In this document: piece after piece, positions 1-64,000 of the stretch
Layout: each line of letters begins with the position of its first letter
Numbering within the stretch: position 1 is the stretch's first letter
Source of the DNA: Thermoanaerobaculia bacterium
Lineage (GTDB): Bacteria > Acidobacteriota > Thermoanaerobaculia > UBA5066 > Gp7-AA6
Assembly: GCA_036395755.1 (NCBI GenBank)
Contig: DASWCZ010000023.1
Coordinates: 7,825 to 71,824 of the forward strand
Reading direction: 5' to 3'
DNA length: 64,000 bases
Made by a program: the position numbers and the translations under genes
Notes under the pieces: generated by a model
The model's input: only the letters and a program-made list of their open reading frames with translations
What the model was told of the DNA's origin: nothing
The model's database searches: none

Positions 1-964
1 CCCCCCGCGCCGGCGAGCACGAAGGGTGACAGGAGCAGGATCGTCGACGGCTGCCGTTTCGCCACGAGCAGCGCGGCGCCGCAGACGAAAAGAAGGCCAG
101 CGACGATCGCCGCGGCAGGAGTGGAAAACAGGAAGTGGAACAGGGCGGCCGTCTGCCGCCCGAGAAACACGAGCGCGCTCTCCTCCTTGCCGTGAAAATA
201 GCTGGCCCGCAGCCAGCCCGCTTGCGCTTCCTGCTCGAGCCGGCCGCCGCGGAGTTTCGAGACGTGGCTCGCGTACAGAAGCAGGAAAACCGCCGCGACC
301 GCCGCCTGGGAGACGAACCACACCCGGACGAGCCGCGGATCCGAGCGTTCCGCTCGAAGTCGAGCCGCGCCGTACACGACCGCAGCGATCGCGAAGCGCA
401 AAGCCGCGTAGTGAGACAGCAAAGCGAGTCCCGCCAGCGCCGCGGAGACGGCCAACCAACGCGACGACGCTTTCCGAAAAGCCAATTCCAGAGCGGCGAG
501 CGAGGACGCGACGAGCCAGAGCATGAGCGAATAGCCCCGCAATTCTGACGACAGCAGGACGAACGACGGGAGAAAGGCGAGGAGAGCGAGCATCAGGAGA
601 GCCGAAGATTTCCCGAAGAGAGAGGCGCCCCACTTGTACGCCGTCCAGAGGAATGCGGTTCCACAGGCGGCGGGGAGCAGACACAACTGCCACCCGGGAC
701 CCACGATCCGCTGCCAGAAGTAGAGCAGAAGCTCGAACAGCGGGGGGTGCGCGTTGGTCAGCGTGGCCCGGTAGGTGTCGACGACGGTGGCCTTGCGAGC
801 GATGTCCAAGTGCAGCGCCTCGTCGGGAGTCACGAAGGAGCGTCGAGCGGCCAGCAACCGGGCCGCCAGGCCGAGGACGACGAAGAGAAGCGCCAGGGCG
901 TCGGCACGAGCGTCGGCACGGGTTCCCTCGCGCTCTCGGATCCCGGAGATCGCGGCGGGGACGG
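1..964 (-). CDS. Glycosyltransferase family 39 (ArnT/PMT-like) integral membrane protein, partial; the 3' end lies beyond the window start
   Basis: Not in the ORF track because it is truncated at position 1. Reverse-strand translation from a GTG at 962–964 gives VTVPAAISG...LLFVVLGLAARLLAARRSFVTPDEALHLDIARK...NAHPPLFELLLYFWQRIVG. The DE motif, the hPPL motif and multiple TM helices are typical of GT39/GT83. The GTG start overlaps the mqnA stop in a GTGA overlap. Confidence 0.5.
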
Positions 965-1744
965 TCACGGCGACGATCGAGCATCCGATGTGAGCTCGAG
1001 AGGCCGTACCCGTTCGATCAGCCCCTCCTGCGCCGCCAGCCGGTAGAAGAGATCCAGTCCGGCGAGGTCTCCGGCGTCCAGCTCGTAGTGGAGCGAGTGG
1101 CGCAGATAGTCCTCGACGACCGCCTCCGAGAGGCCCGACTCGGCGGCCTCCCGAGAAACGAGAAGCGCAAAGTTGCGCCGGCCCGCGTCATAGGACGCCC
1201 GGACGATCTCCGCCGCCTCCTGTTCCGGCACGCCCTCGCGTACCGCCCAGAAAGCGAAGACGAACGGATGGCCGGAGAACGCTCTCCACTCCGCGGCGAG
1301 GTCCAGGACGACGTGACCGTTCAACCGCGTTTTGAGCGCCGGGTCGCCGATGACGAGAGAAGCATCCGCCTCGCCGCGGCCGTCCCGGTACTCCGGCTCC
1401 ACGCCGTACCGGCGCTTCAGCAGGAGCCGCGTCAACACGGCCGAGGTTCGCGATGCCGGATCGAGACCGACCGAGCGAATCTTCTCGCGCGACACCTTCG
1501 AGACCAGGAGAACCGAGCGCACCTCGGAAGCCGCGGCGATGCCGAGGCCGCCCACGACCCGGAGGCCGGCAATCCGCTGGTACTCGATCGAGGGAATGAG
1601 CCCGACGTCGGCCTCGCCCGAGGCGAGCTTGTCCGCGCAAGCGGACGGAAGGTCGCGGGAGACAACGACGCCGGGAGGTGGATTTTCGAGGAGGCCCCAG
1701 ATCAGGGGGCGGGCGTTGACGAAATCGACGACGGAGAAGCGCAT
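965..1744 (-). CDS. mqnA: Menaquinone biosynthesis protein of the MqnA/MqnD family (futalosine pathway, chorismate dehydratase-like)
   Basis: The 259-aa protein starts MRFSVVDFVNARPLIWGL and carries SRDLPSACADKLASGEADVGLIPSIEY, resembling the periplasmic-binding-protein-like VitK2_biosynth fold. I cannot separate MqnA from MqnD from sequence alone. Confidence 0.55.
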   Translation of the reverse strand: MRFSVVDFVNARPLIWGLLENPPPGVVVSRDLPSACADKLASGEADVGLIPSIEYQRIAGLRVVGGLGIAAASEVRSVLLVSKVSREKIRSVGLDPASRTSAVLTRLLLKRRYGVEPEYRDGRGEADASLVIGDPALKTRLNGHVVLDLAAEWRAFSGHPFVFAFWAVREGVPEQEAAEIVRASYDAGRRNFALLVSREAAESGLSEAVVEDYLRHSLHYELDAGDLAGLDLFYRLAAQEGLIERVRPLELTSDARSSP

Positions 1745-1758
1745 CAGTGTTCTTTACT

Positions 1759-1888
1759 GTCATCCCGAGCGAGCTTCTTCACCGTCATCCCGAGCGAAGC
1801 GAGGGATCTCAACTCGCGGAATTCCGAGATCCCTCGGGGCTATGCCCCTCGGGATGACGAGGGAGCCCCTCGGGTTGACAAGGGAGGC
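1759..1888. repeat. Cluster of REP-like palindromic repeats in the rho–mqnA intergenic region
   Basis: GTCATCCCGAGCGAG occurs at 1760–1774 and is repeated as GTCATCCCGAGCGAAGCGAGGGATC at 1784–1808. There is a perfect 10-bp inverted repeat GAGGGATCTC(N15, contains GAATTC)GAGATCCCTC at 1801–1835. Inverted copies CCCTCGGGATGAC (1847–1859) and CCCTCGGGTTGAC (1869–1881) follow. Confidence 0.6.
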
Positions 1889-1889
1889 G

Positions 1890-3248
1890 CTACCCCTGGC
1901 TCATCAGGTTCAGGAACTCACCATTCGTCTTGGTCTTCTCGAGCTTCTCGGTCAGAAGCTCCATCGCCTCGACGGTCGAGAGCGGGTTCAGCACCTTGCG
2001 GAGCACCCACACGCGGTTCAGCTCTGCCTTGTCCATCAGGAGCTCTTCCTTCCGGGTGCCCGACTTGTTGAGGTCGATGGCCGGGAAGACGCGCTTGTCG
2101 ACGAGCTTCCGGTCGAGGTGCGTCTCCATGTTGCCGGTCCCCTTGAACTCCTCGAAGATGACGTCGTCCATCCGGGATCCCGTGTCGATGAGCGCGGTTG
2201 CGATGATCGTGAGCGACCCGCCCTCCTCGACGTTGCGTGCCGCTCCGAAGAAGCGCTTGGGGCGCTGCAGGGCGTTGGAGTCGACGCCGCCGGACAACAC
2301 CTTGCCCGACGGAGGGACGATCGCGTTGTAGGCACGCGCGAGGCGTGTGATCGAGTCGAGCAGGATGACGACGTCTCTCTTATGCTCGACTAACCTCTTG
2401 GCCTTCTCGATCACCATCTCGGCGACCTGGACGTGACGCGCAGCGGGCTCGTCGAACGTGGAAGAGATGACCTCGCCCTTGACGGATCGCTGCATGTCCG
2501 TCACCTCTTCGGGGCGCTCGTCGATGAGCAGCACGATCAGCGTGATCTCGGGGTGGTTCGTGGAGACCGAGTTCGCGATCGCCTGGAGGATCATCGTCTT
2601 GCCGGTGCGCGGCGCCGCCACGATCAAGCCGCGCTGGCCCTTGCCGACCGGGGCGACCAGGTCGAGGACGCGCGCCGACATGTTGGCCGGCACTTCGAGC
2701 TTGATGCGGTCCTGCGGATAGAGGGGCGTCAGGTTGTCGAAGAAGATCTTCTCGCGCGCGACGTCGGGGTGCTCGAAGTTGACCGCTTCGACCTTGATGA
2801 GAGCGAAGTAGCGCTCCCCCTCTTTCGGCGGCCGGATCTGTCCGGACACGGTGTCGCCGGTGCGGAGGTCGAACTTGCGGATCTGCGAAGGCGAGACGTA
2901 TATGTCGTCCGGCCCCGGCAGGTAGTTGTACTCGGGAGCGCGCAGGAATCCGAAACCGTCGGGCAGGCACTCGAGCACGCCCTCCGAAAAGATCAGGCCC
3001 TTCTTCTCGGTCTGCGCCTGCAGGACCTTGAAGATCAGGTCCTGCTTGCGCATTCCGGTCGCGTTCTCGACCTCCAGGTCTTTCGCGATCTTCAGGAGCT
3101 GCGGGATCTTGATCTCGTGCAGCGCCCGGATGTCGAGCGTGTCGCCCGGCTCCACGGCGAGGTCTTCACCGGCCGCGTCCGGCAGACCTTCCATGGGAGG
3201 CTCGAGGGTCTCGACGTCGGAATCGTTGTTGGATCTCTTTCTGACCAT
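1890..3248 (-). CDS. rho: Transcription termination factor Rho
   Basis: The 452-aa protein has a Rho N-terminal RNA-binding region, Walker A (AAPRTGKT), LIDERPEEV, and a C-terminal ...[19 protein letters not shown]. Confidence 0.95.
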
Positions 3249-3332
3249 GACTTCTCCTCGGATCTGGGATGAAGCGTGCGGCGGACACCGTCACGCGGTG
3301 TTCAATCGGTGGTGCGGACTATCCGAGCCTTT

Positions 3333-5735
<2,403 letters not shown>

Positions 5736-5808
5736 GGAGCTGTTGGTCCTTCCCTGGCCCCGGAGGCGGCGAACCGCGCGGGGCGCGGCGTCCAAGGGTG
5801 GAGAGGCT

Positions 5809-7053
5809 CTACCCCGCCTTGCGGAGAATCGTGATGGGGTTCGTGTGGTGCTTGACCACGTCCTTGGTAATGACGCACTCCTCGATGTCCTCGTCCGACG
5901 GGATCTGGTACATCACGTCGAGCATGAGGTCCTCGATGATGATCTTCAAACCCCGTGCCCCGACGTTCCTGGCCAGAGCTTCCTCGGCGATGGCTTCGAT
6001 GGCGTCATCGGTAAAACGAAGCTGGACGTTCTCGAATTCCAGCATCGTCTGGTACTGCTTGACGAGCGAGTTCTTGGGCTCCCTCAGGATCTCGACCAGG
6101 GCGCCCTGATCGAGCTCCGTCAGAGTCGCGACCACGGGTAGCCGGCCGACGAACTCCGGGATCATCCCGTACTTGATCAGGTCTTCGGGATGGACCTTCT
6201 CGAGGAGGACGCTCGACCGTTTTTCCTTCTTGGTGGTGATCTTCGCGCCGAAGCCCATCGTCTTCTCGGTCATGCGGCGGCTGATGATGTCCTCGAGGCC
6301 GACGAATGCCCCTCCGCAGAGGAACAGGATGTTCGTCGTGTCGATCTGGATGAACTCCTGGTGCGGGTGCTTACGGCCCCCCTGCGGCGGCACGTTGGCG
6401 ACCGTCCCCTCCAGGATCTTCAAGAGCGCCTGCTGGACCCCTTCCCCCGAGACGTCGCGGGTGATCGACGGGTTCTCCCCCTTGCGGGCGATCTTGTCCA
6501 CCTCGTCGATGTAGACGATCCCGCGCTCGGTCTTGTCCTTGTCGTTGCCGGCCGCCTGGTAGAGCTTCAGGATGATGTTCTCGACGTCCTCGCCAACGTA
6601 ACCCGCCTCGGTCAACGTGGTGGCGTCGACGATCGTGAACGGCACGGACAGGAGCTTGGCCAGGGTCTGCGCGAGGAGGGTCTTGCCGGTCCCGGTCGGC
6701 CCGATCAGGAGAATGTTCGATTTCTGGAGCTCGACGTCTAACTTGCGATTCTTTTCCAGGTAGTCGATTCGCTTGTAGTGGTTGTAGACGGCGACAGCGA
6801 GCTTTTTCTTGGCCTGTTCCTGCCCGATGACGTAGCCGTCCAGGAACTCCTTGATTTCTTTCGGCTTGGGGAGCTTGGCCTCAGGGGTCTGGGTCTCGAG
6901 GACTCGATCCTCGGCGATGATGTCGAGGCAGATGTCGACGCACTCGTCGCAGATGTAGACCGTGGGACCCGCGATGAGCTTTTTGACGTCCCTCTGGCTC
7001 TTGTTGCAGAAGGAACAGCGAAGGACGTCGCCGTTACCGCCTTTCTTCGACAT
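5809..7053 (-). CDS. clpX: ATP-dependent Clp protease ATP-binding subunit ClpX
   Basis: It has an N-terminal C4 zinc finger ([27 protein letters not shown]), Walker A GPTGTGKT and the IGF-type loop. A GGAGG lies upstream of the ATG. Confidence 0.95.
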
Positions 7054-7295
7054 TCTGCCTCCGGGAAGGGACAGGGAATTCTAGGCGCGCGGTCGCGGAC
7101 GAGTCAACGGTTCCCTTTTCCCTTTCCATGACTGTAGCACAGCCCCCTCGAAGCTTAACGTCTCTGCCGTCAGCCTATTCCATACGACGGAAGTCGATCC
7201 CATCTCCAACCCAAAGCACATACCGTTCCAGCGCCGGAACGCCGGTGCGTTGATCGAAAGGCGGACGTGCTCGCGGCGCGACGCCTCGATTTCGG

Positions 7296-7934
7296 CTATC
7301 CCGCGGCTTTCAGAGCGACGTCGTCGCGCCGATGGTAGATCGAGTCGACGAGGCCGTACTTCTTCGCTTCCTCCGCTTCGAGGATGTAGTCGCGGTCGGT
7401 GTCCTTCGCGATCTTTTCGATCGACTGACCGGTGTGATTCGAGAGGAGCTTGTTGATCTGGTCGCGCAGCTTCAACATGTCCTTCGCGTGGATCTCGATG
7501 TCCGCGGTCTGACCTTGCAGACCCGTCGTCCACGGCTGGTGGATCAGGAAACGCGAGTTGGGCAGCGCGTAGCGCTTTCCGGGCGCGCCGGCCGCCATGA
7601 GAACCGCCGCAAACGACGCCGCCTGCCCGATGCAGATCGTGGAGACGTCCGGCTTCACGTACTGCATGGTGTCGTAGATCGCGAAGCCCGCCGACGTCAC
7701 GCCCCCCGGCGAGTTGATGTAGAAGGAAATGTCCTTGTCGGGGTTCTCGGATTCCAGGAAGAGCATCTGGGCGATGATCAGATTCGCGATCTGGTCGTCG
7801 ATCGGAGTGCCCAGGAAGATGACGTTGTCTTTGAGCAAGCGCGAGTAGATGTCGTATGCGCGCTCCCCCCGGCTCGTCTGCTCGATCACCATCGGTACGA
7901 GAACCATTCCGCCTCCCTCGTGGTCGTCTTCCAT
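7296..7934 (-). CDS. clpP: ATP-dependent Clp protease proteolytic subunit ClpP
   Basis: The core [25 protein letters not shown]...[14 protein letters not shown]...HQP has the Ser, His and Asp residues in ClpP context. The tracked 326-aa ORF has a GC-rich spurious N-extension. The start was chosen at the ATG ([13 protein letters not shown]) with an upstream GAGGG. Confidence 0.9.
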
Positions 7935-7978
7935 GCCCTCAACCCTTCGTTGCACGCGGCCAATCCTCCGCCCCGCGC

Positions 7979-9313
7979 TCACGGCCGCTCCACCGGCTCC
8001 ATCGAGGGTAGCACCCGCGCGGAGGAGATCAAGAGATCGAGCGCCTGGGAGAGGCGCATTTCGTCCCGAAGGGCTTCGAGCCCGTCGTTTTTCGCGAGAC
8101 GCTCGCGCAGCTCCGAGGTCTCCACGCCGCGCCGCGCCGCGGCGCGCCGGATCTCCGCTTCGAGCTCCGTGTCGGTGATCGCGATCTCCTCGCGGCGGGC
8201 GATTGCATCGAGAGCCAGGTACTCGCGGACCCTCCGTTCGGCGCCCGGCCGGGCGTCCTCCTTGACTCTTTCCCACTCGACTTCCTTCGCGTCGACCCCG
8301 TTCGCCGCGAGATAGCGCGCGTACTCCCGCAGAGACGCGTTCAGCTCGGACTCGACGAGCACTTCCGGCGTGGGGACGGCCGTCTTCGCCAGGATCGTGC
8401 CGAGGATGTCGTGTCGAAACTTCCGACGGCGACCCGACTCTTTCTCCTGCCGCAGGTTCGCGCGGACTTTCTCGCGAAGAGTCTCGGCGCTCGGCGGGTG
8501 CAGGCCCGCGGGGCCTGTCCCCGCCACCGCGCGCGCGAATTCATCGTCGAGAGGCGGCAGCCGCTTCTCCTTGAGCGCGACGAGCGTCACTTCGTAGTCG
8601 ACTGTCTTCCCGCGGAAGTTCTCGTTCGGAAACTCGTCCGGGAAGGTCTTGCGAAACGGCCGTGTCTCCCCGGGCAGCGCGCCGGTCAGGGCTTCGTTGA
8701 TCTCGGGCATGGAGTCGGAATGGCCGACCTCGAGGGTGATCTTCTCGTCCCGGAACGTGCGTGGGTTCTGGCCGGGTTCCAAGATTTCGACGAATCGTCC
8801 CGCGATGTCCGCGACCGCGTAGTCCCCGGCTGCCGCGCGCCGTCCCTCGATCGGATGGAACTCCGCGTGCGACTCGCGGATTCGATCGAGAACTCCGGAG
8901 ACCTCCTCCTCGGACGGCTCGGTGGACACGTCCTCGACCGGAATCCCACGGTACTCCCCCGGGTCGACGACCGGCTTCAAGTCGAGGTGCGCGGAGAAGC
9001 GGATCGGCCCGGGCTGGCTCCATTCGAGGTTTTCGACCCGGGGAGAGCCCAGGATCACGAGGTTTTTCTCCTCGATGGCGGAGGAGAGCGCCGCGGGGAG
9101 GAGCCTCTCCAGCACTTCCTCGCGGATCTCCCCGGCGAACCGCTGCACGACGAGATGCTCCGGTACGTGGCCGCGACGGAACCCGGGCATCGCCGCGCGC
9201 CGGGCAAAAGCGCGCGCGACAGCGCCGTAAGTCCGCTCGACGTCTTCGGCGGGGACCTCGATCTCGAGCGTCGTCGAGGTCTGCGACTCCTCGCGCATAT
9301 TCCGAACCACCAT
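7979..9313 (-). CDS. tig: Trigger factor (ribosome-associated chaperone / PPIase)
   Basis: It is 444 aa and lies upstream of clpP-clpX-lon in the canonical order. The N-terminal ribosome-binding region and FKBP-like middle domain are present. Confidence 0.85.
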
Positions 9314-9378
9314 GGCGAAAGGAGTCTACTGGACGAGGGCCGGCGAGCCGACGAGCCGTCGCGGCTCTCGCCGGGCGG

Positions 9379-10941
9379 TCAGGTTCGCGGCGAGATTCTC
9401 CGTGAAGCGGGCCGCGGTCGGCTCACCCGGATGCGCGGCGCGGGCGCGGGAGGAGCGGCGGAAGCGAGCGCGGTGGAGACCGCCGCGAGAACGTCGATCC
9501 TCCCCCAACCGAACACCGGGTTGGGGATCGCCGAGCCGGGGACGTCGCCGCACGACTGCTCCGACGTCAGGCCGACGGCCGTCGCGCGGAGGAGCGCTTC
9601 GGTTTCGGGAACGTGGTTCGCCAGCCAGGGCGCGGCCGACCAGATGAGCGCCACCGCGCCGGAAACGTGCGGGGTCGCCATCGACGTCCCGGAGAACCGC
9701 GTGTAGGCCGCCCCGGGCACCGACGATCGGATCTCGACTCCGGGCGCAACCACGTCCGGCTTTATGCGATTCGAGCCGTCGACGGTCACCGGGCCGCGGC
9801 TGCTGAAGCTCGCGATCGTGTCGGACAGAGTCGTCGCGCCGACGGAGAACGCGGCGTCGTAGAAGCCCGGGACGGTGTCGACCGTCGAGCAGGCCGAACC
9901 GCTGTTTCCGGCCGCGACCGACAGAAAAATGCCCGCCGCCCTCGTGTTCTCGACGACGGCGCGCAGGACGTCCGGATCCGTACATCCTTCGCTCGGCGGA
10001 CACCCCCAGGAATTGCTGATGACGTCCGCCCCGAGATCGGGCCGCGGATTCGCGCCCGCGGAATCGGTCGGAGCCAGGAAGAACTGGAAGCACTCGGTGT
10101 AGCGGGCGGGGGTGCCGTCGCCCCGGTCCATGTTCCGACAGGCGATCCAGCGGGCCCCCGGCGCCATGCCGATCTGGTTGTCGCCCCCGTCCGTCCCCAC
10201 CGCGGTGCCGGTCACGTGCGACCCGTGCGAGCTGTCGTCGCAGGGAACGGCGGAATCCGTTCCGCAGGGATTGCCCGGGTTCGCCGTGTGGATCGAATCG
10301 TGCCAGTTGTACGCGTGCGAAACCGAATCGCCGTCGAACCCGCGATAGCGATTCTTCAGCGCCGGGTGCTCCCAGTCGACACCGGTGTCCGCGATTCCCA
10401 CGACCACGCCCTGGCCCGTGAAGCCGAGACTCCAGACCGAAGGGGCGTGCACGAGATCCAGGCTCGCTTCGATCGCGGTCGCGGACAACGGCGCAACCTC
10501 TGCGCCCTGTCTCCGCGGAAGGACCATGTGGGCCGGGCGGTTCGCGGCGACGAGCGCGACGTCGTCGCGGGACGCGAGTTCGTCGGCGAGAGGCCGGTCG
10601 GATTCAACCGCGATCATGTTGACCAGATAGAACGCCTGAAAGCGTGCGCCAGCTCGTTCGAGGCGGCGGCGGAGAGGCGCCTGCGTGGAGTCGGCCGTCG
10701 ACCGCAGCGCCTCGTACACGAACCGCCTCTTCTCCGCGCGGTCCGAGATGTTCGCCGCACCGCTCAAGTCCGCCTGCCTGCGGAGAACGACGAGGACCGA
10801 AGCGGTCTCATCCGCCTGCTTGCCCGCAAAGATCTGGTCGAGGACCGCTGCGTCCGCCGCGGGAACGGGGCGCGCGAGCAGTACCAGCACCAAGATCGGG
10901 AGCAGGCGCTTCAGACTGGACACGGGAGTTTCGAAACGCAT
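9379..10941 (-). CDS. Secreted subtilisin-like serine peptidase (S8) with an N-terminal inhibitor-I9 propeptide
   Basis: It has a signal peptide MRFETPVSSLKRLLPILVLVLLARPVPAADA. The catalytic motifs are GIADTGVD (Asp), SHGSHVTGTAVG (His) and GTSMATPHVSGAVAL (Ser). Confidence 0.85.
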   Translation of the reverse strand: MRFETPVSSLKRLLPILVLVLLARPVPAADAAVLDQIFAGKQADETASVLVVLRRQADLSGAANISDRAEKRRFVYEALRSTADSTQAPLRRRLERAGARFQAFYLVNMIAVESDRPLADELASRDDVALVAANRPAHMVLPRRQGAEVAPLSATAIEASLDLVHAPSVWSLGFTGQGVVVGIADTGVDWEHPALKNRYRGFDGDSVSHAYNWHDSIHTANPGNPCGTDSAVPCDDSSHGSHVTGTAVGTDGGDNQIGMAPGARWIACRNMDRGDGTPARYTECFQFFLAPTDSAGANPRPDLGADVISNSWGCPPSEGCTDPDVLRAVVENTRAAGIFLSVAAGNSGSACSTVDTVPGFYDAAFSVGATTLSDTIASFSSRGPVTVDGSNRIKPDVVAPGVEIRSSVPGAAYTRFSGTSMATPHVSGAVALIWSAAPWLANHVPETEALLRATAVGLTSEQSCGDVPGSAIPNPVFGWGRIDVLAAVSTALASAAPPAPAPRIRVSRPRPASRRISPRT

Positions 10942-11145
10942 CGGATGGACAAACTATGCCCCAGTACCGTACGGGTTGGCGAATTTCCGGGTCTCGCCAC
11001 GCTTCTCCCGAAGGCTCGCGCGAGGTCTCACGACCATCGTCGGGGGACTCTTTCCTCGGCAAACCGTGACCCCAGTCACGGGAACCAGCCGGAAGCACGC
11101 GTTACACTCCGTGCACTCCCATTGCCGTCACCGGAGGATCAGCCG

Positions 11146-11487
11146 ATGGCGGATCGAACAGAGAGGCGGCGTTTTGCGCGGATCCGGAGACGGTACCCGG
11201 TGGAATTCCGGGCGGCGGGAAAGACCTGCTCCGGTTTCACCCACAACCTGTCAGCGGTGGGACTGTTCATCTGCTCGGTGTACTTCCCCAGGCCTGGAAC
11301 TTCGTTATCGCTGCGCATCAAGGTCGCCGAGGGTAAGAGCTTCCTGATGCGGGTCGAGGTCGTTCGGTCCTACAGGGTCCCTCAGCAGCTGACCCGTTTC
11401 GTTCCGAGCGGCTTCTGCGTTCGGTTCCAGCAGGCCCCCGAGGAGTACTTCCAGCTTTTGGCCCGCCTGTTTCGCGTCGCCGCCTGA
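11146..11487 (+). CDS. Single-domain PilZ (c-di-GMP binding) protein, copy 1
   Basis: It is the C-terminal 113 aa of the tracked ORF 9613..11487. It has the PilZ motifs RRRFARIRRRYPVEF (RxxxR) and NLSAVG (D/NxSxxG). The ATG at 11146 is preceded by GGAGGA. Confidence 0.7.
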   Translation: MADRTERRRFARIRRRYPVEFRAAGKTCSGFTHNLSAVGLFICSVYFPRPGTSLSLRIKVAEGKSFLMRVEVVRSYRVPQQLTRFVPSGFCVRFQQAPEEYFQLLARLFRVAA

Positions 11488-11695
11488 GACCGCGACGCAC
11501 CGGCGCTCGCCGCGATCTGTCAGCGACTCATCACCGGAGAGATCCGCCTGCTGCCGCAGGACGACGAGAAAGGACGCCGTCTCACCGGACACCTTTCCCG
11601 CGAAATCCGATCGATTGTCGACGAAGAGGCGGCGAGGACCTCGCCACGAGCGCGCCCAGGAGAGACAGCGCGAAAAACGACCGTCGAAGGATCAT
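11305..11695 (-). pseudogene. Decayed duplicate of the 5' end (signal peptide plus I9 propeptide start) of the S8 subtilisin gene
   Basis: Minus-strand ATG at 11695 gives MILRRSFFALSLLGALVARSSPPLRR... then a stop. A shifted frame gives ETASFLVVLRQQADLSGDESLTDRGERR, which matches 20 of 31 residues with the S8 N-terminus ETASVLVVLRRQADLSGAANISDRAEKRR. No catalytic domain follows. Confidence 0.55.
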
Positions 11696-11838
11696 CGGAT
11701 GGCCTCTCCGAACCTCCCGCCGTCCCGGAATATGCGCATCATCGACCTGCAACCCTCGACCATTGTCCAATGGTCCCGGCCTGAGAAACTCCCTAGAATG
11801 GTCTCGAACTCCCATTGCCGTCATTGCGGAGGTGAGCG

Positions 11839-12171
11839 ATGACGGAAAGACGACGTTTCCCGCGGATCAAACGGCGATTCATGGTCGAGTTCGAGCATCA
11901 GGGGCGGCGCGATTCGGGCTACACGCACGATCTGTCCGCCACGGGGCTCTTCATCTGCTCGATCTATGAGCCAAAGCCCGAGAGCCGGCTGCGGATCCGG
12001 ATCTGGCTTCCGAACCGGGAATCCATCCGGCTGCAGGTGAAGCTGGTTCGCTCGAATCGCGTGCCCGCCCACCTGACGCGATTCGTTCCCGACGGCTTCT
12101 GCGTGCGCCTCGAACAGGCCGACGAGCAATACTTCCAGCTCCTCGCCACCCTCCTCCGCGTCGCCGCGTGA
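11839..12171 (+). CDS. Single-domain PilZ (c-di-GMP binding) protein, copy 2 (tandem paralog)
   Basis: The 110-aa protein aligns to copy 1 over its whole length (RRRFPRIKRRFMVEF ... DLSATGLFICS ... YFQLLATLLRVAA). It shares the upstream motif CTCCCATTGCCGTCA with copy 1. Confidence 0.7.
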   Translation: MTERRRFPRIKRRFMVEFEHQGRRDSGYTHDLSATGLFICSIYEPKPESRLRIRIWLPNRESIRLQVKLVRSNRVPAHLTRFVPDGFCVRLEQADEQYFQLLATLLRVAA

Positions 12172-12247
12172 AGAGCGCCGACGCCGATGGTGCTGATGGG
12201 GTCAGACCTGAATCGCTGAATTTGGGTCAGGCTAGCTCTCAATCCGG

Positions 12248-12332
12248 TGGTGCGAGAGGAGGGACTCGAACCCTCACGGGTCTCCCCACGGGATCCTAAG
12301 TCCCGCGCGTCTGCCGGTTCCGCCACTCTCGC
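12248..12332 (-). tRNA. tRNA-Leu, anticodon TAG
   Basis: The reverse complement folds as a type-II tRNA. The acceptor is GCGAGAG/CTCTCGC and the anticodon stem-loop is CGGGA-CTTAGGA-TCCCG. There is a 15-nt variable arm, a T-arm GAGGG-TTCGAGT-CCCTC, and an encoded CCA. Confidence 0.85.
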
Positions 12333-12367
12333 AGTGGCGAACATCGTAGGCGCAAGGGTCTTTGGAT

Positions 12368-13492
12368 TCAATGGATACCGGCTCTCCAGGCGAAGACCTT
12401 GCCTTTGAGGGTGCCGACGTAGAGAGTGCCCTCCGACGAGCCGACCCCCCGGATCACCCCGTCGAATCTCTGGGACCAGAGGCGAGAGCCGTCGGAGAGG
12501 CGAAACGCAAAGACCTCGCCCCGCTCGTTTCCGGCGATTACGGCATGGTCCCATAGGTAAGGCCTCGAGGAGCTCCAGGGGCCCGACGTTGTGTCACTCC
12601 ACCGAATGGCCGAAAGCGAGGAATCGACGCAGGCGAGCTTTCTCTCGCCAAAAAAGGCGACGAGGGAATCCTCGGCGAAGAGAAGTCGCCCAGTCGGTTC
12701 CTCTTCGACCTTGAAGTCTGCCGCGACAGTCCCGCTCTTGGGGTCAAGGCGGTAGAGATGTCGGTCGGAGGTGCCGGCATACAGGTTTCCGCCTCCGAGA
12801 AGCACGGAGGTCGAGATGCGGCCCGGGAGCGCCCGCTTCCAAAGAACTTCGCCGGAGTGGGCGTCGAGCGCGTACACGGCGCCGTCGAGACTTCCGAAGA
12901 AGATCCGGTTTCCCTGCACGGCGGGAGTCGAGCTTCTGGCGTATGGGTCGGTCGGGTGGCCGGTTGTAAACTTCCAGACCAGCGCGCCCGTTTTCCAGTC
13001 CAGGCAGAGGAGCTCGTCCTGGAGCGTGACGGCATAGATGTTCGAATCGATCCGCTGGACATCTGCGCCGACTCCGGGGGTCACCTCATACTTCCAGCGC
13101 GGCTTACCCGTGTTCCGTTCGAAGGCGTACAGGTGCGCGATGGCGCCGTCGCTGCCGGTGACGACGAGGTCTTCGACGACGAGCGGATCCGTGTGGAACT
13201 GGACCGCAGCCCCGTCTTGCTGCGTGTCGTAACTCCACCGCACCGTGCCCGTCTTCTTCTCGAGTGCCCGAAAGAATCCGTTGCAGGAGCCGACCAAGAC
13301 GAGGTCCCCCGCGACCGTGGGGGTGGCGAAGACTCAACCGCCGGTGTCGTAAGTCCAGAGCGGCCGCGAATCGGCCACGGGTTTCGGGGCCTCTGTCGGA
13401 CTCTGGTGCCCCGGGGCGGTTGCCACGAGGAGCACCACCATCAAGAGAGAGGGAACGCCCAGAGACCTTTGCATCCGTCCCGAACTCATCAT
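12368..13492 (-). pseudogene. PQQ-repeat (BamB-like) beta-propeller lipoprotein gene interrupted by an in-frame TGA at 13334–13336
   Basis: ATG at 13492 encodes the signal peptide MMSSGRMQRSLGVPSLLMVVLLVATAPG...LWTYDTGG, then TGA, then continues in the same frame as VFATPTVAGDLVLVGSCNGFF and on into the tracked 309-aa ORF. That ORF has repeated WxxxTG / LxALDxxxG beta-propeller blades. Confidence 0.55.
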
Positions 13493-13669
13493 GGGCTCTC
13501 CCTTTCTACGGTGCGAAGATAGTTCTCGTCTTGCGCACGCCCGCGGCGCCTCGCGGGGACGACGGGCTTCTTCCCGGACTTCGCTTTCGGGCTCCTCCTC
13601 GAGGGTCGCCGAGACCTCTGCGGCGAAGCCCCGTAGACGGCGCCAGCCGGCGAGTCCAACCCTGCTGGA

Positions 13670-16024
13670 TCACCGTGCGGCCGAGGCTGAAGCTCCGAGG
13701 CTTCTCTCGAGCTTTCGTCCTCTCGCCGCGAAGTCCCGCGAAAGACTCGGCTCTCCCGTTCGGCTGTAGAGATCCGCGAGGACGTAGCAGGCGAGCGCGG
13801 CTTCGGCCGGGTCTGGCCGCATCTCAAGGGAGAGCTTCGCCAGCCGGATTCCTTCGGAGAGCTCGATCCCCCGATCCAGGAGGTTTCGGGCGAGATAGAG
13901 GGCGGGAAGCGGAGCCTCGGGATGCAGACGCTGCACTTCCTTCAAGATCTCGGCTTCGGGAGACAAACGTCCGAGCCTCCGGGAGAGAATCATCAGTTCG
14001 CGGAACGGGCGCCCGTCGTTCGGCGCGACCTGAACCTCGAGAGCGTACTCCTCCCAGGCGGCGTCCGGCCTCCCCTGCTGCTCGAGAACGACGGCCCGGC
14101 AATAGTGAGCGCCGCGCGTCCGCCGGTCGAGCGCGAGCGCTTCGTCCGCCAGTCGGCGCGCCGCCTCGAGGTCTCCCCGGCGTAGCCGGATCTCGGAGAG
14201 CGCCGCACGAGCCTGCGCTGATCGCGGCTCGAGCTTCAGCACGCGCGTTTCCAGCTCTTCCGCGCGCGCACGGTCTCCTCGGGCGTCCGCCGCCTGGCCA
14301 AGCAGGAGGAAAAAGCGCGAGTCGTTCGGGAAGAGACGGAGCGCGGTTTCAATCGTCCTTTCCGCCGCCGCAGGCCGGCCGGCGGCGAGCTCCGCGACGG
14401 CAAGGCCGAGCGCGACGGTCGGATCCGACGGTTTATGCTCGACCGCGCCGGCCAGCACCTGCATCGCCTCCACGAACCTCTTCTGCTGCAGGTAAAGCGA
14501 CCCGAGCGCCGTCTCGGCGTCGACGATCTGCGGATCGGCCGCCAGGATCGCGCGCAAGAGGCGCTCTCCGCCGGAGAAGTCGCGTTGCTCGACGAGCGAG
14601 CGAGCGCGGAGCAGGTCGTTATAGAGGCCGATCCTTCGACGCGGAGCGGGCAGCGCGCTCGCTCCCCCCGGCTCCGGCGCCGCCCCGGTCAGGTAACCGA
14701 GCGATGCCAGCTTGCGCAGCGTCTCGGGATCGGCGCGCGACATCGCGACTGGCAGCGCACCCCGGGACCACTCCTGCGACCAGGAAGCGAGCCGACGCCG
14801 CAGCGGGAGCGCGCGGTCAGACGCCGAGTCGACGAGGTTGCGGCGCTCCCCGGGATCCGCCGCGAGGTCGTAGAGCTCCGGCTCGGGCGAGTCGATCCAC
14901 TTCCAACGGCGGTCGCGCAGAGCGTGGAGCTCGCTCCAGCCGAAGTGAAGACGCGGATAGTACGTTTCGGCGTACGCCGGGCGCTCGGTGAAGCCACCGC
15001 TCCCGCGCAGGAGCCCAACGAGGCTTTGTCCCTGGAGTCCGGCAGGCGCGGGGAAGCGAAGGAGCTCGGCGACCGTGGGCAGCACGTCCACGAGCGAGAC
15101 GGTCTCGGCCCGCCGGGTCCCCGCCCTCTCGCGATCCGGCAGTCGGAAAATCAGCGGGACCCGGAGCGTCGTCTCGTAGAGGAACAGGCCGTGTCCGGAC
15201 TCCTCGTGCTCGCCAAGGCTCTCCCCGTGGTCGCCCGCGAGCACGACCAGCAAGGGCTCCTCCCGCTCCCTGCGCTCGACCCGCTCGAGGAGCCGTCCGA
15301 TCTGAGCGTCGGCGAACGCGACTTCTCCGTCGTATGGCCGGTCCGCGAATTCCTCGCGATACGGGGAGGGCGGCTCATAGGGATCGTGCGGGTCGTAGAA
15401 GTGCGCCCACAGAAAGAACGGTCCTTTTGGCCGGCGCTCGAGCCAGGCGAGCGCTCGATCGGCGACTTCGTTTCCTGGCCGCTGGATGTCTCCGATCGAG
15501 GTGATGCCGGTTCGATGTGTGTCGAAGTCGTCGACGTACTCGGAGAAGCCGCGATTCAGTCCCCACCGCGAATCGAGGACGAACGCCGCGACGATCGCCG
15601 CCGTTCGATAGCCGCGGTCGGAGAGCAGCGTCGCGAGCGTCGGCAGCGTCGGCGGAACGAGGAAGCTTCCATTGTCCCGCACTCCATGATGCAGCGGATA
15701 GGTTCCCGAGAAAAGCGACGTGTGCGACGGCAGCGTCAGCGGAGTCGGCGAAATGCACGCTTCGAAGAGCACCCCTTCGCGGGCGAGCCGGTCCATGTTC
15801 GGAGTGCGCGCGCCCGCGTATCCATACGCGCCGAGCCGGTCCGCGCGGAGCGTGTCGACGGTGATGAAGAGCACGTTCCACGGGCGCACTCGGCTCTCTC
15901 TCCCGATGCGGCCCCGGAACAGAACGAGAGCGGCCGCGACCGCGATTCCCAGCGCGAGGCCGAACGCGAACAGCCGCGGACGGACCAGGCGGCTTCGCCG
16001 GGTCGCACCCGCCGAACGACGCAC
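13670..16024 (-). CDS. Membrane-anchored sulfatase (alkaline-phosphatase superfamily) fused to C-terminal TPR repeats
   Basis: The N-terminal region WNVLFITVDTLRADRLGAYGY...PTPLTLPSHTSLFSGTYPLHHGVRDNG is sulfatase-like, with the CxPxR position represented as TPxR/S. The C-terminal half has multiple TPR-like repeats. The tracked TTG start is at 16096. I prefer the GTG at 16024 (VRRSAGATRRSRLVRPRLFAFGLALGIAVAAALVLF), which is preceded by GAGGAAAG. Confidence 0.7.
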   Translation of the reverse strand: MRRSAGATRRSRLVRPRLFAFGLALGIAVAAALVLFRGRIGRESRVRPWNVLFITVDTLRADRLGAYGYAGARTPNMDRLAREGVLFEACISPTPLTLPSHTSLFSGTYPLHHGVRDNGSFLVPPTLPTLATLLSDRGYRTAAIVAAFVLDSRWGLNRGFSEYVDDFDTHRTGITSIGDIQRPGNEVADRALAWLERRPKGPFFLWAHFYDPHDPYEPPSPYREEFADRPYDGEVAFADAQIGRLLERVERREREEPLLVVLAGDHGESLGEHEESGHGLFLYETTLRVPLIFRLPDRERAGTRRAETVSLVDVLPTVAELLRFPAPAGLQGQSLVGLLRGSGGFTERPAYAETYYPRLHFGWSELHALRDRRWKWIDSPEPELYDLAADPGERRNLVDSASDRALPLRRRLASWSQEWSRGALPVAMSRADPETLRKLASLGYLTGAAPEPGGASALPAPRRRIGLYNDLLRARSLVEQRDFSGGERLLRAILAADPQIVDAETALGSLYLQQKRFVEAMQVLAGAVEHKPSDPTVALGLAVAELAAGRPAAAERTIETALRLFPNDSRFFLLLGQAADARGDRARAEELETRVLKLEPRSAQARAALSEIRLRRGDLEAARRLADEALALDRRTRGAHYCRAVVLEQQGRPDAAWEEYALEVQVAPNDGRPFRELMILSRRLGRLSPEAEILKEVQRLHPEAPLPALYLARNLLDRGIELSEGIRLAKLSLEMRPDPAEAALACYVLADLYSRTGEPSLSRDFAARGRKLERSLGASASAAR

Positions 16025-16365
16025 GCCGGACGGCGCTTTCCTCAATCGAAGAAGGCCGGGAGACGGATTGGGAGACTCACCGGAAGAGTTTCTCAAGTTC
16101 TCGCGGGGTTGATAAGCGTCTCTCGGCCGGAGCGCGCCTGCGTAGAGCGCGCGGGGATGTCGAGACCACCGTAGACCAGCAGCACCGGCGTCTGGACGCG
16201 GTCGAGGAAGAAGAACGGAGAGTTCGCGAAGTGACGATCCCGGAGCCCTCCTGTCGACTCCCTCGTTTTCCGACTCCGGTGCCTGAGGTTCGCTCGAAAC
16301 CGTCGGCTTTCACCAGGGGTGCTCCGGTTGAAAGTCGAGCCGGGGCCTGAAAGCTACCCCTCGGC

Positions 16366-18819
16366 TCAGCGCGCCGTCTTTTCCGCCTTGGGCGAAGTGC
16401 CCTTCCGGGATTTCGCCCTGTCGCCTTCGAAGACCACCTTCCCCTTTTCGTCGACCGTCACGTCGAGATGTTCCGCGAGGAAATCCAGCCGCCGCTTCCA
16501 GAAGTCGAGGACGTTCGGACGCTGCGTGATCACGTGCCCTTCCCCCTCGTACAGGCGATACTCGACCCCCTTCCCGAGCCGCTGGAGGCCCGCGAAGATC
16601 GCGTCGGACGCGATCAGCCGCCCGTCGTTCTGACCCTGCCCGATCAGGAGCGGCGTCTCGATTCGGTCGAACAGGAAGACCGGCGAGTTGCGAAAGTACT
16701 GGTCGCGCCGCTCCCAGATCGTCCCATGCATGTTGCCCTGCCCCTGCTCGTAGTACCCGATCGAGGCGAGATAGTCGGCGAAGAGGTCCGGATGGAGGAC
16801 TGCCGCCGTGATGATTGCGGCCTTGAACCGGTTGGACTGCGTGATCAGAGCGAGGGTGGAGTACGAGCCGTAGCTCTGCCCCATTACCGCGAGCCGGTCC
16901 GGGTCGGCATAGCCCTGGTCGATCGCCGCGTTGACCCCGGGCATGACCGTGCCCATGAGATCCTCCATCGGCATGCCGTCCCGAATCGGCGAGTCCGGCG
17001 CCAGCACCGCGTATCCGCGTGTTGCCAGCACGTGGCAATTGAAGGTGGCGAGGCTCCAGAAACCGAAGCGGTTCAGGTAACGCGAGCCGTAGTCGCCGCC
17101 GTAGACGAACACGACGAGCGGCAGGCGCTCGCCGACCTTGTATCCGGGCGGAAGCAGGAGCGCGCCTCTCAACTTCGTTCCCGTCATGCTGCGCCATTCG
17201 ATCAGCCGCGCCGATCCGAGCTCGTAGCGCTCCATGTCGGGGTTCAGGTGGGTGATCTGACGCGTCTTTCCGTCTTTGGAGTTGACGATCCAGAGGTCGT
17301 GGAGATGTTGCTGGTCGGTCGCCGCAAAGACGATCTCCCCGGTCTTCAGGTTCCCGTCGAGGTTGAAGACGGGCATGTAGCTCTTGGTCTCCTGAAGAAG
17401 GGAGCGTGAGGTTCCTGCCGTCACGTTCACCGCAAAAAAGCCGGCCTTGCCGCCGTCCTGCAACGAGGCGAAATATCCGCTCGTTCCCGAAACCGGAGCC
17501 GCAAGACGCGCGAACACCCAGACCGTGTGGCCGTCCGGGGACAGGAGCGTTCCGCGGGAGAAGGGCTGGACGAGGCTGACGATCTTCCACCCAGGGATCT
17601 TGCCGACGGGAGAGCCCTTGCCGGTCCCCGCATCGACGCGCCAGAGCTCACCGTCACCGACGGCGTAGAAGTTCTCGCCCTTCTCGTCCGACACGGGCGC
17701 GTATTCGCCGTCACCCGGGTCGAAGCTCGGCACGCCCTCGGCCTTGAGCGTCCGGGCCGCTCCGCCCGCGACAGGGACCACCACGATCGAGCCCTTCGTG
17801 ACCTGGCCGCTCGCGATGTAGGCGATGTTCTTTCCGTCGGGGGTCCAGTTCCACTCGATCCCGTAGCCGAGCCGGATGTCGCTCTGCAGGGTCCGTTTCC
17901 GGCCGTTCGCGAGGTCCACCACCGCAATGTCGTAGTTCGGCTGCTGGCTGTTCGACTCCCAGCCTTTGAGGACCGTGTAGGCAACGCTCTTTCCGTCCGG
18001 CGAAAAGCCGTAGAAACGCACGTGCGCGCGTTCGACGAGGCGCGTCACTTTGTTCGTTTTCAGCTCCAGGACGGCCAGGTCCGAGGTCCCCCAGGAAACG
18101 TCTCCTTCCGTCCGGGCTTTCGTTTCGGGCGCGGGCTTGGCGGTGGCGGACTTGTCGGCGGGTTCGGATTTCTTGACGATGACGGAAGGTTGATCCGGCC
18201 CGACCTTCTTGAACTTCGGCTTCTCGTCGAGGCTCGTGCCGAGCGCCGTAACTTCGGAGAGCGACATGCCCGCCGGGACGATCTTGCAGAGGAGGCGCTC
18301 GCCGTCAGCGCTCCAGCGGACGATTTCGTAACCGAAGAACGGGCGCGCGATGACTCCCGGGAAACGCTCGGCCTTCCGTGTCGCGATCGACCAGATCCAA
18401 ACACCCGCTTCGCCCCCTTCGTCCGAGTAGAACGCGACGCGGGATCCGTCGGGCGACCACACCCCCGCCCAGCTCGAGCTCTTCGGGCCGCCGAGCGGGA
18501 TGCTCTCCCCCGTTTTCGTGTTCGTCACCGTCGCCTGCATCCGGGAGTCCCCTTCCGCGAGCGGGAAGCCGGTCGCCGAGTACTGATGGGTGGCGCGCGG
18601 GACGGTGTCCACCGTTTCGATGGTGTGGGCCACCCACTCTCCGTCGGGCGAAAGAGCCACCGGCGAGCGTCCGTTGTGCCCGCGGATATCGGCCGCCACC
18701 TCGAGCGGCAGCGGCTCGCGCAGGCTCCCCGCGCTCTCCGCTGAAGCGAGAGCGCCGGTCGAGCCGACGAGCAGGATGAGCAACGAGGCGACGGAGGGCG
18801 GCAGGGGGCGACGTTGCAC
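16366..18819 (-). CDS. S9 family serine peptidase (prolyl oligopeptidase-type) with an N-terminal TolB/PD40-like beta-propeller, secreted; paralog a
   Basis: The catalytic motifs are GQSYGSYST, QNDGRL and GEGHVI. PD40 repeats are present (SPDGEWVAH, WSPDGSRVAFYSD). Signal peptide after a GTG start at 18819 with GGAGGAG 7 nt upstream. The tracked 981-aa ORF has a spurious N-extension. Confidence 0.8.
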   Translation of the reverse strand: MQRRPLPPSVASLLILLVGSTGALASAESAGSLREPLPLEVAADIRGHNGRSPVALSPDGEWVAHTIETVDTVPRATHQYSATGFPLAEGDSRMQATVTNTKTGESIPLGGPKSSSWAGVWSPDGSRVAFYSDEGGEAGVWIWSIATRKAERFPGVIARPFFGYEIVRWSADGERLLCKIVPAGMSLSEVTALGTSLDEKPKFKKVGPDQPSVIVKKSEPADKSATAKPAPETKARTEGDVSWGTSDLAVLELKTNKVTRLVERAHVRFYGFSPDGKSVAYTVLKGWESNSQQPNYDIAVVDLANGRKRTLQSDIRLGYGIEWNWTPDGKNIAYIASGQVTKGSIVVVPVAGGAARTLKAEGVPSFDPGDGEYAPVSDEKGENFYAVGDGELWRVDAGTGKGSPVGKIPGWKIVSLVQPFSRGTLLSPDGHTVWVFARLAAPVSGTSGYFASLQDGGKAGFFAVNVTAGTSRSLLQETKSYMPVFNLDGNLKTGEIVFAATDQQHLHDLWIVNSKDGKTRQITHLNPDMERYELGSARLIEWRSMTGTKLRGALLLPPGYKVGERLPLVVFVYGGDYGSRYLNRFGFWSLATFNCHVLATRGYAVLAPDSPIRDGMPMEDLMGTVMPGVNAAIDQGYADPDRLAVMGQSYGSYSTLALITQSNRFKAAIITAAVLHPDLFADYLASIGYYEQGQGNMHGTIWERRDQYFRNSPVFLFDRIETPLLIGQGQNDGRLIASDAIFAGLQRLGKGVEYRLYEGEGHVITQRPNVLDFWKRRLDFLAEHLDVTVDEKGKVVFEGDRAKSRKGTSPKAEKTAR

Positions 18820-18833
18820 GATTGTTCTCCTCC

Positions 18834-20723
18834 TCAGTTCGATTTGGTTGACGCGGTGCGGCCCGCGGCCGGTCCGGTGGATACGACTTTGAACATCATG
18901 AAGGGATACTCCGGCTTCTCCGGGATCCGGGTGAACCGCCACCGAAACGGGCGGGCGGCGGTCTTTTGCCCGGGAGCGAGCTGCGTCGAGCCGGCCGAGA
19001 GCGCGAAGCTCCAGCGGGCGCCCTCCGCCGCGCGCGTGTTGTCCGCGTTCTCGACCTTGAAGTCTTTCAGGTTCACCATCATGTTCTGGAGCTCCACCGT
19101 GAACGGACCCTCGACGGGGAGCGGAGACTTGTTCACGAGGTGCATCTCGCAGGAGAAGGAGTTCTCCTTCCACTCGAAGCCGCAGTTTTCCGCCACGAGC
19201 TTGACTTGCGTGCTGACGTCCCGCTCGCTCTCGGCCGCACTTCCGGGCGCGCTCCGGACCGAGAAGGGCGTCGTCGCGAGTTGCATCACGCCCGAGGACC
19301 CGTCTATCCACGCGGCATGGAAGAGGCCCCCTCCGTCACTGTCGAGCCCCTGCGTGTCGCCTCCGCCGGGAAACCGAGTCGAGATCATCAGCATGTTGAA
19401 GCCCTGCCCCTCGACGGACCGGCCCTCTTCCGTCTTGGGGTAGGCGCTCACCTCCGCGTGCGGCACCCAGTTTCCGGTCGCCATCGAGCAGGTCGGCTTC
19501 TCTCCCGGAGTAACGTTCGGTAGGAACGTCTCTCCTCCGTCGAGCGAGGCCGAGAAATACAGGTCGTAGCACTCGTTCTTGTGCGCGCGGCGGTCGTTCC
19601 ACACGACGCCCACGACGCCACGGTTGTTCACCGCGATCGTCGGGTTCGCGTGGTCGCCAGGGGTCGTGTTGTCGTTGACGGTGACAGGCTTCGACCACGT
19701 CTTTCCTTTGTCGGAGGAGTGGATGACGCGGACGTTGTAACGGTCGCCGGCATTGTCCACACCGACCGAATAGATCCGCCCCCGGAAAGGACCGTCGGAG
19801 AGGTCGATGACTGTGTTGCCGACGCCCTGCGCGTTCTCGGCGCGATATCGATCGCCGGAGACCCGAAAGGTCGTGATCTTCGGCGAAACCGAGTAGCTGT
19901 TCCCGCCGTCTCCGGAGATCGCGAGCCGCAACGCGGTCTCATAGTCGGGCAGTCGTTTGCTCGTGTCCTGCGGGTCCCACAGCGTCGACGGAGAGTCACG
20001 CTCGGCTATCGTGAAAAACGGAAGGATAACGGTGCCGTCCGGCGCCACGACCATGTTGACGAAGGAGCCCACGAGCTCGCCGGGCACGCTCGAGATGAGA
20101 CGCGGCTGATCGAATGTTTTCCCCTCGTCGTTCGAGAACGTGACCGCGAGGGCGGAGCGGGCTTTCCCGTCGAGCCCAACCATCTCCACGCTCGCGCCCG
20201 CATAGAGACGACCGGCGAACCTCCCCGTGCGGTCGAAGCCCATGTATTGCCGGTCGAAGCCCTCCGCTCCGGCGAGCAGTGTCGCGGCGCTCCACGTCTT
20301 CCCCTCGTCGCTCGACCGCGTGATCCAGAGCCCGTCGCGGTCGTTCGCGCCGTAGAACGCAGTGCCGGCGGCGTCGAAGTATGCGATCGCGTCCCAGCCG
20401 GTCGAGACCTTCGCCGCCGTTTCCGGCAGAACGACTCGCGTCCAGTCGAGGCCGCCGTCCTGGCTGATGTATCCCGAGGTGCCCATCCGACCCCGACTGA
20501 TCCGGCAGGAGACCGCGAGCATGTTACGAGGGTTCTTCGGATTCACGGCGAGGAACGACTCGCCGTGAGGATCCTCCGGAGCGTCGGCGGAGATCGTCAC
20601 CTTCGGGCCGATCGTGATCGGCTGCGCGCCGGCGGGCGACGACAGGAGTAACGCCGCCGCACCGATCGCCAGAGACACACCGACCCGGCGGTTCCCGTCC
20701 GCCAGCGGTCTCGCGCGCTTCAC
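18834..20723 (-). CDS. Secreted BNR/Asp-box repeat protein (sialidase-fold, type B); paralog 1
   Basis: It has multiple S-x-D-x-G-x-T-W boxes (SQDGGLDWT, SSDEGKTWS, SNDEGKTFD, SSDKGKTWS, ASLDGGETF). Signal peptide from the GTG at 20723. That GTG overlaps the upstream S9b stop in a GTGA overlap. No FRIP motif was seen. Confidence 0.75.
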   Translation of the reverse strand: MKRARPLADGNRRVGVSLAIGAAALLLSSPAGAQPITIGPKVTISADAPEDPHGESFLAVNPKNPRNMLAVSCRISRGRMGTSGYISQDGGLDWTRVVLPETAAKVSTGWDAIAYFDAAGTAFYGANDRDGLWITRSSDEGKTWSAATLLAGAEGFDRQYMGFDRTGRFAGRLYAGASVEMVGLDGKARSALAVTFSNDEGKTFDQPRLISSVPGELVGSFVNMVVAPDGTVILPFFTIAERDSPSTLWDPQDTSKRLPDYETALRLAISGDGGNSYSVSPKITTFRVSGDRYRAENAQGVGNTVIDLSDGPFRGRIYSVGVDNAGDRYNVRVIHSSDKGKTWSKPVTVNDNTTPGDHANPTIAVNNRGVVGVVWNDRRAHKNECYDLYFSASLDGGETFLPNVTPGEKPTCSMATGNWVPHAEVSAYPKTEEGRSVEGQGFNMLMISTRFPGGGDTQGLDSDGGGLFHAAWIDGSSGVMQLATTPFSVRSAPGSAAESERDVSTQVKLVAENCGFEWKENSFSCEMHLVNKSPLPVEGPFTVELQNMMVNLKDFKVENADNTRAAEGARWSFALSAGSTQLAPGQKTAARPFRWRFTRIPEKPEYPFMMFKVVSTGPAAGRTASTKSN

Positions 20724-23137
20724 TGGACCGCTCCCGGGCCGCCGGCCGTGGCGGGACGAGGCTTTGCCGCGGGCGCCATGTGCTTCTCGAGCCACCCGAG
20801 CATCCGCTGCGTCGCGTCCACGGCGTTCACCAGCGACCAGTCTCCCGGGACGTGCCCCTCCCCGTCGTACACGGCGAGCTCGGCCGTCCGATTCAGTCGC
20901 TTCAGGGCGTTGAACATCTTCTCGGCGCCCTCGACGGGGCACGCGTCGTCCTTCTTGCCGTGGATCAGTAGAAACGGCGTGTGGATCTTGTCCGCCTGGT
21001 AATAGGGAGAGTTGGCGAGATACCGCCGCAGGTCCGCCCACGGATGCGTTCCCATTCGCCCTTGCCCGCTCTCCGACCAGACGAAGTTGAAGGTGCTGCC
21101 TCCCGGGCCCATGCGCGCGTATTCGCCCGCGAGATCGTAGAGGCCGTCGAGCGCGATCGCGGCGCGAAAGAGGTTGCTCTGCGTGATCATCGCTGCGGTG
21201 CTGTAGCCGCCATAGGACTGCCCCATGATCGCAACGCGCTCGATGTCGGCATATCCGTGGTCGGCGGCGTGATAGACCTGCGCCAGAATCGCGTCACCCA
21301 TCTCCTGGATGGGATTGCCTCCCTTGCCTTGAGGGCTCAACGGAACGTCGACCAGGAGCACCGCATAGCCGCGCGTCGTGAAGACTTGCACCGGAATCGA
21401 ATTCGGAGCTCCGCCGCCGTACTCCTGGGCCGTGTTCGACATCCGGGATCCCGCGTAGAAATAGACGACCATCGGCAGGCGGTCTCCCGCTTTCTTTCCC
21501 GGCGGAAGGAAGATCGCCGATTGGACCGCCTGCAGCCGGCCATCGAACCCCGGAACGGGAGAGCTGAAGATCTCGATCGGTCCGACGGCGATGCCGTCGA
21601 GGCGCGGCTCGACGTGAGTCAGCTGCTGCTTCGACGCGAAGTGGCTGTCGAATCGATAGAAGTCCGGCGGGGTATCGAGCGATTCGTAGCGCGCCACGAT
21701 CCCGCCCCCCGAGGCGGCTCCCGCCGCGTCGAACCGACCCCGGCCCTTCCAGAGAGCCGCGACCGCGCCGCTGCGCGCTTCGATTTTCAGGATCGACCGA
21801 TCGCCGGTGGTCTCGTCGTTCTGAACGATCGCAAAACTTCCCGCTTCAGGCTGCCAGAGCGTGTCGCGATCCGCCCGAATGGGATCGCCGACGGAAGAGA
21901 ACGTCTTCGGCGCGGTTCCGTCGAGCGGAACGAGCGCCAGCGCCTTCGGCGGAACGGAGTAATAGGTCTTCTCGCCCGCCGCCTCCTGTCCCAGGAGAAT
22001 CGCCTTCCCATCCGCCGTCAGAAGAAGCGGTGCCTCTTCCAGGTCTCCGAGCGAGGAGCCGAGCTGGCGTGGCAGCTTTCCCGGAGCAGCTGCGTCGGCG
22101 AGCCAGAGCTTCTTGTCCTTCCGATACGCGATTCGAGCGGTGCCCGGAATCCAACGATACGTGTCCTCGAAGTACTCGTTGTCCGGAACCTGGATATCCG
22201 ACGCGAGAACGACCGGCTTCCCGCCGGAGACCGGCACGACCGCGAGATCGTAATAGGTCTCCGAAGCCGTCTGCCCCTTCATCTTGAAGACCGAGAGGTA
22301 GGAGAGCCGCTTGCCGTCGGGAGAGAGCCGCAGACAGCTTGGCCGCGGCGTTGCGTCCGCGGGGACGACCATCCGCATCTTGCCCGTGGCGATGTCGATC
22401 GCCGCGAGCGCCGCGTTGTTCTCCCGGAGGAAGTGGGCCATCATGGCGTCCGGCGTCGACGCGCCGCCTCCGGTCGAGGCAGGCTCTCCGCTCGTTTGAC
22501 GAACGGTGACCGTCGGCTTTAACAACGGCGCCCCCGGCGGAGGATTCGCCGGAGGTCCGGAGGCGGGTGTCGAGAAGTCGGCCTGATCGGGGGGCCGGAT
22601 CGGTACGAAGACCTCGCGCTCGTCCGCGCTCCACTGGGCCTCGTCCCCGGGCCAGTGTTTCGCCTTGATCGGCGCCTCGGAGAGCCGCCGTGGCTGTCCC
22701 TTCGCGACGTCGTAGACCCAGAGCTGTGGCATCCCGCCCGAGTCGGAATAGAAAGCCACCATGCGTCCGTCCGGGGAGGGGGACGGACGCCAGCAGTTCC
22801 CCTTCTCCGGACAGGCCGGACGGGCCTCGCCGCCTTTGGTCTCGACGACGAACACGCGAAGACCGACCGCCGCCTCGGGCGTACCTCCCGGCGTGAACCG
22901 AATCCCTTCGGCCAGCTCGCTCGTCGGGCTGCGCGTCGGCGGCGAGTAGATCTCGTAGGCGAGAATGGCGCCGTTTCGGTTGACGACGGGACGCTCCCAG
23001 CGACGAACCGTCTTCTTCGAGAAGGCCAGATCGAGCGGAAGAGGCCCGGTGGCGGCGCGCTCGGCAGCGCCGAGCATTTCGGTGGTCAGAAGAGAAGCCA
23101 GCGCAACCCAAAGCGCTCTCCGAATCCGGATCGCCAT
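20720..23137 (-). CDS. S9 family serine peptidase with a TolB-like propeller, secreted; paralog b
   Basis: Signal peptide MAIRIRRALWVALASLLTTEMLGAAERA. The catalytic motifs are GQSYGGYST, HGKKDDACP and GEGHVP. Confidence 0.8.
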   Translation of the reverse strand: MAIRIRRALWVALASLLTTEMLGAAERAATGPLPLDLAFSKKTVRRWERPVVNRNGAILAYEIYSPPTRSPTSELAEGIRFTPGGTPEAAVGLRVFVVETKGGEARPACPEKGNCWRPSPSPDGRMVAFYSDSGGMPQLWVYDVAKGQPRRLSEAPIKAKHWPGDEAQWSADEREVFVPIRPPDQADFSTPASGPPANPPPGAPLLKPTVTVRQTSGEPASTGGGASTPDAMMAHFLRENNAALAAIDIATGKMRMVVPADATPRPSCLRLSPDGKRLSYLSVFKMKGQTASETYYDLAVVPVSGGKPVVLASDIQVPDNEYFEDTYRWIPGTARIAYRKDKKLWLADAAAPGKLPRQLGSSLGDLEEAPLLLTADGKAILLGQEAAGEKTYYSVPPKALALVPLDGTAPKTFSSVGDPIRADRDTLWQPEAGSFAIVQNDETTGDRSILKIEARSGAVAALWKGRGRFDAAGAASGGGIVARYESLDTPPDFYRFDSHFASKQQLTHVEPRLDGIAVGPIEIFSSPVPGFDGRLQAVQSAIFLPPGKKAGDRLPMVVYFYAGSRMSNTAQEYGGGAPNSIPVQVFTTRGYAVLLVDVPLSPQGKGGNPIQEMGDAILAQVYHAADHGYADIERVAIMGQSYGGYSTAAMITQSNLFRAAIALDGLYDLAGEYARMGPGGSTFNFVWSESGQGRMGTHPWADLRRYLANSPYYQADKIHTPFLLIHGKKDDACPVEGAEKMFNALKRLNRTAELAVYDGEGHVPGDWSLVNAVDATQRMLGWLEKHMAPAAKPRPATAGGPGAVQ

Positions 23138-23150
23138 GATTGTTTCCTTC

Positions 23151-25034
23151 CTAACCTTTCGGCACGAAGCCGGTCAGCTTGATCCGCAGGCTCGGTGTCT
23201 TTCCAGGATCCACGAGCTTCAGTCTCATGACGACTGGCCCGGTCTGAGCGCCAGGCTCGAGCGCCTCGAGGTTTCCGAGCATGTCGCGGAATTCGATGAT
23301 CGCTCCTTCCAGCTTTTTCTGATTCGTCGCGTTGAGGACCGTCGGCGCGTTCTCTGCGTCCTCCTTCTTCTGCTCCTCGCTCTGATCCTCCTCGAATCCG
23401 AAACCGGTGACCTCGAGGCGGATCGGCGGATAGATCGGTTCCTTCGAGGTATTTTTCAACCGGATCGGATATTCGACCTCGCTCGCCAGGGCGTCATAGC
23501 GGGTGGGATCGAAGACGAACTCGACCCGATCGAGCAGGCTCACCTCGACCCGCTCCCGTTCCGGCTTCGGCGGTTCGGGCGGAGAAGTCGTGCTCGTCTT
23601 CCTGCTCTCCTTCTTCGGAGGCGTCTCGACCTGTACTCGGGCGGTATAGATCTGGAACGTGCCGCTGCGCGAGTCCGCCCAGAAAGGGTGAAACACTCCA
23701 TCTTTATCGGCTGTCAGCCCCATGTAGTCGCCGCCGGATGCCCACCGGGTTGCTGCCGAAACCGCGGTCAAGTACGTCGTTTGCTTGTACCGGTAGACCG
23801 TCGGCTTCAGGACCGAATTCCCCGGACCCTTCGGGTTCGACAGAGCCGAGGAGATCCGAACCGAGGGAAGAAAAGTTCGGCCGCCGTCGAGCGAGGCGGT
23901 GAAGTACTCGTGATACTGCTTCCCATCCGAGGAATCGCGGGTGTCGAACCAGGACACGGCGACGACGCCGTCCTTGTTGACCGCGACGACCGGCTGAAAC
24001 TGCCGGGAAGCTGCGGGAGCCCCGGCATCCAGGGGCGCCGGCGCAGACCAATGGCCGCCCTTGTCAGCCGAGTAGGAAAAGAGGATACGGGGATTCTTGC
24101 CGTGAAAGTCGGGCCACGCGACATACATTCGGTTCTTGTACTCCGTCGACTGGGCGTCGGCGGCGAGGGCTGGAACGCCGAAGACGTCGCGTTCGTCGAG
24201 ATTGAACTCGATCGTCGCGATCTTCTTCCGGGGCGAGAACGTGACCCCGCCATCGGAGGAGGTCACCAGCCAGACCGAGCTCGACACCTTCCCGTGCAGC
24301 TTGACCTTCTCGGGGAGAAACTCGAAATCGATGTAGGGCACCACGAGTGTTCCGTCGGAGAGCACCAGGAGATTCTGGTCGTTGATCCCGATCGTGCCGC
24401 CGCCGTTCGCCGCCTCCACCGGGCCGGTGAAAGTGCGCCCGTCGTCGTCCGAGCGAAAGACCCCGACGCGGTAGACCGGATAGTCGTGAAGAACCCCGAT
24501 GTAGACACGGCCTGCATACTTTCCGAACGTCCGATCGACCGCGATCTGCTCGTGATCGTATGAGTAGCCGAGGTCCGCGGGAGGCTTCCAGCTCCGACCT
24601 CCATCTTCCGATCGATAGACATAAAGGCCAGCCCGGTCCTGCCCCTTGTCGTCTTTCACGAAGGCGAGCGCGGTGAAGAGCGCCGTGCCGGACGGCGTGA
24701 TCCCGACCTGGGGATCGCCGCCTCCAAAGTCGATCTGCTCCCGGAACTCGGAGGCGTTCCAGGATGAGCCTCCGTCGTCGGAAGCATAGGTGCGGCAAGC
24801 CTGGCCGCCGCTGGGCCTGGCCTCCGTAATCGCCGCGCCCACGAGATTTTTGCCGTTCTTGGGATTCGCGGCCAGCATCAGCTCGACGTGGGGAAAGTTC
24901 CCGTCGCGGGAGACGAGGATGTTGGGACCGACGAGAATCTTCGGCTTAGCCGCTGAAGTCTCCGCGAGCGGAAATGCCATCGCCGACAAGGCGCCGGCGA
25001 CGCCGGCGAGGATTGCTGAGATTCGAGTGTTCAT
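23151..25034 (-). CDS. Secreted BNR/Asp-box repeat protein (type A) with a C-terminal domain of about 150 aa of unknown function; paralog 2
   Basis: Signal peptide MNTRISAILAGVAGALSAMA. It has the conserved KILVGPNILVSRDGNFPHVELM and Asp-boxes (SDDGGSSWN, SEDGGRSWK, SDDDGRTFT, SSDGGVTFS, SADKGGHWS, ASLDGGRTF). The C-terminal ...SLLDRVEFVFDPTRYD...PIYPPIRLEVTGFGF... is shared with paralog 5. Confidence 0.75.
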   Translation of the reverse strand: MNTRISAILAGVAGALSAMAFPLAETSAAKPKILVGPNILVSRDGNFPHVELMLAANPKNGKNLVGAAITEARPSGGQACRTYASDDGGSSWNASEFREQIDFGGGDPQVGITPSGTALFTALAFVKDDKGQDRAGLYVYRSEDGGRSWKPPADLGYSYDHEQIAVDRTFGKYAGRVYIGVLHDYPVYRVGVFRSDDDGRTFTGPVEAANGGGTIGINDQNLLVLSDGTLVVPYIDFEFLPEKVKLHGKVSSSVWLVTSSDGGVTFSPRKKIATIEFNLDERDVFGVPALAADAQSTEYKNRMYVAWPDFHGKNPRILFSYSADKGGHWSAPAPLDAGAPAASRQFQPVVAVNKDGVVAVSWFDTRDSSDGKQYHEYFTASLDGGRTFLPSVRISSALSNPKGPGNSVLKPTVYRYKQTTYLTAVSAATRWASGGDYMGLTADKDGVFHPFWADSRSGTFQIYTARVQVETPPKKESRKTSTTSPPEPPKPERERVEVSLLDRVEFVFDPTRYDALASEVEYPIRLKNTSKEPIYPPIRLEVTGFGFEEDQSEEQKKEDAENAPTVLNATNQKKLEGAIIEFRDMLGNLEALEPGAQTGPVVMRLKLVDPGKTPSLRIKLTGFVPKG

Positions 25035-25077
25035 CGTGACCTCCGTTTTCGGGCTTCCCTCGCCCGGGTTCGAGCGC

Positions 25078-26997
25078 TCACCTGGGTCCGTCCTTCGCCT
25101 GCTCGTTCCCGGTGCCTTTGCCCGCCTTGCCGAGCACTTTCGCTTCGATCGAGATGAGGCTCCCGAGCCTCTCCAGCCGGTCGACCTTGAAAGCGGCGAG
25201 CTCTTTCAGGCGGAGCCGGACGCGCTTGGGTTTCGTGGAGGCGCCGGGAGGGAGGCGCCCGCCGGGAACTTCTGCGGTGAAGTCCCAGACCGCTCCCGCG
25301 CCCGTCATCCGGTTCGAGGCGTCGAGGATCTCGGGGACCGCGCTGCCGGAGTCGAGCTCGAGGACCCGGAGCTCGAGGGGCGCCGAGATCTCGTCCTTCG
25401 AAGTGTTCGTGATGGTCAGATCGAGGGTGACGACGCCGGTCTTCGGGTCGTAGGCCGTATTGTCGAAGTCGAGCGTGACCTGCTGCGTCACGTCTGACAG
25501 CGACGCGAGCTCGGGCGCGCCGTTGACGAACGCCGACCCTTCCACTCGGACCGCGGCGCTCCAGAGCTGCGGAACTCCGGTCCGGTCGTCCACCCAGAGC
25601 GGGTGGAACACGCCGTCGCCGTCCGCGGCAATCCCGCCCGTGTCGGCGGCTGCCAGGTAGTCGATCCACTGCGGGCCAATCTCCATGCGGATGTTTCCGC
25701 CGCGCGCCTTTGGCCGGCGGTGCCCGCCTCCGGTGCTGTGCGCCATCATCGGGAGCGCCTGCCCCCGGTGACTGGTGGAAAGGGCCTCGGAGACGCGCAC
25801 GCTCGGCGTGAAGGTCTCCCCTCCGTCGAGAGACGCCGCGAAACGCGCGCGCCACCCTCCGACGTTGTCGAAGCTCTCGCGCCGGTCGTACCAGGAGACG
25901 CCGACCACCCCCGCCCGATTCACGGCGACGGCCGGGATCATGTGGTCCCTGCCGCGATCCCGCTCCGCGGGCGAGCGATCATCAGAAATGGTTGCTGCCT
26001 TAGACCAGGTCTTCCCCTTGTCGGAGGAGAAGGAAAAGAGGATCTCGCACCGTCCGGAGCGCCGGTCCGTCCAGACGAGATACAGCCGGTCCTTGAATGG
26101 ACCCGTCGTCGCGTCGACCGCGAGGTACGGCATCCCGGGGGTCCAGCCTCGGCACATCGTCCACTCGCTGACGACGATGCCCTTGGCGAAATGGTCTCCG
26201 CCGTCCTCGGAACGGACGACCTTGACCGAGCCGGAGGGCCGGTCCTTCTCGACGTGCGCCAGGTTCTTCCGATCGTTCAACTCGAAGAACGGCGCGACGT
26301 ACGTGCCGTCCGACAGGACGGCGCCATTTCCCGTGCCGAGGGACATCTTGTCTCCGTCCGGAAGCAGCTTCCGCGGCGGGCCGAACGTCTGTCCGCCGTC
26401 GTCGGATCGGAAGAGCGTGAAGACGACGCGCTCGTCGCCGTCGACGGTGGGATCCGCGACCGCGTTTCCGTGCAGGTAGACGCGTCCGCGATGCGGGCCG
26501 GTCGTTCGGTCCACCGCCAGGTATTCGCGGTCGATGAACGGAAGGTGGACCGGCTCCGACCACGTCCGGCCGCCGTCGGCCGAGCGGTAGACCAGCGTCT
26601 CGTGATCCGCGTCGGACTCGTAGTGGAGCGGGAGCGTCGAGAAGTACGCCGACCCGTCGGGCGCAAAGCCGACGTCCGGGTCCCCCACGAAACGCGTCAG
26701 CTTCACCTCCAGAGTGGGCGCCCAGCTCTGGCCGGCGTCGCTCGACGCGTAGACGATCGTATGGCGGGAAGCGTCGCGCCCATCGAAGATCATTGCGCAG
26801 GCAAGGAGCCGTCGCGGGTCCGTCGGGCTCGCCGCCATGCCGACCTCGTGGTGCAGTCGTTCGGGGTTCCCACTGCTCACGCGCACGTTCTGTTCGACGC
26901 GGATCAAAGGGATCTCGGCAGCGGCCGACCTCGAGGACGCGGCGGAGGTGAGGAGCGCCGCGACGAGTCGCAGGAACGAGAGGCGCCGTCGGCTCAC
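25078..26997 (-). CDS. Secreted BNR/Asp-box repeat protein (type B); paralog 3
   Basis: Asp-boxes SSDAGQSWA, SADGGRTWS, SDDGGQTFG, SEDGGDHF, SSDKGKTWS and ASLDGGETF are present. I prefer the GTG at 26997 (VSRRRLSFLRLVAALLTSAASS) with GGAGAAGAA upstream. The tracked ATG is at 27057. Confidence 0.7.
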   Translation of the reverse strand: MSRRRLSFLRLVAALLTSAASSRSAAAEIPLIRVEQNVRVSSGNPERLHHEVGMAASPTDPRRLLACAMIFDGRDASRHTIVYASSDAGQSWAPTLEVKLTRFVGDPDVGFAPDGSAYFSTLPLHYESDADHETLVYRSADGGRTWSEPVHLPFIDREYLAVDRTTGPHRGRVYLHGNAVADPTVDGDERVVFTLFRSDDGGQTFGPPRKLLPDGDKMSLGTGNGAVLSDGTYVAPFFELNDRKNLAHVEKDRPSGSVKVVRSEDGGDHFAKGIVVSEWTMCRGWTPGMPYLAVDATTGPFKDRLYLVWTDRRSGRCEILFSFSSDKGKTWSKAATISDDRSPAERDRGRDHMIPAVAVNRAGVVGVSWYDRRESFDNVGGWRARFAASLDGGETFTPSVRVSEALSTSHRGQALPMMAHSTGGGHRRPKARGGNIRMEIGPQWIDYLAAADTGGIAADGDGVFHPLWVDDRTGVPQLWSAAVRVEGSAFVNGAPELASLSDVTQQVTLDFDNTAYDPKTGVVTLDLTITNTSKDEISAPLELRVLELDSGSAVPEILDASNRMTGAGAVWDFTAEVPGGRLPPGASTKPKRVRLRLKELAAFKVDRLERLGSLISIEAKVLGKAGKGTGNEQAKDGPR

Positions 26998-27084
26998 TTC
27001 TTCTCCACGCTTCCGGAGGAGAGAGATCGAAGCACCTGTCAACGCGAACGTCTCCATGCGAATGAGCCTCCCGTCACCGATCCG

Positions 27085-28446
27085 TCACTTCGTCGCCGAA
27101 GCGGCGTTTTGCGCCGTTGCCTTTCGCTCCACTTTCACGACCGACTGACGGAGCCGGTACATTCCGTCGCGGCTGTCGGACCACAGCACGTGGAAGCTCC
27201 CGTCCGGCCGCGCCGCGAGCCCGGTGTAGTCGCCGCCCGCCGGCCATCGCGCTTTCGCCAGCCCGTTCCGCGGTGCGTCGGCGCAGCTCGGGGCGCTCGA
27301 CACCTTCACGTCCGGGAGGAAGGTCTCGCCGCCGTCGAGTGACGCCGCGAAGTAGAGCTCGACGCACTGGTAGATGTCCTTGAACTTCAGCTTCTCGTGG
27401 CGCGCGTCGTACCAGGTGATGCCTACGACGCCGTCCTTGTTCACAGCGATCGAAGGCGTACGGACGTATGGTCGGCGTCCGGACGAGACGTTGACTCGGA
27501 CCGGCTTCGACCAGGTCTCCCCCCGGTCGACCGAGCGTTGGAGCAGAATCTCCTCGAATCGCTGCGTGTTGCAGAGCCAATAGAGGCGATCGCGCGTCGG
27601 ACCGCCGGACGAGTCGACGGCGAGCGACGGAAACCCGCGCCCGCACGCATCGGAGATCATCATGGGCGCCGCAAACGTCTTTCCCTTGTTGCGCGAGACC
27701 GCCATCCAGGAGCGTCCCGGCTCGAGCCAGATTGGTCCCTCGGGGCCCGGCCGCTGGTAGTCGGCGAACGACGCGAGGACCTCGGTGTCGGAGAGGACGA
27801 CCAAGGTCATCGCGTTGCTGTCGAGGTTGCTCGGAAAAAAGCGCGTCGGCTCGGCAAAGCTCCGGCCGCCGTCGTCCGAGCGCGCCACGAAGACGCTCGT
27901 CCGGTGCTTCCCGCTCGCGGGCTCGTTCGTATCCTGACTCGCCAGCAGGTACACGGGACCCCTCGAGTCGGCGAAGAGCGTCTCGTGATCGAGGTTCCCG
28001 TCGAACGCGAGCGATTTGCTCCACGTCCGCCCGCCGTCTCCGGAGCGGTAGACGAGCAGCGCGCCCGCTCCGAGCACCGACAGAAGAGCGCTGCCGTCGG
28101 ATGCGAAGGCGGTCCACACGTCGGCGCAGTCCGAGAGACCGAGATTCCGGTGACTCCAGGTCGCGCCCGTGTCGAAGGAGACGAAGGAGGCGCAATCAGT
28201 TTGGGAGATATCCGGTTTCGTGAGGACGATCGAGGCGGCGAGCAGGTGCTTTCCGTCGGCCGGATCCACTGCGAGGTGCGGCTCGATGAGCGGTGCGGTG
28301 TCGTATTCGGCCGCGACGGGCCGGTCCTCACCGACCTCGATTGTGCCGGAGGCGGACGGGGAGGAAGCGAGGACCGGGGCCGACGCGCCGAGCAGAAATA
28401 AGACAGCGGCGCGGCGCGCGAGACCGAGGGGAACTCCGCGGCTCAC
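27085..28446 (-). CDS. Secreted BNR/Asp-box repeat protein (type B); paralog 4
   Basis: Asp-boxes SFDTGATWS, SGDGGRTWS, SDDGGRSFA, SRNKGKTFA, SVDRGETWS and ASLDGGETF are present. The signal peptide VSRGVPLGLARRAAVLFLLGASAPVLASS starts at the GTG at 28446. The tracked 583-aa ORF has a spurious extension. The exact start is uncertain. Confidence 0.65.
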   Translation of the reverse strand: MSRGVPLGLARRAAVLFLLGASAPVLASSPSASGTIEVGEDRPVAAEYDTAPLIEPHLAVDPADGKHLLAASIVLTKPDISQTDCASFVSFDTGATWSHRNLGLSDCADVWTAFASDGSALLSVLGAGALLVYRSGDGGRTWSKSLAFDGNLDHETLFADSRGPVYLLASQDTNEPASGKHRTSVFVARSDDGGRSFAEPTRFFPSNLDSNAMTLVVLSDTEVLASFADYQRPGPEGPIWLEPGRSWMAVSRNKGKTFAAPMMISDACGRGFPSLAVDSSGGPTRDRLYWLCNTQRFEEILLQRSVDRGETWSKPVRVNVSSGRRPYVRTPSIAVNKDGVVGITWYDARHEKLKFKDIYQCVELYFAASLDGGETFLPDVKVSSAPSCADAPRNGLAKARWPAGGDYTGLAARPDGSFHVLWSDSRDGMYRLRQSVVKVERKATAQNAASATK

Positions 28447-28475
28447 ACACGACGGAGGGGACCCGCAGATGATCT

Positions 28476-30848
28476 TCAAGGCGAAGCCGCGTTGCGAGCG
28501 CTCTCGTCGGCCGCGGGCCGCTTCCCGCCCTTCAAGTGTCGGTCGAACCAGGCGAGCACTCGATTCAGTACGTCGAGCTGATTCGCGAAGCTCCACGTGC
28601 CCTCCCAATGCCCTTCGCCTTCGTACCGGACATAGCTCACCGGTTTTCCAAGGCGCCGCAGCCCGGTGAAGACCTCGTCGGCGAGGAATGCGGGTACCGC
28701 GTCGTCCTTGTCCCCATGAATGATCAAGAGAGGCGTCTCGACGCGGTTGAGGTAAAAGATGGGCGAGTTCTCCAGGTAACGCTCGCGAAACTCCCAGGGG
28801 CTTCCACCCATCCTTCCCTGGCCGCTCTCGGACCACTCGAGCCCGTAGTTCGTTCCGTCGGGGGCGAGCTGCCCGTACGCGCCGATCAGGTCGCCCATCC
28901 CGGCGCGCATCACGGCCGCCCGGAAACGTCGAGACTGGACGATCAGGGAGAGGGTGCTGTAACCGCCGTAGCTGTGTCCGGTGATCCCGATGCGCGCGGG
29001 GTCGGCCACACCGGACTCGACTGCCTTGTTGATGCCGGGCATGACGCTCTTCATGAGATCGACCATGGGGCTTCCCACGTTCAGCTTCGAGTCGGCGAGC
29101 AGGAGCGCGTATCCGCGAGTGGCGAAGAGCTGCAGGTTCTCGATCGCGGCGCTCGCGTATCCGAAGCGGTTCAGATCGTTGGATATCGAGCTTCCTCCAT
29201 AGACCTTGACGATGAGGGGATAACGCTTACCGGCTCTGTAGCCAGACGGATAGACGAGCGCGCCCCTCTGGATCTCCCCGTCGATGCTGCGCCACTCGAT
29301 GACCTCCGCTCGCCCGAAAGATCGGTTTGCGAGCGAAGGGGCGACCTCGCTGACCTTTCGAGCCTGCGCGAAGTCCCCGCTGCGCAGGAAGAGATCCGGG
29401 GGGTGGACTGCGTCCTCCGCAACGTAGGCGACGCTCGCCCCGTCGGAAGAAATCGTGGGCTCCGTGCCGTATCCGCCGTAACGTTTGTCCTCTTCGAAAA
29501 TCGGAGAGACGGCGCCCGACTGAAGGTCGATTCTCGCGAATCCCACGCGCTTGGTGCTCGGATTCGAGCTCATGACCAGCGCAAACCGGCCCCGGACGGG
29601 CGAAAAAAGGCGTTGCTGCCGCGGAGCGATGATTTCGAGCTCGTGTGCCTTCGACGTTGCAAACGCTGCAGCCCCCGACCCGTCCGCCGGCGCACGCCAG
29701 AGGACACCCTCGCGGATGAAGAAAACGTTCTGCCCCGACTCGTCCCAGGTCGGCGGATCCACCTCGAAGGCCAGCTTCTCGGTCCGCGGGTTCTGGGCGA
29801 TCCGACGAGACGGTCCGCCGGCCGCCGAGACGACGTGGACCTCGTCCTCCGCGGAGGGTCCGCCGGTTCGCCAGGCAATGCGATCGCCGGCGGGCGCCCA
29901 ACTGAAGGAATTCGCGAGAAGCGTCAGGCGCAAATTCGATGCGACGACCCGAGGCTCACCACCGGAAAGGTCCTGCACGACGAGGTCGTAAAGGTATTGA
30001 CCCGTTCCGGGTTTCTCCGATCGAGTCAGTAACGTATAGGCGACCCGCCGATGGTCCGCGGACACCGCGTAGTGTCCGATGCGGGAGCCTTTCGCGAGTC
30101 GGCGAACCTTTCCGGTGTCCACGTCGATCAAACCGAGATCCCGCCGCCAGAGATCGAGGTTGATCTGGTCGGTGCTCGGAACCGCCTCGGGAGTCGAGGG
30201 ATCGAACTCGAAGACCTTGGCCGTTACGCCGGAATTCGACGCGCCCGCTGTTCCCTTGCCCTCGATTCGGGCGGCGTAGCCCTCCCGTCCGAGGTCTTCC
30301 GAAAAGAGAGAAACGAGGACCGAGCGCTCGTCGCCGGCCCACCCGATTCCAGCAAAACCTTCCCGAACGTCCGCGGCGCCGATCTGGCGCAGCTTTCCGG
30401 TGGCACGATCCCATATCCAGAGGCGGGCCGGCCCGATCCGGGGACCGCCGCTGCGGTCCGACAGGAACGCGAGACCGCGGCCATCCGGAGACCAGCTCGG
30501 TGCCCAGCTGTTCCCGACTCCCCCTGTGACGTTGCGACGCTGCCCGGTCTCGAGATCACTCACCCAGATGTCGGAGGCCACGCCGTACCAGGCGACTCCG
30601 GCGCGAAGAAGCTCCTTGTCGTCCACAGCCTCGCGCCGGCGGCTGTTGTCCGTGACGACGTACGCGAGCAGCCGCTTGTCCGGTGAAAATGCGGGAGGCG
30701 AGTAAGGCGCCAGGGTGGGCGCATGCAGCACCTCTTCCACCGAAAGCGGCCCGGCGGGAGAATTCGTTTGACGGGGATGAGCGGCGAGCGAACAAATGGC
30801 GAGCAGCAGAGGGAGCGAGGCGGCCCGGAGAAATCGAAGAGATTTCAT
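28476..30848 (-). CDS. S9 family serine peptidase with a TolB-like propeller, secreted; paralog c
   Basis: Signal peptide MKSLRFLRAASLPLLLAICSLAA. The catalytic motifs are GHSYGGYST, HGDKDDAVP and GEGHWEG. The ATG at 30848 shares one nucleotide with the stop of the upstream 43-aa BNR remnant (TGATG). Confidence 0.8.
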   Translation of the reverse strand: MKSLRFLRAASLPLLLAICSLAAHPRQTNSPAGPLSVEEVLHAPTLAPYSPPAFSPDKRLLAYVVTDNSRRREAVDDKELLRAGVAWYGVASDIWVSDLETGQRRNVTGGVGNSWAPSWSPDGRGLAFLSDRSGGPRIGPARLWIWDRATGKLRQIGAADVREGFAGIGWAGDERSVLVSLFSEDLGREGYAARIEGKGTAGASNSGVTAKVFEFDPSTPEAVPSTDQINLDLWRRDLGLIDVDTGKVRRLAKGSRIGHYAVSADHRRVAYTLLTRSEKPGTGQYLYDLVVQDLSGGEPRVVASNLRLTLLANSFSWAPAGDRIAWRTGGPSAEDEVHVVSAAGGPSRRIAQNPRTEKLAFEVDPPTWDESGQNVFFIREGVLWRAPADGSGAAAFATSKAHELEIIAPRQQRLFSPVRGRFALVMSSNPSTKRVGFARIDLQSGAVSPIFEEDKRYGGYGTEPTISSDGASVAYVAEDAVHPPDLFLRSGDFAQARKVSEVAPSLANRSFGRAEVIEWRSIDGEIQRGALVYPSGYRAGKRYPLIVKVYGGSSISNDLNRFGYASAAIENLQLFATRGYALLLADSKLNVGSPMVDLMKSVMPGINKAVESGVADPARIGITGHSYGGYSTLSLIVQSRRFRAAVMRAGMGDLIGAYGQLAPDGTNYGLEWSESGQGRMGGSPWEFRERYLENSPIFYLNRVETPLLIIHGDKDDAVPAFLADEVFTGLRRLGKPVSYVRYEGEGHWEGTWSFANQLDVLNRVLAWFDRHLKGGKRPAADESARNAASP

Positions 30849-30979
30849 CAAATGAGTTCGTCGCCGTCGCGGGTGACCAGGATGTTGGGGCCCGCCTCGA
30901 TACGCGGAGACGCCGGTCCGGGCCCGGAGCCGAGCACACCGGCGGCCGCGAGACCGATCGTGAGTGAAATCCTCCTCAT
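30848..30979 (-). pseudogene. 43-aa remnant of a type-A BNR gene (signal peptide plus first 18 residues), translationally coupled between the S8 and S9c genes
   Basis: The ATG at 30979 overlaps the S8 stop (ATGA). It encodes MRRISLTIGLAAAGVLGSGPGPASPRIEAGPNILVTRDGDELI*. The matching N-termini are BNR2 (MNTRISAILAGVAGAL...KILVGPNILVSRDGNFPHV) and BNR5 (RVVVGPNILVSRDGDVPHV). Confidence 0.55.
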
Positions 30980-33900
30980 CGCGCAGCGGCGGCTGGCGGC
31001 GGCACCTCGAACCAGACCTCCGCAGCGCCGAGCGGAATCGGCTCCTTGTCTCCCTGACCGAACCGGCCGGAGAGCTTCGTCACGTCCTTGCTCGTTGCGA
31101 CGATCCGCGCCGCGAGGTGTCGCGGAGACTCTGGAAGGTGCGCGGCCCACGCGTTCGCCCGCGCCTGCCAGCGGGTCGCCGGAGCCCGCTCCTCCGGGAG
31201 GTCCGCGGCCGCGATCGCGCCGAAGCCCGGGTGGGAGAAGAAGTCGAAGTACTCGTACTCGACGGGCCCGTCGGGCGCCGAGAACGCGTCCACGACGATC
31301 ACCCAGCGGCCCGCCTTCGGGCTCGACACCTCCGCCTCCGCGCCGGCACCCACTTCGGCCGACTTGACGGCGGGAGCGCAGAGCGGCGGTGGGCGCATCG
31401 GCGACTTCTTTCCCTTCTCGAGCTCGCCCGCGGGCGCTTCGGGCGGCTTCTCAGGCTCCGTGCAGTCGAGCACGTAGAGGTCGAGGTCGGCTCTCGAGTC
31501 CTTCGGTGGCTGGACGCGGGCGAGGAGCGACGTCGTCCCCTTCGGCACGACGACCTCGTACATATGCTGCTCCCCCTGATGGATCGTCGCCCGCGAGCGG
31601 ATCGCGCTGCCGAGGTCGACCGACGCCGCGGCGGCCGCAGTCTTGCCGAGACGGTTCTCGAGAGTCAGCGTGAGCGGCTGGGACCGGTCGGCGGCGAGCG
31701 CGACCGGAGCGGGCGCCACGGCGAGCCCGACGGACGCGGCGGTCGCGGTGACGGTCACGGGGGTCGGCTTGAACGGATCCGGCGCTTCCGGGTCGAAGTT
31801 GCGCATGGCGCTGCTCGCCACATTGATCTCCCAGACGCCCGGCTGCGGATTCGCGAACGCGCACCGCGCTGGGGTCTGCCCCTGCAGGTCGAACGGGCAC
31901 GGATAGAACCCGTCCCGGTCGGGGCCGATGAGCGTGGGATAGAAGCCGGGCGCCGAAACTGCGAAGCGGAGCGCGGCGGTGCCGGGTGGTACGTCGACGA
32001 AGACGCCGACGTCGCTCGGTGTCGGCGGAACGACCTCGGCCTTGATCGAGTATCCGTTCTCCGCCGTCAGCCGGTGAGACACAACGATCGCGGCGAGGAC
32101 GCGGTGGACGTGCCCCGGGATCGACGGATGGTCGATCGAGAGGGTGGCGCTGTGCGCGCCCTCTTTCCTGGCGGTGATCTTCACCGGGACGGAAACTGGC
32201 GTGTCGAGCGGCAGCGTGACGGAGTTCGGGCTGCTGAAGACGCCCTCCTCGCCCTGCCAGGTCAAACGAAAGCTCATCGGCTCGGAGGGGCCGGACCGAC
32301 GGGTCAACGTGATCGTCCGCTCGCCTGTCTGCCCCGCGATCCACCCTTCGCGTTCGTAGAGGCCCACGCCCTCGTTCGGCGTCCGGAGCAGGGGCGACAG
32401 CTTCGTCTTCACCGGGCCCCGGCTTTCGATCGAGACGGGAGAGACCGCCTGCAGCTTCTGGAGCAGCTCGTACGCGGCACCCACCTGGATGAGCCCGTTC
32501 CCCTGCTCGTGGGCGGCGAGGCGCGCGATGTGCCGCGCGCTGCCCGTGATCGCGGCCTTCAGCTTCGCCGCGTCGTACTGGACACCGCTCTGCTTCGCGG
32601 CGCTGACGACGAGGGCGGTCGCTCCCGCGGCCATGGGCGTGGCGGTCGAGGTCCCGCCGTCGACCGAGTAGCCGGGCGGGAGCTTGTACAGGCCCTTGCG
32701 CGACTCACCCATCCGATACCCTGGATCGGTCGACATCTGGCCGGTCGGCGCGAGCAGGTCCGGCTTCAGAGCGCCGGCGCCGCTCGGACCGTGCGACAGG
32801 GCTCCCCAGTGCAGGTTGTCGTCGTTCTCCGGCATGAAGCCCCAGTTCACGCGGTAGCTCTCTTTGCTCTGATACCCGCCGACACTCACCGCCCCCGGCG
32901 CGAGGCCGTCCTCCGCGACGAACGCGAACGCCGGAGAGTTGTCTCCCGGCACGAACAGCAGCTTCTGGTAGCGGTCGATCAACCGCTGCGCGATCACGCT
33001 GATCGGGTGCGTGCCATCGGAGAGCAGGTAGGAGATCGACGCGATCGCGACGGATTGCTCGAGCACGACGAGATCGACCAGCGGGTGCTTGAAAGCGGCG
33101 ATCAGTCCTTCAATCAGGCCGTGGGCGTTGCTGACCCCGTAGTACATCGAGACAATCCGTGCTCCCGGCGCGACCCCCTGGAGCCGTCCCTTCGGCTCGC
33201 GGTTCCCGACGACGGAGCCCATGATGATTGTGGCGTGCTGGTAGACGCCGGCGTTGATCGAGACGAAATTGTTCTTCCGATCGGTCTGGACCGTGAAGCC
33301 GATCGACTCGCGCACGGGCGTGCTCGGGTCGTCCTTGCCGAAGACGCCGACGTCGGACCTCACGATGTAGTCCGTCATCGCCTTCTCGTCGGTGAAGTCG
33401 AGGTTACGGTTCGTGTCGACCCAGACGTCGTTCGTCTTCTCGTCCCACACGACTCCGAAGAGCCCGTCGTCGCCTTTCGGGTTTCCGTCACGGTCGACGT
33501 CCTGGTCGATGTAGGCCGCATTCGAGTCCATGTTGAAGCGTCGCTCCGAGAATAGGCCGACGCGGAACGAGCCGGAGCGCGGGGCGCGGAACGTCTTTCC
33601 GCCGAACTTGATCTTGCCGCCTCTCGAAGTCACCGTCGCCTTCATGTCGACCCACTGGGGGTTGATCTCCGCGTCGTCCCGCGGATCCGTGACGTTCAGA
33701 AAGTCGGCGATCTTCGGGATCGGCTTGCCGTCGAGGGCGTAGGCCGTTTGGAATTCCGGGAGGAGCAGGTCGAGATTCCCGTCCAGGAGTGCGATCGTGA
33801 CGCCGCGCCCGTCCCACGTCGGATGCTTCGCGCGAAACTCCTCCGCCCCCAGATCCTTGATCGGCGAATAGGGTTCCTGAAGGGGATAGTCGGTCAGCCG

Positions 33901-34347
33901 CGGCGGCCACTTCGCCGGGGTCTGCGGAGGGGCGCTTTCAGCTAGTGGCTGCAGCGCCGGAGCTCCGGGCCCCGCGCCCGCGCCGAGGCGAAACGGCCAG
34001 GCGTCGTCATAGTCCATCGCCGCCGACTCGACCGCGTCGAGCTCGGTGAGCTCGGTCGCGCTGTCGATCGGGAGGCGGACCCGGAGGTATCCGACCTCGT
34101 CTTCCCGGTAGCGCACGTCTCCTCCGAGTCGCGCGGCCTCTCGGGCGACCTCGGAGGCGCCGGCTGGCTTCGCCGCGATCAACAGGGAAACCTCCTTGCG
34201 CCCCTGGGCACGCGCGATCGCGAGCGACTGCCGACTGTCTTTGAACAAGCGCGGGCGGGGGCGGAGAGGATTGCCGGACTGCGGCGCGGCGACGAGTGCG
34301 GAAGAGAGGAGGAGAACCAGACTCGCGGCGATCGACCGACGTGTCAT
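30976..34347 (-). CDS. Large secreted S8 family serine peptidase (1123 aa, tripeptidyl-peptidase II-like architecture)
   Basis: Signal peptide MTRRSIAASLVLLLSSALVAA. The motifs are an Asp region GRGVTIALLDGNLD, a His region HATIIMGSVVGN and a Ser region GGTSTATPMAAGATALV. Long insertions and a C-terminal extension resemble the TPPII class. Confidence 0.7.
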   Translation of the reverse strand: MTRRSIAASLVLLLSSALVAAPQSGNPLRPRPRLFKDSRQSLAIARAQGRKEVSLLIAAKPAGASEVAREAARLGGDVRYREDEVGYLRVRLPIDSATELTELDAVESAAMDYDDAWPFRLGAGAGPGAPALQPLAESAPPQTPAKWPPRLTDYPLQEPYSPIKDLGAEEFRAKHPTWDGRGVTIALLDGNLDLLLPEFQTAYALDGKPIPKIADFLNVTDPRDDAEINPQWVDMKATVTSRGGKIKFGGKTFRAPRSGSFRVGLFSERRFNMDSNAAYIDQDVDRDGNPKGDDGLFGVVWDEKTNDVWVDTNRNLDFTDEKAMTDYIVRSDVGVFGKDDPSTPVRESIGFTVQTDRKNNFVSINAGVYQHATIIMGSVVGNREPKGRLQGVAPGARIVSMYYGVSNAHGLIEGLIAAFKHPLVDLVVLEQSVAIASISYLLSDGTHPISVIAQRLIDRYQKLLFVPGDNSPAFAFVAEDGLAPGAVSVGGYQSKESYRVNWGFMPENDDNLHWGALSHGPSGAGALKPDLLAPTGQMSTDPGYRMGESRKGLYKLPPGYSVDGGTSTATPMAAGATALVVSAAKQSGVQYDAAKLKAAITGSARHIARLAAHEQGNGLIQVGAAYELLQKLQAVSPVSIESRGPVKTKLSPLLRTPNEGVGLYEREGWIAGQTGERTITLTRRSGPSEPMSFRLTWQGEEGVFSSPNSVTLPLDTPVSVPVKITARKEGAHSATLSIDHPSIPGHVHRVLAAIVVSHRLTAENGYSIKAEVVPPTPSDVGVFVDVPPGTAALRFAVSAPGFYPTLIGPDRDGFYPCPFDLQGQTPARCAFANPQPGVWEINVASSAMRNFDPEAPDPFKPTPVTVTATAASVGLAVAPAPVALAADRSQPLTLTLENRLGKTAAAAASVDLGSAIRSRATIHQGEQHMYEVVVPKGTTSLLARVQPPKDSRADLDLYVLDCTEPEKPPEAPAGELEKGKKSPMRPPPLCAPAVKSAEVGAGAEAEVSSPKAGRWVIVVDAFSAPDGPVEYEYFDFFSHPGFGAIAAADLPEERAPATRWQARANAWAAHLPESPRHLAARIVATSKDVTKLSGRFGQGDKEPIPLGAAEVWFEVPPPAAAAR

Positions 34348-34481
34348 GGGTGCTCCTGGTCGGGCGGCGGGGGCGGGGCGTCGCGCGAGACCGCCGCGAA
34401 TCCCGATCCGACCAGCCCGACGAGGAACCTCGGAAACATCGGACCTCCCCTGGCTTGCGCGGTCGCGCAGAGCTCGCTCCG

Positions 34482-36374
34482 CTACGGCGTCGAAGCGAGC
34501 ATTCCGACCGCTTTGAGCGTGAGACTCGGAGTCTTGTCCGGATCGACCATCTGGAAGTGCAAAACGACGGGATTCGTCTGCGCTCCCGGCTCGAGAGCTT
34601 CGGAGCCGGCGATCGCTCCCCCGAATTCGAAGACCGCTCCTTCCCTCGGCTTCCGGTTCGCGGAGTTCACTGCGGAGGGAGCGTTCGCCGCGTTGCGTTT
34701 CTTGTCGTCTTCGCTCTCGTACTTGGGAAACCCGAAGCCGACGACCTCGACCCGGATCGGCGGATAGATCGGCTTGTCCGAGACGTTCTTCAGGCGAACC
34801 GGGATCTCGACCTGTTTCTTCACGAGATCGGTTCGCGTGGGATCGAAGAGAAACTCGACCTTTCCGAGGAGCGAGGACTCGACGCGCGGCGCTTCGGGCG
34901 GTTTCGCTGCGGGCGGACTCTGCGCCGCGGCTTTCTCCTCCTTCTTCGGAGGCAGCTCGACGCGGACGCTCGCCGTGTAGATCTGGAACGTGCCGCTGCG
35001 CGAGTCCGCCCAGAATGGATGGAACCCCCCGTCCCGATCGGCGGCGAGCCCCATATAGTCTCCGCCGGACTCCCAGCGGCTCGTCGCCGAGAGCATCGAC
35101 AGATAGAACCCGTCCGGATCCGACCAGACGACCGGCGAGATGCGTCCGTTGCCGGCGCCCTTCCGCCGCGACGGTTCGGATGAGACGCGCACGGTCGGGA
35201 GGAAGGTCTCACCGCCGTCGGTCGAAGCGGCGAAATACTGGTGATAGGCGTTCCCGTCGGAGGAGTTGCGCGTGTCGTACCAGGTGACGGCCACCAATCC
35301 GTCGCCGTTGACCGCGACCGCGGGTTGGAACTGGTGGGTCGACGCCGGCACTTTCGCGTCGATCGGCTTCGGAGCCGACCAGGTCTTGCCCCGGTCGGTC
35401 GAGCGCGAGAAGAGAATCCGGTAGGGACCCTTCTGGTAGTCCTCCCAGACCACGTACACGCGGTCGGGATGCGACTTGGACGCTCCCGACGTCGCGAACT
35501 TCGGGAATCCCGCGGTCGGCGGCGGCGAGCCGTAGTCCACGTGGTAGTTCTGCGCGACCACTTTGGTCGGCTTCGAGAAAGTTACTCCGCCGTCGGAGGA
35601 GCTCACGATCCAGAGGTTGCTGGTCGTGTTCGTCCCGTCCTTCGGCCGCTTGTCCGGGAGGAACTGAAAGTCTCCGTACGGAACGATGAGGGTGCCATCG
35701 GACAGCACGAGGGGCGTGACGTCGTTGATTCCGATCTTCCCGCCGCCGTTGGCGGCCTCGACCGGTCCCGTCCAGCTTCGTCCGTCGTCGTCGGATCGAA
35801 AGACACCGACCCGATAGACCGGGTAGTCGTAGAGGGCACCCACGTAGATTCGGCCCGCGAAACGGCCGGCAGTCTGATCCACGACGATCTGCTCGTGGTC
35901 CCAGGACGGGCGGCAGGGGATCTCGGTCGAAGGGAGCCAGCTCTTCCCGGCGTCCTCCGATCGCCAGACGTGCATGCTCGAGCAGTCCTTCCCCTGCTCA
36001 CTCCTGTTCATCGTCAGCGCGATGAACAATGCGGTGCCGCGCGCCGTGAAAGCGACCTGCGGATCGGCTCCGCCGAACTCGACTTGCTCCGGAAACTCCG
36101 AGGCCTTCCAGGTCATGCCGCCGTCCGTCGAGGAATACGTCCGGCACGCCATCCCGCCGTTCGGCCGCGTGGCTGTGATCGCGCCTCCAATCAGGTGCTT
36201 CCCGCTGCGCGGGCTCGTCGCGACCATGAGCTCGACGTGCGGCACGTCCCCATCGCGGGAGACGAGAATGTTCGGGCCGACGACCACGCGGGGAGCCGTC
36301 GAATCTCCCGCCGCCGCCGCGAGCGGCGCGGCGGCGGAGAGCAAGAGCACCGGCGCGAGGAACCGCGTCGTCAT
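34482..36374 (-). CDS. Secreted BNR/Asp-box repeat protein (type A) with a C-terminal unknown domain; paralog 5
   Basis: Signal peptide MTTRFLAPVLLLSAAAPLAAAAG. It has RVVVGPNILVSRDGDVPHVELM and Asp-boxes (STDGGMTWK, SEDAGKSWL, SDDDGRSWT, SSDGGVTFS, STDRGKTWS, ASTDGGETF). The C-terminal ...SLLGKVEFLFDPTRTD...PIYPPIRVEVVGFGF... is near-collinear with paralog 2. Confidence 0.75.
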   Translation of the reverse strand: MTTRFLAPVLLLSAAAPLAAAAGDSTAPRVVVGPNILVSRDGDVPHVELMVATSPRSGKHLIGGAITATRPNGGMACRTYSSTDGGMTWKASEFPEQVEFGGADPQVAFTARGTALFIALTMNRSEQGKDCSSMHVWRSEDAGKSWLPSTEIPCRPSWDHEQIVVDQTAGRFAGRIYVGALYDYPVYRVGVFRSDDDGRSWTGPVEAANGGGKIGINDVTPLVLSDGTLIVPYGDFQFLPDKRPKDGTNTTSNLWIVSSSDGGVTFSKPTKVVAQNYHVDYGSPPPTAGFPKFATSGASKSHPDRVYVVWEDYQKGPYRILFSRSTDRGKTWSAPKPIDAKVPASTHQFQPAVAVNGDGLVAVTWYDTRNSSDGNAYHQYFAASTDGGETFLPTVRVSSEPSRRKGAGNGRISPVVWSDPDGFYLSMLSATSRWESGGDYMGLAADRDGGFHPFWADSRSGTFQIYTASVRVELPPKKEEKAAAQSPPAAKPPEAPRVESSLLGKVEFLFDPTRTDLVKKQVEIPVRLKNVSDKPIYPPIRVEVVGFGFPKYESEDDKKRNAANAPSAVNSANRKPREGAVFEFGGAIAGSEALEPGAQTNPVVLHFQMVDPDKTPSLTLKAVGMLASTP

Positions 36375-36394
36375 GCGAGTCCTTCTCTTTCCGC

Positions 36395-39199
36395 TCAGAA
36401 CTCGACGCGAAGGCCGAAGCGGGTCTGACGCCCGGCGGTCAGCGAGTAGGGTTTCCCGAACGAGCTGACGGGCGTCCCGCGGCGGGCCGATTCCCTCCCG
36501 TAGGTTCCGTTGATATCGTTCAAGATGTTGGTGTTCGAGTCGTACTGCGTGTTGAAGACGTTCAGAACGTCGACGACGCCGGTGACCGTCACCGCGCCGA
36601 GACCGAACTCCTTCGCGAGACGGAGATTCAGGAGGCTTGCACTGGGCTCGCGGCGCGCATCTCTCGGTTCGAGATAGATCGTCTGGCCGTACGGATCACA
36701 CTGCAGGTTGGTCGTATAACAGTACTGGACGGCGCCGTACGGGCGTCCTCGGAGCCACCGGTAATCCCACCCGAAATTGATCCGAGCCGGGAGCGCATAG
36801 TTGCCCCGGAACTTGATCTGCCACGGCCGCTCCTGAGAGAGAACGGCATCTCTGTAGAACGGGTTCTTCTCGAAGTTCGGGTCCGTGTCGACGCCGTTGG
36901 TGCAGAGAGAGAGCACGCCGCACTCGTTGTTATCCCGGGTCCCGCGGCTGCGCTCGTAGGTCACCGAGCCGGAGAGGAAGAGCTTGTCTGTCGGAGTCGC
37001 GCGCGCCTCGAGGATCGCGAGCTGGTTGCGCTGGAAATTGAACGCGCGGTTCCCGAGCGCGAACTGCCGCGGCCCCCCGCCGGTGACGGTGTAGTAGGTG
37101 ATGTCTCGACCGGTGAAGTCGGAGTGGTAGGTGACGGGCTCGTACGTGTTCGGGTTGGCGAACTGCGTCAGGACGATGAATTGATTCTGGTGGCGGTTGA
37201 TGTAGTTGAAGGCGATCGAGAAGCGGTTGCTGAACTGGTGCTCGAGGCCGACGTTGAAGACGTCGCTCTTCGGGTTCTTGATGCCCGACTCGACCGGGAT
37301 CGCGAGACTATCGAAGACCGCGGTCTGATTGGCAGGCTGGATGACCAGATCGATCAGGTGCTGGTAGTCCCGCGGGTTGAGGTTTTCGGTCGTGACGAGC
37401 CCGTAGTAGGTGACCACCCCCTGCCCGGTCCCCGCGTACGTGGCGGGGCCGTACGTCGGGACCTTTTCGTAATAGCGGCCGGCACCGACGCGCGCGACGG
37501 TGTGCCCGTTGCCCGCGAAGTCGTACGTGAACCCGAAGCGCGGGGCCCAGTCGTCGAACTTGAGCAGCGTCTTCCCCGTGTTGTCGTCGGTCGTGGTCGG
37601 GTGGTCGTATCGGATACCGAGGCTCACCGTCGCGCGGCTCGACAGTGTCACCTTGTCCTGGACGAACGCGCCGGGGCGTTTCAGCGTGTTCTTGGTGTGG
37701 TAGTTGTATCCGACGATCCCGCCGAGGTAGTTCTGCCCCCCGCCGAACGGGATGATGTAGAGGATCACGTTGTGGTTCGAGGTCAGGTCCTGCTTCGAGT
37801 TCGCCCTCTCGTACTCGACGCCGCCCTTGAACTCGTGCGAGGCCCCGAGGAAGTGGTCCGCGTAATGCGTCACGTTCAGGACGCCCTGGTCGCGGGTCGG
37901 CTTCTGCTTGCGTGTGAATCCCGTCGAGTTGTAGTTCAGACCGTCCCGGGCGTCGTAGACATTGACCGCGTCGGAGTTCGGCAGCCGGTCGAGATAACCC
38001 CGAACCCCGGCGTAACGGAGCTCGCTGATCGTCGTCGTGCCCCACGTCGAGACCCAGGAGAGGAAGCCGACCTGGGTGTTCTGCTTGTAGGTGCGGGTGA
38101 CCTCGGCGCCGGTCCCTGCCTGCGCCCCGACGTTCGAGTTCTTGACCGGGTCGGCGTTGTACATGGCGGTGAAGGTGTTCGTCGTGTTCGCGAGGAAGTC
38201 GACCCGCGCCTGGAAGCCGCCGCGCTTCAGTTTCTCGTAGAAGAGGTCTTCATCGGGCGCGTCCGGCGGCCGCACCTGGTTGTTCGCGTAAGAGCCGGAG
38301 AGAAAGAACGTCAGCTTTTCGGGGATGATCGGGCCGCCGACGTACAAATCGGCCTCGTAGTCGTATTTCGCGTGCTGCGCCTTGAGATCCAGGATCCCCT
38401 TCGAGTTGTCGGCTTGGAGAGAGTGGTCGGAGTAGTACCCCGTGGCGCCGCCGTGGAAGGCGTTCGTGCCCGCCTTGGTCACCACGTTGACGAGCGCTCC
38501 CGTGTAGTTCGAATACTCGGCGGACGCTCCCGGGCCGACGACCTGGATCTCCTGGATCGTGTCGTAGTTCGGCTTGACCCAGCTGTTCCCGAACTGGAGG
38601 TTGTTCACGTTGACGCCGTTGACCTCGTAGTTGTTCGTCGCCGCCCCGAGCCCGAACCGGTCGTAGCCCTCCGTCGTCCCGCCGGCGCCATAGGCGGCCC
38701 GGTTGGTGATTCCGGGCGCCGTGTCGACAACCTCGAGGAAGTTCCGGTTGTTCGGGAGCTCCTTCAACCGCTCCGCGCTGTAGCTCGTCGCGATCTGCGC
38801 GGAGGTCTTGTCGATGATGGGGGCCTCTCCTTCGACCGAGACGCTCGCAGTGGTCCGACCGACCTGGAGCACGACGGGCGCGTTGGAAGTCCGACCGACG
38901 TTGACGGTGACGGCGAGCTTCTGCGAGCCGAACCCCTCTTTGGTGATCGTCAATTCGTAATCTCCCGGCTTGATGTTCGGGAATCGAAAGGCGCCCCTCT
39001 CGTTCGAGGTCGCCGTGACCTCCTTTTGAATGAGGTTCACGCCGGTCAGAACGACCGTTGCCCCGGGAATCGGGGTCCCTTCCTCGGATTGCACCAGCCC
39101 CGAAATATCTCCGCCGGTTTGGACGTCGGCCAGGGCGGCCGCGCAGGGCAGCGCGACGCCGAGAGCGAGGGCAAAGCCGATCCTTGCGATCTTCCGCAT
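36395..39199 (-). CDS. TonB-dependent outer-membrane receptor with an N-terminal carboxypeptidase-regulatory-like (CarboxypepD_reg) domain
   Basis: Signal peptide MRKIARIGFALALGVALPCAAALA. A CarboxypepD_reg-like beta-sandwich (GTPIPGATVVLTG...SNERGAFRFPNIKPGDYELTITKEGF) precedes the plug and a 22-strand barrel. The C-terminal ...RFGLRVEF ends in an aromatic residue. It is the first gene of the co-directional array. Confidence 0.8.
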   Translation of the reverse strand: MRKIARIGFALALGVALPCAAALADVQTGGDISGLVQSEEGTPIPGATVVLTGVNLIQKEVTATSNERGAFRFPNIKPGDYELTITKEGFGSQKLAVTVNVGRTSNAPVVLQVGRTTASVSVEGEAPIIDKTSAQIATSYSAERLKELPNNRNFLEVVDTAPGITNRAAYGAGGTTEGYDRFGLGAATNNYEVNGVNVNNLQFGNSWVKPNYDTIQEIQVVGPGASAEYSNYTGALVNVVTKAGTNAFHGGATGYYSDHSLQADNSKGILDLKAQHAKYDYEADLYVGGPIIPEKLTFFLSGSYANNQVRPPDAPDEDLFYEKLKRGGFQARVDFLANTTNTFTAMYNADPVKNSNVGAQAGTGAEVTRTYKQNTQVGFLSWVSTWGTTTISELRYAGVRGYLDRLPNSDAVNVYDARDGLNYNSTGFTRKQKPTRDQGVLNVTHYADHFLGASHEFKGGVEYERANSKQDLTSNHNVILYIIPFGGGQNYLGGIVGYNYHTKNTLKRPGAFVQDKVTLSSRATVSLGIRYDHPTTTDDNTGKTLLKFDDWAPRFGFTYDFAGNGHTVARVGAGRYYEKVPTYGPATYAGTGQGVVTYYGLVTTENLNPRDYQHLIDLVIQPANQTAVFDSLAIPVESGIKNPKSDVFNVGLEHQFSNRFSIAFNYINRHQNQFIVLTQFANPNTYEPVTYHSDFTGRDITYYTVTGGGPRQFALGNRAFNFQRNQLAILEARATPTDKLFLSGSVTYERSRGTRDNNECGVLSLCTNGVDTDPNFEKNPFYRDAVLSQERPWQIKFRGNYALPARINFGWDYRWLRGRPYGAVQYCYTTNLQCDPYGQTIYLEPRDARREPSASLLNLRLAKEFGLGAVTVTGVVDVLNVFNTQYDSNTNILNDINGTYGRESARRGTPVSSFGKPYSLTAGRQTRFGLRVEF

Positions 39200-39481
39200 C
39201 TCCCACCCCTCCTGCCGCCCCGGGGGCGGCGAATAGCATCAATCATCAAACGTGATTAGTGTGGCAGAGCCTACCGAAACGGGCCGGGGGGAGTCAACCC
39301 GGGTTTCCCCAGGCGAATTTTCTGGTGCCTGGCCGCGTTCTGACCGGCTCGAAGAGCCGGTGCAGGAGAGCTAAGAAAGAGATTAGACTCACCACAGATG
39401 AGTGATCGGGATCGAAAATCCCGGCTCAGCCTACCGAGGTAGAAGACCCGAGCCCGTAGACAGTAGGTAGAAAGAAGAGAC
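39200..39481. promoter_or_regulatory. Divergent promoter/operator region between the TBDR-headed array and the GntR-family regulator
   Basis: This 282-bp intergenic region has locally lower GC (AAGAAAGAGATTAGACTCACCACAGATGAGTGATCGGGATCGAAAATC). It contains the palindrome AATCA-N7-TGATT (around 39232–39248) and the direct repeat GCCTACCGA (around 39282 and 39428). The second copy sits inside CTACC-GAG-GTAG. Confidence 0.4.
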
Positions 39482-40321
39482 GTGAAACGCCGAACCAGAA
39501 GGCGCGTCCGAACCGCCGCCGGTCAGTCGGAGCTCGTGTGGGCGTCCGTCGACCAGGACCTCGAGTATCAGATCCTGGAGAACCTCGAAGCCGCGACCGA
39601 GAGCGTCGGCTCCGGCAACCTCCAGTTGATTCTCCGGGAGCGGGACATCTCGGTCTCCCCGGCGACCGTCGGAAGGATCCTCCGTTTGTTGGACCACGAG
39701 CGGCTGACCGTGAAGGTCAGCAATCGGGGACGGGTTCTGACTCCGACCGGCCGTCAGTACTTGGACGAGCTGCGCCGCCGCGAGACCCGCAAGCGGCGAG
39801 CGAGCGCCTTTCTTCGCGAGGTCGAGCCGGCGAAGCGCGACGAGTTTCGAAGCGTGCTCGACGCGCTGCGGATCATCGAGTCGCAGATGACCGCTCTGAC
39901 GGCGGAGCGCGCGACGGCGGCCGAGATCCAGGCGATGCGGGACGCGCTCGAGCGGCAGCGCGGCAGCCTCGAGGCGCCGGGGCAGGGAGCGTCGCAGGGT
40001 GCCGACTTCCATCAGCTCGTGCTCGAGTCCTGCAGGAACCGTTTCCTGCTCGCCGCCGCAAACGTGCTCTGGAGCTCGAACGAGCAGCTCCGGGAGCTCT
40101 GGTATCAGGCGAACGACCTGACCGGGGTGTCCTCGTACGCGGAACACGTCCGGATTCTGAGAGCCATCGAGGCGCGACAGCCTGGACGCGCCCAGCAGGC
40201 GATGGACGCCCACTTCCTCGTCTTCATCGACGCTCTGACTGCGCATTTGAGCTCGCCGGCTCTGCTCACCGCAGCCGACGGCCCGGCCCCCGACCACCTC
40301 TTGCAGTCGTCTCCAGGGTAA
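39482..40321 (+). CDS. GntR-family transcriptional regulator with a FadR-type C-terminal (FCD) domain
   Basis: It has an N-terminal wHTH (NLQLILRERDISVSPATVGRILRLLDHERLTVKVSNRGRVL). The C-terminal helical FCD-like region includes ...ADFHQLVLESCRNRFLLAAANVLW...MDAHF. It is divergent from the hydrolase array. The start may instead be an internal GTG. Confidence 0.6.
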   Translation: MKRRTRRRVRTAAGQSELVWASVDQDLEYQILENLEAATESVGSGNLQLILRERDISVSPATVGRILRLLDHERLTVKVSNRGRVLTPTGRQYLDELRRRETRKRRASAFLREVEPAKRDEFRSVLDALRIIESQMTALTAERATAAEIQAMRDALERQRGSLEAPGQGASQGADFHQLVLESCRNRFLLAAANVLWSSNEQLRELWYQANDLTGVSSYAEHVRILRAIEARQPGRAQQAMDAHFLVFIDALTAHLSSPALLTAADGPAPDHLLQSSPG

Positions 40322-40374
40322 CCGAGCCCCCGATTCCGGCGGGGCGGAGAGCATAGAATCGCCGGGCTAATCCC

Positions 40375-42969
40375 ATGGCCCTCGCGGCGGGCTCGAAGCT
40401 CGGCGTCTATTCGGTTCTCGACCCTCTCGGGTCGGGCGGCATGGGCGAGGTCTACCGCGCGCTCGACACCCGTCTGGGACGCGAGGTTGCAATCAAGGGC
40501 CTGCCCGAAGAGTTCTCGCGGGACCCGGCGCGCCTTTCGCGATTCGAGCGCGAAGCCCGAATGCTCGCCGCCCTGAATCATCCGTCGGTCGCGGCGATCT
40601 ACGGCTTAGAGGAGGTCGACGGGACGAAGTTCATCGTGATGGAGCTCGTCCCGGGCGATACCCTCTCTGAAAAGCTCTCGGGAGGGGGACTGGCGCTCGA
40701 CGAGTCTCTTCTGATCGCACGCCAGATCGCCGAGGCGCTTGAGGCGGCGCACGAGCGCGGCATCATCCATCGGGATTTGAAGCCGGCGAACATCAAGGTG
40801 ACTCCGGAAGGCCGGGTCAAGGTCCTCGACCTCGGTCTCGCGAAGGCGTTCGACGCGAAGGAGACCGGGCCCGACTCGGATGCTTCTCTCTCGCCGACTC
40901 TCGTCCTCGAAGGGACGCAGCCGGGCGTCATCCTCGGCACGGCGGAGTTCATGAGCCCGGAACAGGCTCGCGGCAAGCCCGTGGACAAGCGGACCGACAT
41001 CTGGGCGTTCGGATGCATCGTCTACGAGATGCTGGCCGGCCGGCGCGCGTTCGCCGGAGAAACCGCCACCGACGTCCTCGCGGCGATCGTGACCTCCGAG
41101 CCGCGCTGGGACGTTCTCCCGCCGACGACGCCGCCGCGGATCCGGGACCTGCTCGGACGCTGCCTGCAGAAAGATCCCAACCGGAGGCTCCGCGACATCG
41201 GGGATGCCCGGATCCAGATCGACGAAGCGCTCGGCGAGATCGGCGCGCGCCGCGCACCGATTTCGGCCTCATTCGCTCCTACTGCGCGACGGAGAACCCC
41301 GGCGCTCGCGCTGGTTGTCGGAGCGCTGGTGATAGTCGGAGTCTGGCTCGCGCTGCGCGGGCGGCACGCTCCGCGCGTTCCAGCGCAGAAGTCCATGGCC
41401 ATCCTTCCCTTTCAGGACTTCAGCGGGCAAGCCGACGGCCAGCTCCTGGGGGACGCGTTCGCCGAGACGATGAGCGCGCGGCTCGGGCGCGTGCCGGGAC
41501 TAGAGGTCGTGACGCCCCGCGCGCTCGCCGGAGTTTCTCCGAGCGAGACCGATTTTCGGCGGGTTTCGCAAGAGACCGGGGCGACCCTGGTCCTGCGCGG
41601 AGCCCTCCAGCGCGTTGCGGACCGATATCGAGTCACGTACTCGCTCGTTCGCGCCCCCGAAGGAGTCCAAGTCGCGGGAGACGCCTTCACAGGGTCGGCG
41701 TCCGAGATGTTCGCGATCCAGGATCGGATGGCGGACAGCGTCCTCGCGTTTCTTGACGTGAAAAAGCCGCAGGCCCCGCTCCGAACTCCCGGTCTCGAGG
41801 CGGGAGCTCAGGTCACGTACCTCAAGGCGATCGGCGCTCTCCAGCACTACGACGCCCCGGCTTCCGTGGATACCGCGATCCGTCTCTTGACGGAGCTGAA
41901 CCGGCAGGAGCCCTACTCCGCCCTCGTGCTCGCGGCGCTCGGCCGCGCCTATCTTCACAAGTTCGAGCTGACGCACGATGCAGCCTGGGCCGACAAAGCC
42001 ATCGCGGCCTGTGAGCCCGCGCGAAAGCTCGACGATCGCGTCCCGGAGGTGCACACGACTCTGGGTCAGGTCCTGGCTCTGACGGGAAAACCCGCGGAGG
42101 CAGCAGCCGAGTTCGAGCAGGCGCTCGCCCAGCAGCCATCCTCCATCGATGCGCTCCTGGGTCTGGCGGCGGCCTACCTCGCGGCGGGCCGGATCGACGA
42201 TGCTCGGAATGTGTACCAGCGCGCGGCCGCGGAACAGCCGAATTACTGGGCGGTTTACAATCATTTCGGGTCCTTCTACTACCGCCTCGGCCGCTATCCC
42301 GAAGCGATCGCGATGTTCGAGCAGGCCGTTCGGCACCGGCCGGAGAGCTCTCGCGCCTACAACAACCTCGGCGCCGCATATTTCAAGTCCGACCGGTTCG
42401 CAGGCGCGCGGAAGGCATTCGAGCGCTCAATCCAGATCGAGCCAAACGCCGGCGCCTATTCCGGCCTCGGCAACGTCGAGTATTTTGTCGGTAACTACCG
42501 TTCCGCCGCCGCGGCCTTCGAGCAGGCTGCCAAGCTCGTCCCCGGCAATTACGTCAACTGGGCGAATCTCGCCGACGCGTACCGATGGACGCCCGAGCTG
42601 AAGAGTCGTTCCGTCTCGACCTACGAGAGCGCGGCTCGCCTGGCGGAGTCGGAGCTGAAGTTGAACCCGAAGAGCGCGTACGTGCACGCGACTCTGGCCA
42701 CCTGCTACGCGAAGACGGGCAAGGTGGCCGCGGCGCACGACCATCTCGATCGCGCGCTGGAGCTCGAACCGGCCAATCCGGACCTCTTTCTCTACGCGGC
42801 CATCGTAGCAAACCTGGCCGGCCGCAGCGACGATGCGATCGGCTGGATTCGGAAGGCGGTCGCCGGAGGCGTCGGGGTGGCCGAGATCGAGCACGAGCCA
42901 GAGCTGAATAACTTGCGGGGACTCCCGACGTTTCGAGAAGCGATCTCCGCGGCGAAGAAAAAAAAGTAA
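40375..42969 (+). CDS. Hanks-type Ser/Thr protein kinase with a TM segment and C-terminal TPR repeats
   Basis: The kinase motifs are GSGGMGEVYRA, VAIK, HRDLKPANI, DLG and SPEQ. A TM helix (ALALVVGALVIVGVWLAL) and a long TPR-rich C-terminal half follow. Confidence 0.85.
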   Translation: MALAAGSKLGVYSVLDPLGSGGMGEVYRALDTRLGREVAIKGLPEEFSRDPARLSRFEREARMLAALNHPSVAAIYGLEEVDGTKFIVMELVPGDTLSEKLSGGGLALDESLLIARQIAEALEAAHERGIIHRDLKPANIKVTPEGRVKVLDLGLAKAFDAKETGPDSDASLSPTLVLEGTQPGVILGTAEFMSPEQARGKPVDKRTDIWAFGCIVYEMLAGRRAFAGETATDVLAAIVTSEPRWDVLPPTTPPRIRDLLGRCLQKDPNRRLRDIGDARIQIDEALGEIGARRAPISASFAPTARRRTPALALVVGALVIVGVWLALRGRHAPRVPAQKSMAILPFQDFSGQADGQLLGDAFAETMSARLGRVPGLEVVTPRALAGVSPSETDFRRVSQETGATLVLRGALQRVADRYRVTYSLVRAPEGVQVAGDAFTGSASEMFAIQDRMADSVLAFLDVKKPQAPLRTPGLEAGAQVTYLKAIGALQHYDAPASVDTAIRLLTELNRQEPYSALVLAALGRAYLHKFELTHDAAWADKAIAACEPARKLDDRVPEVHTTLGQVLALTGKPAEAAAEFEQALAQQPSSIDALLGLAAAYLAAGRIDDARNVYQRAAAEQPNYWAVYNHFGSFYYRLGRYPEAIAMFEQAVRHRPESSRAYNNLGAAYFKSDRFAGARKAFERSIQIEPNAGAYSGLGNVEYFVGNYRSAAAAFEQAAKLVPGNYVNWANLADAYRWTPELKSRSVSTYESAARLAESELKLNPKSAYVHATLATCYAKTGKVAAAHDHLDRALELEPANPDLFLYAAIVANLAGRSDDAIGWIRKAVAGGVGVAEIEHEPELNNLRGLPTFREAISAAKKKK

Positions 42970-42998
42970 GGCGACACGGCTTTCGAAAGGAGGATGCC

Positions 42999-43316
42999 AT
43001 GCCCCAGAAGGTAGGGGACCTGTACTTGGTCGACATCACGCTCAGCAGCAGCGGCTCGATCGATCCGATCGCGGACATCACGGTGGACCGAGGGAAGGAC
43101 ATCGTCGTCTGGATTGGCCCCATGGACTCCGAGGTAGGCATCGATTTCCAGAAGAACCCGTTCGGAAAGCGTCTCGTCTGCGAGGGACGCGTCTGCGCGG
43201 CGCTGGTCCCGCCGCCTCACGGCCCGAAGGGCGAGCCACCATTCAAGTACACGGTGACCGTCGAACTGAATGGCAAGAAGGCGAAGCTCGATCCGAACGT
43301 GATCGTCGTGCCGTAA
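42999..43316 (+). CDS. Hypothetical small protein (105 aa), no recognisable domain
   Basis: A strong RBS GAAAGGAGGA lies 5 nt before the ATG. It is 30 nt downstream of the kinase. It is beta-rich (DLYLVDITL, KYTVTVELNG, DPNVIVVP). A hairpin-capable sequence follows the stop. Confidence 0.5.
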   Translation: MPQKVGDLYLVDITLSSSGSIDPIADITVDRGKDIVVWIGPMDSEVGIDFQKNPFGKRLVCEGRVCAALVPPPHGPKGEPPFKYTVTVELNGKKAKLDPNVIVVP

Positions 43317-43550
43317 CGCTCGATGCCGTCGGCCGACGCCGCCGCGGAAAGGCCGGCGGCGCGGACGAGTTTCGGCTGAAAGACGAGTCTTCGATCTGCG
43401 TCTCGAGAAGACGTTCCGCAGGCTCCGCGTTCGCGCGGACCTCCTGAACGCAACCGGACGGAAGCAGGGAGCTCGCGCTTCCCCACTTCTCGGGGCTTTC
43501 GTGCCGTACTATTTTCCCGCCGCCGGATTCACCGCGCGGCTGGGAACGGA

Positions 43551-44045
43551 TTGGAGCTTCCAATGAAGCGAAAGATTCGCCGGTCCTGGGAAATGTTTGC
43601 CCGTCAGGCGACTCAGTGGAGCGGCCGGCCTGCGGCGTTCGGAATCGCGGTCGCGATCGTGGTCATGTGGCTCGCGACCGGTCCGATCTTCCACTTCTCC
43701 GACACATGGCAGCTCGTCATCAACACGGGAACGACCGTCGTCACCTTCCTCATGGTGTTCCTGATCCAGCACGCCCAGAACAAGGACACGCGCGCGATCG
43801 AGCTCAAGCTGAACGAGCTCGTGGCCGCGATGCCGGGCGCGTCGAACCGGATGATCGACGTCGAAGCGCTCTCCGAAGAGGATCTCGACATGCTGCATCG
43901 GTACTTTCGCAAGCTCGTGTCGCTGGCGAAGAAAGACGTTGAGCTCACGACGTCGCATTCGGTCGAGGAAGCGGCGATGCGCCACGCACGGAAGAAGAAG
44001 GAGTTGGCGATTACGATCGGAAGCGTTCAACCCCCTTCGTCCTGA
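43551..44045 (+). CDS. Low-affinity iron permease family (FET4-like, PF04120-type) small membrane protein
   Basis: ...WLATGPIFHFSDTWQLVINTGTTVVTFLMVFLIQHAQNKD... matches the conserved core of the bacterial Iron_permease family. Confidence 0.6.
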   Translation: MELPMKRKIRRSWEMFARQATQWSGRPAAFGIAVAIVVMWLATGPIFHFSDTWQLVINTGTTVVTFLMVFLIQHAQNKDTRAIELKLNELVAAMPGASNRMIDVEALSEEDLDMLHRYFRKLVSLAKKDVELTTSHSVEEAAMRHARKKKELAITIGSVQPPSS

Positions 44046-44101
44046 GTTCGGCGCCTCACGGCCGCGATCTCCATTTCGAGCGGCCCGTGCCGCTCGTCGG
44101 G

Positions 44102-45118
44102 TCAGGCGGCCTTCTGGCGGAGCAGCTTCCGGAGCGCCTTCTCCGACGCGCGCAGCCGGCCGCGGCTCGTGACGAGCTGCTCGACCGTTTCGGAATGGCG
44201 CTCGATCGTTTTTCCCCGGTCGAAAGAGTCCAGCACCGAGGAATCGATATAGGCGGCGCGACAAACTGACGGCGTGTTGCCGAGGACCTCGGCGGTCTCG
44301 CGTACGGCCGCGACCACCTTTCGTTTCCGCACGCTCGAACTGTCAGAGGGATCGGATCCGGCCCGGGCGAGCATGTTCGCGCAGAGAAGAGTTCCCGCCC
44401 AGGTCCGGAAGTCCTTCGCGGTGAAACGCTCCCCCATCACTTCCTTGATGTACTGATTGATGTGACGGCGCTTGACCTGCGCGATCCGGCCTTCGGCGTC
44501 GAAGTACTTGAAGACCTCTGATCCCGGCAGCTTCTTCAATTTCCGAATGATCGAAGCTACGGCCCGGTCGTGCGTCTCGGCGTGCTGGCGCTTGCCCGAC
44601 TTTCCCGGAAAGTCGTACTCCACGAGATCGCCGCCCCTGACGGCTACGTGCCGGTTGCGCAGGGTCGCGATACCGTAGCTGCCGTTCTCCGAAGCGTAGA
44701 CTTGGCTACCCGGCCGCAGGAAAGACATCGAGAGGATCCGCAGGATGCAGGCCAGGACCTTCTCCCGCGGAAGCCCTGGAAGCGCGAGGTCTCGCTTTAC
44801 GGCCGCGCGCATTTTCGGAAGAGCATCGAGAAAATGAAGGAGCCGGCGGAACTTTTCCTGCTCACGCCGCCGCACGTGCGCGTCGCTGTAGCGGTATTGC
44901 CACCGGCCCGCCGCGTCCCGGCCGACTGCCTGGAGCGCCGAGCCCGCGGAAGCGGCGACCGCCGCGTCTTTCCACGCGGGGGGCAGAACGAGCGAGCGAA
45001 TCCGCCTCAGGTCGTCGGCGCCCGGCGGCCGGCCGTCTGCGGTGACATACCGGAAGCCTTTCCGCGGCGACCCGAGCCGCCGGATCCCGTTCTTCTGCAG
45101 TTTCTCGATTCGCGTCAT
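44102..45118 (-). CDS. Bacterial type IB DNA topoisomerase (poxvirus-like TopIB)
   Basis: It has the core ...IATLRNRHV..., TAKDFRTWAGT and a catalytic Tyr context SVCRAAYIDS. The start was chosen at the ATG at 45118 (MTRIEKLQKNGIRRLG, 338 aa), preceded by GGGGGA. The tracked ORF has a 65-aa extension. Confidence 0.75.
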   Translation of the reverse strand: MTRIEKLQKNGIRRLGSPRKGFRYVTADGRPPGADDLRRIRSLVLPPAWKDAAVAASAGSALQAVGRDAAGRWQYRYSDAHVRRREQEKFRRLLHFLDALPKMRAAVKRDLALPGLPREKVLACILRILSMSFLRPGSQVYASENGSYGIATLRNRHVAVRGGDLVEYDFPGKSGKRQHAETHDRAVASIIRKLKKLPGSEVFKYFDAEGRIAQVKRRHINQYIKEVMGERFTAKDFRTWAGTLLCANMLARAGSDPSDSSSVRKRKVVAAVRETAEVLGNTPSVCRAAYIDSSVLDSFDRGKTIERHSETVEQLVTSRGRLRASEKALRKLLRQKAA

Positions 45119-45421
45119 CGATCCCCCAGGCGTCGGAGGCAAATCAAGAAGAGTGCCAGAGCGTCCGCGCGAGCCGGCCGCCGGGGCCACAAAAACTTCG
45201 ACGCGCCGGCGCTCGCGCACCGGCTCGATCTCCTTCCTTCGCCCGAAGTTGTTGAGCCCGCTTCTTTGGATTCCGTGCCAGGACGCGATCCGATCCTGGC
45301 TCGATTTTTCCACGCGACGCCCCGTGGCTCATCTTTTGCTGCTCCCCGACTGTGCCCTCACCCAGAACCTTTCATCCGAGTCAGGGCGGTTTTCGAGAGA
45401 CAACGAAAGGAGGAGATTCCG

Positions 45422-45769
45422 TTGCCTCAAGGTAAAGGAGAAGGAAGAGGGTTCGCCGGAATGGACGAAGAGAGAAGGAGACAAGTGGCGCGAATGGGCG
45501 GCCGCGCCGCGCATCAGAAAGGGACTGCGCACGAGTTCTCTCCGGAAGAGGCCCGGGAGGCGGGAAGGAAAGGTGGTCGGGCGGTCAGCCAGAATCGCGA
45601 GCACATGTCCGCGATCGGGCGGGAGGGCGGGGAGTCCCGCGCGGCCAACCACACGAGACGCGTCTCTCCCCACGAGCGCGCGGAGCAGGAGCCGTCCCGC
45701 AGCGGTGAGACGGTGCGTCTCGGAAGGACTCCGCGTGACGAAGAGTCCGAAGAGAGCGAGCGGAGCTAG
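45422..45769 (+). CDS. KGG-repeat general stress protein (YciG-like)
   Basis: ...GRGFAGMDEERRRQVARMGGRAAHQKGTAHEFSPEEAREAGRKGGRAVSQNREHMSAIGREGG... has the GG/KGG repeat architecture. There is a TTG at 45422 with AAGGAGGA 7 nt upstream; the alternative is the ATG at 45461. It is part of the tracked ORF 44570..45769, which is mostly antisense to topIB. Confidence 0.6.
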   Translation: MPQGKGEGRGFAGMDEERRRQVARMGGRAAHQKGTAHEFSPEEAREAGRKGGRAVSQNREHMSAIGREGGESRAANHTRRVSPHERAEQEPSRSGETVRLGRTPRDEESEESERS

Positions 45770-45784
45770 AACGAGGAACGACCC

Positions 45785-45949
45785 GTGTCGCAAAGTGAGC
45801 TGAACTGCGATCATCCGGGCTGCCGTTGCGAAGAGGCTCCCGTCGAGCGCGGCAACAAGAGGTTCTGCAGCGAACGGTGCGCGGAGATGGAAATGTCGGG
45901 GACGCCCGATCCTCTCTGCCAGTGCGGACATCCCGACTGCGCCGCATAG
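45785..45949 (+). CDS. Bacterial SmtA/BmtA-like metallothionein, copy 1 (54 aa)
   Basis: GTG at 45785 preceded by GAGGAA. The protein is VSQSELNCDHPGCRCEEAPVERGNKRFCSERCAEMEMSGTPDPLCQCGHPDCAA. The Cys/His spacing and the YCSEACA-like FCSERCA core match SmtA. It is below the track's 60-aa cutoff. Confidence 0.6.
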   Translation: MSQSELNCDHPGCRCEEAPVERGNKRFCSERCAEMEMSGTPDPLCQCGHPDCAA

Positions 45950-46355
45950 AACCTCGGGACGGCTCGAGCGCTTCGACCGGCTGGCGAAACTGCCGTTCCT
46001 CGTCTTCCTCGACCCGCCGTCTCTCGATGAACGAGTCGTGAACCGGTACGCGCTCTTCTCTTGCTCTCCGGAGCCGGCTCGAACCTGGACGACCGGATCG
46101 AGGTCCGGCCCGGGCTGGCGCGCCGGATCGTCCTGACCGCGTTGTTCAAGTGGAGATCCGGGACAAGCTCGATCAGGCGAACGTCACCGGCCACGTGCTC
46201 TTCCCCGGATTCGATGGCGTCTCGCCGGCTGGAACCGGTACTCCACCCCAGAAGCGGAAATCGCTCGCCGAAACGGGATCTGTGTCCAGCGTCACCTGCC
46301 TGCTTTCCCGACCGCTGGCAAGTCCGTTGCTTTAACCCTATTCTGGAGGCGCAAG

Positions 46356-47177
46356 ATGCGCGCGATCTGGACCGGCCACATCACCTTCGGACTGATCTCG
46401 ATCCCGGTCGGAGTCTACTCGGCGATCGAGGCTTCGGAACGCGTCTCGTTTCGACTCCTGCACCGCAAAGACATGGCACCGATCCAGTACAAGAAGTTTT
46501 GCAGCCTGGAGGACGTCGAGGTTCCCAACGACGAGATCGTGAAAGGGTACGAGGTCTCGAAGAAGAAGTTTGCGGTCGTCGAAAAAGAGGAGCTCGACGA
46601 GGTCCAGGAGGAAGTCGGCGAAGGCGACCGGACGATCGACGTCGTCCAGTTCGTCGAGTTCTCCTCGCTGAATCCGCTCTCGTTCGAGAAGCCGTACTAC
46701 CTCGCGCCCCAGAAAGGCGGAGAAAAAGCGTACGCGGTCCTGCGCGACGCGTTGACCGACGCGAACCGCGTCGGGATCACTCGCTTCTACCTCCGCACGA
46801 AGCCCCTCCTCGCTGCGCTCCTTCCCGGGAAGAAAGCACTCGCGCTCGAAGTCCTGCGTTCCTTCGAAGAGCTGCGCGATCCGGGCGAGCTCCCGATTCC
46901 CTCCTCCGAGAAGAAGTCGGCGGAAGTCAAGATGGCCCGGCTCCTGATCGACCAGCTGTCCACCGAGGAGTGGGATCCGGCGCAACATCCCAACGAGTAC
47001 CGCCGCGCGCTCGAAAAGCTCCTTTCCTCGAAGCGCACGTTCGCCCTGAAGGAGGGAAAGGGAAAGGCAGCGGAGAACGTCGTCGACCTGATGGAGGCGC
47101 TGCGCAAGAGCGTCGGTCAGGCGGGCGGCGGCCGGGCTCGGCCCAAGAAGGCAGCCTCGCGGCGCGGAGCCGCCTAG
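46356..47177 (+). CDS. ku: Ku protein (non-homologous end joining DNA-end binding)
   Basis: MRAIWTGHITFGLISIPVGVYSA...FRLLHRKDMAPIQYKKFC... is the Ku core. It has a basic C-terminal tail. A GGAGG precedes the ATG. No ligD is in the window. Confidence 0.85.
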   Translation: MRAIWTGHITFGLISIPVGVYSAIEASERVSFRLLHRKDMAPIQYKKFCSLEDVEVPNDEIVKGYEVSKKKFAVVEKEELDEVQEEVGEGDRTIDVVQFVEFSSLNPLSFEKPYYLAPQKGGEKAYAVLRDALTDANRVGITRFYLRTKPLLAALLPGKKALALEVLRSFEELRDPGELPIPSSEKKSAEVKMARLLIDQLSTEEWDPAQHPNEYRRALEKLLSSKRTFALKEGKGKAAENVVDLMEALRKSVGQAGGGRARPKKAASRRGAA

Positions 47178-47200
47178 GAAAGATCCAGGAAAAAGAAGCA

Positions 47201-47413
47201 ATGCGGCGAGACGTATTCGTCACGGGCGGCGTCGTCCTCGGAACGCTCTTTGCGCTCGCAATCGGCGCAGGCTGGAAGAAACGGAGTGCCCCCGTCGCGC
47301 CCCTTACGACGAAAGCGATCTGCGCCGGCAAGGTTCGGACGTCCGCGCGGGCCCGGGTCGAACGGCCCACCGACGACCTGCTCGATCGCTATCGGCGTGC
47401 GGCGGCGATCTAG
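47201..47413 (+). CDS. Hypothetical small membrane protein (70 aa)
   Basis: The ATG lies 24 nt after the ku stop, with purine-rich AGGAAAAAGAAG upstream. It has one TM helix (VFVTGGVVLGTLFALAIGAGW). Its stop is 4 nt before the next gene. Confidence 0.4.
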   Translation: MRRDVFVTGGVVLGTLFALAIGAGWKKRSAPVAPLTTKAICAGKVRTSARARVERPTDDLLDRYRRAAAI

Positions 47414-47416
47414 CAG

Positions 47417-48352
47417 ATGGCGCGCCGTCGCCGAGCGCCGGTCCGTCGTCACCTGCAGCGGGCGGTCATTCGCGCGCTGCGCCGCAGCTTCCCACGCTTG
47501 GGACGTCTCTCGCCGTTCTTCTCCTCGCTTTTGGCGGAGCTCCTTTTCCGAACGCCGCCCCGATCTCCTCGGCTGAGGCGCGAGGAGCGCGCGCTCTTTT
47601 CGGGCAGATACTCGAAGACTCCGTTTCGGTCCGGGTCGCTTCCCACGTGGACCTGGGGAAAGGGCCCGGCCGTCCTTCTGGTACACGGCTGGGGCGGCCA
47701 CGCCGGCCGGCTGACGCCGTTCGTTGGACCCCTGACGGACGCCGGCTTTTCGGTCGTGGCGTTCGACGCGCCGGGCCACGGTTCCGCGGCGGGGCGGCGG
47801 TCTTCGCTGCCGGAAATGGTGGAAGCGATCCGGGCGGTCGCCGCGACGGCCGGACCGTTTCACGCGGTCGTGGGGCACTCCCTGGGAGCCACCGCATGCG
47901 CGCTCGCCATCAAGTCGGGCCTGCCGGTGTCGTGCGTCGTCCTGCTCGCCCCTGCCGCCGATCTGGAAAAGTACTCCGGGCGCTTCGCGCGGATCCTCCA
48001 CATCCCCGCCCCCGTGCGCGACTCGATGAAAAAGCGGCTCGAGCGGCGCTACAACATCACCTGGACCGATTTGCGCATTTCCGGGCGCCTCCTGGCCGGC
48101 GGAGTCTCTCTTCTCGTCTTCCACGATCGCGGCGACGTCCGGGTGCCGCTCCGCGACGGGCTCGAGGTCGTCGCGAGCTGGCCGAAAGCGGAGCTCGTGC
48201 GAACCCGCGGCCTCGGTCATCACCGGATCCTCCGGGATCCGAAGGTCATCGCGCGCGCCGTCGCCTTTCTCGGCGGCAGTACCGCCGTGCGCCCGGCATC
48301 GCCGTCCGTCCGGCGCCGCCCCGTTCGCCTGCGTCCGGTGATCGTTTCCTGA
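47417..48352 (+). CDS. Alpha/beta-fold hydrolase
   Basis: It has an HG oxyanion motif (VLLVHGWGGHAGR) and the nucleophile elbow GHSLGA. A C-terminal His region is present (GLGHHR). Confidence 0.7.
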   Translation: MARRRRAPVRRHLQRAVIRALRRSFPRLGRLSPFFSSLLAELLFRTPPRSPRLRREERALFSGRYSKTPFRSGSLPTWTWGKGPAVLLVHGWGGHAGRLTPFVGPLTDAGFSVVAFDAPGHGSAAGRRSSLPEMVEAIRAVAATAGPFHAVVGHSLGATACALAIKSGLPVSCVVLLAPAADLEKYSGRFARILHIPAPVRDSMKKRLERRYNITWTDLRISGRLLAGGVSLLVFHDRGDVRVPLRDGLEVVASWPKAELVRTRGLGHHRILRDPKVIARAVAFLGGSTAVRPASPSVRRRPVRLRPVIVS

Positions 48353-48433
48353 AGACTTCGGTGCTCCCGAAGACGGCATGGGTCGACCGGATCGAGCCGG
48401 TGACGCAGCGCTGAAGTCGCCTTCGGAGAGAGG

Positions 48434-49843
48434 ATGGACGGCGAAGAGAGGGGGCTCGCCGTGAAATCCTCCGACCGCTTCGACCTTCTGATCATCGGGG
48501 CCGGCCAGGCGGGTCCGCCGCTCGCGATCGAGCTCGCGCGAAAGCGGTGGCGCGTCGCGCTGGCGGAGCGCAAGCATCTCGGCGGATCGTGCGTGAACTT
48601 CGGGTGCACGCCCAGCAAGGCAGTCATCTCTTCGGCGCGGGTCGCCCATCTCGCCCGGCGCGGTCGCGAGTTCGGCGTTCGCATCCCCTCCGTCGAACCC
48701 GACCTCGCCGCAGTGCTCGATCGCGCGCGCGGGATCGTCGTGCAGACCCGGGCGGGACTCCGGGAAGCGCTCGTCAATTCGCGGAACGTGACCGTCCTCG
48801 AAGGACACGCGCGCTTCGAGGGGCGCGATCGGAACGGATTCCGATTGCGGGTCGGCGACCGCGGCATTTTCTCCTCTCAGGTCGTCATCGACACGGGCAC
48901 GAGGAGCCGCATTCCGCAGATCCGCGGGCTCGGCGCAATCGATTTTCTGACGGCCGAAAACTGGATCGACCGACCGGAGCTTCCAGAACATCTCGCGATC
49001 CTCGGGGGCGGGTACACGGGCCTCGAGATGGCGCAGTTCTACCGCCGCATGGGAAGCCGCGTCACGGTGATCGAAGAGGCGGCGGAGATCGCGGCGCACG
49101 AGGACGAGGACGTCGCCCGGGCGCTCCGCCAGATCTTGGAGTCCGAGGAGATCGCGTTCCGGCTGGACACGATGGCCGAGCGCGTGGACGGCGACGGCGC
49201 GGAGCTCCGTCTCTCTCTCAGGTCGAAGAAGAAGCGGGAAGGTCTCGTCGTCTCGCATCTCTTCGTCGCGACGGGGCGCAAGCCGAATACCGACGATCTG
49301 GGCCTCGAGAGGATCGGCCTCGCGACGGCGAAGGACGGAACGATCGAGGTCACCAAGCGGCTCGCGACGAGAGTACACGGCGTCTGGGCAGCCGGCGACG
49401 TCCGCGGAGGACCGATGTTCACCCACACCGCCTGGGACGACTATCGTGTTCTCGCCTCGCAGCTCGCCGGCGACCACTCGCGCACGACTGAGCGGATCGT
49501 GCCGTACGCGATCTACACCGACCCGCAACTGGGCCGGGTCGGGATGACGGTGTCGGACGCGAGGAAGTCGGGACGAAAAATCCGCGTCGGACGGTACGAA
49601 CTGCGGAAGAACGGCAAGGCGAGAGAGATCGGCGAGACGGAGGGTTTCGTCCAGATCGTGACCGACGCACGCTCCGATCGCATCCTCGGAGCCGCCGTTC
49701 TCTGCGCGGAGGGAGCGGAGCTCGTCCACCTCTTCGTGGACGTAATGAACGCGAAGGGGCGGTCCGCCGCGATCCGCGACGCGATCCACGTCCACCCGAC
49801 TCTCGCCGAGGCGGTCCAGAGCGCCGTCTTTGCCCTGGAGTGA
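48434..49843 (+). CDS. Class I FAD-dependent pyridine nucleotide-disulfide oxidoreductase (Lpd/RclA-like)
   Basis: It has an FAD motif (LLIIGAGQAGPP), a redox-active CxxxxC (GGSCVNFGCTPSK), an NAD(P) motif (ILGGGYTGLEMA) and a C-terminal HVHPTLAE dimer-interface His. No C-terminal Cys pair was seen, so it is not MerA. Confidence 0.7.
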   Translation: MDGEERGLAVKSSDRFDLLIIGAGQAGPPLAIELARKRWRVALAERKHLGGSCVNFGCTPSKAVISSARVAHLARRGREFGVRIPSVEPDLAAVLDRARGIVVQTRAGLREALVNSRNVTVLEGHARFEGRDRNGFRLRVGDRGIFSSQVVIDTGTRSRIPQIRGLGAIDFLTAENWIDRPELPEHLAILGGGYTGLEMAQFYRRMGSRVTVIEEAAEIAAHEDEDVARALRQILESEEIAFRLDTMAERVDGDGAELRLSLRSKKKREGLVVSHLFVATGRKPNTDDLGLERIGLATAKDGTIEVTKRLATRVHGVWAAGDVRGGPMFTHTAWDDYRVLASQLAGDHSRTTERIVPYAIYTDPQLGRVGMTVSDARKSGRKIRVGRYELRKNGKAREIGETEGFVQIVTDARSDRILGAAVLCAEGAELVHLFVDVMNAKGRSAAIRDAIHVHPTLAEAVQSAVFALE

Positions 49844-51156
49844 GAAAGCCGGTCCGCTTCGCCGTCGATCTCGCCGGCGAGCTCGCCGCGCTCCAGAGAC
49901 ACACGTTCGGCTACTTCGTGCACGAAGCGAATCCCGCGAACGGTCTCGTTCGCGACAACACGCGATACGGTTCCCCTTCTTCGATCGCGGCGGTCGGCCT
50001 CGCGCTCGCGTGCTATCCCGTCGCGGTCGAGCGCGGCTATCTGACCCGCGAAGAGGCGGCCGCCCGCGTTGGGACGACGCTGAAGTTCTTCGCCGAGAGC
50101 CCGCAGGGCCTGGAGCCGGATGCGACCGGCCATCGCGGTTTCTTCTACCACTTCCTGGATCTGCGAACGGGAAGGCGCGCCCACGGCTGCGAGCTCTCGA
50201 CGATGGACACGGCGATTCTGCTCGCCGGCGCTCTGACCGCCGCCGAGTACTTCGACCTCGATCGCGCCGACGAGGCGGAGATCCGGCGTCTCGCGGACTC
50301 GCTCTTCCAGGCCGCGGAATGGGACTGGGCGCTCGACGGAGGCCTCGCGCTGCGTCACGGGTGGACGCCGGAGGGCGGATTTCTTTCGTATCGATGGCAG
50401 GGTTACAGCGAGGCAATCCTCCTCTATGTGCTCGCCCTCGGCTCTCCGAGCCACCCGATCCCTGCCGAGAGCTACGCCGCCTGGACTGCGTCCTACGAGT
50501 GGAAGACGATCTACGGCCTCGAGTACCTCTTCGGCGGCCCCCTCTTCATGCACCAGCTCTCTCACCTCTGGATCGACTTCCGCGGAATCCGCGATGCCTT
50601 CATGAGAGAGAAAGGGATCGATTACTTTGAGAACAGCCGCCGGGCGACGTTCGTGCAGCAGCTTTACGCGGAGCGAAATCCCCGCGGTTTCCAGGGATAC
50701 TCCCGCGACGTCTGGGGAATTACCGCAAGCGACGGGCCGGGGCCGGCAGTCCGCCGGATCGGCGGTCGCCTGCGGAGATTCGACGACTACCGGGCGCGCG
50801 GCGTTCCGTACGGTCCCGACGACGGGACGCTCTCTCCCTGGGCGGTTATCGCGTCGCTGCCGTTCGCGCCCGAGATCGTGCTCCCGACTTTCGTGAGCCT
50901 CCTCCGGAAATATCCGGAGATGAGGACCCACTATGGATTCCTGTGCAGTCTGAACCCGACATTCGGAGCCGACGGTCGCGGTCGTGGCGACTGGGTTGCG
51001 AAGGGCTACTATGGTCTCGATCAGGGCCCGGTCATTCTCATGATCGAGAACTTCGCGAGCGGAATGATCTGGAGACTGATGCGGCGCTGTCGCCCGCTCG
51101 TCGACGGGCTGACGCGGGCGGGATTTAAGGGAGGATGGCTGGACGGCTCAGCCTGA
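49840..51156 (+). CDS. Putative glycoside hydrolase-like protein (DUF3131 / GH144-like six-hairpin fold)
   Basis: The GTG start overlaps the upstream stop (GTGA). The motifs FFYHFLDLRTG...ELSTMDTAILLAGAL...WTPEGGF...YSEA resemble the DUF3131/glucoamylase-like family. This is a family-level inference only. Confidence 0.4.
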   Translation: MRKPVRFAVDLAGELAALQRHTFGYFVHEANPANGLVRDNTRYGSPSSIAAVGLALACYPVAVERGYLTREEAAARVGTTLKFFAESPQGLEPDATGHRGFFYHFLDLRTGRRAHGCELSTMDTAILLAGALTAAEYFDLDRADEAEIRRLADSLFQAAEWDWALDGGLALRHGWTPEGGFLSYRWQGYSEAILLYVLALGSPSHPIPAESYAAWTASYEWKTIYGLEYLFGGPLFMHQLSHLWIDFRGIRDAFMREKGIDYFENSRRATFVQQLYAERNPRGFQGYSRDVWGITASDGPGPAVRRIGGRLRRFDDYRARGVPYGPDDGTLSPWAVIASLPFAPEIVLPTFVSLLRKYPEMRTHYGFLCSLNPTFGADGRGRGDWVAKGYYGLDQGPVILMIENFASGMIWRLMRRCRPLVDGLTRAGFKGGWLDGSA

Positions 51157-51242
51157 AGTCCGAGGCCCAAAGTCCAGAGTAGCCAGTCGGTTACGGGCCG
51201 GCAACGGAATTGCTCCATTCTCCGACTGGAAAGGAGAATCTC

Positions 51243-51395
51243 ATGAACTGCCAGCATCGCGGTTGTCCGTGCCGCAACGCATCGATCGAGCGCGACGGAA
51301 AGACGTTCTGCAGCGAGAAATGCGCCGAGATGGAGACGACGGGCCGCCACGCTTCGCACTGCGCCTGCGGCCACTCCTCCTGCGCGGCGGTGTAG
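51243..51395 (+). CDS. Bacterial SmtA/BmtA-like metallothionein, copy 2 (50 aa)
   Basis: The RBS GGAAAGGAGAATCTC precedes the ATG. The protein is MNCQHRGCPCRNASIERDGKTFCSEKCAEMETTGRHASHCACGHSSCAAV. It is collinear with copy 1 (FCSExCAEME, C-x-CGH-x2-CAA). Confidence 0.65.
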   Translation: MNCQHRGCPCRNASIERDGKTFCSEKCAEMETTGRHASHCACGHSSCAAV

Positions 51396-51518
51396 AGGAG
51401 TCGACCCGACCCGTCAGATCCGGCGGCGCTCTCGGCCCCAGGAGTTCGAGAAGAGCGACAGGGCCTCGTTCCAGGTCGAGGCGTGCTCGTCTTTCGAGCC
51501 GATCGCGGAGAACGGTCC

Positions 51519-51550
51519 GAAAAGACCTCTCCGCGGCGCTTCGGCGCCGC
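51519..51550 (-). terminator. Rho-independent terminator candidate downstream of the lmo0937-family gene
   Basis: The perfect stem GCGGCGC-TTCG-GCGCCGC (51533–51550) is followed on the minus-strand transcript by GGAGAGGUCUUUUCGG (U-rich). It lies between convergent genes. Confidence 0.45.
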
Positions 51551-51589
51551 CTCGACCGCAGAGGTCCGGAATCCCGGCCGGACGCGGAG

Positions 51590-51733
51590 CTAAGGTCCGC
51601 GGCGGACGAGGCCCAGAATCAGGACGATGACGGCGACCACCAGGATGAGGTGAATCAATCCGCTCGTCACGTGGAAGGCGAAAAAGCCGAGCAGCCAGAG
51701 CACCAGAAGAATCACGAAGATCGTCCAGACCAC
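51590..51733 (-). CDS. lmo0937-family small membrane protein (47 aa)
   Basis: GTG at 51733 with AAAGGAGGA upstream. The protein is VVWTIFVILLVLWLLGFFAFHVTSGLIHLILVVAVIVLILGLVRRGP, matching the conserved WxIxVILLxLWLLG...GGLIHLLL pattern. The tracked ORF is extended upstream. Confidence 0.55.
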   Translation of the reverse strand: MVWTIFVILLVLWLLGFFAFHVTSGLIHLILVVAVIVLILGLVRRGP

Positions 51734-51879
51734 GGCTCCTCCTTTCGATCCGGCAGGGCCCGGCGCCGGCGCATTGCGAGCGAGTCTACTCCGGAGACCA
51801 CCAGGGAAAGGCCCGCGCGCACCTGAGCCTTCGAGGTGAAAACCTGTTTCCCGATCCCTCGCTCCCCTCGGATGACAGG

Positions 51880-52398
51880 CTAGGAACGGCGCTCGCGCGC
51901 GCGATGCCAGGCGTCCTTCACGGCTTCGCGAGCTTCTTCCCACTCGCCGGCGTTTTCACCGTGCAGCGCGTCCCAGGACCGCTCGAGTTCGCTCTCGGCG
52001 TCATCGAAATCCCGTCCGGCGAATTGCTCGCCGATCGCGCTCTGCCAGCCGTAGCGATAGCCCGGCTCGTAATGCTCGTAAGGAGTCCCCGGCTCGTAGT
52101 AGGGGCGGCGCCGGAAGTTCTGCCGCCAGTAGTCCCCCTCCGCGACTTCGTCTAAGTCCTCTCCCGCGGCCAGCCCTCCGGTGCCCGCCGACTCCCCGCG
52201 GTCGATGCCCCAGCCGGTCGCCGTCCCAGCCGCGATCTCCTGGAAGGCGTTCTCGCTGTCGCCCGTCGAGGCCATCGTTTCGGCCTCGTCCGCCGCCGCC
52301 GCGTCGGAGCTCATTCCGCGACGGCTGACGTCTTCGGCGTCGTGCACCCTTTCTCCATGTCGGTGGACCGTCCCTTCGCGCTCCCTCTCTTTTTCCAT
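51880..52398 (-). CDS. Acidic low-complexity hypothetical protein with a Y/P/G-rich C-terminal module
   Basis: ATG at 52398 with GGAGG 7 nt upstream. The protein is MEKEREREGTVHRHGERVHDAEDVSRRG..., then DYWRQNFRRRPYYEPGTPYEHYEPGYRYGWQSAIGEQFAGRDFDDAESELERSWDALHGENAGEWEEAREAVKDAWHRA. The tracked ORF is extended. Confidence 0.45.
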   Translation of the reverse strand: MEKEREREGTVHRHGERVHDAEDVSRRGMSSDAAAADEAETMASTGDSENAFQEIAAGTATGWGIDRGESAGTGGLAAGEDLDEVAEGDYWRQNFRRRPYYEPGTPYEHYEPGYRYGWQSAIGEQFAGRDFDDAESELERSWDALHGENAGEWEEAREAVKDAWHRARERRS

Positions 52399-52496
52399 GA
52401 ACGACCTCCGGGAAGGAATAGAGCAAGGGGCGTACCGGAAGGCCGTTCGGGCATAACAGGGCCGCGCTAGAATCTGGGCCCATCTAGGAGGAGTCC

Positions 52497-53264
52497 ATGC
52501 GTTCACGTCTTTGTTCCATCGTCTCTGTTCTCCTTCTCTCACTGACCGCCGCCGCAGCCACCGCCGCCGACGCGAAGACGGCGACGCCTCCGTGGAAAGT
52601 CTCCGGCCAGCTCGAGGAGGCGTGTTCCTGTGACGCGGCCTGCCCGTGCTGGTTCGATTCGAAACCGACGAGGATGAACTGCAGCGGCGGCTTCGCGCTC
52701 TTCATCGACAAGGGCAAGTACGGGGACGTGCCGCTCGACGGTCTCGCCGTCGCTCTCATCGGGCAGAACCCCGATGGAACGACGATGATGGGCTCGATCG
52801 GCAACTGGAACTTCGCCTACGTGTACGTCGACGAGAAGGCGAGCCCCGAGCAGCGCAAAGCGCTCGAGGAGATCGCCAAAGCCACCTCACCCCCCATGGC
52901 GCCGCCCGATCGGACGAAGATCCGCTACATCCCGATCACGCGGCGAGTCGACGGATCGGAGCACGTCGTCACCCTCGGCCCTTACGGGAGCTTCTCGGGC
53001 CACCTCGTCGACGGAGGCCTGGGCGGCCCGTCCAAGATCGTCAACTCGACGGGCGCCGACCCGATTCGCAAGGAGTACATGCAGGGCCGCACGACCCGCC
53101 AGACCTACAACGACGCGGGCCAGAACTGGGACTGGTCGAACAGCAACTACATGTTCACGACGTTCGACGTGACGAGCGAGGACTACGCGAAGTTCGCGCA
53201 GGCCATGACCCAGAAGATGCAGGAAAAGGCGCCACCACCGAAGACTGACAAGAAGTCGAAGTAG
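52497..53264 (+). CDS. Secreted DUF1326-family protein with a CxC-x3-CPC motif
   Basis: The RBS AGGAGGA precedes the ATG. Signal peptide MRSRLCSIVSVLLLSLTAAAATAADA. GQLEEACSCDAACPCWF is the hallmark of DUF1326. Confidence 0.6.
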   Translation: MRSRLCSIVSVLLLSLTAAAATAADAKTATPPWKVSGQLEEACSCDAACPCWFDSKPTRMNCSGGFALFIDKGKYGDVPLDGLAVALIGQNPDGTTMMGSIGNWNFAYVYVDEKASPEQRKALEEIAKATSPPMAPPDRTKIRYIPITRRVDGSEHVVTLGPYGSFSGHLVDGGLGGPSKIVNSTGADPIRKEYMQGRTTRQTYNDAGQNWDWSNSNYMFTTFDVTSEDYAKFAQAMTQKMQEKAPPPKTDKKSK

Positions 53265-53274
53265 CCCCGCGGCG

Positions 53275-53913
53275 TTGGGACTGACGCAGCCGGTCACGTT
53301 CGCGACCGACTGCGCGCTCGGCCTCGCGGCGCTCGTCGGTGCGTTCTTCCTCGCGCGGGACTGTCGCGGTCCGGGAAGGCTGCCGGTCCGCTTGTGGGCG
53401 GTTGGTTTTCTCGCGCTCGGCGCCGCGGCGTTTCTCGGCGCAACGTGGCACGGCTTTTCGGTGCACTTGGCCGCGCCTTCCGCGAAGCTGGTCTGGAAGG
53501 CAACGCTCGCGGGAACGGGATGCGCAAGCTTCCTCCTCGTGGCCGGGGCGAGCTTCGGATCGCTCGCGCGTCGGGCAGCGATCGGTGTCACGGCCGCCGC
53601 GGCGGCGAAGCTCGGCGTCTTTCTTTTCTGGGCCGCCTCTCACGACGAGTTCGATGGAGTGATCCTCGACTCAGCCGCGGCTATGGCGGCGATTCTCATC
53701 CTGCAGGGAATGGCCTGGACCCGGCGGCGGGCCCGGAGCGCCCCATGGATCGCGGCCGGGATTCTGCTCTCCTTCGGGGCGGCGGCCGTCGAGGCGCTCG
53801 GCTTTTCTCCCGGCAAGCAGTTCTCGCACGACGACCTGTACCACGTCATCCAGATAGGGGCTCTCTACCTCCTCTACCGCGGCGGCGGCCTTCTCGAGAC
53901 CCGACCGTCCTGA
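53275..53913 (+). CDS. Integral membrane protein (about 6 TM), possibly the DUF2182-type partner of DUF1326
   Basis: It starts 11 nt after the DUF1326 stop. It has multiple hydrophobic helices and conserved His residues (ATWHGFSVH, SHDDLYHVIQ). The family assignment is inference from the known DUF1326/DUF2182 gene pairing. Confidence 0.4.
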   Translation: MGLTQPVTFATDCALGLAALVGAFFLARDCRGPGRLPVRLWAVGFLALGAAAFLGATWHGFSVHLAAPSAKLVWKATLAGTGCASFLLVAGASFGSLARRAAIGVTAAAAAKLGVFLFWAASHDEFDGVILDSAAAMAAILILQGMAWTRRRARSAPWIAAGILLSFGAAAVEALGFSPGKQFSHDDLYHVIQIGALYLLYRGGGLLETRPS

Positions 53914-54059
53914 GGCCTTCCGGTGGTGCATTTTTTGCATCGAAAGCGCCGATTGACCTGAATCCACACGGATGAGACCCGGACCTGCTGACGCCTCATA
54001 AGGCCGCGATCACCCGCGAGTTCTCGAGGTTCGTTCGCCGCACTCGAAAAGGAAACGGC

Positions 54060-57000
54060 ATGAAGACCAATTCGGTGGCGGGTGGCGCTGCCTCCCGCAA
54101 CAACGGGCCGGTTCGCCGGCACCTCCTGAAGAAGCTGAAGCGGGCGGAAGTCGGCGGCTCGCTCGACCGCCGGCAGCTCCTCGCGGCGCTCCAGGGTTTC
54201 AAGCGCGGCTCCTTCGACGTGAGGCTCCCGGAGGACTGGATCGGGCTCGACGGCAAGATCGCCGATGCCTTTAACGACGTCGTCGCCCGCAATCAACGGA
54301 TGAGCCGTGAGCTCAAGCGGCTCCGGCGCGTCGTCGGCCAGGAAGGCAGGATCGCCGAGCGCGCGGACATCGGGGACGTCGAGGGCTCCTGGGCGGACTC
54401 TGTCCACTGCGTCAACGCGCTCATCGGCGACCTCGTCCATCCCACGAGGGAGACGGCGCGCGTCATCGGCGCCGTCGCGAAGGGCGACCTTTCGCAGACG
54501 ATGGCGCTCGAAGTCAACGGCCGGGCGCTCGAGGGGGAGTTCCTGCGCACCGCGAAGACCGTCAATACGATGGTCAACCAGCTTTCCTCTTTCGCCTCGG
54601 AAGTCACGCGCGTCGCCCGCGAGGTCGGCACGGAAGGCAAGCTTGGCGGTCAGGCCAAGGTCAAAGGCGTGGCCGGGACCTGGAAAGACCTGACCGAGAA
54701 CGTGAACCTGATGGCTGGCAACCTGACCGCGCAGGTCCGCAACATCGCGGCGGTCACGACCGCGGTCGCGAACGGAGATCTGGCGAAGAAGATCACGGTC
54801 GACGTCAAGGGTGAATTCCTGGAGCTCAAGGCGACGATCAACACGATGGTCGACCAGCTCCGCTCCTTCGCGGCCGAGGTCACACGTGTCGCCCGCGAGG
54901 TCGGCACCGAAGGCAAGCTCGGTGGCCAGGCGAAGGTGGAAGGAGTCGCCGGGACCTGGAAGGACCTGACAGACAACGTCAACTTCATGGCGAGCAACCT
55001 GACCGGCCAGGTGCGCAACATCGCGGACGTCACCAAGGCGGTCGCCAATGGGGACCTCTCCACCAAGGTCACGGTCGACGTCCGCGGCGAGATCCTGGAG
55101 CTGAAGAACACGGTCAACACGATGGTCGACCAGCTTTCGTCGTTTGCCGCCGAAGTCACGCGCGTCGCACGCGAGGTCGGCACGGAAGGCAAGCTCGGCG
55201 GTCAGGCCGAGGTCGAAGGCGTTTCGGGGACCTGGAAGGACCTGACCGACAGCGTCAACCTCATGGCGGGCAACTTGACCGCCCAAGTGCGCAACATCGC
55301 CGCGGTGACGACGGCCGTCGCCACGGGAGACCTGTCGAAGAAAATCACGGTCGACGTCAAGGGCGAGATCCTGGAGCTGAAGGACACGATCAACACGATG
55401 GTCGACCAGCTCCGATCCTTCGCGTCGGAGGTCACGCGCGTCGCCCGCGAGGTCGGCACCGAAGGAAAGCTCGGCGGCCAGGCCCGCGTCGAAGGCGTCT
55501 CGGGAACCTGGAAGGACCTGACCGACAACGTCAACTTCATGGCGGGCAACCTCACGTCTCAGGTGAGAAATATCGCGGACGTCACCAAGGCGGTCGCCAA
55601 CGGCGACCTCTCGCGAAAGATCACGGTCGGCGTCCGCGGCGAGATCCTGGAGCTGAAGAACACGGTCAACACGATGGTCGACCAGCTCTCGTCGTTTGCC
55701 GCCGAAGTCACCCGCGTCGCGCGCGAGGTCGGCACGGAAGGCAAGCTCGGCGGCCAGGCGAAGGTCAAGGGCGTCGGCGGGACCTGGAAAGACCTGACCG
55801 ACAACGTGAACTCGATGGCCGGCAACCTGACGAGCCAGGTCCGCGGGATCGCGAAGGTCGTCACTGCGGTCGCCAACGGCGACCTGAAGCGCAAGCTGAC
55901 GCTCCAGGCCAAGGGCGAGATCGCGGCGCTTGCCGACACGATCAACGGAATGATCGACACGCTCGCGACCTTCGCGGATCAGGTCACGACCGTGGCGCGC
56001 GAGGTCGGCGTCGAAGGAAAGCTGGGCGGCCAGGCGAGCGTGCCCGGCGCGGCCGGAACCTGGAAGGATCTGACCGACAACGTCAACCAGCTCGCCGCGA
56101 ACCTGACCACCCAGGTCCGCGCGATTGCCGAGGTCGCGACCGCGGTCACGAAGGGAGACCTCACCCGCTCGATCAAGGTCGAGGCGTCGGGAGAGGTTGC
56201 ATCTCTGAAAGACAACATCAACGAGATGATCCGGAACCTCAAAGACACGACCCTGAAGAACAGCGAGCAGGACTGGCTGAAGACGAACCTCGCCAAGTTC
56301 AGCCGCATGCTGCAGGGTCAGCGGGATCTGGTCACGGTGGGACGGCTCGTTCTGTCCGAGCTCGCTCCGGTCGTCACGGCCCAGCAGGGCGTCCTCTACA
56401 CGCTCGACGGATCGCGAGAGGACCCGCAGCTCACTCTGCTCGCGAGCTACGCGTGCCGGGAGAGCTCGCTCGCTCGCACGCTGCTTCCCGGGGAGGGACT
56501 CGTCGGCGAGTGCGCGCGCGAAAAGAACAAGATCCTGCTGCGCAACGTTCCAGCGGGTTACATGGGGATCTCTTCGGGACTCGGCGCGGGAAGCCCGGCG
56601 AACATCATCGTGTTGCCCGTGCTTTTCGAGGGCAAGGTCAAGGGGGTCCTCGAGCTCGCGTCGTTCGAGCGGTTCTCGACGGCGCACCAGGCGCTGCTCG
56701 AGCAGCTCGCCGAGACGATCGGAATCGTGCTCAATACGATCGAAGCGAATACGCGCACGGAGGACCTCCTCAAGCAGTCCCAGTCTCTGGCGGGAGAACT
56801 CCAGAGCCAGCAGGAGGAGCTTCGTCAGACCAACCAGCAGCTCGAAGAGAAAGCGGCTCTTCTCGCCGAGCGCAACGTCGAGGTCGAGCGCAAGAACCAG
56901 GAGGTCGAGCAGGCGCGGGTCGCGCTCGAGGAGAAGGCGAAGCAGCTGGCGCTCACGTCGAAGTACAAGTCCGAGTTCCTGGCCAACATGTCCCACGAGC

Positions 57001-59006
57001 TGCGGACGCCGCTGAACAGCCTCCTGATCCTCTCCGACCAGCTTTCACGCAATCCCGACAGCAACCTGACGGGCAAGCAGACCGAGTTCGCGAAGACGAT
57101 CCATGCCTCCGGAAAGGACCTCCTGAACCTGATCACCGACATCCTCGATCTCTCGAAGATCGAGTCGGGCACGGTCGTCGTCGACGTCGGCGAGCTCCGT
57201 TTCCCCGACCTCGTCGACTACGTGGAGCGCACGTTCCGCCACGTCGCCGAGGTGAAGGCGCTCGACTTTGAGATCGAGATCGGTCCCGGAATCCCGCGGT
57301 CGATCTTCACCGATTCGAAGAGGCTCCAGCAGGTCATCAAGAACCTCCTCTCGAACGCGTTCAAGTTCACGGAGAGAGGCCGCGTCTTGCTCCGCCTCGA
57401 CACGGCCGCCGCCGGCTGGGGTCCGGAGATCGAGACCTTGAACCGCGCCCGATCCGTGATCGCGTTCTCGGTGACCGACACCGGCATCGGCATCCCCGCC
57501 GAGAAGCAGCAGATCATCTTCGAAGCGTTTCAGCAGGCGGACGGCTCGACGAGCCGCAAGTACGGCGGGACCGGGCTCGGTCTCGCGATCAGTCGCGAGA
57601 TCGCCCGGATCCTTGGCGGCGAGATCCGTCTGACGAGCGCGCCCCGCGAGGGGAGCACCTTCACGCTCTATCTCCCCCGGGTCTACGCCGTGCCCAGGAG
57701 TGCGCGCGCCGCCATGGAGACGGAAGAGATCGTGTCGGTCATGACGGATGTCGATGCGGTGCGTCCGGCGGTCGAGCCGATCGTCGAATCGGGCGAGGTC
57801 GCGGACGACCGCTCGGAGATCGGCGGGGAGGACCGGGTCGTCCTCCTGATCGACAACGACGAGAACTTCGCCCGATTCCTTCTCGACGTCGCGCACGAGC
57901 ACGGTTTCAAAGGCCTGATCGCCTCGAACGGCGCGGAAGGAATCGCCCTCGCGCACCAGTTCAAAGTCGACGCGATCACTCTCGACATCCAGCTCCCCGT
58001 CATCGACGGATGGCGGGTGCTCGAGCGGCTGAAGGGCGACTTCGCGACCCGGCACGTTCCCGTTTTCGTCATCACGACGGAAGAGGAAACCTCGCGCGGG
58101 CTCCTGCTCGGGGCCATGGGGGCGCTGAACAAGCCGATCAAGACGAAGGAGGCGCTCGACGAGGTCTTCGCCGGCCTGCGCGGTTTCCTCGACCGCCACA
58201 CGCGCGACCTCTTCGTCGTGGCGCGTGAAGGCTCCGAGACGTGCGCGATCGCCGAGGTCGCCGGCAATGGCTCCGTTCGAAGAGTGGTCGTGTCGAACGG
58301 TCTGGAAGGCTTGGGCGCGCTCGACGGGAGGACGTTCGACTGCGTTGTCATCGAACCGCTTCCCGGCGACGTGGAGAGCTTCGAAACGACCGCCGAGATC
58401 CTCCGGCAATGCTCGGCTCGCCGAACTCCGGCGATTCTCTACACTCCGCGGCCGCTCTCGGAACACACGGAGCGCGAGCTGCAGAGGATCTCGCACGGCG
58501 CGATCGTCAAAACCGTGCGCTCGCCCGAGCGTCTCCTCGACCAGATCTCGCTCTTCCTCCACTCCCCGGTCGCCGAGCTCCCGCTCGATAAGCGCAAGGC
58601 GCTCGAGGCGCTCTACTCCACCGATGCCGTCCTGGCGGGCAAGAAGGTTCTCTTGGTCGACGACGACATCCGGAACATCTTCGCGATGACGAGTGTGCTC
58701 GAGAGACAGAACATGCACGTGTTCTCGGCCGAGACCGGCAAGGAAGCCATCCAGAAGCTCGAAAGCACGGACGGTATCGACATCGTCCTGATGGATCTGA
58801 TGATGCCGGACATGGACGGCTTCGACACGATGCGGGAGATCCGGAAGAAGGAGCGCTTCCGCTCGCTGCCGATCATCGCGGTCACCGCGAAGGCGATGAA
58901 AGGGGACCGGGAGAAGACCTTGCAGGCCGGAGCGTGGGATTACCTCGCGAAGCCGGTCGACACCGACCAGATGCTCTCCGTGCTCCGGGCGTGGCTCTAT
59001 CGGTGA
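54060..59006 (+). CDS. Cytoplasmic hybrid sensor histidine kinase (1648 aa): seven 92-aa HAMP repeats, GAF, coiled coil, HisKA, HATPase_c, and two receiver domains flanking a third receiver-like, apparently degenerate, module
   Basis: There is no TM segment. It has seven GDL-containing HAMP repeats (residues about 120–765) and GAF ([17 protein letters not shown]). The kinase boxes are H-box [11 protein letters not shown] box [11 protein letters not shown]1 DTGIGIP and G2 [10 protein letters not shown]. Receiver 1 contains VLLIDND...[10 protein letters not shown]. The C-terminal receiver contains KVLLVDDD...[12 protein letters not shown]...LAKP. Confidence 0.85.
54420..56290 (+). repeat. 276-bp tandem DNA repeat array (about 6.8 units) encoding the poly-HAMP module
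   Basis: Near-identical blocks recur with a 276-nt period. For example, CTTTCGTCGTTTGCCGCCGAAGTCACGCGCGTCGC occurs at about 55135 and 55687. The consensus unit is [92 protein letters not shown]. Minus-strand ORFs at 54293–55960 are repeat artefacts. Confidence 0.8.
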
Positions 59007-61546
59007 TGACCGCTCCCGACGACCCGGTCAACATCCTGGCGGTCGACGACAGCGCCGACAAGTTGCTGGCGCTGTCGGCCCTCCTCTCCGAACTGGGCCA
59101 GAACGTGATCACGGCCACGTCCGGCCGGGAAGCCCTCCGCCACCTCCTCCGCCAGGAGTTCGCGGTGGTTCTCCTCGACGTCAACATGCCCGGAATGGAC
59201 GGCTTCGAGACCGCCGCGCTGATGCGGCAGAGGCAGAAGTCCGAGCACACTCCGATCATCTTCATCACCGCGTACGGCGATGAAACCCACGCGACGCGGG
59301 GCTATTCACTCGGGGCGGTGGACTACATCCTGGCCCCCGTCGAGCCGGAGGTGTTGCGCACGAAGGTCGGAGTCTTCGTGGAGCTCTTCCGGAAGACGGC
59401 CCAGATCCGACGCCAGGCCGAGTCTCTCGAGCAGAGGGCGCGGCAGCTCCAGCGGTTGACCGAGGCCTCACTCGCGATCAACTCCGCTCTGTCCCCCGAC
59501 CGGATGCTGCAGGTCGTCGCCGACCTGGCCCGGGACATCCTCGGCGCCCACCAGGCAGTCGCGCTCGCCGCCGCGGAACAGAAGTGGTCGGAGGTCAAGA
59601 GTGCGGTGTCTCTGTCGCCGACCTGCGCCTCGGATGGAGAGCGGCGGGTGCTGCGCGATCGGGACGCGCTCGTTTCGCTGCTCTCGTGGATGAGTCGCGC
59701 GGTCCGTCTCCCGCGCCGGCAGACCGAGCGGCCGTCGGAGTGGTCCCAGTTTTTCGACGGCGGTCTGCCGGTGGAGGTCGGCTGGCTCGCCGCGCCGCTG
59801 ACGGGCCGGGACGGCCGGAACATGGGCCTGCTGCACCTCCTCGAAAAGCTGGACGGCGACTTCACCGAGGAGGACGAGGCCGTCGTCACGCAGCTCGCCC
59901 AGATGAGCTCGATCGCAATCGAGAACACGTTGAACGCCGAGGCTCGAGAGGCCAACCGGATCAAAGACGAATTTCTGACGACGCTCTCCCACGAGCTTCG
60001 GACGCCGCTGACCGCGATACTCGGCTGGGCCCGCGCCTTGCGGTCCGGAGTTTCCGACGGCCCGCGGACGGCGCGGGGCCTCGAGGTCATCGAGCGCAAC
60101 GTGCTCGCGCAGGCGAAACTGATCGACGACCTCCTGGACGTTTCACGGATCATCACCGGAAAGCTCCGGCTCGCGCTCCGCGCGACCAACCTCGCCTCCG
60201 TCATCGAGGCGGCGCTCGACTCCATGAGGCCAGCCGCCGAGGCAAAGGGAATCGAGATCCTGTTTCAACGGGACGCGACGGCCGGCGATTACGAGCTGAT
60301 CGCGGACCCCGACCGGCTCCAACAGGTCGTCTGGAACCTGATCTCCAACGCGATCAAGTTCACACCGCCGCGCGGAAGGGTCGAAGTGAATCTGACCCGG
60401 CCCGATTCGCAGTTCGAGATCCGGGTGACGGACACCGGGAAAGGGATCCCCGCCGAATTCTTGCCCTCGGTTTTCGACCGCTTTCAACAGGCCGACAGCT
60501 CGACGACCCGCGCGCACGGCGGTCTCGGCATCGGTCTCGCCATCGTGCGGCATTTAGTCGAGCTCCACGGCGGTTCGGTCGCAGCGTCGAGCGACGGAGA
60601 CGGTCGGGGAGCCTCCTTCTGCGTCCGGCTGCCCGCCGTCGCGCTCGGCGTCACGGCACTCGACCGGGAGCGGGCTTCATCCGGGGCGAGGCCGTTTGCT
60701 CCCGCCCCCGCCGACCGGGACCTGACCGGCGTGCGCGTGCTCTTGGTCGAGGACGAGCCGGACGGGAGGGAGCTGCTCGCCGAAATCCTGAGAAGCGCAG
60801 GGGGAGAAATCCACGCCGTCGGCTCCGCGGGCGAGGCCTACGAGGCCGTGCGGAGCTTTCGGCCGCACGTGCTCGTGAGCGACATCGCGATGGCGCGGGA
60901 GGACGGCTACTCGCTCATCCGCCGCCTGCGGCGGCTTCCTGCCGAAGACGGCGGCCGCATTCCCGCGGTGGCGCTCTCAGCATACGCGCGCGAGGACGAT
61001 CGGATCCGCTCGCTCGCGGCCGGATTTCAGCAGCACATCGCGAAGCCGCTCGATCCGGAGGAGCTCGTCGGCGCGGTGAACCGGCTCGCTTCCCGAGGAA
61101 ACCCGGGGCGTGATCCTGCCCCCCTCCCGGCGCCGGCATCCCGGGTCCTCGTCGTGGAAGACGACAGCGACTCGCGCGAAGGCCTGCGGCATCTGCTCGA
61201 GATCTGGGGGCACGACGTCGAAGTCGCGGAGAACGGCAAAACGGGCATCGAGAAGGCGATCGAGCGACGCCCGGACATCGCTCTGATCGACGTGGGACTC
61301 CCCGAGATGGACGGCTACGCGGTCGCCTCCCGGCTCCGCGAGGCCCTCGGCGACGGCGGGATCTTCCTGATCGCCCTGACGGGTTACGCCGAGCCGGAAG
61401 ACCGGCGTCGGGCTTTCGAGTCCGGCTTCCACGCACACCTGGCCAAGCCGATCAACTATTCACGTCTCTCGTCCCTCCTCTCCGAGGGACAGGGGCGCCG
61501 CTCGGCCGCGGCCGGCCGCGACGCCGAGCGAAACACCGCGGGATAG
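59006..61546 (+). CDS. Hybrid histidine kinase: N-terminal receiver, GAF, HisKA, HATPase_c, and two C-terminal receiver domains
   Basis: The ATG at 59006 shares one nucleotide with the upstream stop (TGATG). Receiver 1 contains ILAVDDSADK...LLDVNMPGMDGF. The H-box is [14 protein letters not shown], followed by NLISNAIKFT, DTGKGIP and GGLGIGLAIV. Receiver 2 contains VLLVEDEPD and receiver 3 contains VLVVEDDSD...IDVGLPEMDGY. Confidence 0.85.
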   Translation: MTAPDDPVNILAVDDSADKLLALSALLSELGQNVITATSGREALRHLLRQEFAVVLLDVNMPGMDGFETAALMRQRQKSEHTPIIFITAYGDETHATRGYSLGAVDYILAPVEPEVLRTKVGVFVELFRKTAQIRRQAESLEQRARQLQRLTEASLAINSALSPDRMLQVVADLARDILGAHQAVALAAAEQKWSEVKSAVSLSPTCASDGERRVLRDRDALVSLLSWMSRAVRLPRRQTERPSEWSQFFDGGLPVEVGWLAAPLTGRDGRNMGLLHLLEKLDGDFTEEDEAVVTQLAQMSSIAIENTLNAEAREANRIKDEFLTTLSHELRTPLTAILGWARALRSGVSDGPRTARGLEVIERNVLAQAKLIDDLLDVSRIITGKLRLALRATNLASVIEAALDSMRPAAEAKGIEILFQRDATAGDYELIADPDRLQQVVWNLISNAIKFTPPRGRVEVNLTRPDSQFEIRVTDTGKGIPAEFLPSVFDRFQQADSSTTRAHGGLGIGLAIVRHLVELHGGSVAASSDGDGRGASFCVRLPAVALGVTALDRERASSGARPFAPAPADRDLTGVRVLLVEDEPDGRELLAEILRSAGGEIHAVGSAGEAYEAVRSFRPHVLVSDIAMAREDGYSLIRRLRRLPAEDGGRIPAVALSAYAREDDRIRSLAAGFQQHIAKPLDPEELVGAVNRLASRGNPGRDPAPLPAPASRVLVVEDDSDSREGLRHLLEIWGHDVEVAENGKTGIEKAIERRPDIALIDVGLPEMDGYAVASRLREALGDGGIFLIALTGYAEPEDRRRAFESGFHAHLAKPINYSRLSSLLSEGQGRRSAAAGRDAERNTAG

Positions 61547-61547
61547 G

Positions 61548-61958
61548 CTACGGTATGGCGGGCGGGGTCACCGCGGGCGTCGGACTCGCCGGATGCGTCT
61601 TCTCGTGCAGCTGGAGACGCGCGAGCAGCCAGTCTCGAAGCGGCTCTCGATGTCCTTCGCGCGTGCGAACTTCATAGAGCTTGCCGCTCTCCTCCGACTT
61701 CGAAGCCACTCCCAGAACGAATTCCATCGCGGTCTGGACTCGCTTCCCGGCAAAGCGCAACTTCATGGAGAGGTGCGAGGCGGCCCGCTTACCCGAGTAT
61801 TCGGCGCCATTTCGGATGAAGACTTCGTCGGACTTCTTCACCTCTCCGATCAAGAAATCGATCTTTGTTTGCTCCTCGGGCGGACGGACGGCGGCGGCAA
61901 GCGCCGGATGCGCCAGAGCGAGAGCGAGGAGAGGCACGGCAGCCGGTTTACGAACCAC
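61548..61958 (-). CDS. Hypothetical secreted/periplasmic protein
   Basis: Signal peptide MVRKPAAVPLLALALAHPALAAAV. The mature part contains KIDFLIGEVKKSDEVFIRNGAEYSGKRAASHLSMKLRF. It is convergent with the second kinase, with stops 2 nt apart. It is downstream of, and overlapping, the orphan receiver gene. Confidence 0.45.
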   Translation of the reverse strand: MVRKPAAVPLLALALAHPALAAAVRPPEEQTKIDFLIGEVKKSDEVFIRNGAEYSGKRAASHLSMKLRFAGKRVQTAMEFVLGVASKSEESGKLYEVRTREGHREPLRDWLLARLQLHEKTHPASPTPAVTPPAIP

Positions 61959-62313
61959 AGTAATCCTTGACCAGCTCGAGAAGCGCGTCCGGACGGATCG
62001 GTTTTTTCAGGTAATCGGCGTGGAGGGTCCTCGCCTTCTCGATCGCGCGTCCGTCCGCGCTCATGATCACGACCGGGATCGACGAGAGGTCCGGATCGCG
62101 AAGCTGCTCGGTTCGGAACTCCCAGCCGTTCATGATCGGCATCATGAGGTCGAGCAGGATCACGCAGGGCCTCTCGGTGCGGGCGCGCTCGAGCGCGACC
62201 TCACCGTTCTCGGCCGGCCAGGACGTAAATCCGGCTTCCGTGAGGACTGCGCAGATGCTCTCTCGCAGATTCATGTCGTCTTCGACTACGAGGACTCGCG
62301 GAGTGATTCCCAT
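61948..62313 (-). CDS. Stand-alone response-regulator receiver domain protein
   Basis: The 121-aa protein has VLVVEDD...ILLDLMMPIMNGWEF...VVIMSADG...LKKP. It is a CheY-like single-domain receiver. Confidence 0.8.
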   Translation of the reverse strand: MGITPRVLVVEDDMNLRESICAVLTEAGFTSWPAENGEVALERARTERPCVILLDLMMPIMNGWEFRTEQLRDPDLSSIPVVIMSADGRAIEKARTLHADYLKKPIRPDALLELVKDYCGS

Positions 62314-62376
62314 GCGGAAAACCGCCGTTTTTGCAAGAACTGTGCAAACCTGCGATCCGGGCGCACGAAGGCGCCG

Positions 62377-62805
62377 TCAAAGGGCGGCCGACGTCGCCTC
62401 CCGGGAATCGAGATGGTCGCGATCGGAGCAGTAATGGGCGACGGTCTCCAGAAGCTGATGGAGCTTCACCGGCTTGCGGAGATAGGAGGCGAGGGCGAGA
62501 CGCCGGGCCTCGCGCTGCCCTTCCGAGAGGCCGGTGAAACCCACGACCGGAATGTCCGCGAGCCGCGAATCGGCCAACTGGAGCCGCCGGAACTCCGCTC
62601 CGTCCATCCCCGGCATTTTCAGGTCGAGAATGATGAGACAGGGACTCTCGCCGGCTCGAAGGAGTTCGAACGCGTGCTCCCCGTCCCGCGCAGTCAACGC
62701 GCGATAGCCCTCTTCCTCGATCACGTCGCGGAGAACCGCGAGGAGCTCGCCGTCGTCGTCGACGACGAGAACCGTTTTCCTCGGCTCGATTGTCACGGAG
62801 GACAC
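62377..62805 (-). CDS. Stand-alone response-regulator receiver domain protein
   Basis: It has TVLVVDDDGELL...IILDLKMPGMDGAEF...VVGFTG...LRKP. The tracked GTG start at 62865 lies only 25 nt from the tRNA-Lys 3' end. I prefer an internal GTG near 62805 or 62796. The start is uncertain. Confidence 0.7.
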   Translation of the reverse strand: MSSVTIEPRKTVLVVDDDGELLAVLRDVIEEEGYRALTARDGEHAFELLRAGESPCLIILDLKMPGMDGAEFRRLQLADSRLADIPVVGFTGLSEGQREARRLALASYLRKPVKLHQLLETVAHYCSDRDHLDSREATSAAL

Positions 62806-62890
62806 TCTCTGAATTGTATCTCTGAGAAGGTCGAGGTCGCGGGGACAGGTCCTGCGGACCTGCACCCGCCACCGAATTACGGGGATGGAT

Positions 62891-62966
62891 TGGTGAGCCG
62901 CGAAGGACTCGAACCTTCAACCTAGAGATTAAGAGTCTCTTGCTCTACCAATTGAGCTAGCGGCCC
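62891..62966 (-). tRNA. tRNA-Lys, anticodon CTT
   Basis: The reverse complement is GGGCCGCTAGCTCAATTGGTAGAGCAAGAGACTCTTAATCTCTAGGTTGAAGGTTCGAGTCCTTCGCGGCTCACCA. It folds as a cloverleaf with acceptor GGGCCGC/GCGGCTC and anticodon loop CTCTTAA (CUU). The T-arm is GAAGG-TTCGAGT-CCTTC, and CCA is encoded. Confidence 0.85.
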
Positions 62967-63036
62967 ACCGGGAAGGCGGAGGATAGACGATCGGTCCGGT
63001 CGCGGCAAGGGTGGCGCGGCGCAAGACGAGGACCGA

Positions 63037-63258
63037 TCAGCCTCCGCCGACGAACTCGACGACCTCGAGCTCGTCGCCCTCTTCGAGCTCCGTCGCCTCG
63101 TATTTTGCTTTCGGAAGGATCTCGCGGTTGCGCTCGACCGCGACGCGCGGCGTCGCGACTCCGAGTTGCGCGAGGAGCTCCGGGATCCTCGTTCCGGCGG
63201 GAAAGAGGCGTTCTTCGCCGTTGACGCGAATACGCACTTCGGCGCGCGCGATGCTCAT
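63037..63258 (-). CDS. thiS: ThiS/MoaD-family sulfur-carrier protein (beta-grasp fold, C-terminal GG)
   Basis: The 73-aa protein is [34 protein letters not shown]...[11 protein letters not shown]. Its ATG overlaps the upstream stop (ATGA). Confidence 0.6.
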
Positions 63259-64000
63259 GCGCCCTTCCGCACGGGATACTGGATCTCCGTCGACCCCACC
63301 GTCGACGTGAGACGCACCACCGCGGCCGCGGCTCCCGAGGAAACGGCCGGCATCAGAAAGTTGACTGCGCAGCCGCCGTCGGGGCCGGTGCGCCCCTGAA
63401 ACACGGGCATCGGCTTCGCGGAAGAGAGGATCCGGATCTGCACGGAGGCGCCGGCGACCGGGCGCCGCGAGAGCGTGAGCTCCGCGCGGAGACGAACGTC
63501 GACCCGGCGCCCGGAGACGAACTCGGGCGCCGGAGAGAAGGTCAGATCGATCTGTTCCGGGCTCCCTTCGGAAGCGAGGTAATCGAGGATGACCTGGTCG
63601 AGCGTGCGATCGCCCGAGACACGGAGCGAGTCGGACGGCCGCGCCGGCGAAGGACGCTCGACCGCACTCTCCCTCAATTCGGCCACCGGCAGCTTTTCGG
63701 CGGGGCGGACGCCGGAAAGCGCCATTTCTTCCGGGACCCGGACCGATCCGTCCGGTCCATCGAAGGTTCCCTCGCGAACGGCCGCGATCACGGTTCGGTG
63801 CTGCAGTTCCATGATTTCCCGAAGGGCGCGCTCGTCGCCGCCGTCGCGCAGCGCGTCGGCATAGCGGGTGCGCTTTCCACCCAGGATCTCGCCGCCGAAG
63901 TAGACGAAGGACTCGATGTACGGGTGCAGTTCCCCGCGATCCTCGGTCTGGATGTGGAACACCCGGTCGCGGTGCTTGACGTCCGTGTTGTAGCCGGTGA
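63255..64000 (-). CDS. Hypothetical protein, partial (the N-terminus is probably beyond the window end)
   Basis: The tracked ORF begins at an internal GTG ([24 protein letters not shown]...). The same frame stays open to the window edge (...[12 protein letters not shown]). No domain was recognised. It is translationally coupled to thiS. Confidence 0.35.

Follow-up and report, generated by a model that had tools for sequence, protein, structure and literature searches.

A diverged PilZ unit beside a tRNA-Leu gene in Thermoanaerobaculia: an old tandem duplication whose second copy was probably carried by recombination

Most of the tandem duplications observed in bacteria are young, nearly identical, and unstable. 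Accessory gene islets move from genome to genome when their conserved flanks recombine homologously, often beside tRNA genes, and homology-facilitated illegitimate recombination is named alongside this type of exchange. Class II activator promoters have a palindrome, bound by a dimeric activator, ~41.5 nt upstream of the transcript start, and hairpins of the translation initiation region that pair the start codon are known, for example, as operator hairpins and RNA thermometers. Two sources (bioRxiv 10.1101/2020.02.11.943704; PMC11250160) describe single-domain PilZ proteins of 80–140 aa as trans-acting adaptors. The window, by which we mean the whole 64,000-nt stretch of Thermoanaerobaculia (Acidobacteriota) DNA that was analyzed, contains two PilZ genes between a subtilisin-family (S8) protease gene and a tRNA-Leu gene. 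The best explanation, to which we assign a probability of roughly 0.6, is an old tandem duplication at this S8/PilZ/tRNA-Leu locus in which the second unit would be recombination-borne.

Layout of the locus and the protease relic

The left part of the locus is an intact S8 peptidase gene (ORF at 9379–10941, minus strand), and the tig-S8 synteny is kept in relatives. Its 520-aa subtilisin-family product has a signal peptide and a propeptide, and a Pfam Peptidase_S8 match (PF00082; 172.7 bits, E 1.3e-50) at residues 176–480 marks the catalytic domain. Two PilZ genes follow on the plus strand, PilZ-1 (11146–11487, ATG at 11146; 113 aa) and its diverged paralogue PilZ-2 (11839–12171; 110 aa), which is intact, as the initial annotation had proposed for the second copy. 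The conserved right-hand anchor is a tRNA-Leu(TAG) gene (12248–12332, minus strand; found with ARAGORN, Rfam tRNA 56.5 bits). It lies 76 nt, rather than the 77 nt first given, past copy 2. The intervening PilZ-to-tRNA spacer (12172–12247) is of the original GGGTCA...CTGAATCGCTGAAT type, also found 3′ of the single PilZ gene in L092 and L002, and differs from that of lineage B by a 26-nt indel.

Positions 11488–12171 are a diverged tandem copy of ~10716–11487. Unit 1 is made up of the minus-strand 5′ end of S8, the control region between the divergent genes, and the PilZ gene; in size, the duplicated unit comprises the first ~225 nt of S8, a ~205-nt control region, PilZ, and at most ~12 nt past the stop codon. 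A tandem segmental duplication had been claimed for this region and a BLASTN comparison of the two units proposed. That comparison gave four collinear matches in the same orientation, namely, 10769–10841 to 11543–11614 (72.6%, E 1e-6), 11115–11153 to 11808–11846, 11230–11277 to 11914–11961, and 11386–11487 to 12070–12171 (76.5%, E 4e-18). With both PilZ ORFs left out (10700–11145 versus 11488–11838), the local score was 42, and dinucleotide shuffles gave 19.9 ± 2.4 with a maximum of 32, so that 0 of 1000 reached 42. Because the non-PilZ score exceeds all 1000 shuffles, the finding named in advance as fatal to the duplication, namely similarity confined to the PilZ ORFs, is not what we see. The units are adjacent, their collinear similarity extends beyond one gene, and the claim of a tandem segmental duplication is borne out by both lines of evidence. 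The start of unit 1 moves from 10700 to ~10716 (S8 codon ~75). The junction falls at 11488–11500, and its placement directly after the PilZ-1 stop holds to within ~0–12 nt.

Because the left breakpoint lies inside S8, the second unit opens with a truncated S8 5′ end that never coded for a protease. This relic (11488–11696, minus strand), located by tblastn with the S8 N-terminus (23/35 aa identical, E 4e-13), contains the start codon, the signal peptide, and the first part of the propeptide and lacks the catalytic domain. It aligns with codons 1 to ~75 of S8 in unit 1 (10716–10941, minus strand) at 66.5% identity over 191 aligned columns, with a score reached by 0 of 500 shuffles. The initial annotation had described a frame-shifted relic here, and a decayed and truncated relic is indeed present, but the details differ: there are two frame breaks in this genome before the relic stops at ~codon 75 of 520, and the signal peptide, 'VLAASSSTIDRI', and 'FAGKVSGETAS...' each lie in their own frame, giving three frames in total. 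Between the window and lineage B, the ~205-nt relic has 5 indels of 1–2 nt and PilZ-2 has none. The L094 relic has its own, different indels; L089–L091 lack window positions 11565–11747 through a 183-nt deletion in the relic; and in L085 two PilZ genes lie 4 nt apart without a relic. The relic is a nonfunctional pseudogene, and its frame-breaking indels and deletions differ from one carrier lineage to the next. In annotation, no gene should be called at 11488–11696, and PilZ-2 should stay annotated as a genuine gene.

The two PilZ genes and their control regions

Both proteins match Pfam PilZ (PF07238) well above the cut-off of 22.5 bits, PilZ-1 with 41.3 bits and PilZ-2 with 41.6 bits. With motif definitions taken from bioRxiv 10.1101/2020.02.11.943704, the RxxxR motif in the N-terminal loop reads E-R-RRFAR in PilZ-1 and E-R-RRFPR in PilZ-2, with R5 and R9 invariant across 47 family members, and the (D/N)xSxxG motif reads NLSAVG and DLSATG, respectively; PilZ-2 of L089 is the exception, with a D-to-E change in DxSxxG (ELSATG). 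An AF2 model of PilZ-2 (pLDDT 89.8) has a six-stranded β-barrel followed by a C-terminal helix. The best 18 PDB matches to this model are all PilZ domains, with MapZ at the top (TM 0.75, 2.2 Å) and PA0012, MotI, and Alg44 among the further top matches. A sequence-level PDB search gave no match, and these proteins are ~20% identical to any solved PilZ. PilZ-1 and PilZ-2 are thus predicted single-domain c-di-GMP adaptors of the canonical binding type.

The two receptors, initially described as near-identical, share only 59% protein identity, and their dS of 1.59 means that synonymous sites are saturated. PilZ-1 is the orthologue of the single PilZ of relatives and is under purifying selection (omega 0.12–0.23). 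PilZ-2 has an omega of 0.48–0.63 over the long term and 1.4 against lineage B, and at the protein level it changes 3–4 times faster than PilZ-1; these divergence estimates draw on at most ~110 codons, relic alignments of 147–213 nt, and small counts. By these ratios, PilZ-2 evolution is relaxed or diversifying. The PilZ-2 clade has fixed changes at six surface or core positions that hardly vary elsewhere in the family.

The upstream regions of the two genes were first said to share a promoter motif. The motif in question, the 16-mer ACTCCCATTGCCGTCA, is present in two exact copies on the plus strand (11115–11130 and 11808–11823) and has no third copy in the 64 kb, even allowing 3 mismatches. 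It sits not in the promoter but on the downstream side of the −10-like hexamer, where the predicted 5′ leader starts, and the palindromes upstream are wholly different. Its equal distance from the two ATGs, 31 nt in both cases, holds, but that of the ribosome-binding site does not, the SD-to-ATG distances being 8 nt (copy 1) and 6 nt (copy 2). Copy 1 of the 16-mer is conserved at 16/16 positions in L002, L087, L089, and L092 and at 15/16 in L001, and 11808–11838 shows 0 substitutions between the window and lineage B. The −10-like hexamers themselves are inferred from alignment. For PilZ-1, orthologues keep the position of TACACT (11103–11108, plus strand) as TACACT, TACAGT, or TAGAAT, and for PilZ-2 the hexamer TAGAAT (11794–11799, plus strand) is also seen in L003 and L007. 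A strict sigma-70 scan found no full promoter and no −35/−10 pair.

Palindrome 1, CCGTGAC-CCCA-GTCACGG (11064–11081), lies in the S8/PilZ-1 divergent control region, centered ~42 nt upstream of the predicted PilZ-1 transcript start, and is the sole exact match in the window. L001, L002, L003, L005, and L006 keep the pattern GTGAC-N4-GTCAC upstream of PilZ, L095 keeps it upstream of its type-1 PilZ, and palindrome 1 is a putative binding site for a dimeric regulator. Palindrome 2, GACCATTG-TC-CAATGGTC (11758–11775), occurs once in the window and in none of 100 shuffles, and is centered ~41 nt upstream of the predicted PilZ-2 transcript start. The two palindromes are alike in their distance from the ATG (64–65 nt) and have no half-site positions in common. 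Palindrome 2 is identical in lineage B and L094 and has one mismatch in L089, with variable flanks, and it is a candidate site for another regulator than that of palindrome 1. In the explanation we favor, separate promoters would drive the two adaptor genes, and the palindromic site centered ~41–42 nt before the predicted start of transcription would have been replaced in copy 2; PilZ-2 would then answer to a different regulator and probably has another binding partner.

Both leaders keep the 16-mer, the SD sequence, and the start codon, and they may fold with the start codon paired and the SD in a loop, a fold predicted to be much stronger for PilZ-2. The predicted PilZ-2 hairpin (11818–11845, plus strand) has a 10-bp stem, CCGUCAUUGC/GCGAUGACGG, that includes the AUG, with the SD GGAGG in an 8-nt loop; its energy is −17.7 kcal/mol (z −3.07), and 1 of 200 shuffles folds as well. 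The equivalent PilZ-1 hairpin (11125–11152) is weaker and not significant against shuffles (z −0.42). Covariation in the leader hairpin is weak and not convincing, and a search of 10800–12450 with Rfam 15, c-di-GMP riboswitches included, returned tRNA only at E up to 1.

Age and spread of the second unit

The layout of PilZ-1, relic, PilZ-2, and tRNA-Leu recurs in L086 (98.7% identical over 4.7 kb), in L081–L084 from four ENA samples (~91% identical), and in L089–L091 and L094, and unit 2 is common to at least five other lineages. A single PilZ is found in L001, L002, L003, L005, L006, L007, L092, and L093; the closest MAGs and several relatives at 88–90% are single-copy. The comparison with relatives that had been suggested for a single-copy state has a divided outcome: single-copy relatives exist, but so do carriers, and no simple single-copy ancestor emerges. 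A backbone tree places carriers and noncarriers in one clade (92% support), with the noncarriers forming one subclade within it. Unit 2 is optional among close relatives. L087 and L088 have one PilZ followed by a 24-nt spacer fused to the tRNA-Leu gene. This spacer agrees with the end of the relic at 11/12 positions (GCACCGGCGGTC) and is probably a deletion or excision scar, judged from a 12-nt match in GC-rich sequence; L087 has an integrase at the same tRNA-Leu. At the same locus, L095–L097 have another type of tandem PilZ pair (L007-type plus PilZ-1-type).

Could the repeat be an artefact or a recent local event? False expansion of a repeat during metagenome assembly, a worry raised at the outset, has virtually no chance of being the explanation. 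It draws on the general risk with MAG contigs only, whereas the same layout runs across the junctions in 10 or more contigs that were assembled independently, with different assemblers and from different samples, and the unit copies are just ~70% identical in DNA and hence too different for mis-assembly as repeats. We regard a recent tandem duplication in this genome, with copy 2 evolving very fast, as very improbable, although it would suit the simple geometry, with unit 2 directly after unit 1 and S8 intact in the left copy, and although the PilZ-2 protein does evolve faster. Fast protein evolution is no explanation for saturated dS, and copies formed in this lineage would each be closest to their neighbor, which neither the relic nor PilZ-2 is. 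In the PilZ tree, PilZ-1 and L002 group together (93.6% bootstrap) and the PilZ-2 clade falls outside (PilZ-1, L002, L005, L006); in the S8 tree, the window S8, L001, and L002 group together (95.6%) with the relic excluded, both trees being neighbor-joining only, with long PilZ-2 and relic branches open to long-branch attraction towards the root. The relic lacks all 5 substitutions common to the S8 genes of this clade and has the ancestral state at 5/5 informative sites, a character test that is less exposed to long-branch attraction and has few sites. Unit 2 is also present in lineages whose PilZ-1 is at a dS of 0.14–0.27 to the window and in the distant L085. The initial view that the event created a second PilZ gene in this genome is not supported, since the window's own genes cluster with their closest orthologues to the exclusion of the relic and PilZ-2 and unit 2 occurs in other lineages. 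Saturated synonymous sites and the branching of the relic and PilZ-2 together show the duplication to be ancient.

The second unit appears to have had a separate history. Against lineage B, synonymous differences number 19/84 in PilZ-1 and 2/85 in PilZ-2 (p 4e-5), and against L094 they number 19/87 and 3/84 (p 4e-4). For L085, over the same 65–68 codons, pS is 0.58 for PilZ-A/PilZ-1 versus 0.21 for PilZ-B/PilZ-2 (p 2.6e-4). For L089/L090, the difference between the two genes does not reach significance (p 0.13–0.46). Between carriers, unit 2 is 2–10 times less diverged than the adjoining PilZ-1, which suggests spread by recombination, an argument from unequal synonymous divergence alone on short metagenomic contigs that may be chimeric or may hold a replaced PilZ-1 instead of a transferred PilZ-2. 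The history of unit 2 would thus differ from, and be younger than, that of the flanking PilZ-1. No donor lineage was identified, PilZ-2 being 51–61% identical to every PilZ-1-type protein. In the window's clade, unit 2 was probably not received by simple descent and would have been obtained, and still be exchanged, by homologous recombination, anchored in the conserved PilZ 3′ end or the junction on one side and the tRNA-Leu gene on the other. Such exchange would account for a unit 2 that is less diverged than the PilZ-1 beside it.

A duplication in a deep ancestor of all lineages with S8-PilZ synteny, followed by purely vertical descent and many independent losses of unit 2, is possible though improbable. 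In this account, PilZ-1 was later replaced through recombination, or sampling noise is at work, and unit 2 looks less diverged for that reason. Tandem copies are easily deleted, as the probable scar in L087/L088 and the piecemeal deletion in L089 and L085 would illustrate; the second pair type in L095–L097 suggests an old multicopy array with birth-and-death turnover; and the noncarriers form one subclade inside the 92% clade. On the other hand, at least 4–6 independent losses are needed (L001, L002, L005, L006, L003, L007). The L085 PilZ-B/PilZ-2 pair, ~four times closer synonymously than PilZ-A/PilZ-1, is left unexplained, as is the same imbalance seen with lineage B and with L094. Whether PilZ-2 is nonfunctional and becoming a pseudogene, so that only PilZ-1 matters, is a different question, and we think this unlikely. 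In favor of decay, nonsynonymous and synonymous changes stand at 8:2 against lineage B and 14:3 against L094 (omega ≥ 1), L089 has ExSxxG instead of DxSxxG, and unit 2 is dispensable in relatives. Yet the ORF has no frameshift or stop over 330 nt in 6/6 carrier lineages, with in-frame deletions only, next to a relic and spacer (~320 nt) with at least a dozen indels across the same lineages; long-term omega, at 0.56–0.63, is below 1; the PilZ-2 clade retains its motifs, its leader, and its six clade-specific replacements throughout; and the fold model is confident. A bolder reading, which we hold to be rather unlikely, makes the 0.7-kb PilZ-2 unit a recombination-borne accessory cassette with a c-di-GMP adaptor evolving under diversifying selection, a newly acquired operator, and a retained, family-specific translational control element not yet described. 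The 16-mer leader would serve as this element, with CCGUCA pairing with the start-codon region and ACUCC possibly pairing with the SD to form a pseudoknot. If so, lineages would have rewired a signaling adaptor and traded it among themselves, and the leader would represent a new cis-regulatory RNA class in Acidobacteriota.

Comparison with known systems

Returning to the old duplication with a probably recombination-borne second unit, the locus offers a clean natural experiment that pairs a neutral relic with a retained paralogue. Across lineages, the stages run from a full relic through independently frame-shifted, half-deleted, and fully deleted forms (the last with the genes fused into an operon-like pair) to a probable excision scar and the single-copy state. 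It also records diversification within a c-di-GMP receptor family, with binding motifs and leader kept, the upstream operator apparently replaced, and six near-invariant positions changed, and it warns that a tandem repeat seen in a single genome need not be a recent, local event.

Like other bacterial tandem segmental duplications, this one is head-to-tail, with one breakpoint inside a gene, an inner copy that is a 5′ fragment, and an intact outer copy, followed by paralogue divergence and fragment decay. It differs from the usual cases in being synonymously saturated, with a relic that is still recognizable and variable presence and absence. Accessory islets resemble unit 2 in their patchy distribution, their fixed site with a conserved gene on one side and a tRNA gene on the other, and an insert less diverged than its flank; unit 2, however, is ~0.7 kb, has no mobility gene, and is the paralogue of its neighbor rather than foreign DNA, and its transfer is inferred. 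The palindromes may correspond to the ~−41.5 sites of class II activator promoters (CRP/FNR-like); they are centered ~42 and ~41 nt upstream of starts that are predicted only from −10-like hexamers, and the strict scan gave no −35/−10 pair. As in known translation-initiation hairpins, the predicted 10-bp stem of the PilZ-2 leader pairs the AUG, with the SD in the loop, and it outperforms 199/200 shuffles, but it has neither an Rfam family match nor convincing covariation. The proteins are similar to MapZ/PA4608, PA0012, and DgrA-type proteins (PF07238) in their ~110-aa length, Pfam score, and motifs (RxxxR preceded by R); this family, in contrast, adjoins an S8 protease and a tRNA-Leu gene and, in the sampling so far, occurs solely in Thermoanaerobaculia-like Acidobacteriota. 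The biology of the locus is ordinary: a gene was duplicated, a pseudogene arose at the junction, and the paralogues diverged. With a copy that is ancient, optional in close relatives, and probably passed between lineages, it is therefore an ordinary though well-documented gene duplication.

A tandem duplication and the decay of its S8 relic

The S8 peptidase gene of the window (9379-10941, minus strand; Pfam Peptidase_S8, E 1.3e-50) and PilZ-1 (11146-11487, 113 aa) flank a divergent control region, and the S8 5' end, this region and PilZ-1 together form unit 1. A diverged copy, unit 2 (11488-12171), follows directly; it opens with an S8-like fragment on the minus strand, the relic (11488-11696), and closes with PilZ-2 (11839-12171, 110 aa), beyond which lies a tRNA-Leu(TAG) gene (12248-12332, minus strand). 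The initial annotation had proposed a tandem segmental duplication that left a second PilZ gene together with a pseudogene of the S8 5' end, and this proposal stands on collinear matches and shuffle tests. Four blastn matches connect 10769-11487 with 11543-12171 in the same order and orientation. The similarity sought beyond the PilZ ORFs was also found: with both ORFs removed, the comparison of 10700-11145 with 11488-11838 gave a local score of 42, a value reached by none of 1000 dinucleotide shuffles (19.9 +/- 2.4). The S8 5' end and the relic are 66.5% identical over 191 columns, with a score reached by 0 of 500 shuffles. Some coordinates required correction: unit 1 begins near 10716 instead of 10700, the PilZ-1 start is placed at 11146, and the tRNA-Leu gene does lie beyond copy 2 but at 76 nt past PilZ-2, not 77. 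An assembly artefact is ruled out, as the order PilZ-1, relic, PilZ-2, tRNA-Leu is repeated in a separate metagenome contig (L086, 98.7% identical over 4710 nt), in the four ENA samples of lineage B (L081-L084, ~91% identical), in L089-L091 and in L094.

At the protein level the relic matches S8 residues 38-72 with 23 of 35 identities (E 4e-13). Its signal peptide MILRRSFFALSLLGALVA, the following stretch VLAASSSTIDRI and then FAGKVSGETASFLVVLRQQADLSGDESLTDRGERR occupy three separate frames, which bears out the description of a frame-shifted S8 relic and sets the number of frame breaks at two. Five indels of 1-2 nt separate the relics of the window and lineage B, as against zero in either PilZ ORF, and the frame breaks of lineage B occupy positions unlike those in the window. 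Additional indels, a 4-nt deletion among them, are particular to the relic of L094; L089-L091 are missing the equivalent of window 11565-11747 and with it the signal-peptide half; and in the distant L085 only 4 nt lie between two PilZ genes, with neither a relic nor a second promoter. Lined up across lineages, these relic states form successive stages in the loss of non-functional DNA. A small 37-aa protein product of the relic (MILRRSFFALSLLG...) was considered and rejected, because the lineage B frame shifts past residue 7 and L089 lacks this stretch. The 10-mer CATCGGATGG at 10939-10948 covers the S8 start codon on the minus strand and recurs exactly at the relic start codon (11693-11702). 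Unit 2 may thus retain the former translation start of S8, and possibly its promoter, directed antisense into PilZ-1; the lack of this start-codon region in L089-L091 argues against a conserved role.

Divergence, predicted fold and predicted control of PilZ-2

The two PilZ proteins had been presented as near-identical receptors, a view that fails on their identity of only 59%; dS between the genes is 1.59 (saturated) and dN 0.34 by the Nei-Gojobori method. PilZ-2 keeps both c-di-GMP-binding motifs, RRFPR and DLSATG, as defined in a PilZ survey (bioRxiv 10.1101/2020.02.11.943704). A search of its sequence against PDB chains gave no meaningful match. A family alignment of 47 sequences served to build the AlphaFold2 model of PilZ-2, which reaches a pLDDT of 89.8 and shows six strands and a C-terminal helix, and the best PDB fold matches are all PilZ domains, with MapZ/PA4608 at the top (TM 0.75, 2.2 A) followed by PA0012, MotI and Alg44. 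No stop or frameshift occurs in PilZ-2 among the contigs that carry unit 2 (the carriers), and all changes in length are in frame. The ratio dN/dS (omega) is 0.12-0.23 for PilZ-1 and 0.48-0.63 for PilZ-2, rising to 1.4 against lineage B (8 nonsynonymous to 2 synonymous differences); the window and L094 differ in PilZ-2 at 14 nonsynonymous and 3 synonymous sites. Six replacements are clade-wide in PilZ-2 (F28Y, P34A, G48E, G60R/Q, S85D/G and P95D), at positions that are at least 90% conserved across 66 PilZ-1-type proteins. Decay of PilZ-2 keeps a small share of the probability, with the ExSxxG carried by the L089 copy in its favor, and the six replacements fit a changed function better than plain decay. 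PilZ-2 is probably maintained, and it evolves fast.

Alignment of the PilZ upstream regions gives the order palindrome, ~20 nt, a -10-like hexamer (TACACT in PilZ-1, L001, L002 and L005; TAGAAT in PilZ-2, L003 and L007), and a conserved leader made up of a 16-mer, GGAGG and ATG. Exact copies of the 16-mer ACTCCCATTGCCGTCA begin at 11115 and 11808, and the window has no third. The claim that this motif and the RBS keep equal distances from each ATG holds for the 16-mer, which starts 31 nt before both, and fails for the Shine-Dalgarno sequence (SD), whose spacing to the ATG is 8 nt in the first copy and 6 nt in the second. Since the 16-mer is downstream of the -10-like hexamer, it falls at the predicted transcript start, and its earlier assignment as a shared promoter motif is replaced by that of a predicted leader start outside the promoter. 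A sigma-54 promoter reading of the 16-mer was rejected, as TTGC is there but the -24 GG is missing in both copies; a coding role for the 16-mer is rejected in the PilZ-2 copy, where an in-frame TGA lies between it and the ATG. A strict sigma-70 scan of 10850-12400 returned no promoter, and a scan of the same interval for intrinsic terminators was likewise negative. Palindrome 1 (CCGTGAC-CCCA-GTCACGG, 11064-11081) has one exact match in the window and is kept as GTGAC-N4-GTCAC in orthologues. Palindrome 2 (GACCATTG-TC-CAATGGTC, 11758-11775) is perfect and unique in the window, with 0 shuffle matches, and is identical in lineage B and L094 although adjoining bases vary. The two differ in sequence and lie 65 nt (unit 1) and 64 nt (unit 2) from the ATG, both centered ~41-42 nt upstream of the transcript starts predicted near 11115 and 11807. 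Class II activators usually bind at such a position.

CCGUCA, which makes up the 3' half of the 16-mer, is the complement of UGACGG at the start codon and next bases. In the PilZ-2 leader this predicted pairing would extend to a 10-bp stem, with arms at 11818-11827 and 11836-11845 and the SD inside a loop of 8 nt (-17.7 kcal/mol, z -3.07), a stem matched by 1 of 200 shuffles, and the PilZ-1 leader (-13.4 kcal/mol) folds no better than shuffles. The pairs of the hairpin are mostly invariant across the alignment, with almost no covariation, and an Rfam search at E up to 1 returned tRNA only and no known riboswitch or leader. It is a speculation that the 5' half of the 16-mer, ACUCC, might pair with the SD to form a pseudoknot.

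Distribution and separate history of unit 2

The species-representative genomes with the gene order tig-S8-PilZ-tRNA-Leu, namely L001, L002, L003, L005, L006 and L007, all have a single PilZ, closer to PilZ-1, and no relic; an apparent frameshift in the L001 PilZ comes from a stretch of N in the scaffold and is no mutation. More distant genomes retain tig-S8 and have no PilZ there. The closer metagenomic relatives, at 88-90% DNA identity, are mixed. L092 and L093 have one PilZ and then the GGGTCA...CTGAATCGCTGAAT spacer found after PilZ-2 in the window, and in L087 and L088 one PilZ precedes a spacer of 24 nt that is fused to tRNA-Leu. Within the L087/L088 spacer, GCACCGGCGGTC agrees at 11/12 positions with the relic end (window 11497-11508); the spacer is a probable scar from deletion of window 11509-12247, a reading of moderate confidence given so short and GC-rich a match. 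A neighbor-joining backbone tree (window 10525-11487) places the carriers and the 88-90% relatives in one clade (92% support) with L001, L002 and L005 outside, and the noncarriers L087/L088 and L092/L093 form a subclade (91%). Within the PilZ-to-tRNA spacer (window 12198-12247; L092 2702-2751) a sequence of the GGGTCAG..CTGAATCGCTGAAT type is directly repeated, and the spacers of the window and lineage B differ by a 26-nt indel. Positions 1-368 of L086 are unmatched to the window upstream of 7626, that is, inside or upstream of the clpP region, and may reflect a rearranged segment, a difference between strains or chimerism at the end of the contig.

A recent local duplication, as originally implied, does not stand against the saturated dS and the placement of both parts of unit 2. 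In trees that are all neighbor-joining and drawn from short sequences, small counts and metagenomic contigs, the PilZ-2 clade (window, lineage B and L085; 99-100% support) falls outside the group of PilZ-1, L002, L005 and L006, and 93.6% of bootstraps join PilZ-1 to L002. The window's intact S8 gene forms a clade with L001 and L002 (95.6%) that excludes the relic, whose nearest S8 is that of L003 (80.8%). Protein-level acceleration does not apply to the relic, as it is non-coding, and at five sites with a base derived in the window, L001 and L002, the relic is ancestral at 5/5. These placements and ancestral bases indicate that unit 2 did not arise as a copy of the resident genes once the window lineage had split from L001 and L002.

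The adjoining PilZ genes have also diverged unequally. When the window is compared with lineage B, synonymous differences number 2/85 in PilZ-2 and 19/84 in PilZ-1 (p 4e-5), and in the comparison with L094 they number 3/84 and 19/87 (p 4e-4); PilZ-2 is again lower in L089/L090, not significantly. The relic is little diverged from that of lineage B (9/205). The clearest case is L085, where over the same 65-68 codons 58% of synonymous sites differ between PilZ-A and PilZ-1 vs 21% between PilZ-B and PilZ-2 (p 2.6e-4). Such inequality indicates that the two genes do not share a single vertical history. A history of vertical descent alone, with numerous losses and some recombination of another kind, is an unlikely account, to which we give less than half the weight of the reading that we favor. 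On this favored and simplest reading, at a probability of roughly 60%, unit 2 would have been transferred between related lineages by homologous recombination, anchored on one side by tRNA-Leu, which is at least 90% conserved among the relatives compared, and on the other by the PilZ 3' end or the junction. Searches identified no donor: they returned two clusters only (PilZ-2 protein search) and the near-identical L086 only (metagenome scan), and 70 PilZ-1-type proteins were all 42-60% identical to PilZ-2.

PilZ turnover beside tRNA-Leu

A different tandem PilZ pair lies between S8 and tRNA-Leu in L095 (2506-3333), L096 and L097: an L007-type PilZ (P0053) next to S8, a 162-nt spacer, and a PilZ-1-type PilZ (P0020). 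The L095 spacer has a palindrome (GTGAC-TCGG-ATCAC), TAGACT and the leader; an S8 relic is not claimed there, the tblastn match being weak (E 0.038). This pair suggests repeated PilZ duplication or shuffling at the locus. With one or two PilZ genes of at least three paralogous types in the S8-to-tRNA-Leu interval, the locus points to birth-and-death turnover and not a single event.

Several further observations concern the surroundings. A phage-type integrase gene (PF00589) sits directly past tRNA-Leu in L087 (4517-5746), a relative 90% identical, which makes tRNA-Leu an integration hot spot as well. Downstream content varies: the window has a PQQ/BamB-like propeller (12368-13297) and a sulfatase-TPR protein (13670-16096), and L092, L093 and L095 have a Ser/Thr kinase-TPR protein. 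In L001, the tRNA-Leu end is exactly duplicated over 21 nt (1236-1256) at a distance of ~145 nt from the gene itself, and this duplicate resembles an att-type remnant left by integration or excision. Repeats with GGAGTCTCCC lie between PilZ and tRNA-Leu in L085 (537-613), L003 and L005 and are absent from the window; L085 has the 24-nt unit GGAGTCTCCCGGGTCGCGGCGCGC three times. The ClpP ORF of the window (7296-8276, minus strand) has a long Arg/Gly-rich N-terminal extension from GTG, probably an ORF-calling artefact of high G+C; ClpP of L087 is called at 212 aa.

Taken together, unit 2 is a PilZ paralogue module of ancient origin, optional among relatives and next to a decaying relic at the junction, and the module has probably been exchanged by recombination. 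The conserved, unexplained leader is worth noting, overall interest is modest, and the main value of the locus is as a well-resolved example. Its parts are of known kinds, namely single-domain PilZ adaptors and junction pseudogenes.

Follow-up and report, generated by a model that had tools for sequence, protein, structure and literature searches.

A 43-codon 5′ remnant of a BNR gene between S8 and S9c peptidase genes, and its possible role as a ribosome relay

In the plasmid leader peptides tap/repA (IncFII) and repY/repZ (IncI/IncB), translation of a short reading frame is required for translation of the gene that follows it. These leaders are dedicated to regulation, which involves antisense RNA and pseudoknots. 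For ATGA and TGATG overlaps, experiments in archaea as well as bacteria have shown termination-reinitiation (Huber et al. 2019, PMC6728339). In E. coli the removal of the Shine-Dalgarno sequence often lowers reinitiation (PMC6728339), so that an overlap without such a sequence is no guarantee of efficient coupling.

We describe here a 43-codon ORF in a stretch of 64,000 nucleotides (the window) from a Thermoanaerobaculia bacterium. On balance we favour, with some caution, the explanation that it is the remnant of a BNR gene, which we call BNRx, acting as a ribosome relay from an S8 to an S9c peptidase gene. The operon is made up of TonB-receptor, BNR and peptidase genes and belongs to an uncultured population of soil Acidobacteriota (Thermoanaerobaculia-type).

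The stub ORF and its source gene

The ORF lies on the minus strand at 30848-30979 (43 codons and a stop; translation MRRISLTIGLAAAGVLGSGPGPASPRIEAGPNILVTRDGDELI). Its ATG (30979-30977) overlaps the TGA of the S8 gene (30978-30976), giving ATGA at 30976-30979, and its own TGA (30850-30848) has base 30848 in common with the ATG of S9c (30848-30846), giving TGATG at 30846-30850. Both overlaps are thus present in the sequence as the original prediction had them. A TTG at 30851 is an alternative start on the S9c side and would make a TTGA overlap instead.

The neighbouring genes are on the same strand. Upstream is a subtilase of 1123 aa (S8; 30976-34347; Pfam PF00082, Peptidase_S8), and downstream a member of the prolyl-oligopeptidase family of 790 aa (S9c; 28476-30848; PF00326, Peptidase_S9). 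The signal peptide of S9c is of the native type, orthologs at 67-70% identity having a comparable one of their own. A contig scan of these distant orthologs (L008-L012) found S8 or BNR nearby in none, which is uninformative on synteny. S9c is followed by BNR4 (27085-28479, a 464-aa gene call), which begins with a TTG at 28479 that overlaps the stop of S9c (TTGA). Upstream of the S8 block lies BNR5, a type-A BNR paralog that is intact (34482-36374; tblastn, Pfam BNR_2), and five paralogs in the window have BNR_2/BNR matches in Pfam.

When the window was searched in all six frames with the 43-aa peptide, the best three non-self matches fell on the N-termini encoded by three BNR genes, those at 34482-36374 (E 1e-6), about 18960-20690 (E 4.5e-5) and 23151-25034 (E 8.5e-5), with Smith-Waterman shuffle z values of 11.6, 9.2 and 8.9, respectively. 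Against the intact ortholog in contig L007, BNRx, z rises to 27.7; the observed score was reached in 0 of 2000 residue shuffles. The view that the peptide consists of a signal peptide and the first conserved BNR block is borne out by these similarities, which lie far above chance. The source implied at that time, BNR2 or BNR5, is not: the stub comes from the distinct paralog BNRx, which is only 42% identical to both, whereas the stub and BNR2/BNR5 share 53-67% identity over the motif. No second copy of BNRx was found in the window.

The BNRx-homologous segment (30860-30979) holds the signal peptide and the GPNILV(S/T)RDGD block, and matches codons 1-42 of intact BNRx (L007 1485-1610) with 104 of 120 nt identical, one 6-nt in-frame indel and 83-86% amino acid identity; by blastn, window 31600-30860 corresponds to L007 864-1610. 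Homology stops after codon 40 (GAC). The tail GAACTCATTTGA (30848-30859), made up of three terminal codons (ELI) and the stop codon, has no counterpart in L007. It is the DNA directly 5′ of the S9c start, and neither the BNRx 5′ end nor the native BNRx C-terminus. In L007 and eight orthologs BNRx ends in GFVAK(K/S)G..K and a stop rather than in ELI, which rules out a simple in-frame deletion keeping the native stop; the stop that overlaps S9c was therefore recruited from sequence just upstream of that gene.

Comparison with related genomes located the missing gene. Five independent assemblies (L007, L013, L024, L026, L027), with flanking genes 97-99% identical to those of the window, carry an intact BNRx of 614 aa between S8 and S9c, beginning at the same ATGA. 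The window retains only codons 1-40, at least 1.7 kb having been deleted. The original prediction of a scar left by a BNR gene minus its body is accordingly supported by the intact gene at the same place. We also looked for an allele combining intact BNRx with the native leader of S9c, which would display the ancestral right-hand breakpoint, and did not find one: in all five intact-BNRx contigs a copy of the 5′ end of BNR4 takes the place of the first 21 S9c codons, and a metagenome scan for this breakpoint returned deletion alleles only. The intact BNRx of L024 carries a 4-nt deletion.

BNRx itself matches BNR_2 in Pfam (2.6e-11). It gives 881 hits at E ≤ 1e-30, and its full-length relatives, of roughly 40-72% identity, number in the hundreds; it is thus an old gene and no recent insertion. 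The end homology above chance, the syntenic intact ortholog and the relaxed constraint on the peptide described below are what is expected of a gene remnant, and the 43-codon ORF is almost certainly the 5′ remnant of BNRx. It has been called as a gene on five of six independent contigs, and the exact 43-aa peptide occurs on five contigs in the protein collection. HEX9303298.1 is an example of the “hypothetical proteins” (43 and 31 aa) encoded by remnants at this locus, which should be relabelled as BNR-gene remnants.

Deletion alleles, start signals and possible translational coupling

A second stub is located upstream of S8, at 34344-34439 of the minus strand. It is a remnant, 31 codons long (MFPRFLVGLVGSGFAAVSRDAPPPPPDQEHP followed by a stop), of a further BNR paralog, which we call BNRy, with a strong Shine-Dalgarno sequence (duplex −12.6 kcal/mol), and its stop overlaps the S8 ATG (ATGA). 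Longer BNRy remnants in L016, L018 and L017 carry KIEVGPNMLVSRDGNFPHVEL, which is BNR2-like. The forms differ by 66 and 54 nt, each of them being in frame and terminating on the S8 ATGA.

One allele (L016 type) lacks S8 altogether and is an in-frame fusion of the BNRy leader, with its strong Shine-Dalgarno sequence, to codons 9-43 of the BNRx stub. Five sequence variants of this fusion are known, each of 71 codons and each ending on the same TGATG. All deletion alleles, this one included, share the same breakpoint, and TGATG is unchanged in all of those examined (window, L017, L016, L018, L020) despite many substitutions nearby, the alleles differing at 2-10 of 35 codons. The single exception to the rule that every length change in the stubs keeps the frame and the overlapping stop and start is a window-type contig, L003 (JGI 3300012350), in which a GGGCCCC run within the stub has one additional C, causing a +1 frameshift. 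That frame would read past the S9c start, while S9c itself is intact; the additional C could reflect either an error of assembly or a variant that is tolerated. One population thus holds four states of the locus, namely intact BNRx, its stub, a fusion of two stubs without the neighbouring protease gene, and a frameshifted stub. The stub locus itself is an ordinary pseudogene remnant, and its value is that of an unusually well-documented natural series.

Eleven starts in the operon were scanned for the energy of their duplex with the anti-Shine-Dalgarno sequence. Pairing is absent only at the stub (+1.2 kcal/mol), S9c (−2.2) and BNR4 (−1.7 and −3.7 for two candidate starts), and at each of these the proposed start overlaps the preceding stop. 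The remaining seven starts, which are non-overlapping, pair at −6.6 to −12.6 kcal/mol, the value for S8, with its own AGGAG, being −6.6. The locus therefore has what characterizes overlapping pairs: co-directional ORFs joined by ATGA or TGATG, and downstream starts that have no means of independent initiation.

A deletion of at least 1.7 kb has thus joined BNRx codons 1-40 to the 12 nt preceding the S9c start, where the frame continues for three codons and ends on the TGA overlapping the S9c ATG, and the stub has retained the original ATGA start on the S8 stop. From these observations we propose the following course of translation. Ribosomes leaving S8 would reinitiate on the stub, as formerly on BNRx, read its 43 codons, stop at TGATG and start again on S9c. 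Since S9c lacks a Shine-Dalgarno sequence of its own, the stub may relay ribosomes along a chain of coupled genes, S8 → stub → S9c → BNR4, in which translation of the stub and the position of its stop would matter and the peptide itself would be irrelevant. A coupling leader, as the original prediction had also envisaged, fits the Shine-Dalgarno pattern and the frame-preserving alleles. The comparative evidence is suggestive, and we lean, by a small measure, towards a relay function.

It is possible, though in our opinion less likely, that the stub is a pseudogene fragment in decay and without function, that S9c initiates independently, and that the overlap and the open frame arose by accident from the positions of the deletion endpoints and from high G+C. 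Given the breakpoints, the chance of the observed frame was 1 in 3; the peptide is under little constraint, the frameshifted L003 allele has an intact S9c, and the stub region has no special RNA structure. Such a scar does not readily account for an S9c start devoid of a Shine-Dalgarno sequence in an operon where all non-overlapping starts have one, nor for several separate length changes in two stubs, the loss of S8 by fusion among them, that keep the frame and the overlapping stop, nor for an invariant TGATG among diverged alleles. The run of in-frame events comprises about 4-5, corresponding roughly to p 0.004-0.04, for events that are reconstructed and may be non-independent. The approximately 25 substitutions among stub alleles are, by a rough reckoning at 66% G+C, too few to separate selection against stops from chance. 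At this base composition open frames persist by chance.

Other modes of control were considered. The segment 30790-31000 folds no more stably than shuffled sequences do (z = +1.04), neither terminator-like sites nor a promoter consensus was found, and Rfam returned zero matches in 28000-37000; we therefore reject a regulatory RNA, an attenuator leader and an internal promoter. We also reject a programmed frameshift fusing the stub to S9c, the sequence around CUCAUUUGAUG containing, on direct reading, no slippery heptamer of the form X XXY YYZ.

Peptide constraint and the history of S8

Were the 43-aa product a functional small secreted or membrane peptide kept for its sequence, one would expect it to be conserved. 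Several assemblies annotate it as a gene, and it still has n- and h-regions that are plausible for a Sec-type signal. The dN among stub alleles is 0.03-0.16 (ω 0.24-0.81), as against 0.005-0.023 (ω 0.10-0.30) for S8, S9c and BNR5, that is 3-10 times that of its neighbours, albeit on small counts. The substitutions L34P, P31L and D38G fall in the one conserved BNR motif, and the 71-codon fusion does without the first 8 codons. Only two clusters in the whole protein collection match the peptide, both from this one population, and the 43-aa, 31-aa and 71-aa products have zero Pfam matches at E ≤ 1. We consider this explanation very unlikely, the stub peptide being evidently under relaxed constraint.

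The original prediction had left open whether the BNR body was replaced by the S8 gene or deleted next to it. Deletion beside S8 stands, whereas replacement does not, because in the relatives S8 already adjoins intact BNRx through the same ATGA junction, so that S8 predates the loss of the BNRx body. A rival idea has the 3.4-kb S8 gene entering a single BNR gene, by insertion into its body or in place of it, so that BNR 5′ pieces remained on both sides; it draws on the two remnants that flank S8 in the window (34344-34439 and 30848-30979) and on the existence of the S8-less allele. Both remnants are 5′ ends, however, and come from two different paralogs, not 5′ and 3′ halves of one gene. The S8-less allele, containing stub codons 9-43 and the same 3′ breakpoint, is derived from an S8-containing deletion allele. 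S8-BNR adjacency is also found in the distant relative L015 (62% S8 identity). An insertion of S8 is thus contradicted by the junction in the relatives and is hardly credible.

Paralogs abound at the locus and the sequences all stem from metagenome assemblies, but a collapsed or chimeric join of paralogous BNR 5′ ends is of negligible probability, the S8-stub-S9c junction being base-identical in NCBI, ENA, JGI and Logan assemblies of different samples and its breakpoint having no long repeat at which an assembler could switch.

Wider meaning and comparison with known systems

We return to the BNRx remnant as a putative ribosome relay. It is possible, if somewhat less likely than not, that in operons chained by overlaps without Shine-Dalgarno sequences the only deletions by which a middle gene may disappear are those that spare an in-frame stub with both overlaps, such stubs being ribosome relays under selection rather than junk. 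If this is true, the population records a series of deletions of the permitted type: BNRx has shrunk to a 43-codon stub and BNRy to stubs of 31 to 71 codons, and S8 has been lost by in-frame fusion of stub to stub. The restriction that translational coupling places on the loss of genes would then be a general one. If stubs are kept for passing ribosomes, coupling limits the deletions tolerable to an operon, which would explain the tiny “hypothetical proteins” called between overlapping genes. The remnant is a clear small example of deletion tolerance in coupled operons.

The BNR/Asp-box sialidase-like β-propellers (Pfam PF13088, BNR_2) are the family from which the stub derives, through a signal peptide and first conserved strand (GPNILVSRDG). 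Unlike them it has no Pfam match, and neither a BNR/Asp-box repeat nor a propeller blade was detected with Pfam in the stub products; the peptide predictably cannot have the fold or activity of the family.

As a putative relay, the stub resembles the tap/repA and repY/repZ plasmid leaders in being a short ORF, with an irrelevant product, that ends at or next to the start of a gene activated by coupling. It differs in that no regulatory RNA structure, terminator or Rfam family was found at the stub, and in its documented origin as a gene remnant.

The closest agreement in arrangement is with the overlapping stop/start pairs of Huber et al. (PMC6728339), which likewise consist of co-directional ORFs with a 4-nt ATGA or 1-nt TGATG overlap, downstream starts without ribosome-binding sites of their own, and a multi-gene chain within one operon. 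Here the middle member is no gene but a 43-codon stub of a deleted one, and the coupling is inferred from sequence and from comparison of alleles.

Finally, like other pseudogene remnants that internal or 3′ deletions have produced in bacteria, the stub is a 5′ fragment at the syntenic position of an intact ortholog, with relaxed amino acid constraint and further decay in neighbouring strains (the L003 frameshift and the 4-nt deletion in L024 BNRx). Unlike them, it keeps both overlaps and its frame through several later rearrangements, which is unexpected for a purely neutral remnant.

The 43-codon ORF, a deletion remnant of a BNR gene

The 43-codon ORF (the stub; minus strand, 30848-30979) lies between genes matching Pfam Peptidase_S8 (S8, 1123 aa, 30976-34347) and Peptidase_S9 (S9c, 790 aa, 28476-30848). 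The minus-strand cluster begins with a TonB-dependent receptor gene (TBDR; 36395-39199) and BNR5 (34482-36374), and continues past S9c with BNR4 (27085-28479), BNR3 (25078-27057), BNR2 (23151-25034), S9a (20720-23137), a fifth BNR gene (about 18960-20690), another S9 gene and then a sulfatase gene; the G+C content of the window is 66%. Both overlaps are present as originally read: the stub ATG at 30979 overlaps the S8 TGA (ATGA), and the stub TGA (30850-30848) shares base 30848 with the S9c ATG (TGATG). The product is MRRISLTIGLAAAGVLGSGPGPASPRIEAGPNILVTRDGDELI. Eight contigs (NCBI, ENA, JGI, Logan) encode the identical S9c protein, one source giving the organism as a Thermoanaerobaculia (Acidobacteriota) MAG, and five of the six contigs shown carry a gene call for the stub.

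The resemblance of the stub peptide to BNR N-termini, which the original prediction had proposed, is real. Searched against the six-frame translated window, this peptide gives its three strongest matches other than itself at the N-terminal ends of BNR5, the fifth BNR gene and BNR2 (E 1e-6 to 8.5e-5), and none of 2000 residue shuffles reached the observed scores (z = 9-12). The stub itself has no repeat and no Pfam match. BNR2 and BNR5 had been suggested as references for its source; the source proved instead to be a distinct paralog, BNRx, which is only about 42% identical to both.

L007 (QHVV01000070.1) came from scanning a single genome for each species; across S9c and the sequence beyond it this contig is 98-99% identical to the window, and in it a complete 614-aa BNRx (Pfam BNR_2) lies between S8 and S9c and starts on the same ATGA as the stub. 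In the alignment of BNRx codons 1-42 to the stub, 104 of 120 nt are identical and a single 6-nt indel keeps the frame. The synteny comparison proposed earlier found the same S8-BNRx-S9c arrangement in four further independent assemblies (L013, L024, L026 and L027). Of the two routes first envisaged for the scar, deletion of the BNR body beside S8 therefore stands and replacement by S8 does not, since L007 carries both genes. By blastn, window 31600-30860 corresponds to L007 864-1610 and window 30786-27001 to L007 3472-7257, with the break directly past stub codon 40 and a deletion of at least 1719 nt (L007 1611-3329). No further copy of BNRx was found anywhere in the window. Its full-length relatives in Acidobacteriota number in the hundreds (881 matches at E <= 1e-30, roughly 40-72% identity), so that BNRx is an old gene lost by the window lineage. 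The last three codons and stop of the stub (GAACTCATTTGA) differ from the native end; BNRx and eight orthologs finish in GFVAK..K and a stop, which rules out ELI-stop as native and places the origin of the stub TGA in the sequence immediately upstream of S9c. Given the breakpoints, the chance of the stub frame meeting the TGA at the S9c start was one in three. These data show that the stub is a deletion remnant of BNRx. They support the original prediction with three corrections, concerning the source paralog, the route by which the body was lost and the terminus.

A second remnant and the structural alleles

Upstream of S8 is a 31-codon ORF, MFPRFLVGLVGSGFAAVSRDAPPPPPDQEHP (minus strand, 34344-34439), with a strong Shine-Dalgarno site and a stop overlapping the S8 ATG (ATGA). 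From longer versions on contigs L016, L018 and L017 it is seen to be the beginning of a gene resembling BNR2, named BNRy, so that two BNR stubs flank S8. These contigs are among further alleles found by scanning metagenome contigs with a degenerate S9c 5′-end pattern and by searching proteins with the stub sequence, all of them from similar soils. The order in L017 is S8, 43-codon stub (seven amino-acid differences from the window) and S9c, preceded by a longer BNRy remnant ending in KIEVGPNMLVSRDGNFPHVELVLAANPKNAKNMVSGADQGHP and a stop that overlaps the S8 ATG; the long and 31-codon forms differ by 66-nt and 54-nt blocks, both in frame. The 3.4-kb S8 gene is wholly absent from L016, L018, L019, L020 and L021, whose sample series (JGI Ga01373xx, ENA ERZ272531xx-ERZ272532xx) also contains the window-type allele. 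Here a 71-codon ORF (L016 2252-2464, minus strand; L018 8001-8216) comes after BNR5 and before S9c. This ORF is the BNRy leader, with its strong Shine-Dalgarno site, fused in frame to stub codons 9-43 and terminating on the same TGATG; its five sequence variants are each 71 codons long. Because the BNRx breakpoint is common to all deletion alleles, the BNRx deletion predates their divergence and the loss of S8 came later.

The flanks of the window are 97-99% identical to L007-type genomes and the stub block only 83%, a divergence exceeding the neutral divergence of its neighbours (dS 0.04-0.07). L007-type genomes combine the same 31-codon BNRy remnant with intact BNRx, the window combines it with deleted BNRx, and L017 has the long remnant with deleted BNRx. 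We infer an ancestor with the long remnant and intact BNRx; to connect these four combinations, either the same event must have happened more than once or recombination must have occurred within S8. The simplest reading is that related strains have swapped structural alleles by homologous exchange. S8 is 97-100% identical between the window and the L007-type MAG L023 except over 300 nt (window about 31700-32000), where identity drops to 81%; this local patch is possibly a recombination tract.

Other differences occur among the relatives. In the five BNRx-keeping assemblies, a 152-nt copy of the BNR4 5′ end (L007 3326-3477; source copy window 28295-28446) takes the place of S9c codons 1-21, which encode the native signal peptide, with 6-nt microhomology at the join and a start overlapping the BNRx stop (GTGA), a natural signal-peptide swap. 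The otherwise intact BNRx of L024 has a 4-nt deletion (about 10040-10052) giving ORFs of 227 and 386 aa with an ATGA overlap between them, which may be an independent inactivation or an assembly error. BNR3 is absent from the close relative L013 (5422-8804), where BNR2 lies about 150 nt past BNR4; the gene content of the BNR array differs among strains. In two L007-type MAGs, gene calling splits the 934-aa receptor preceding BNR5 into two ORFs (L022 3021-5855 and L023 3010-5855; 394 + 523 aa and 628 + 189 aa), for which a frameshift, pseudogene formation or misassembly may be responsible.

Start sites and a possible ribosome relay

A role for the stub as a regulatory attenuator is unsupported, because the stub region yielded no RNA structure, no terminator or promoter and no Rfam family. 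Nor is its peptide conserved: its dN of 0.03-0.16 and omega of 0.24-0.81 compare with 0.005-0.023 and 0.10-0.30 for S8, S9c and BNR5, and substitutions hit the GPNILVSRDG motif. The overlaps and the frame have been kept through all rearrangements seen, except on one window-type JGI contig, L003, where an extra C in the GGGCCCC run (about 5960, window about 30885-30891) shifts the frame, which would extend about 290 nt into S9c. Either a genuine rare variant or a fault in the assembly could explain the extra base.

Anti-Shine-Dalgarno pairing was computed for 11 candidate starts in the operon. Pairing is good at seven: TBDR (-11.7 kcal/mol), BNR5 (-6.8), the 31-codon ORF (-12.6), BNR3 and BNR2 (-10.7 each) and S9a (-8.1), none of which overlaps a preceding stop, and S8 (-6.6), which overlaps that of the 31-codon ORF. 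There is none at the proposed starts of the stub (+1.2; ATGA), S9c (-2.2; TGATG, or TTGA from a TTG at 30851) and BNR4 (-1.7; TTG 28479, TTGA), each of which overlaps the preceding stop; an alternative BNR4 start (GTG 28446, -3.7), likewise without pairing, does not. Unpaired, stop-overlapping starts of this kind are the signature of a termination-reinitiation chain, a process demonstrated for ATGA and TGATG pairs in bacteria and archaea (PMC6728339). Because the stub begins at the authentic start codon of BNRx, ribosomes that finish S8 should still enter the stub there, and its stop would hand them to the S9c start. We slightly favor retention of the stub as a ribosome relay.

In comparison with known systems, the stub is a gene remnant and one of an overlapping gene pair for which coupling is predicted, and it qualifies neither as a BNR protein nor as a regulatory leader. 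It is a new example of two known things, the pseudogene stub and translational coupling. The unusual feature is the allele series, which makes it testable whether coupling constrains gene loss.

Follow-up and report, generated by a model that had tools for sequence, protein, structure and literature searches.

A gene in the 64,000-nt stretch of Thermoanaerobaculia DNA analysed here (the window) carries, ahead of the segment for a histidine kinase, a 276-bp sequence repeated in tandem, which raises the questions of what the repeat encodes, whether it has expanded recently and what it does for the kinase that follows. The gene is a single ORF whose reading frame is unbroken throughout, and an exact-sequence look-up matched its product to NCBI HEX9303318.1, 'HAMP domain-containing protein [Thermoanaerobaculia bacterium]'. 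Pfam found six stretches of HAMP and seven of HAMP_2 in this protein, together with GAF, HisKA, HATPase_c and Response_reg domains (Table 1). Transmembrane segments are absent, the highest 19-residue Kyte-Doolittle hydropathy being 1.49 with no window above 1.6, and just 32 residues lie upstream of the first HAMP domain, with no separate N-terminal sensor domain. The product of the locus is thus very probably a soluble hybrid histidine kinase from the kinase-associated poly-HAMP (AskA-like) family and, by deduction from AskA, a dimer. It is an ordinary member of a bacterial family that has already been described and crystallised, and of which AskA and AskB of Myxococcus xanthus have been studied. 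Published work already covers the family itself, the 92-aa di-HAMP period, the kinship with the fungal group III kinases that are fungicide targets, how modules are gained and lost, and the crystal structures. Since public databases also contain this very protein, the locus has little weight as a discovery. Three observations made here add modestly to this: conservation is higher in the HAMP rod than in the kinase core, the end units of the array are position-specific, and a receiver-first kinase gene usually follows.

The array consists of 15 concatenated HAMP domains (aa 33-727, window positions 54156-56240), namely one putative D1-type HAMP followed by seven pairs, each made of a non-canonical (C) and then a canonical (D2) HAMP, and its period is exactly 92 aa or 276 bp. 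With Tandem Repeats Finder, the 276-bp repeat extends over 54562-56161 in 5.8 copies (78% matches, no indels; score 1696), and this array is the sole large tandem repeat within the 64-kb window. GDL anchors are located at aa 142, 239, 331, 423, 515, 607 and 699, and are spaced by exactly 92 residues from aa 239 on. The matches to Pfam HAMP (PF00672; E 2e-65, 217 bits) and HAMP_2 (PF18947; E 2e-59, 198 bits) are both far above cutoff, and stretches of the NCBIfam Aer2 model match the array as well. Pfam rows for SpoIIID, HTH_6 and PseudoU_synth also appeared over the array; none of their stretches is significant on its own and they lie over HAMP helices, and we rejected them, including the HTH domains that they would imply, as artefacts. 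Each of the seven C-type HAMPs has a GSW or GTW motif, and the junction glycines of the G-x-W and N-G-D-L motifs are conserved. Of the six regular units, the final two are position-specific variants.

Table 1 Features of the poly-HAMP kinase locus (window positions; aa numbers refer to the product of the gene in question)
Feature	Position	Strand	Extent and basis
Poly-HAMP hybrid histidine kinase gene	54060-59006	+	1648 aa; single ORF, Pfam architecture
HAMP1, N-terminal canonical, putative D1-type	54156-54320	+	aa 33-87; gap-free alignment to HAMP1 of 9TRK
HAMP2, divergent first non-canonical C-type	54321-54431	+	aa 88-124; aligned to AskA HAMP2
HAMP3, canonical D2-type	54432-54584	+	aa 125-175; 97-aa anchor spacing instead of 92
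Six regular 276-bp/92-aa di-HAMP units, C-2/D2-2 to C-7/D2-7	54585-56240	+	aa 176-727; unit starts 54585, 54861, 55137, 55413, 55689, 55965
Conserved helical linker, last HAMP to GAF	56241-56324	+	aa 728-755; AF2 helix
GAF domain	56325-56732	+	aa 756-891; Pfam GAF_2 E 4e-17, GAF E 1.6e-08
HisKA/DHp domain	56967-57170	+	aa 970-1037; Pfam HisKA E 5e-18
HATPase_c catalytic (CA) domain	57312-57680	+	aa 1085-1207; Pfam E 8e-28
Receiver domain 1	57840-58160	+	aa 1261-1367; Pfam Response_reg 59 bits on sub-fragment
Degenerate receiver-like region	58287-58547	+	~aa 1410-1496; Pfam Response_reg 13.3 bits, E 0.094, below cutoff
C-terminal receiver domain	58647-58985	+	aa 1530-1642; best Pfam Response_reg stretch
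Downstream hybrid kinase (REC, GAF, HisKA, HATPase, REC, REC)	59006-61546	+	846 aa; gene calls, Pfam
Single-domain response-regulator gene	61948-62313	-	Pfam Response_reg E 6e-18
Single-domain response-regulator gene	62377-62865	-	Pfam Response_reg E 3e-17

The closest structural reference for the array is AskA of Myxococcus xanthus (MXAN_0712, UniProt Q1DEE3), for which poly-HAMP crystal structures (PDB 9TRJ and 9TRK) and a rotation model are available (PMC13446029, Protein Sci 2026). Residues 30-314 of the window protein align without gaps to 9TRK (AskA 6-HAMP-GCN4) with 199 of 285 positions identical (70%, E 4e-121). The identity to AskA is only 44% over HAMP1-2 against 83% over HAMP3-6. 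The first HAMP, which Pfam does not recognise, aligns to AskA HAMP1 and is a candidate D1-type domain, and HAMP2 bears the interface tryptophan in a GSW motif, with a Pfam HAMP_2 match spanning aa 108-155. HAMP3 contains Pro128 in its input helix and a 5-aa insertion in its connector; the proline kink and connector insertion of HAMP3, the junction glycines and the interface tryptophan are all hallmarks of the family that AskA has as well. Like the window protein, both AskA and its paralogue AskB (MXAN_6735) are soluble and are built from 92-aa C-D2 pairs, GAF, DHp and CA domains and multiple receivers; their pairs follow a D1 HAMP, to which HAMP1 of the window protein may correspond. The number of HAMPs differs, with 15 in the window protein compared to 21 in AskA and 31 in AskB. 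The host differs as well, since the window comes from an uncultured soil Thermoanaerobaculia (Acidobacteriota) without known fruiting-body development, unlike M. xanthus.

To obtain a structural view of the array, we ran AlphaFold2 (AF2) on aa 1-760 as a monomer with a 22-sequence alignment; the resulting model has a mean pLDDT of 46 and a pTM of 0.27 and is usable for secondary structure only. It shows 16 helices alternating with connectors of 11-17 aa, and the helix-connector-helix beat is 46 aa. The highest confidence of the model is in HAMP1, which is helical with a pLDDT of 74-90; the connector of HAMP3 is predicted to contain strands at aa 151-156 in a hairpin, and an unbroken helix from aa 712 to 759 is predicted to run from the last HAMP toward the GAF domain. 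A Foldseek search of this low-confidence model against the PDB (to April 2026) placed poly-HAMP crystals of Aer2 at the top (probabilities 0.98 and 0.94), although the E of 0.2 is not significant, and 9TRK was not among the returned entries. Aer2 of Pseudomonas aeruginosa (PDB 3LNR, 4I44, 4I3M), the best structural neighbour of this weak model, resembles the window protein in its concatenated HAMPs, which adopt alternating conformations; it differs in having five diverse HAMPs, an interrupting PAS-haem sensor and an MCP output, and it has been classed as 'multi-HAMP' and not as a repetitive poly-HAMP array (PMC13446029). Chemoreceptor poly-HAMP arrays, with A/B-type HAMPs, a phenylalanine at the interface and an MCP output, are judged to be of independent origin (PMC13446029), whereas the window protein has C/D-type HAMPs, tryptophan at the interface and a kinase output.

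The fungal group III kinases (Os-1/Nik-1 of N. crassa, CaNik1p of C. albicans, DhNik1p of D. hansenii, Drk1 and TcsC) resemble the window protein by their published description: they are cytoplasmic, have no transmembrane segment, and are hybrid kinases with a receiver and with N-terminal 92-aa HAMP pairs. They have about 4-6 pairs, and their array feeds HisKA without a GAF domain in between. Typically they have one receiver and signal via the HPt protein Ypd1 to Ssk1 and the HOG pathway. The window protein is unlike them in the GAF domain between array and HisKA, in its two or three receivers, in its bacterial host and in that no HPt domain was found in the neighbouring genes scanned. Fungal group III kinases have been classed as the same kinase-associated poly-HAMP type (PMC13446029), and the HAMP pair of CaNik1p is 92 aa long (PMC3848655), exactly the period of the window array.

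Taken with the original prediction, which had been made from the letters of the window, these results leave most of the architecture in place. A Nik1/Os-1-style poly-HAMP module in a soluble bacterial hybrid kinase, with paired HAMP domains as the units, the fungal group III period, no transmembrane segment, and GAF, HisKA, HATPase and receiver domains after the array, is borne out by the Pfam matches, the hydropathy values and the gap-free 70% alignment to the AskA crystal. To arrive at seven 92-aa repeats, the divergent first pair has to be counted; in the GDL register, five units are clean, while one carries the 5-aa insertion, one is more divergent (62-72% DNA identity to the others) and the final one is a half unit. 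The proposed interval 54420-56290 covers most of the array but misses the first two HAMPs. The implied novelty has to be given up, as bacterial soluble group-III-like poly-HAMP kinases were already in the literature (PMC7643160, PMC13446029).

Downstream of the array, the kinase core, DHp and CA, is intact as judged by its motifs. The H-box reads SHELRTP, with His979 (56994-56996) as the phospho-acceptor by motif, and the N, G1 and G2 boxes of HATPase_c are all there, including GGTGLGL. Two receivers are significant and one is degenerate. Receiver 1 has Asp1309 as its candidate acceptor by motif position, and the C-terminal receiver has Asp1579 and the conserved lysine motif AVTAKA. The region at aa 1410-1496, which is 29% conserved across relatives, is a pseudo-receiver at best.

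The downstream hybrid kinase gene starts with an ATG that shares 1 nt with the TGA of the poly-HAMP kinase gene, and this receiver-first kinase is therefore a probable operon partner. A second hybrid kinase directly downstream is also found in M. xanthus, where askC adjoins askB and the Rec3 of AskA interacts with the AskC receiver; the likeness to askB-askC is one of arrangement. Both single-domain response-regulator genes are convergent with the kinase pair, and their products are possibly phosphorelay partners, candidates by proximity only. No HPt domain was found by Pfam in the neighbouring genes scanned, so that the route of any phosphorelay is conjecture.

By analogy with the AskA crystals, two chains would make up one uninterrupted, supercoiled rod of four helices, with every output helix passing straight into the next input helix. 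In the model published for AskA, the alternation of canonical and non-canonical HAMPs reverses the sense of axial helix rotation along the rod; because alternating HAMPs would reverse the rotation sense here as well, a conformational state may be relayed, or set collectively, along the rod to the conserved last pair and the linker, and from there to GAF-DHp. The output of the rod could then switch the kinase between autophosphorylation on His979 and phosphatase activity. From the gene context and the Ask system of M. xanthus, phosphoryl groups would pass to the protein's own receivers and may be exchanged with the translationally coupled receiver-first kinase, and possibly also with the two single-domain response regulators. 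The likeliest class of input is a cytoplasmic cue, either physico-chemical or from a small molecule or partner, acting on the rod or on the GAF domain.

The family is large, with at least 8000 homologous proteins at E <= 1e-50 and at least 598 genomic loci in many phyla. For a comparison at the locus level, we used 80 loci from the GTDB species-representative collection, a set to which the window's own genome does not belong. The 92-aa spacing is unchanged in all 80, and the number of regular units varies from 5 to 14 per array. This variation is confined to the interior; at the ends, the first three HAMPs and the last two or three are tied to their positions and hardly vary. In a consensus of 603 pooled units, 62 of the 92 columns are at least 95% conserved. 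The mean identity across phyla is 83-89% for the regular di-HAMP units and 80% for the linker (aa 728-755), compared to 78% for DHp, 69% for CA, 55% for GAF and 43-61% for the receivers; across phyla, conservation is thus higher in the HAMP rod than in the catalytic core. Within 400 nt downstream, 43 of the 76 loci that could be assessed have a homologous receiver-first gene.

This conservation bears on whether the rod is mainly a signal conductor. The main role of the rod could instead be that of a platform to which DNA or partner proteins bind, or of a sensor surface, with the kinase reporting its occupancy or modification, and we consider this unlikely although it is the alternative that survives best. 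It would fit with the regular di-HAMP units exceeding every other part of the protein in conservation across phyla and with the polar or charged nature of 24 of the 62 near-invariant unit columns. Furthermore, in vitro binding of AskA and AskB to PmrpC DNA and to MrpC and FruA has been reported, and ligand recognition by HAMPs or their post-translational modification has been raised as a possibility (PMC13446029). On the other hand, packing between domains and alternative rotated packing states can also constrain polar HAMP residues, the HTH-like matches over the HAMPs (SpoIIID, HTH_6) look like artefacts, and beyond Myxococcus neither partners nor ligands are known. A platform role is in any case compatible with signal relay and does not exclude it. 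As an equally tentative extension, the rod might be the conserved business end of a bacterially widespread two-kinase cytoplasmic sensing module, and more than a wire; if so, a shared ligand, modification or partner would read the rod surface, and the same surface would be used by the fungal kinases that are fungicide targets. For the window protein, we keep to a rod that would relay, or collectively set, a conformational state for the kinase. The conservation of the rod, the position-fixed end modules and the frequently conserved downstream partner kinase could guide mutagenesis in the tractable AskA or Nik1 systems.

The likeness of the units also had to be explained, as several of them had been described as near-identical at the nucleotide level and taken as a sign of ongoing concerted evolution or recent expansion. 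The units are less alike than this. Their pairwise DNA identity is 62-87% with a mean of 77%, and the longest exact run shared between units is 57 nt, at an offset of 552 nt. The identity at third codon positions is 51-73%, compared to 40% expected by chance at a GC3 of 0.89. The dS between units is 0.43-0.99, i.e., at least 0.43 for every pair, and dN/dS among interior units is 0.10-0.20. In addition, the best match of each window unit in a foreign array is 92-96% identical at the amino acid level, compared to 65-91% for its best sibling, and for the first, penultimate and last units, the matches in arrays of other phyla sit at the corresponding positions, as positional orthologues. Because the units are closer to units of other phyla than to their own neighbours, their likeness, as read from these alignments, reflects an old array under strong purifying selection and not recent amplification or gene conversion; with such selection acting on each unit, repeat similarity is no evidence of concerted evolution.

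The opposite reading, in which the array expanded recently or is still homogenised by gene conversion and its unit number is unstable in the lineage, is improbable and largely refuted by the same numbers, and the gene is identical in four samples (see below). It draws on the variation among relatives, where arrays have 5-14 regular units and other Thermoanaerobaculia arrays have 9-10 instead of the 6 found here, on units of some relatives, for example in a Massilia locus, that are up to 99% identical in DNA, and on the mention of intragenic amplification in the published description of the family (PMC13446029). Within the window, the pairs of units most alike are CD2/CD4 and CD3/CD5, and the 57-nt exact run exceeds the ~23 nt estimated for 85% identity; together these suggest that two units were once duplicated together or that a short tract was converted. 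The ABAB flavour pattern is not common to other arrays. A family-wide super-period of 184 aa (two units) was rejected as a general feature, as other arrays do not share the ABABA flavour of the window in a test that drew on only six discriminating positions.

Copy number could also have been altered by collapse or expansion during short-read assembly, a risk that the original prediction had pointed out and that we find to be low; we regard such an artefact as very improbable. The tandem repeat has a period of 276 bp, and all assemblies appear to be short-read metagenomes (k141-type contig names). However, the gene is 4947 nt long in four independent assemblies (ENA ERZ27253196, JGI 3300012354, JGI 3300012350 and NCBI GCA_009772075.1), with 0, 1, 0 and 0 differences from the window, which makes mis-assembly unlikely. 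The longest exact repeat of 57 nt is shorter than typical reads and than k = 141, every unit is distinguishable, the reading frame is intact, and the order of the first, penultimate and last units agrees with that in other genomes. The practical value of the locus lies here, in a compact 15-HAMP example that was assembled identically four times.

The weakest alternative, that a plain coiled coil without HAMP domains serves here as a spacer, has practically no standing and is refuted at the level of sequence homology: the low-confidence AF2 monomer does not by itself demonstrate HAMP bundles, but the Pfam scores far above cutoffs, the 83% identity to AskA HAMP3-6, whose crystal structures show HAMP four-helix bundles, and the helix-connector-helix pattern with its 46-aa beat all contradict it.

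We also looked for other genetic elements in and around the array. An antisense ORF of 1040 aa at 53874-56996 has no Pfam match and was discarded as a shadow ORF in GC-rich sequence. Rfam found no structured RNA in the repeat, and its only matches in the window are two tRNAs located elsewhere. A scan of 53700-54200 revealed no sigma-70-like promoter; a weak terminator-like hairpin at 53788 was the single one in this interval.

The repeat array lies within a single open reading frame encoding a 1648-aa poly-HAMP hybrid histidine kinase. Tandem Repeats Finder reported 5.8 indel-free copies of a 276-bp period at 78% matches, with no other large tandem repeat anywhere in the 64-kb window, and a gap-free repeat search returned six in-register copies spaced by exactly 276 nt. 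In the protein, GDL anchors at residues 142, 239, 331, 423, 515, 607 and 699 are spaced by exactly 92 residues from residue 239 on, and the first interval is 97 residues because of a 5-aa insertion. The 276-bp tandem repeat of the original prediction is thus real. Pfam assigned HAMP (PF00672; 217 bits, six stretches) and HAMP_2 (PF18947; 198 bits, seven stretches) to the protein, as had been expected, and our domain layout comprises fifteen HAMPs: one at the N terminus, then seven non-canonical/canonical pairs that begin with a divergent pair. The predicted count of seven 92-aa repeats is therefore right only when that divergent pair is included; read in the register of that prediction, the array has five clean units, an insertion-bearing unit, a unit that is clearly more divergent, and half a unit at the end.

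Features of the poly-HAMP kinase gene and its surroundings
Feature	Window position (nt)	Residues	Strand	Basis or remark
DUF1326 and DUF6962 genes	52497-53913		+	directly upstream of the kinase
Antisense ORF	53874-56996	1040 aa long	-	opposite the HAMP array
Poly-HAMP kinase ORF	54060-59006	1-1648	+	ORF list, translation
SpoIIID, HTH_6 (RpiR-HTH), PseudoU_synth_1 matches	within 54060-56240			Pfam
Fifteen HAMPs	54156-56240	33-727	+	own domain layout
N-terminal HAMP		33-87	+	own domain layout
276-bp-period array	54562-56161			Tandem Repeats Finder
HAMP rod	54585-56324	176-755	+
GAF_2		755-891	+	Pfam
HisKA (DHp)		970-1037	+	Pfam
HATPase_c (CA)		1085-1207	+	Pfam
Response_reg receiver 1		1261-1367	+	Pfam, sub-fragment scan
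Inter-receiver region	58287-58547	~1410-1496	+	13 bits vs Response_reg; 29% conserved among relatives
Response_reg receiver, second		1530-1642	+	Pfam, sub-fragment scan
Hybrid kinase REC-GAF-HisKA-HATPase-REC-REC	59006-61546	846 aa long	+	Pfam
DUF5329 gene, two single-domain response regulators, tRNA-Lys(CTT)	61548-62966		-	convergent with the kinase pair
Two short tandem repeats	1750-1886			25-nt x 1.9; 21-nt x 2.0

The kinase core has an intact H-box (SHELRTP, with His979) and intact N, G1 and G2 boxes, and the Asp and Lys motifs of the receivers are likewise intact. What lies between the two good receivers is probably a degenerate pseudo-receiver at best. A crude hydropathy scan found no TM segment, the 19-residue Kyte-Doolittle maximum (1.49) being inside the GAF domain. 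The Pfam matches, the hydropathy and the alignment to AskA described below bear out the predicted placement of a poly-HAMP module ahead of GAF, HisKA, HATPase and receiver domains in a protein without TM segments. The antisense ORF, which a gene caller could take for a gene, has no Pfam match and was rejected as a shadow ORF of the GC-rich repetitive coding sequence. The SpoIIID and RpiR-HTH matches are partial, overlap HAMP helices and include no individually significant stretch in the window protein; we rejected a helix-turn-helix DNA-binding domain in the array, as these matches look like repeat-summed artefacts. For AskA and AskB, matches of this kind have been taken to mark a possible DNA-binding domain (PMC7643160).

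A PDB sequence search with residues 1-757 returned two entries titled 'histidine kinase, Gcn4p', 9TRK (E 4e-121) and 9TRJ (E 4e-72), which are crystal structures of Myxococcus xanthus AskA (MXAN_0712; Protein Science 2026, PMC13446029) with six and four HAMPs, respectively. Residues 30-314 aligned without gaps, with 199 of 285 identical (70%); identity to AskA is 44% in HAMP1-2 and 83% in HAMP3-6. The same paper defined a 'kinase-associated poly-HAMP' family, in which a canonical D1 HAMP is followed by repeated di-HAMP modules of a non-canonical C and a canonical D2 HAMP, with GAF, DHp, CA and receivers behind the array, no upstream input domain, and glycines kept at the HAMP-HAMP junctions (PMC13446029). 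The window protein carries the hallmark residues of the AskA family, namely Pro128, the 5-aa insertion, GSW/GTW in each of its seven C-type HAMPs, and glycines at the junctions, and it is an ordinary, short-array member of this known, structurally characterised family. AskA, AskB and Sorangium Amb07 had already been described as poly-HAMP hybrid kinases of bacteria that lack TM segments and resemble group III, and explicitly compared with Candida NIK1 (Nat Commun 2020, PMC7643160), and the HAMP pair of fungal CaNik1p is 92 aa (PMC3848655), the period cited in the prediction. Its main interpretation, a soluble poly-HAMP hybrid kinase, is correct and already published.

For structure prediction, AlphaFold2 was run on residues 1-760 as one chain with a 22-sequence alignment. 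HAMP bundles are dimeric. The monomer model was poor (mean pLDDT 46, pTM 0.27, with pLDDT 70-90 for residues 40-180 only) and did not itself establish the bundles, but its secondary structure follows the expected helix-connector pattern, 16 helices of ~30 residues that alternate with connectors of 11-17 residues and recur every 46 residues, with short strands at residues 151-156 at the position of the AskA hairpin. Foldseek against the PDB placed Aer2 poly-HAMP crystals on top with probabilities of 0.98 and 0.94 but an E value of 0.2. These results are weak evidence, consistent with HAMP bundles, and the case for the bundles comes from the sequence match to the AskA crystal structure. Alongside the observed domain composition, hallmark residues, intact catalytic motifs and gene pairing, the AskA structures and published model suggest how the protein may work: two chains would form one continuous supercoiled four-helix rod, the opposite rotation senses of canonical and non-canonical HAMPs would let each pair hand on the rotational state, and the conserved last pair and linker would couple the state of the rod to GAF-DHp and set the kinase/phosphatase balance.

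Several units had been thought near-identical in DNA, which was read as ongoing concerted evolution or recent expansion; the comparisons contradict both points. Unit-to-unit DNA identity is 62-87%, third codon positions agree at 51-73%, where 40% is expected by chance at GC3 = 0.89, and the longest exact run common to two units is 57 nt. Four lines of evidence argue for selection instead. First, dS between window units is 0.43-0.99, and dN/dS among interior units is 0.10-0.20 (Nei-Gojobori). Second, each window unit is 92-96% identical in amino acids to its best unit in an array from another phylum, compared with 65-91% within its own array. Third, units match by position: the first regular unit pairs with first units of other arrays, the penultimate with penultimate ones (8/9, 12/13) and the last with last ones (9/9, 13/13). 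Fourth, conservation reaches at least 95% in 62 of the 92 columns when 603 interior units from 81 arrays are pooled; the window interior units are 86-89% identical to this pan-family consensus, and the last unit has its own, equally conserved consensus. We infer from these sequence comparisons that purifying selection has held each unit to the same sequence while synonymous sites drifted apart. Recent amplification does occur in the family, as noted in PMC13446029, and internal DNA identity reaches 99% in some relatives, but this is not the case in the window array, whose maximum of 87% falls in the lower-middle part of the family range. The most alike pairs are CD2/CD4 and CD3/CD5 (numbered di-HAMP units), units alternate between two flavours (ABABA), a pattern not shared by other arrays, and the 57-nt run (55079-55135 and 55631-55687) has a two-unit, 552-nt offset. 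Together these suggest that a two-unit block was duplicated long ago or, possibly, that a short gene-conversion tract arose. Assembly collapse or expansion, another predicted risk, is very unlikely even though all data are apparently short-read, since the 4947-nt gene recurs in four independent assemblies (one ENA, two JGI soil metagenomes, one NCBI) with 0, 1, 0 and 0 nt differences from the window, no exact repeat exceeds 57 nt, and each unit can be told apart from the others. In NCBI, the identical protein is filed as HEX9303318.1, 'HAMP domain-containing protein [Thermoanaerobaculia bacterium]', from an Acidobacteriota MAG.

Across phyla, DHp, CA, GAF and the receivers are all less conserved than the HAMP rod. 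Against 75 full-length relatives, mean identity was 83-89% for the regular di-HAMP units (somewhat inflated for interior units, which take the best match over several units, with position-specific units unaffected), 88% for the last, position-specific pair, 80% for the linker to GAF, 78% for DHp, 69% for CA, 55% for GAF, 43-61% for the receivers and 44-46% for HAMP1-2. This unevenness speaks for selection on the rod rather than recent whole-gene transfer. The linker and the two final di-HAMP units have position-specific, almost invariant sequences, and 24 of the 62 near-invariant unit columns are polar or charged. Searching the main text of the 2026 paper by term, we found neither this ranking nor the position-specific last units discussed; the conservation of the rod over the core is a modest new point.

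The family is large, with at least 8000 homologous proteins at E <= 1e-50 (1871-2883 aa among the matches listed) and at least 598 loci in Verrucomicrobiota, Planctomycetota, Acidobacteriota, Pseudomonadota, Cyanobacteria, Chloroflexota, Myxococcota and other phyla. In all 80 loci kept from these, the GxWxxL motif has a period of exactly 92 aa, and arrays have 5-14 regular units with modes at 6, 9 and 11, in a sample biased to good matches to the window query. The window array has 6, other Thermoanaerobaculia loci (L008, L009, L061) have 9-10, and AskA has 9 by the same count. Relatives also occur on plasmids, megaplasmids or chromids (170 records, of which 69 are predicted to be conjugative); the arrays of plasmid-borne relatives (records H1-H12, e.g. 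NZ_CP032341.1 of Azospirillum and NC_012529.1 of Deinococcus deserti) are ~76-80% identical in amino acids. Plasmid carriage is a possible route for the patchy cross-phylum spread of the family.

The TGA of the poly-HAMP kinase overlaps the ATG of the downstream hybrid kinase by 1 nt. Of 76 loci, from many phyla, where this could be assessed, 43 have a gene with a homologous receiver at its front that starts on the same strand no more than 400 nt behind the kinase; in roughly half of the 43, the similarity runs on through the kinase core. In M. xanthus, askB is directly followed by askC, whose product binds both AskA and AskB, with a contact between the Rec3 domain of AskA and the receiver of AskC; the window pair mirrors askB-askC in gene arrangement. 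Gene context suggests that the kinase could feed a phosphorelay with the downstream kinase and nearby regulators, the two single-domain regulators being candidate partners by proximity only. No HPt domain was seen in the neighbouring genes scanned. Apart from this locus, the two short tandem repeats near the window start are ~50 nt apart.
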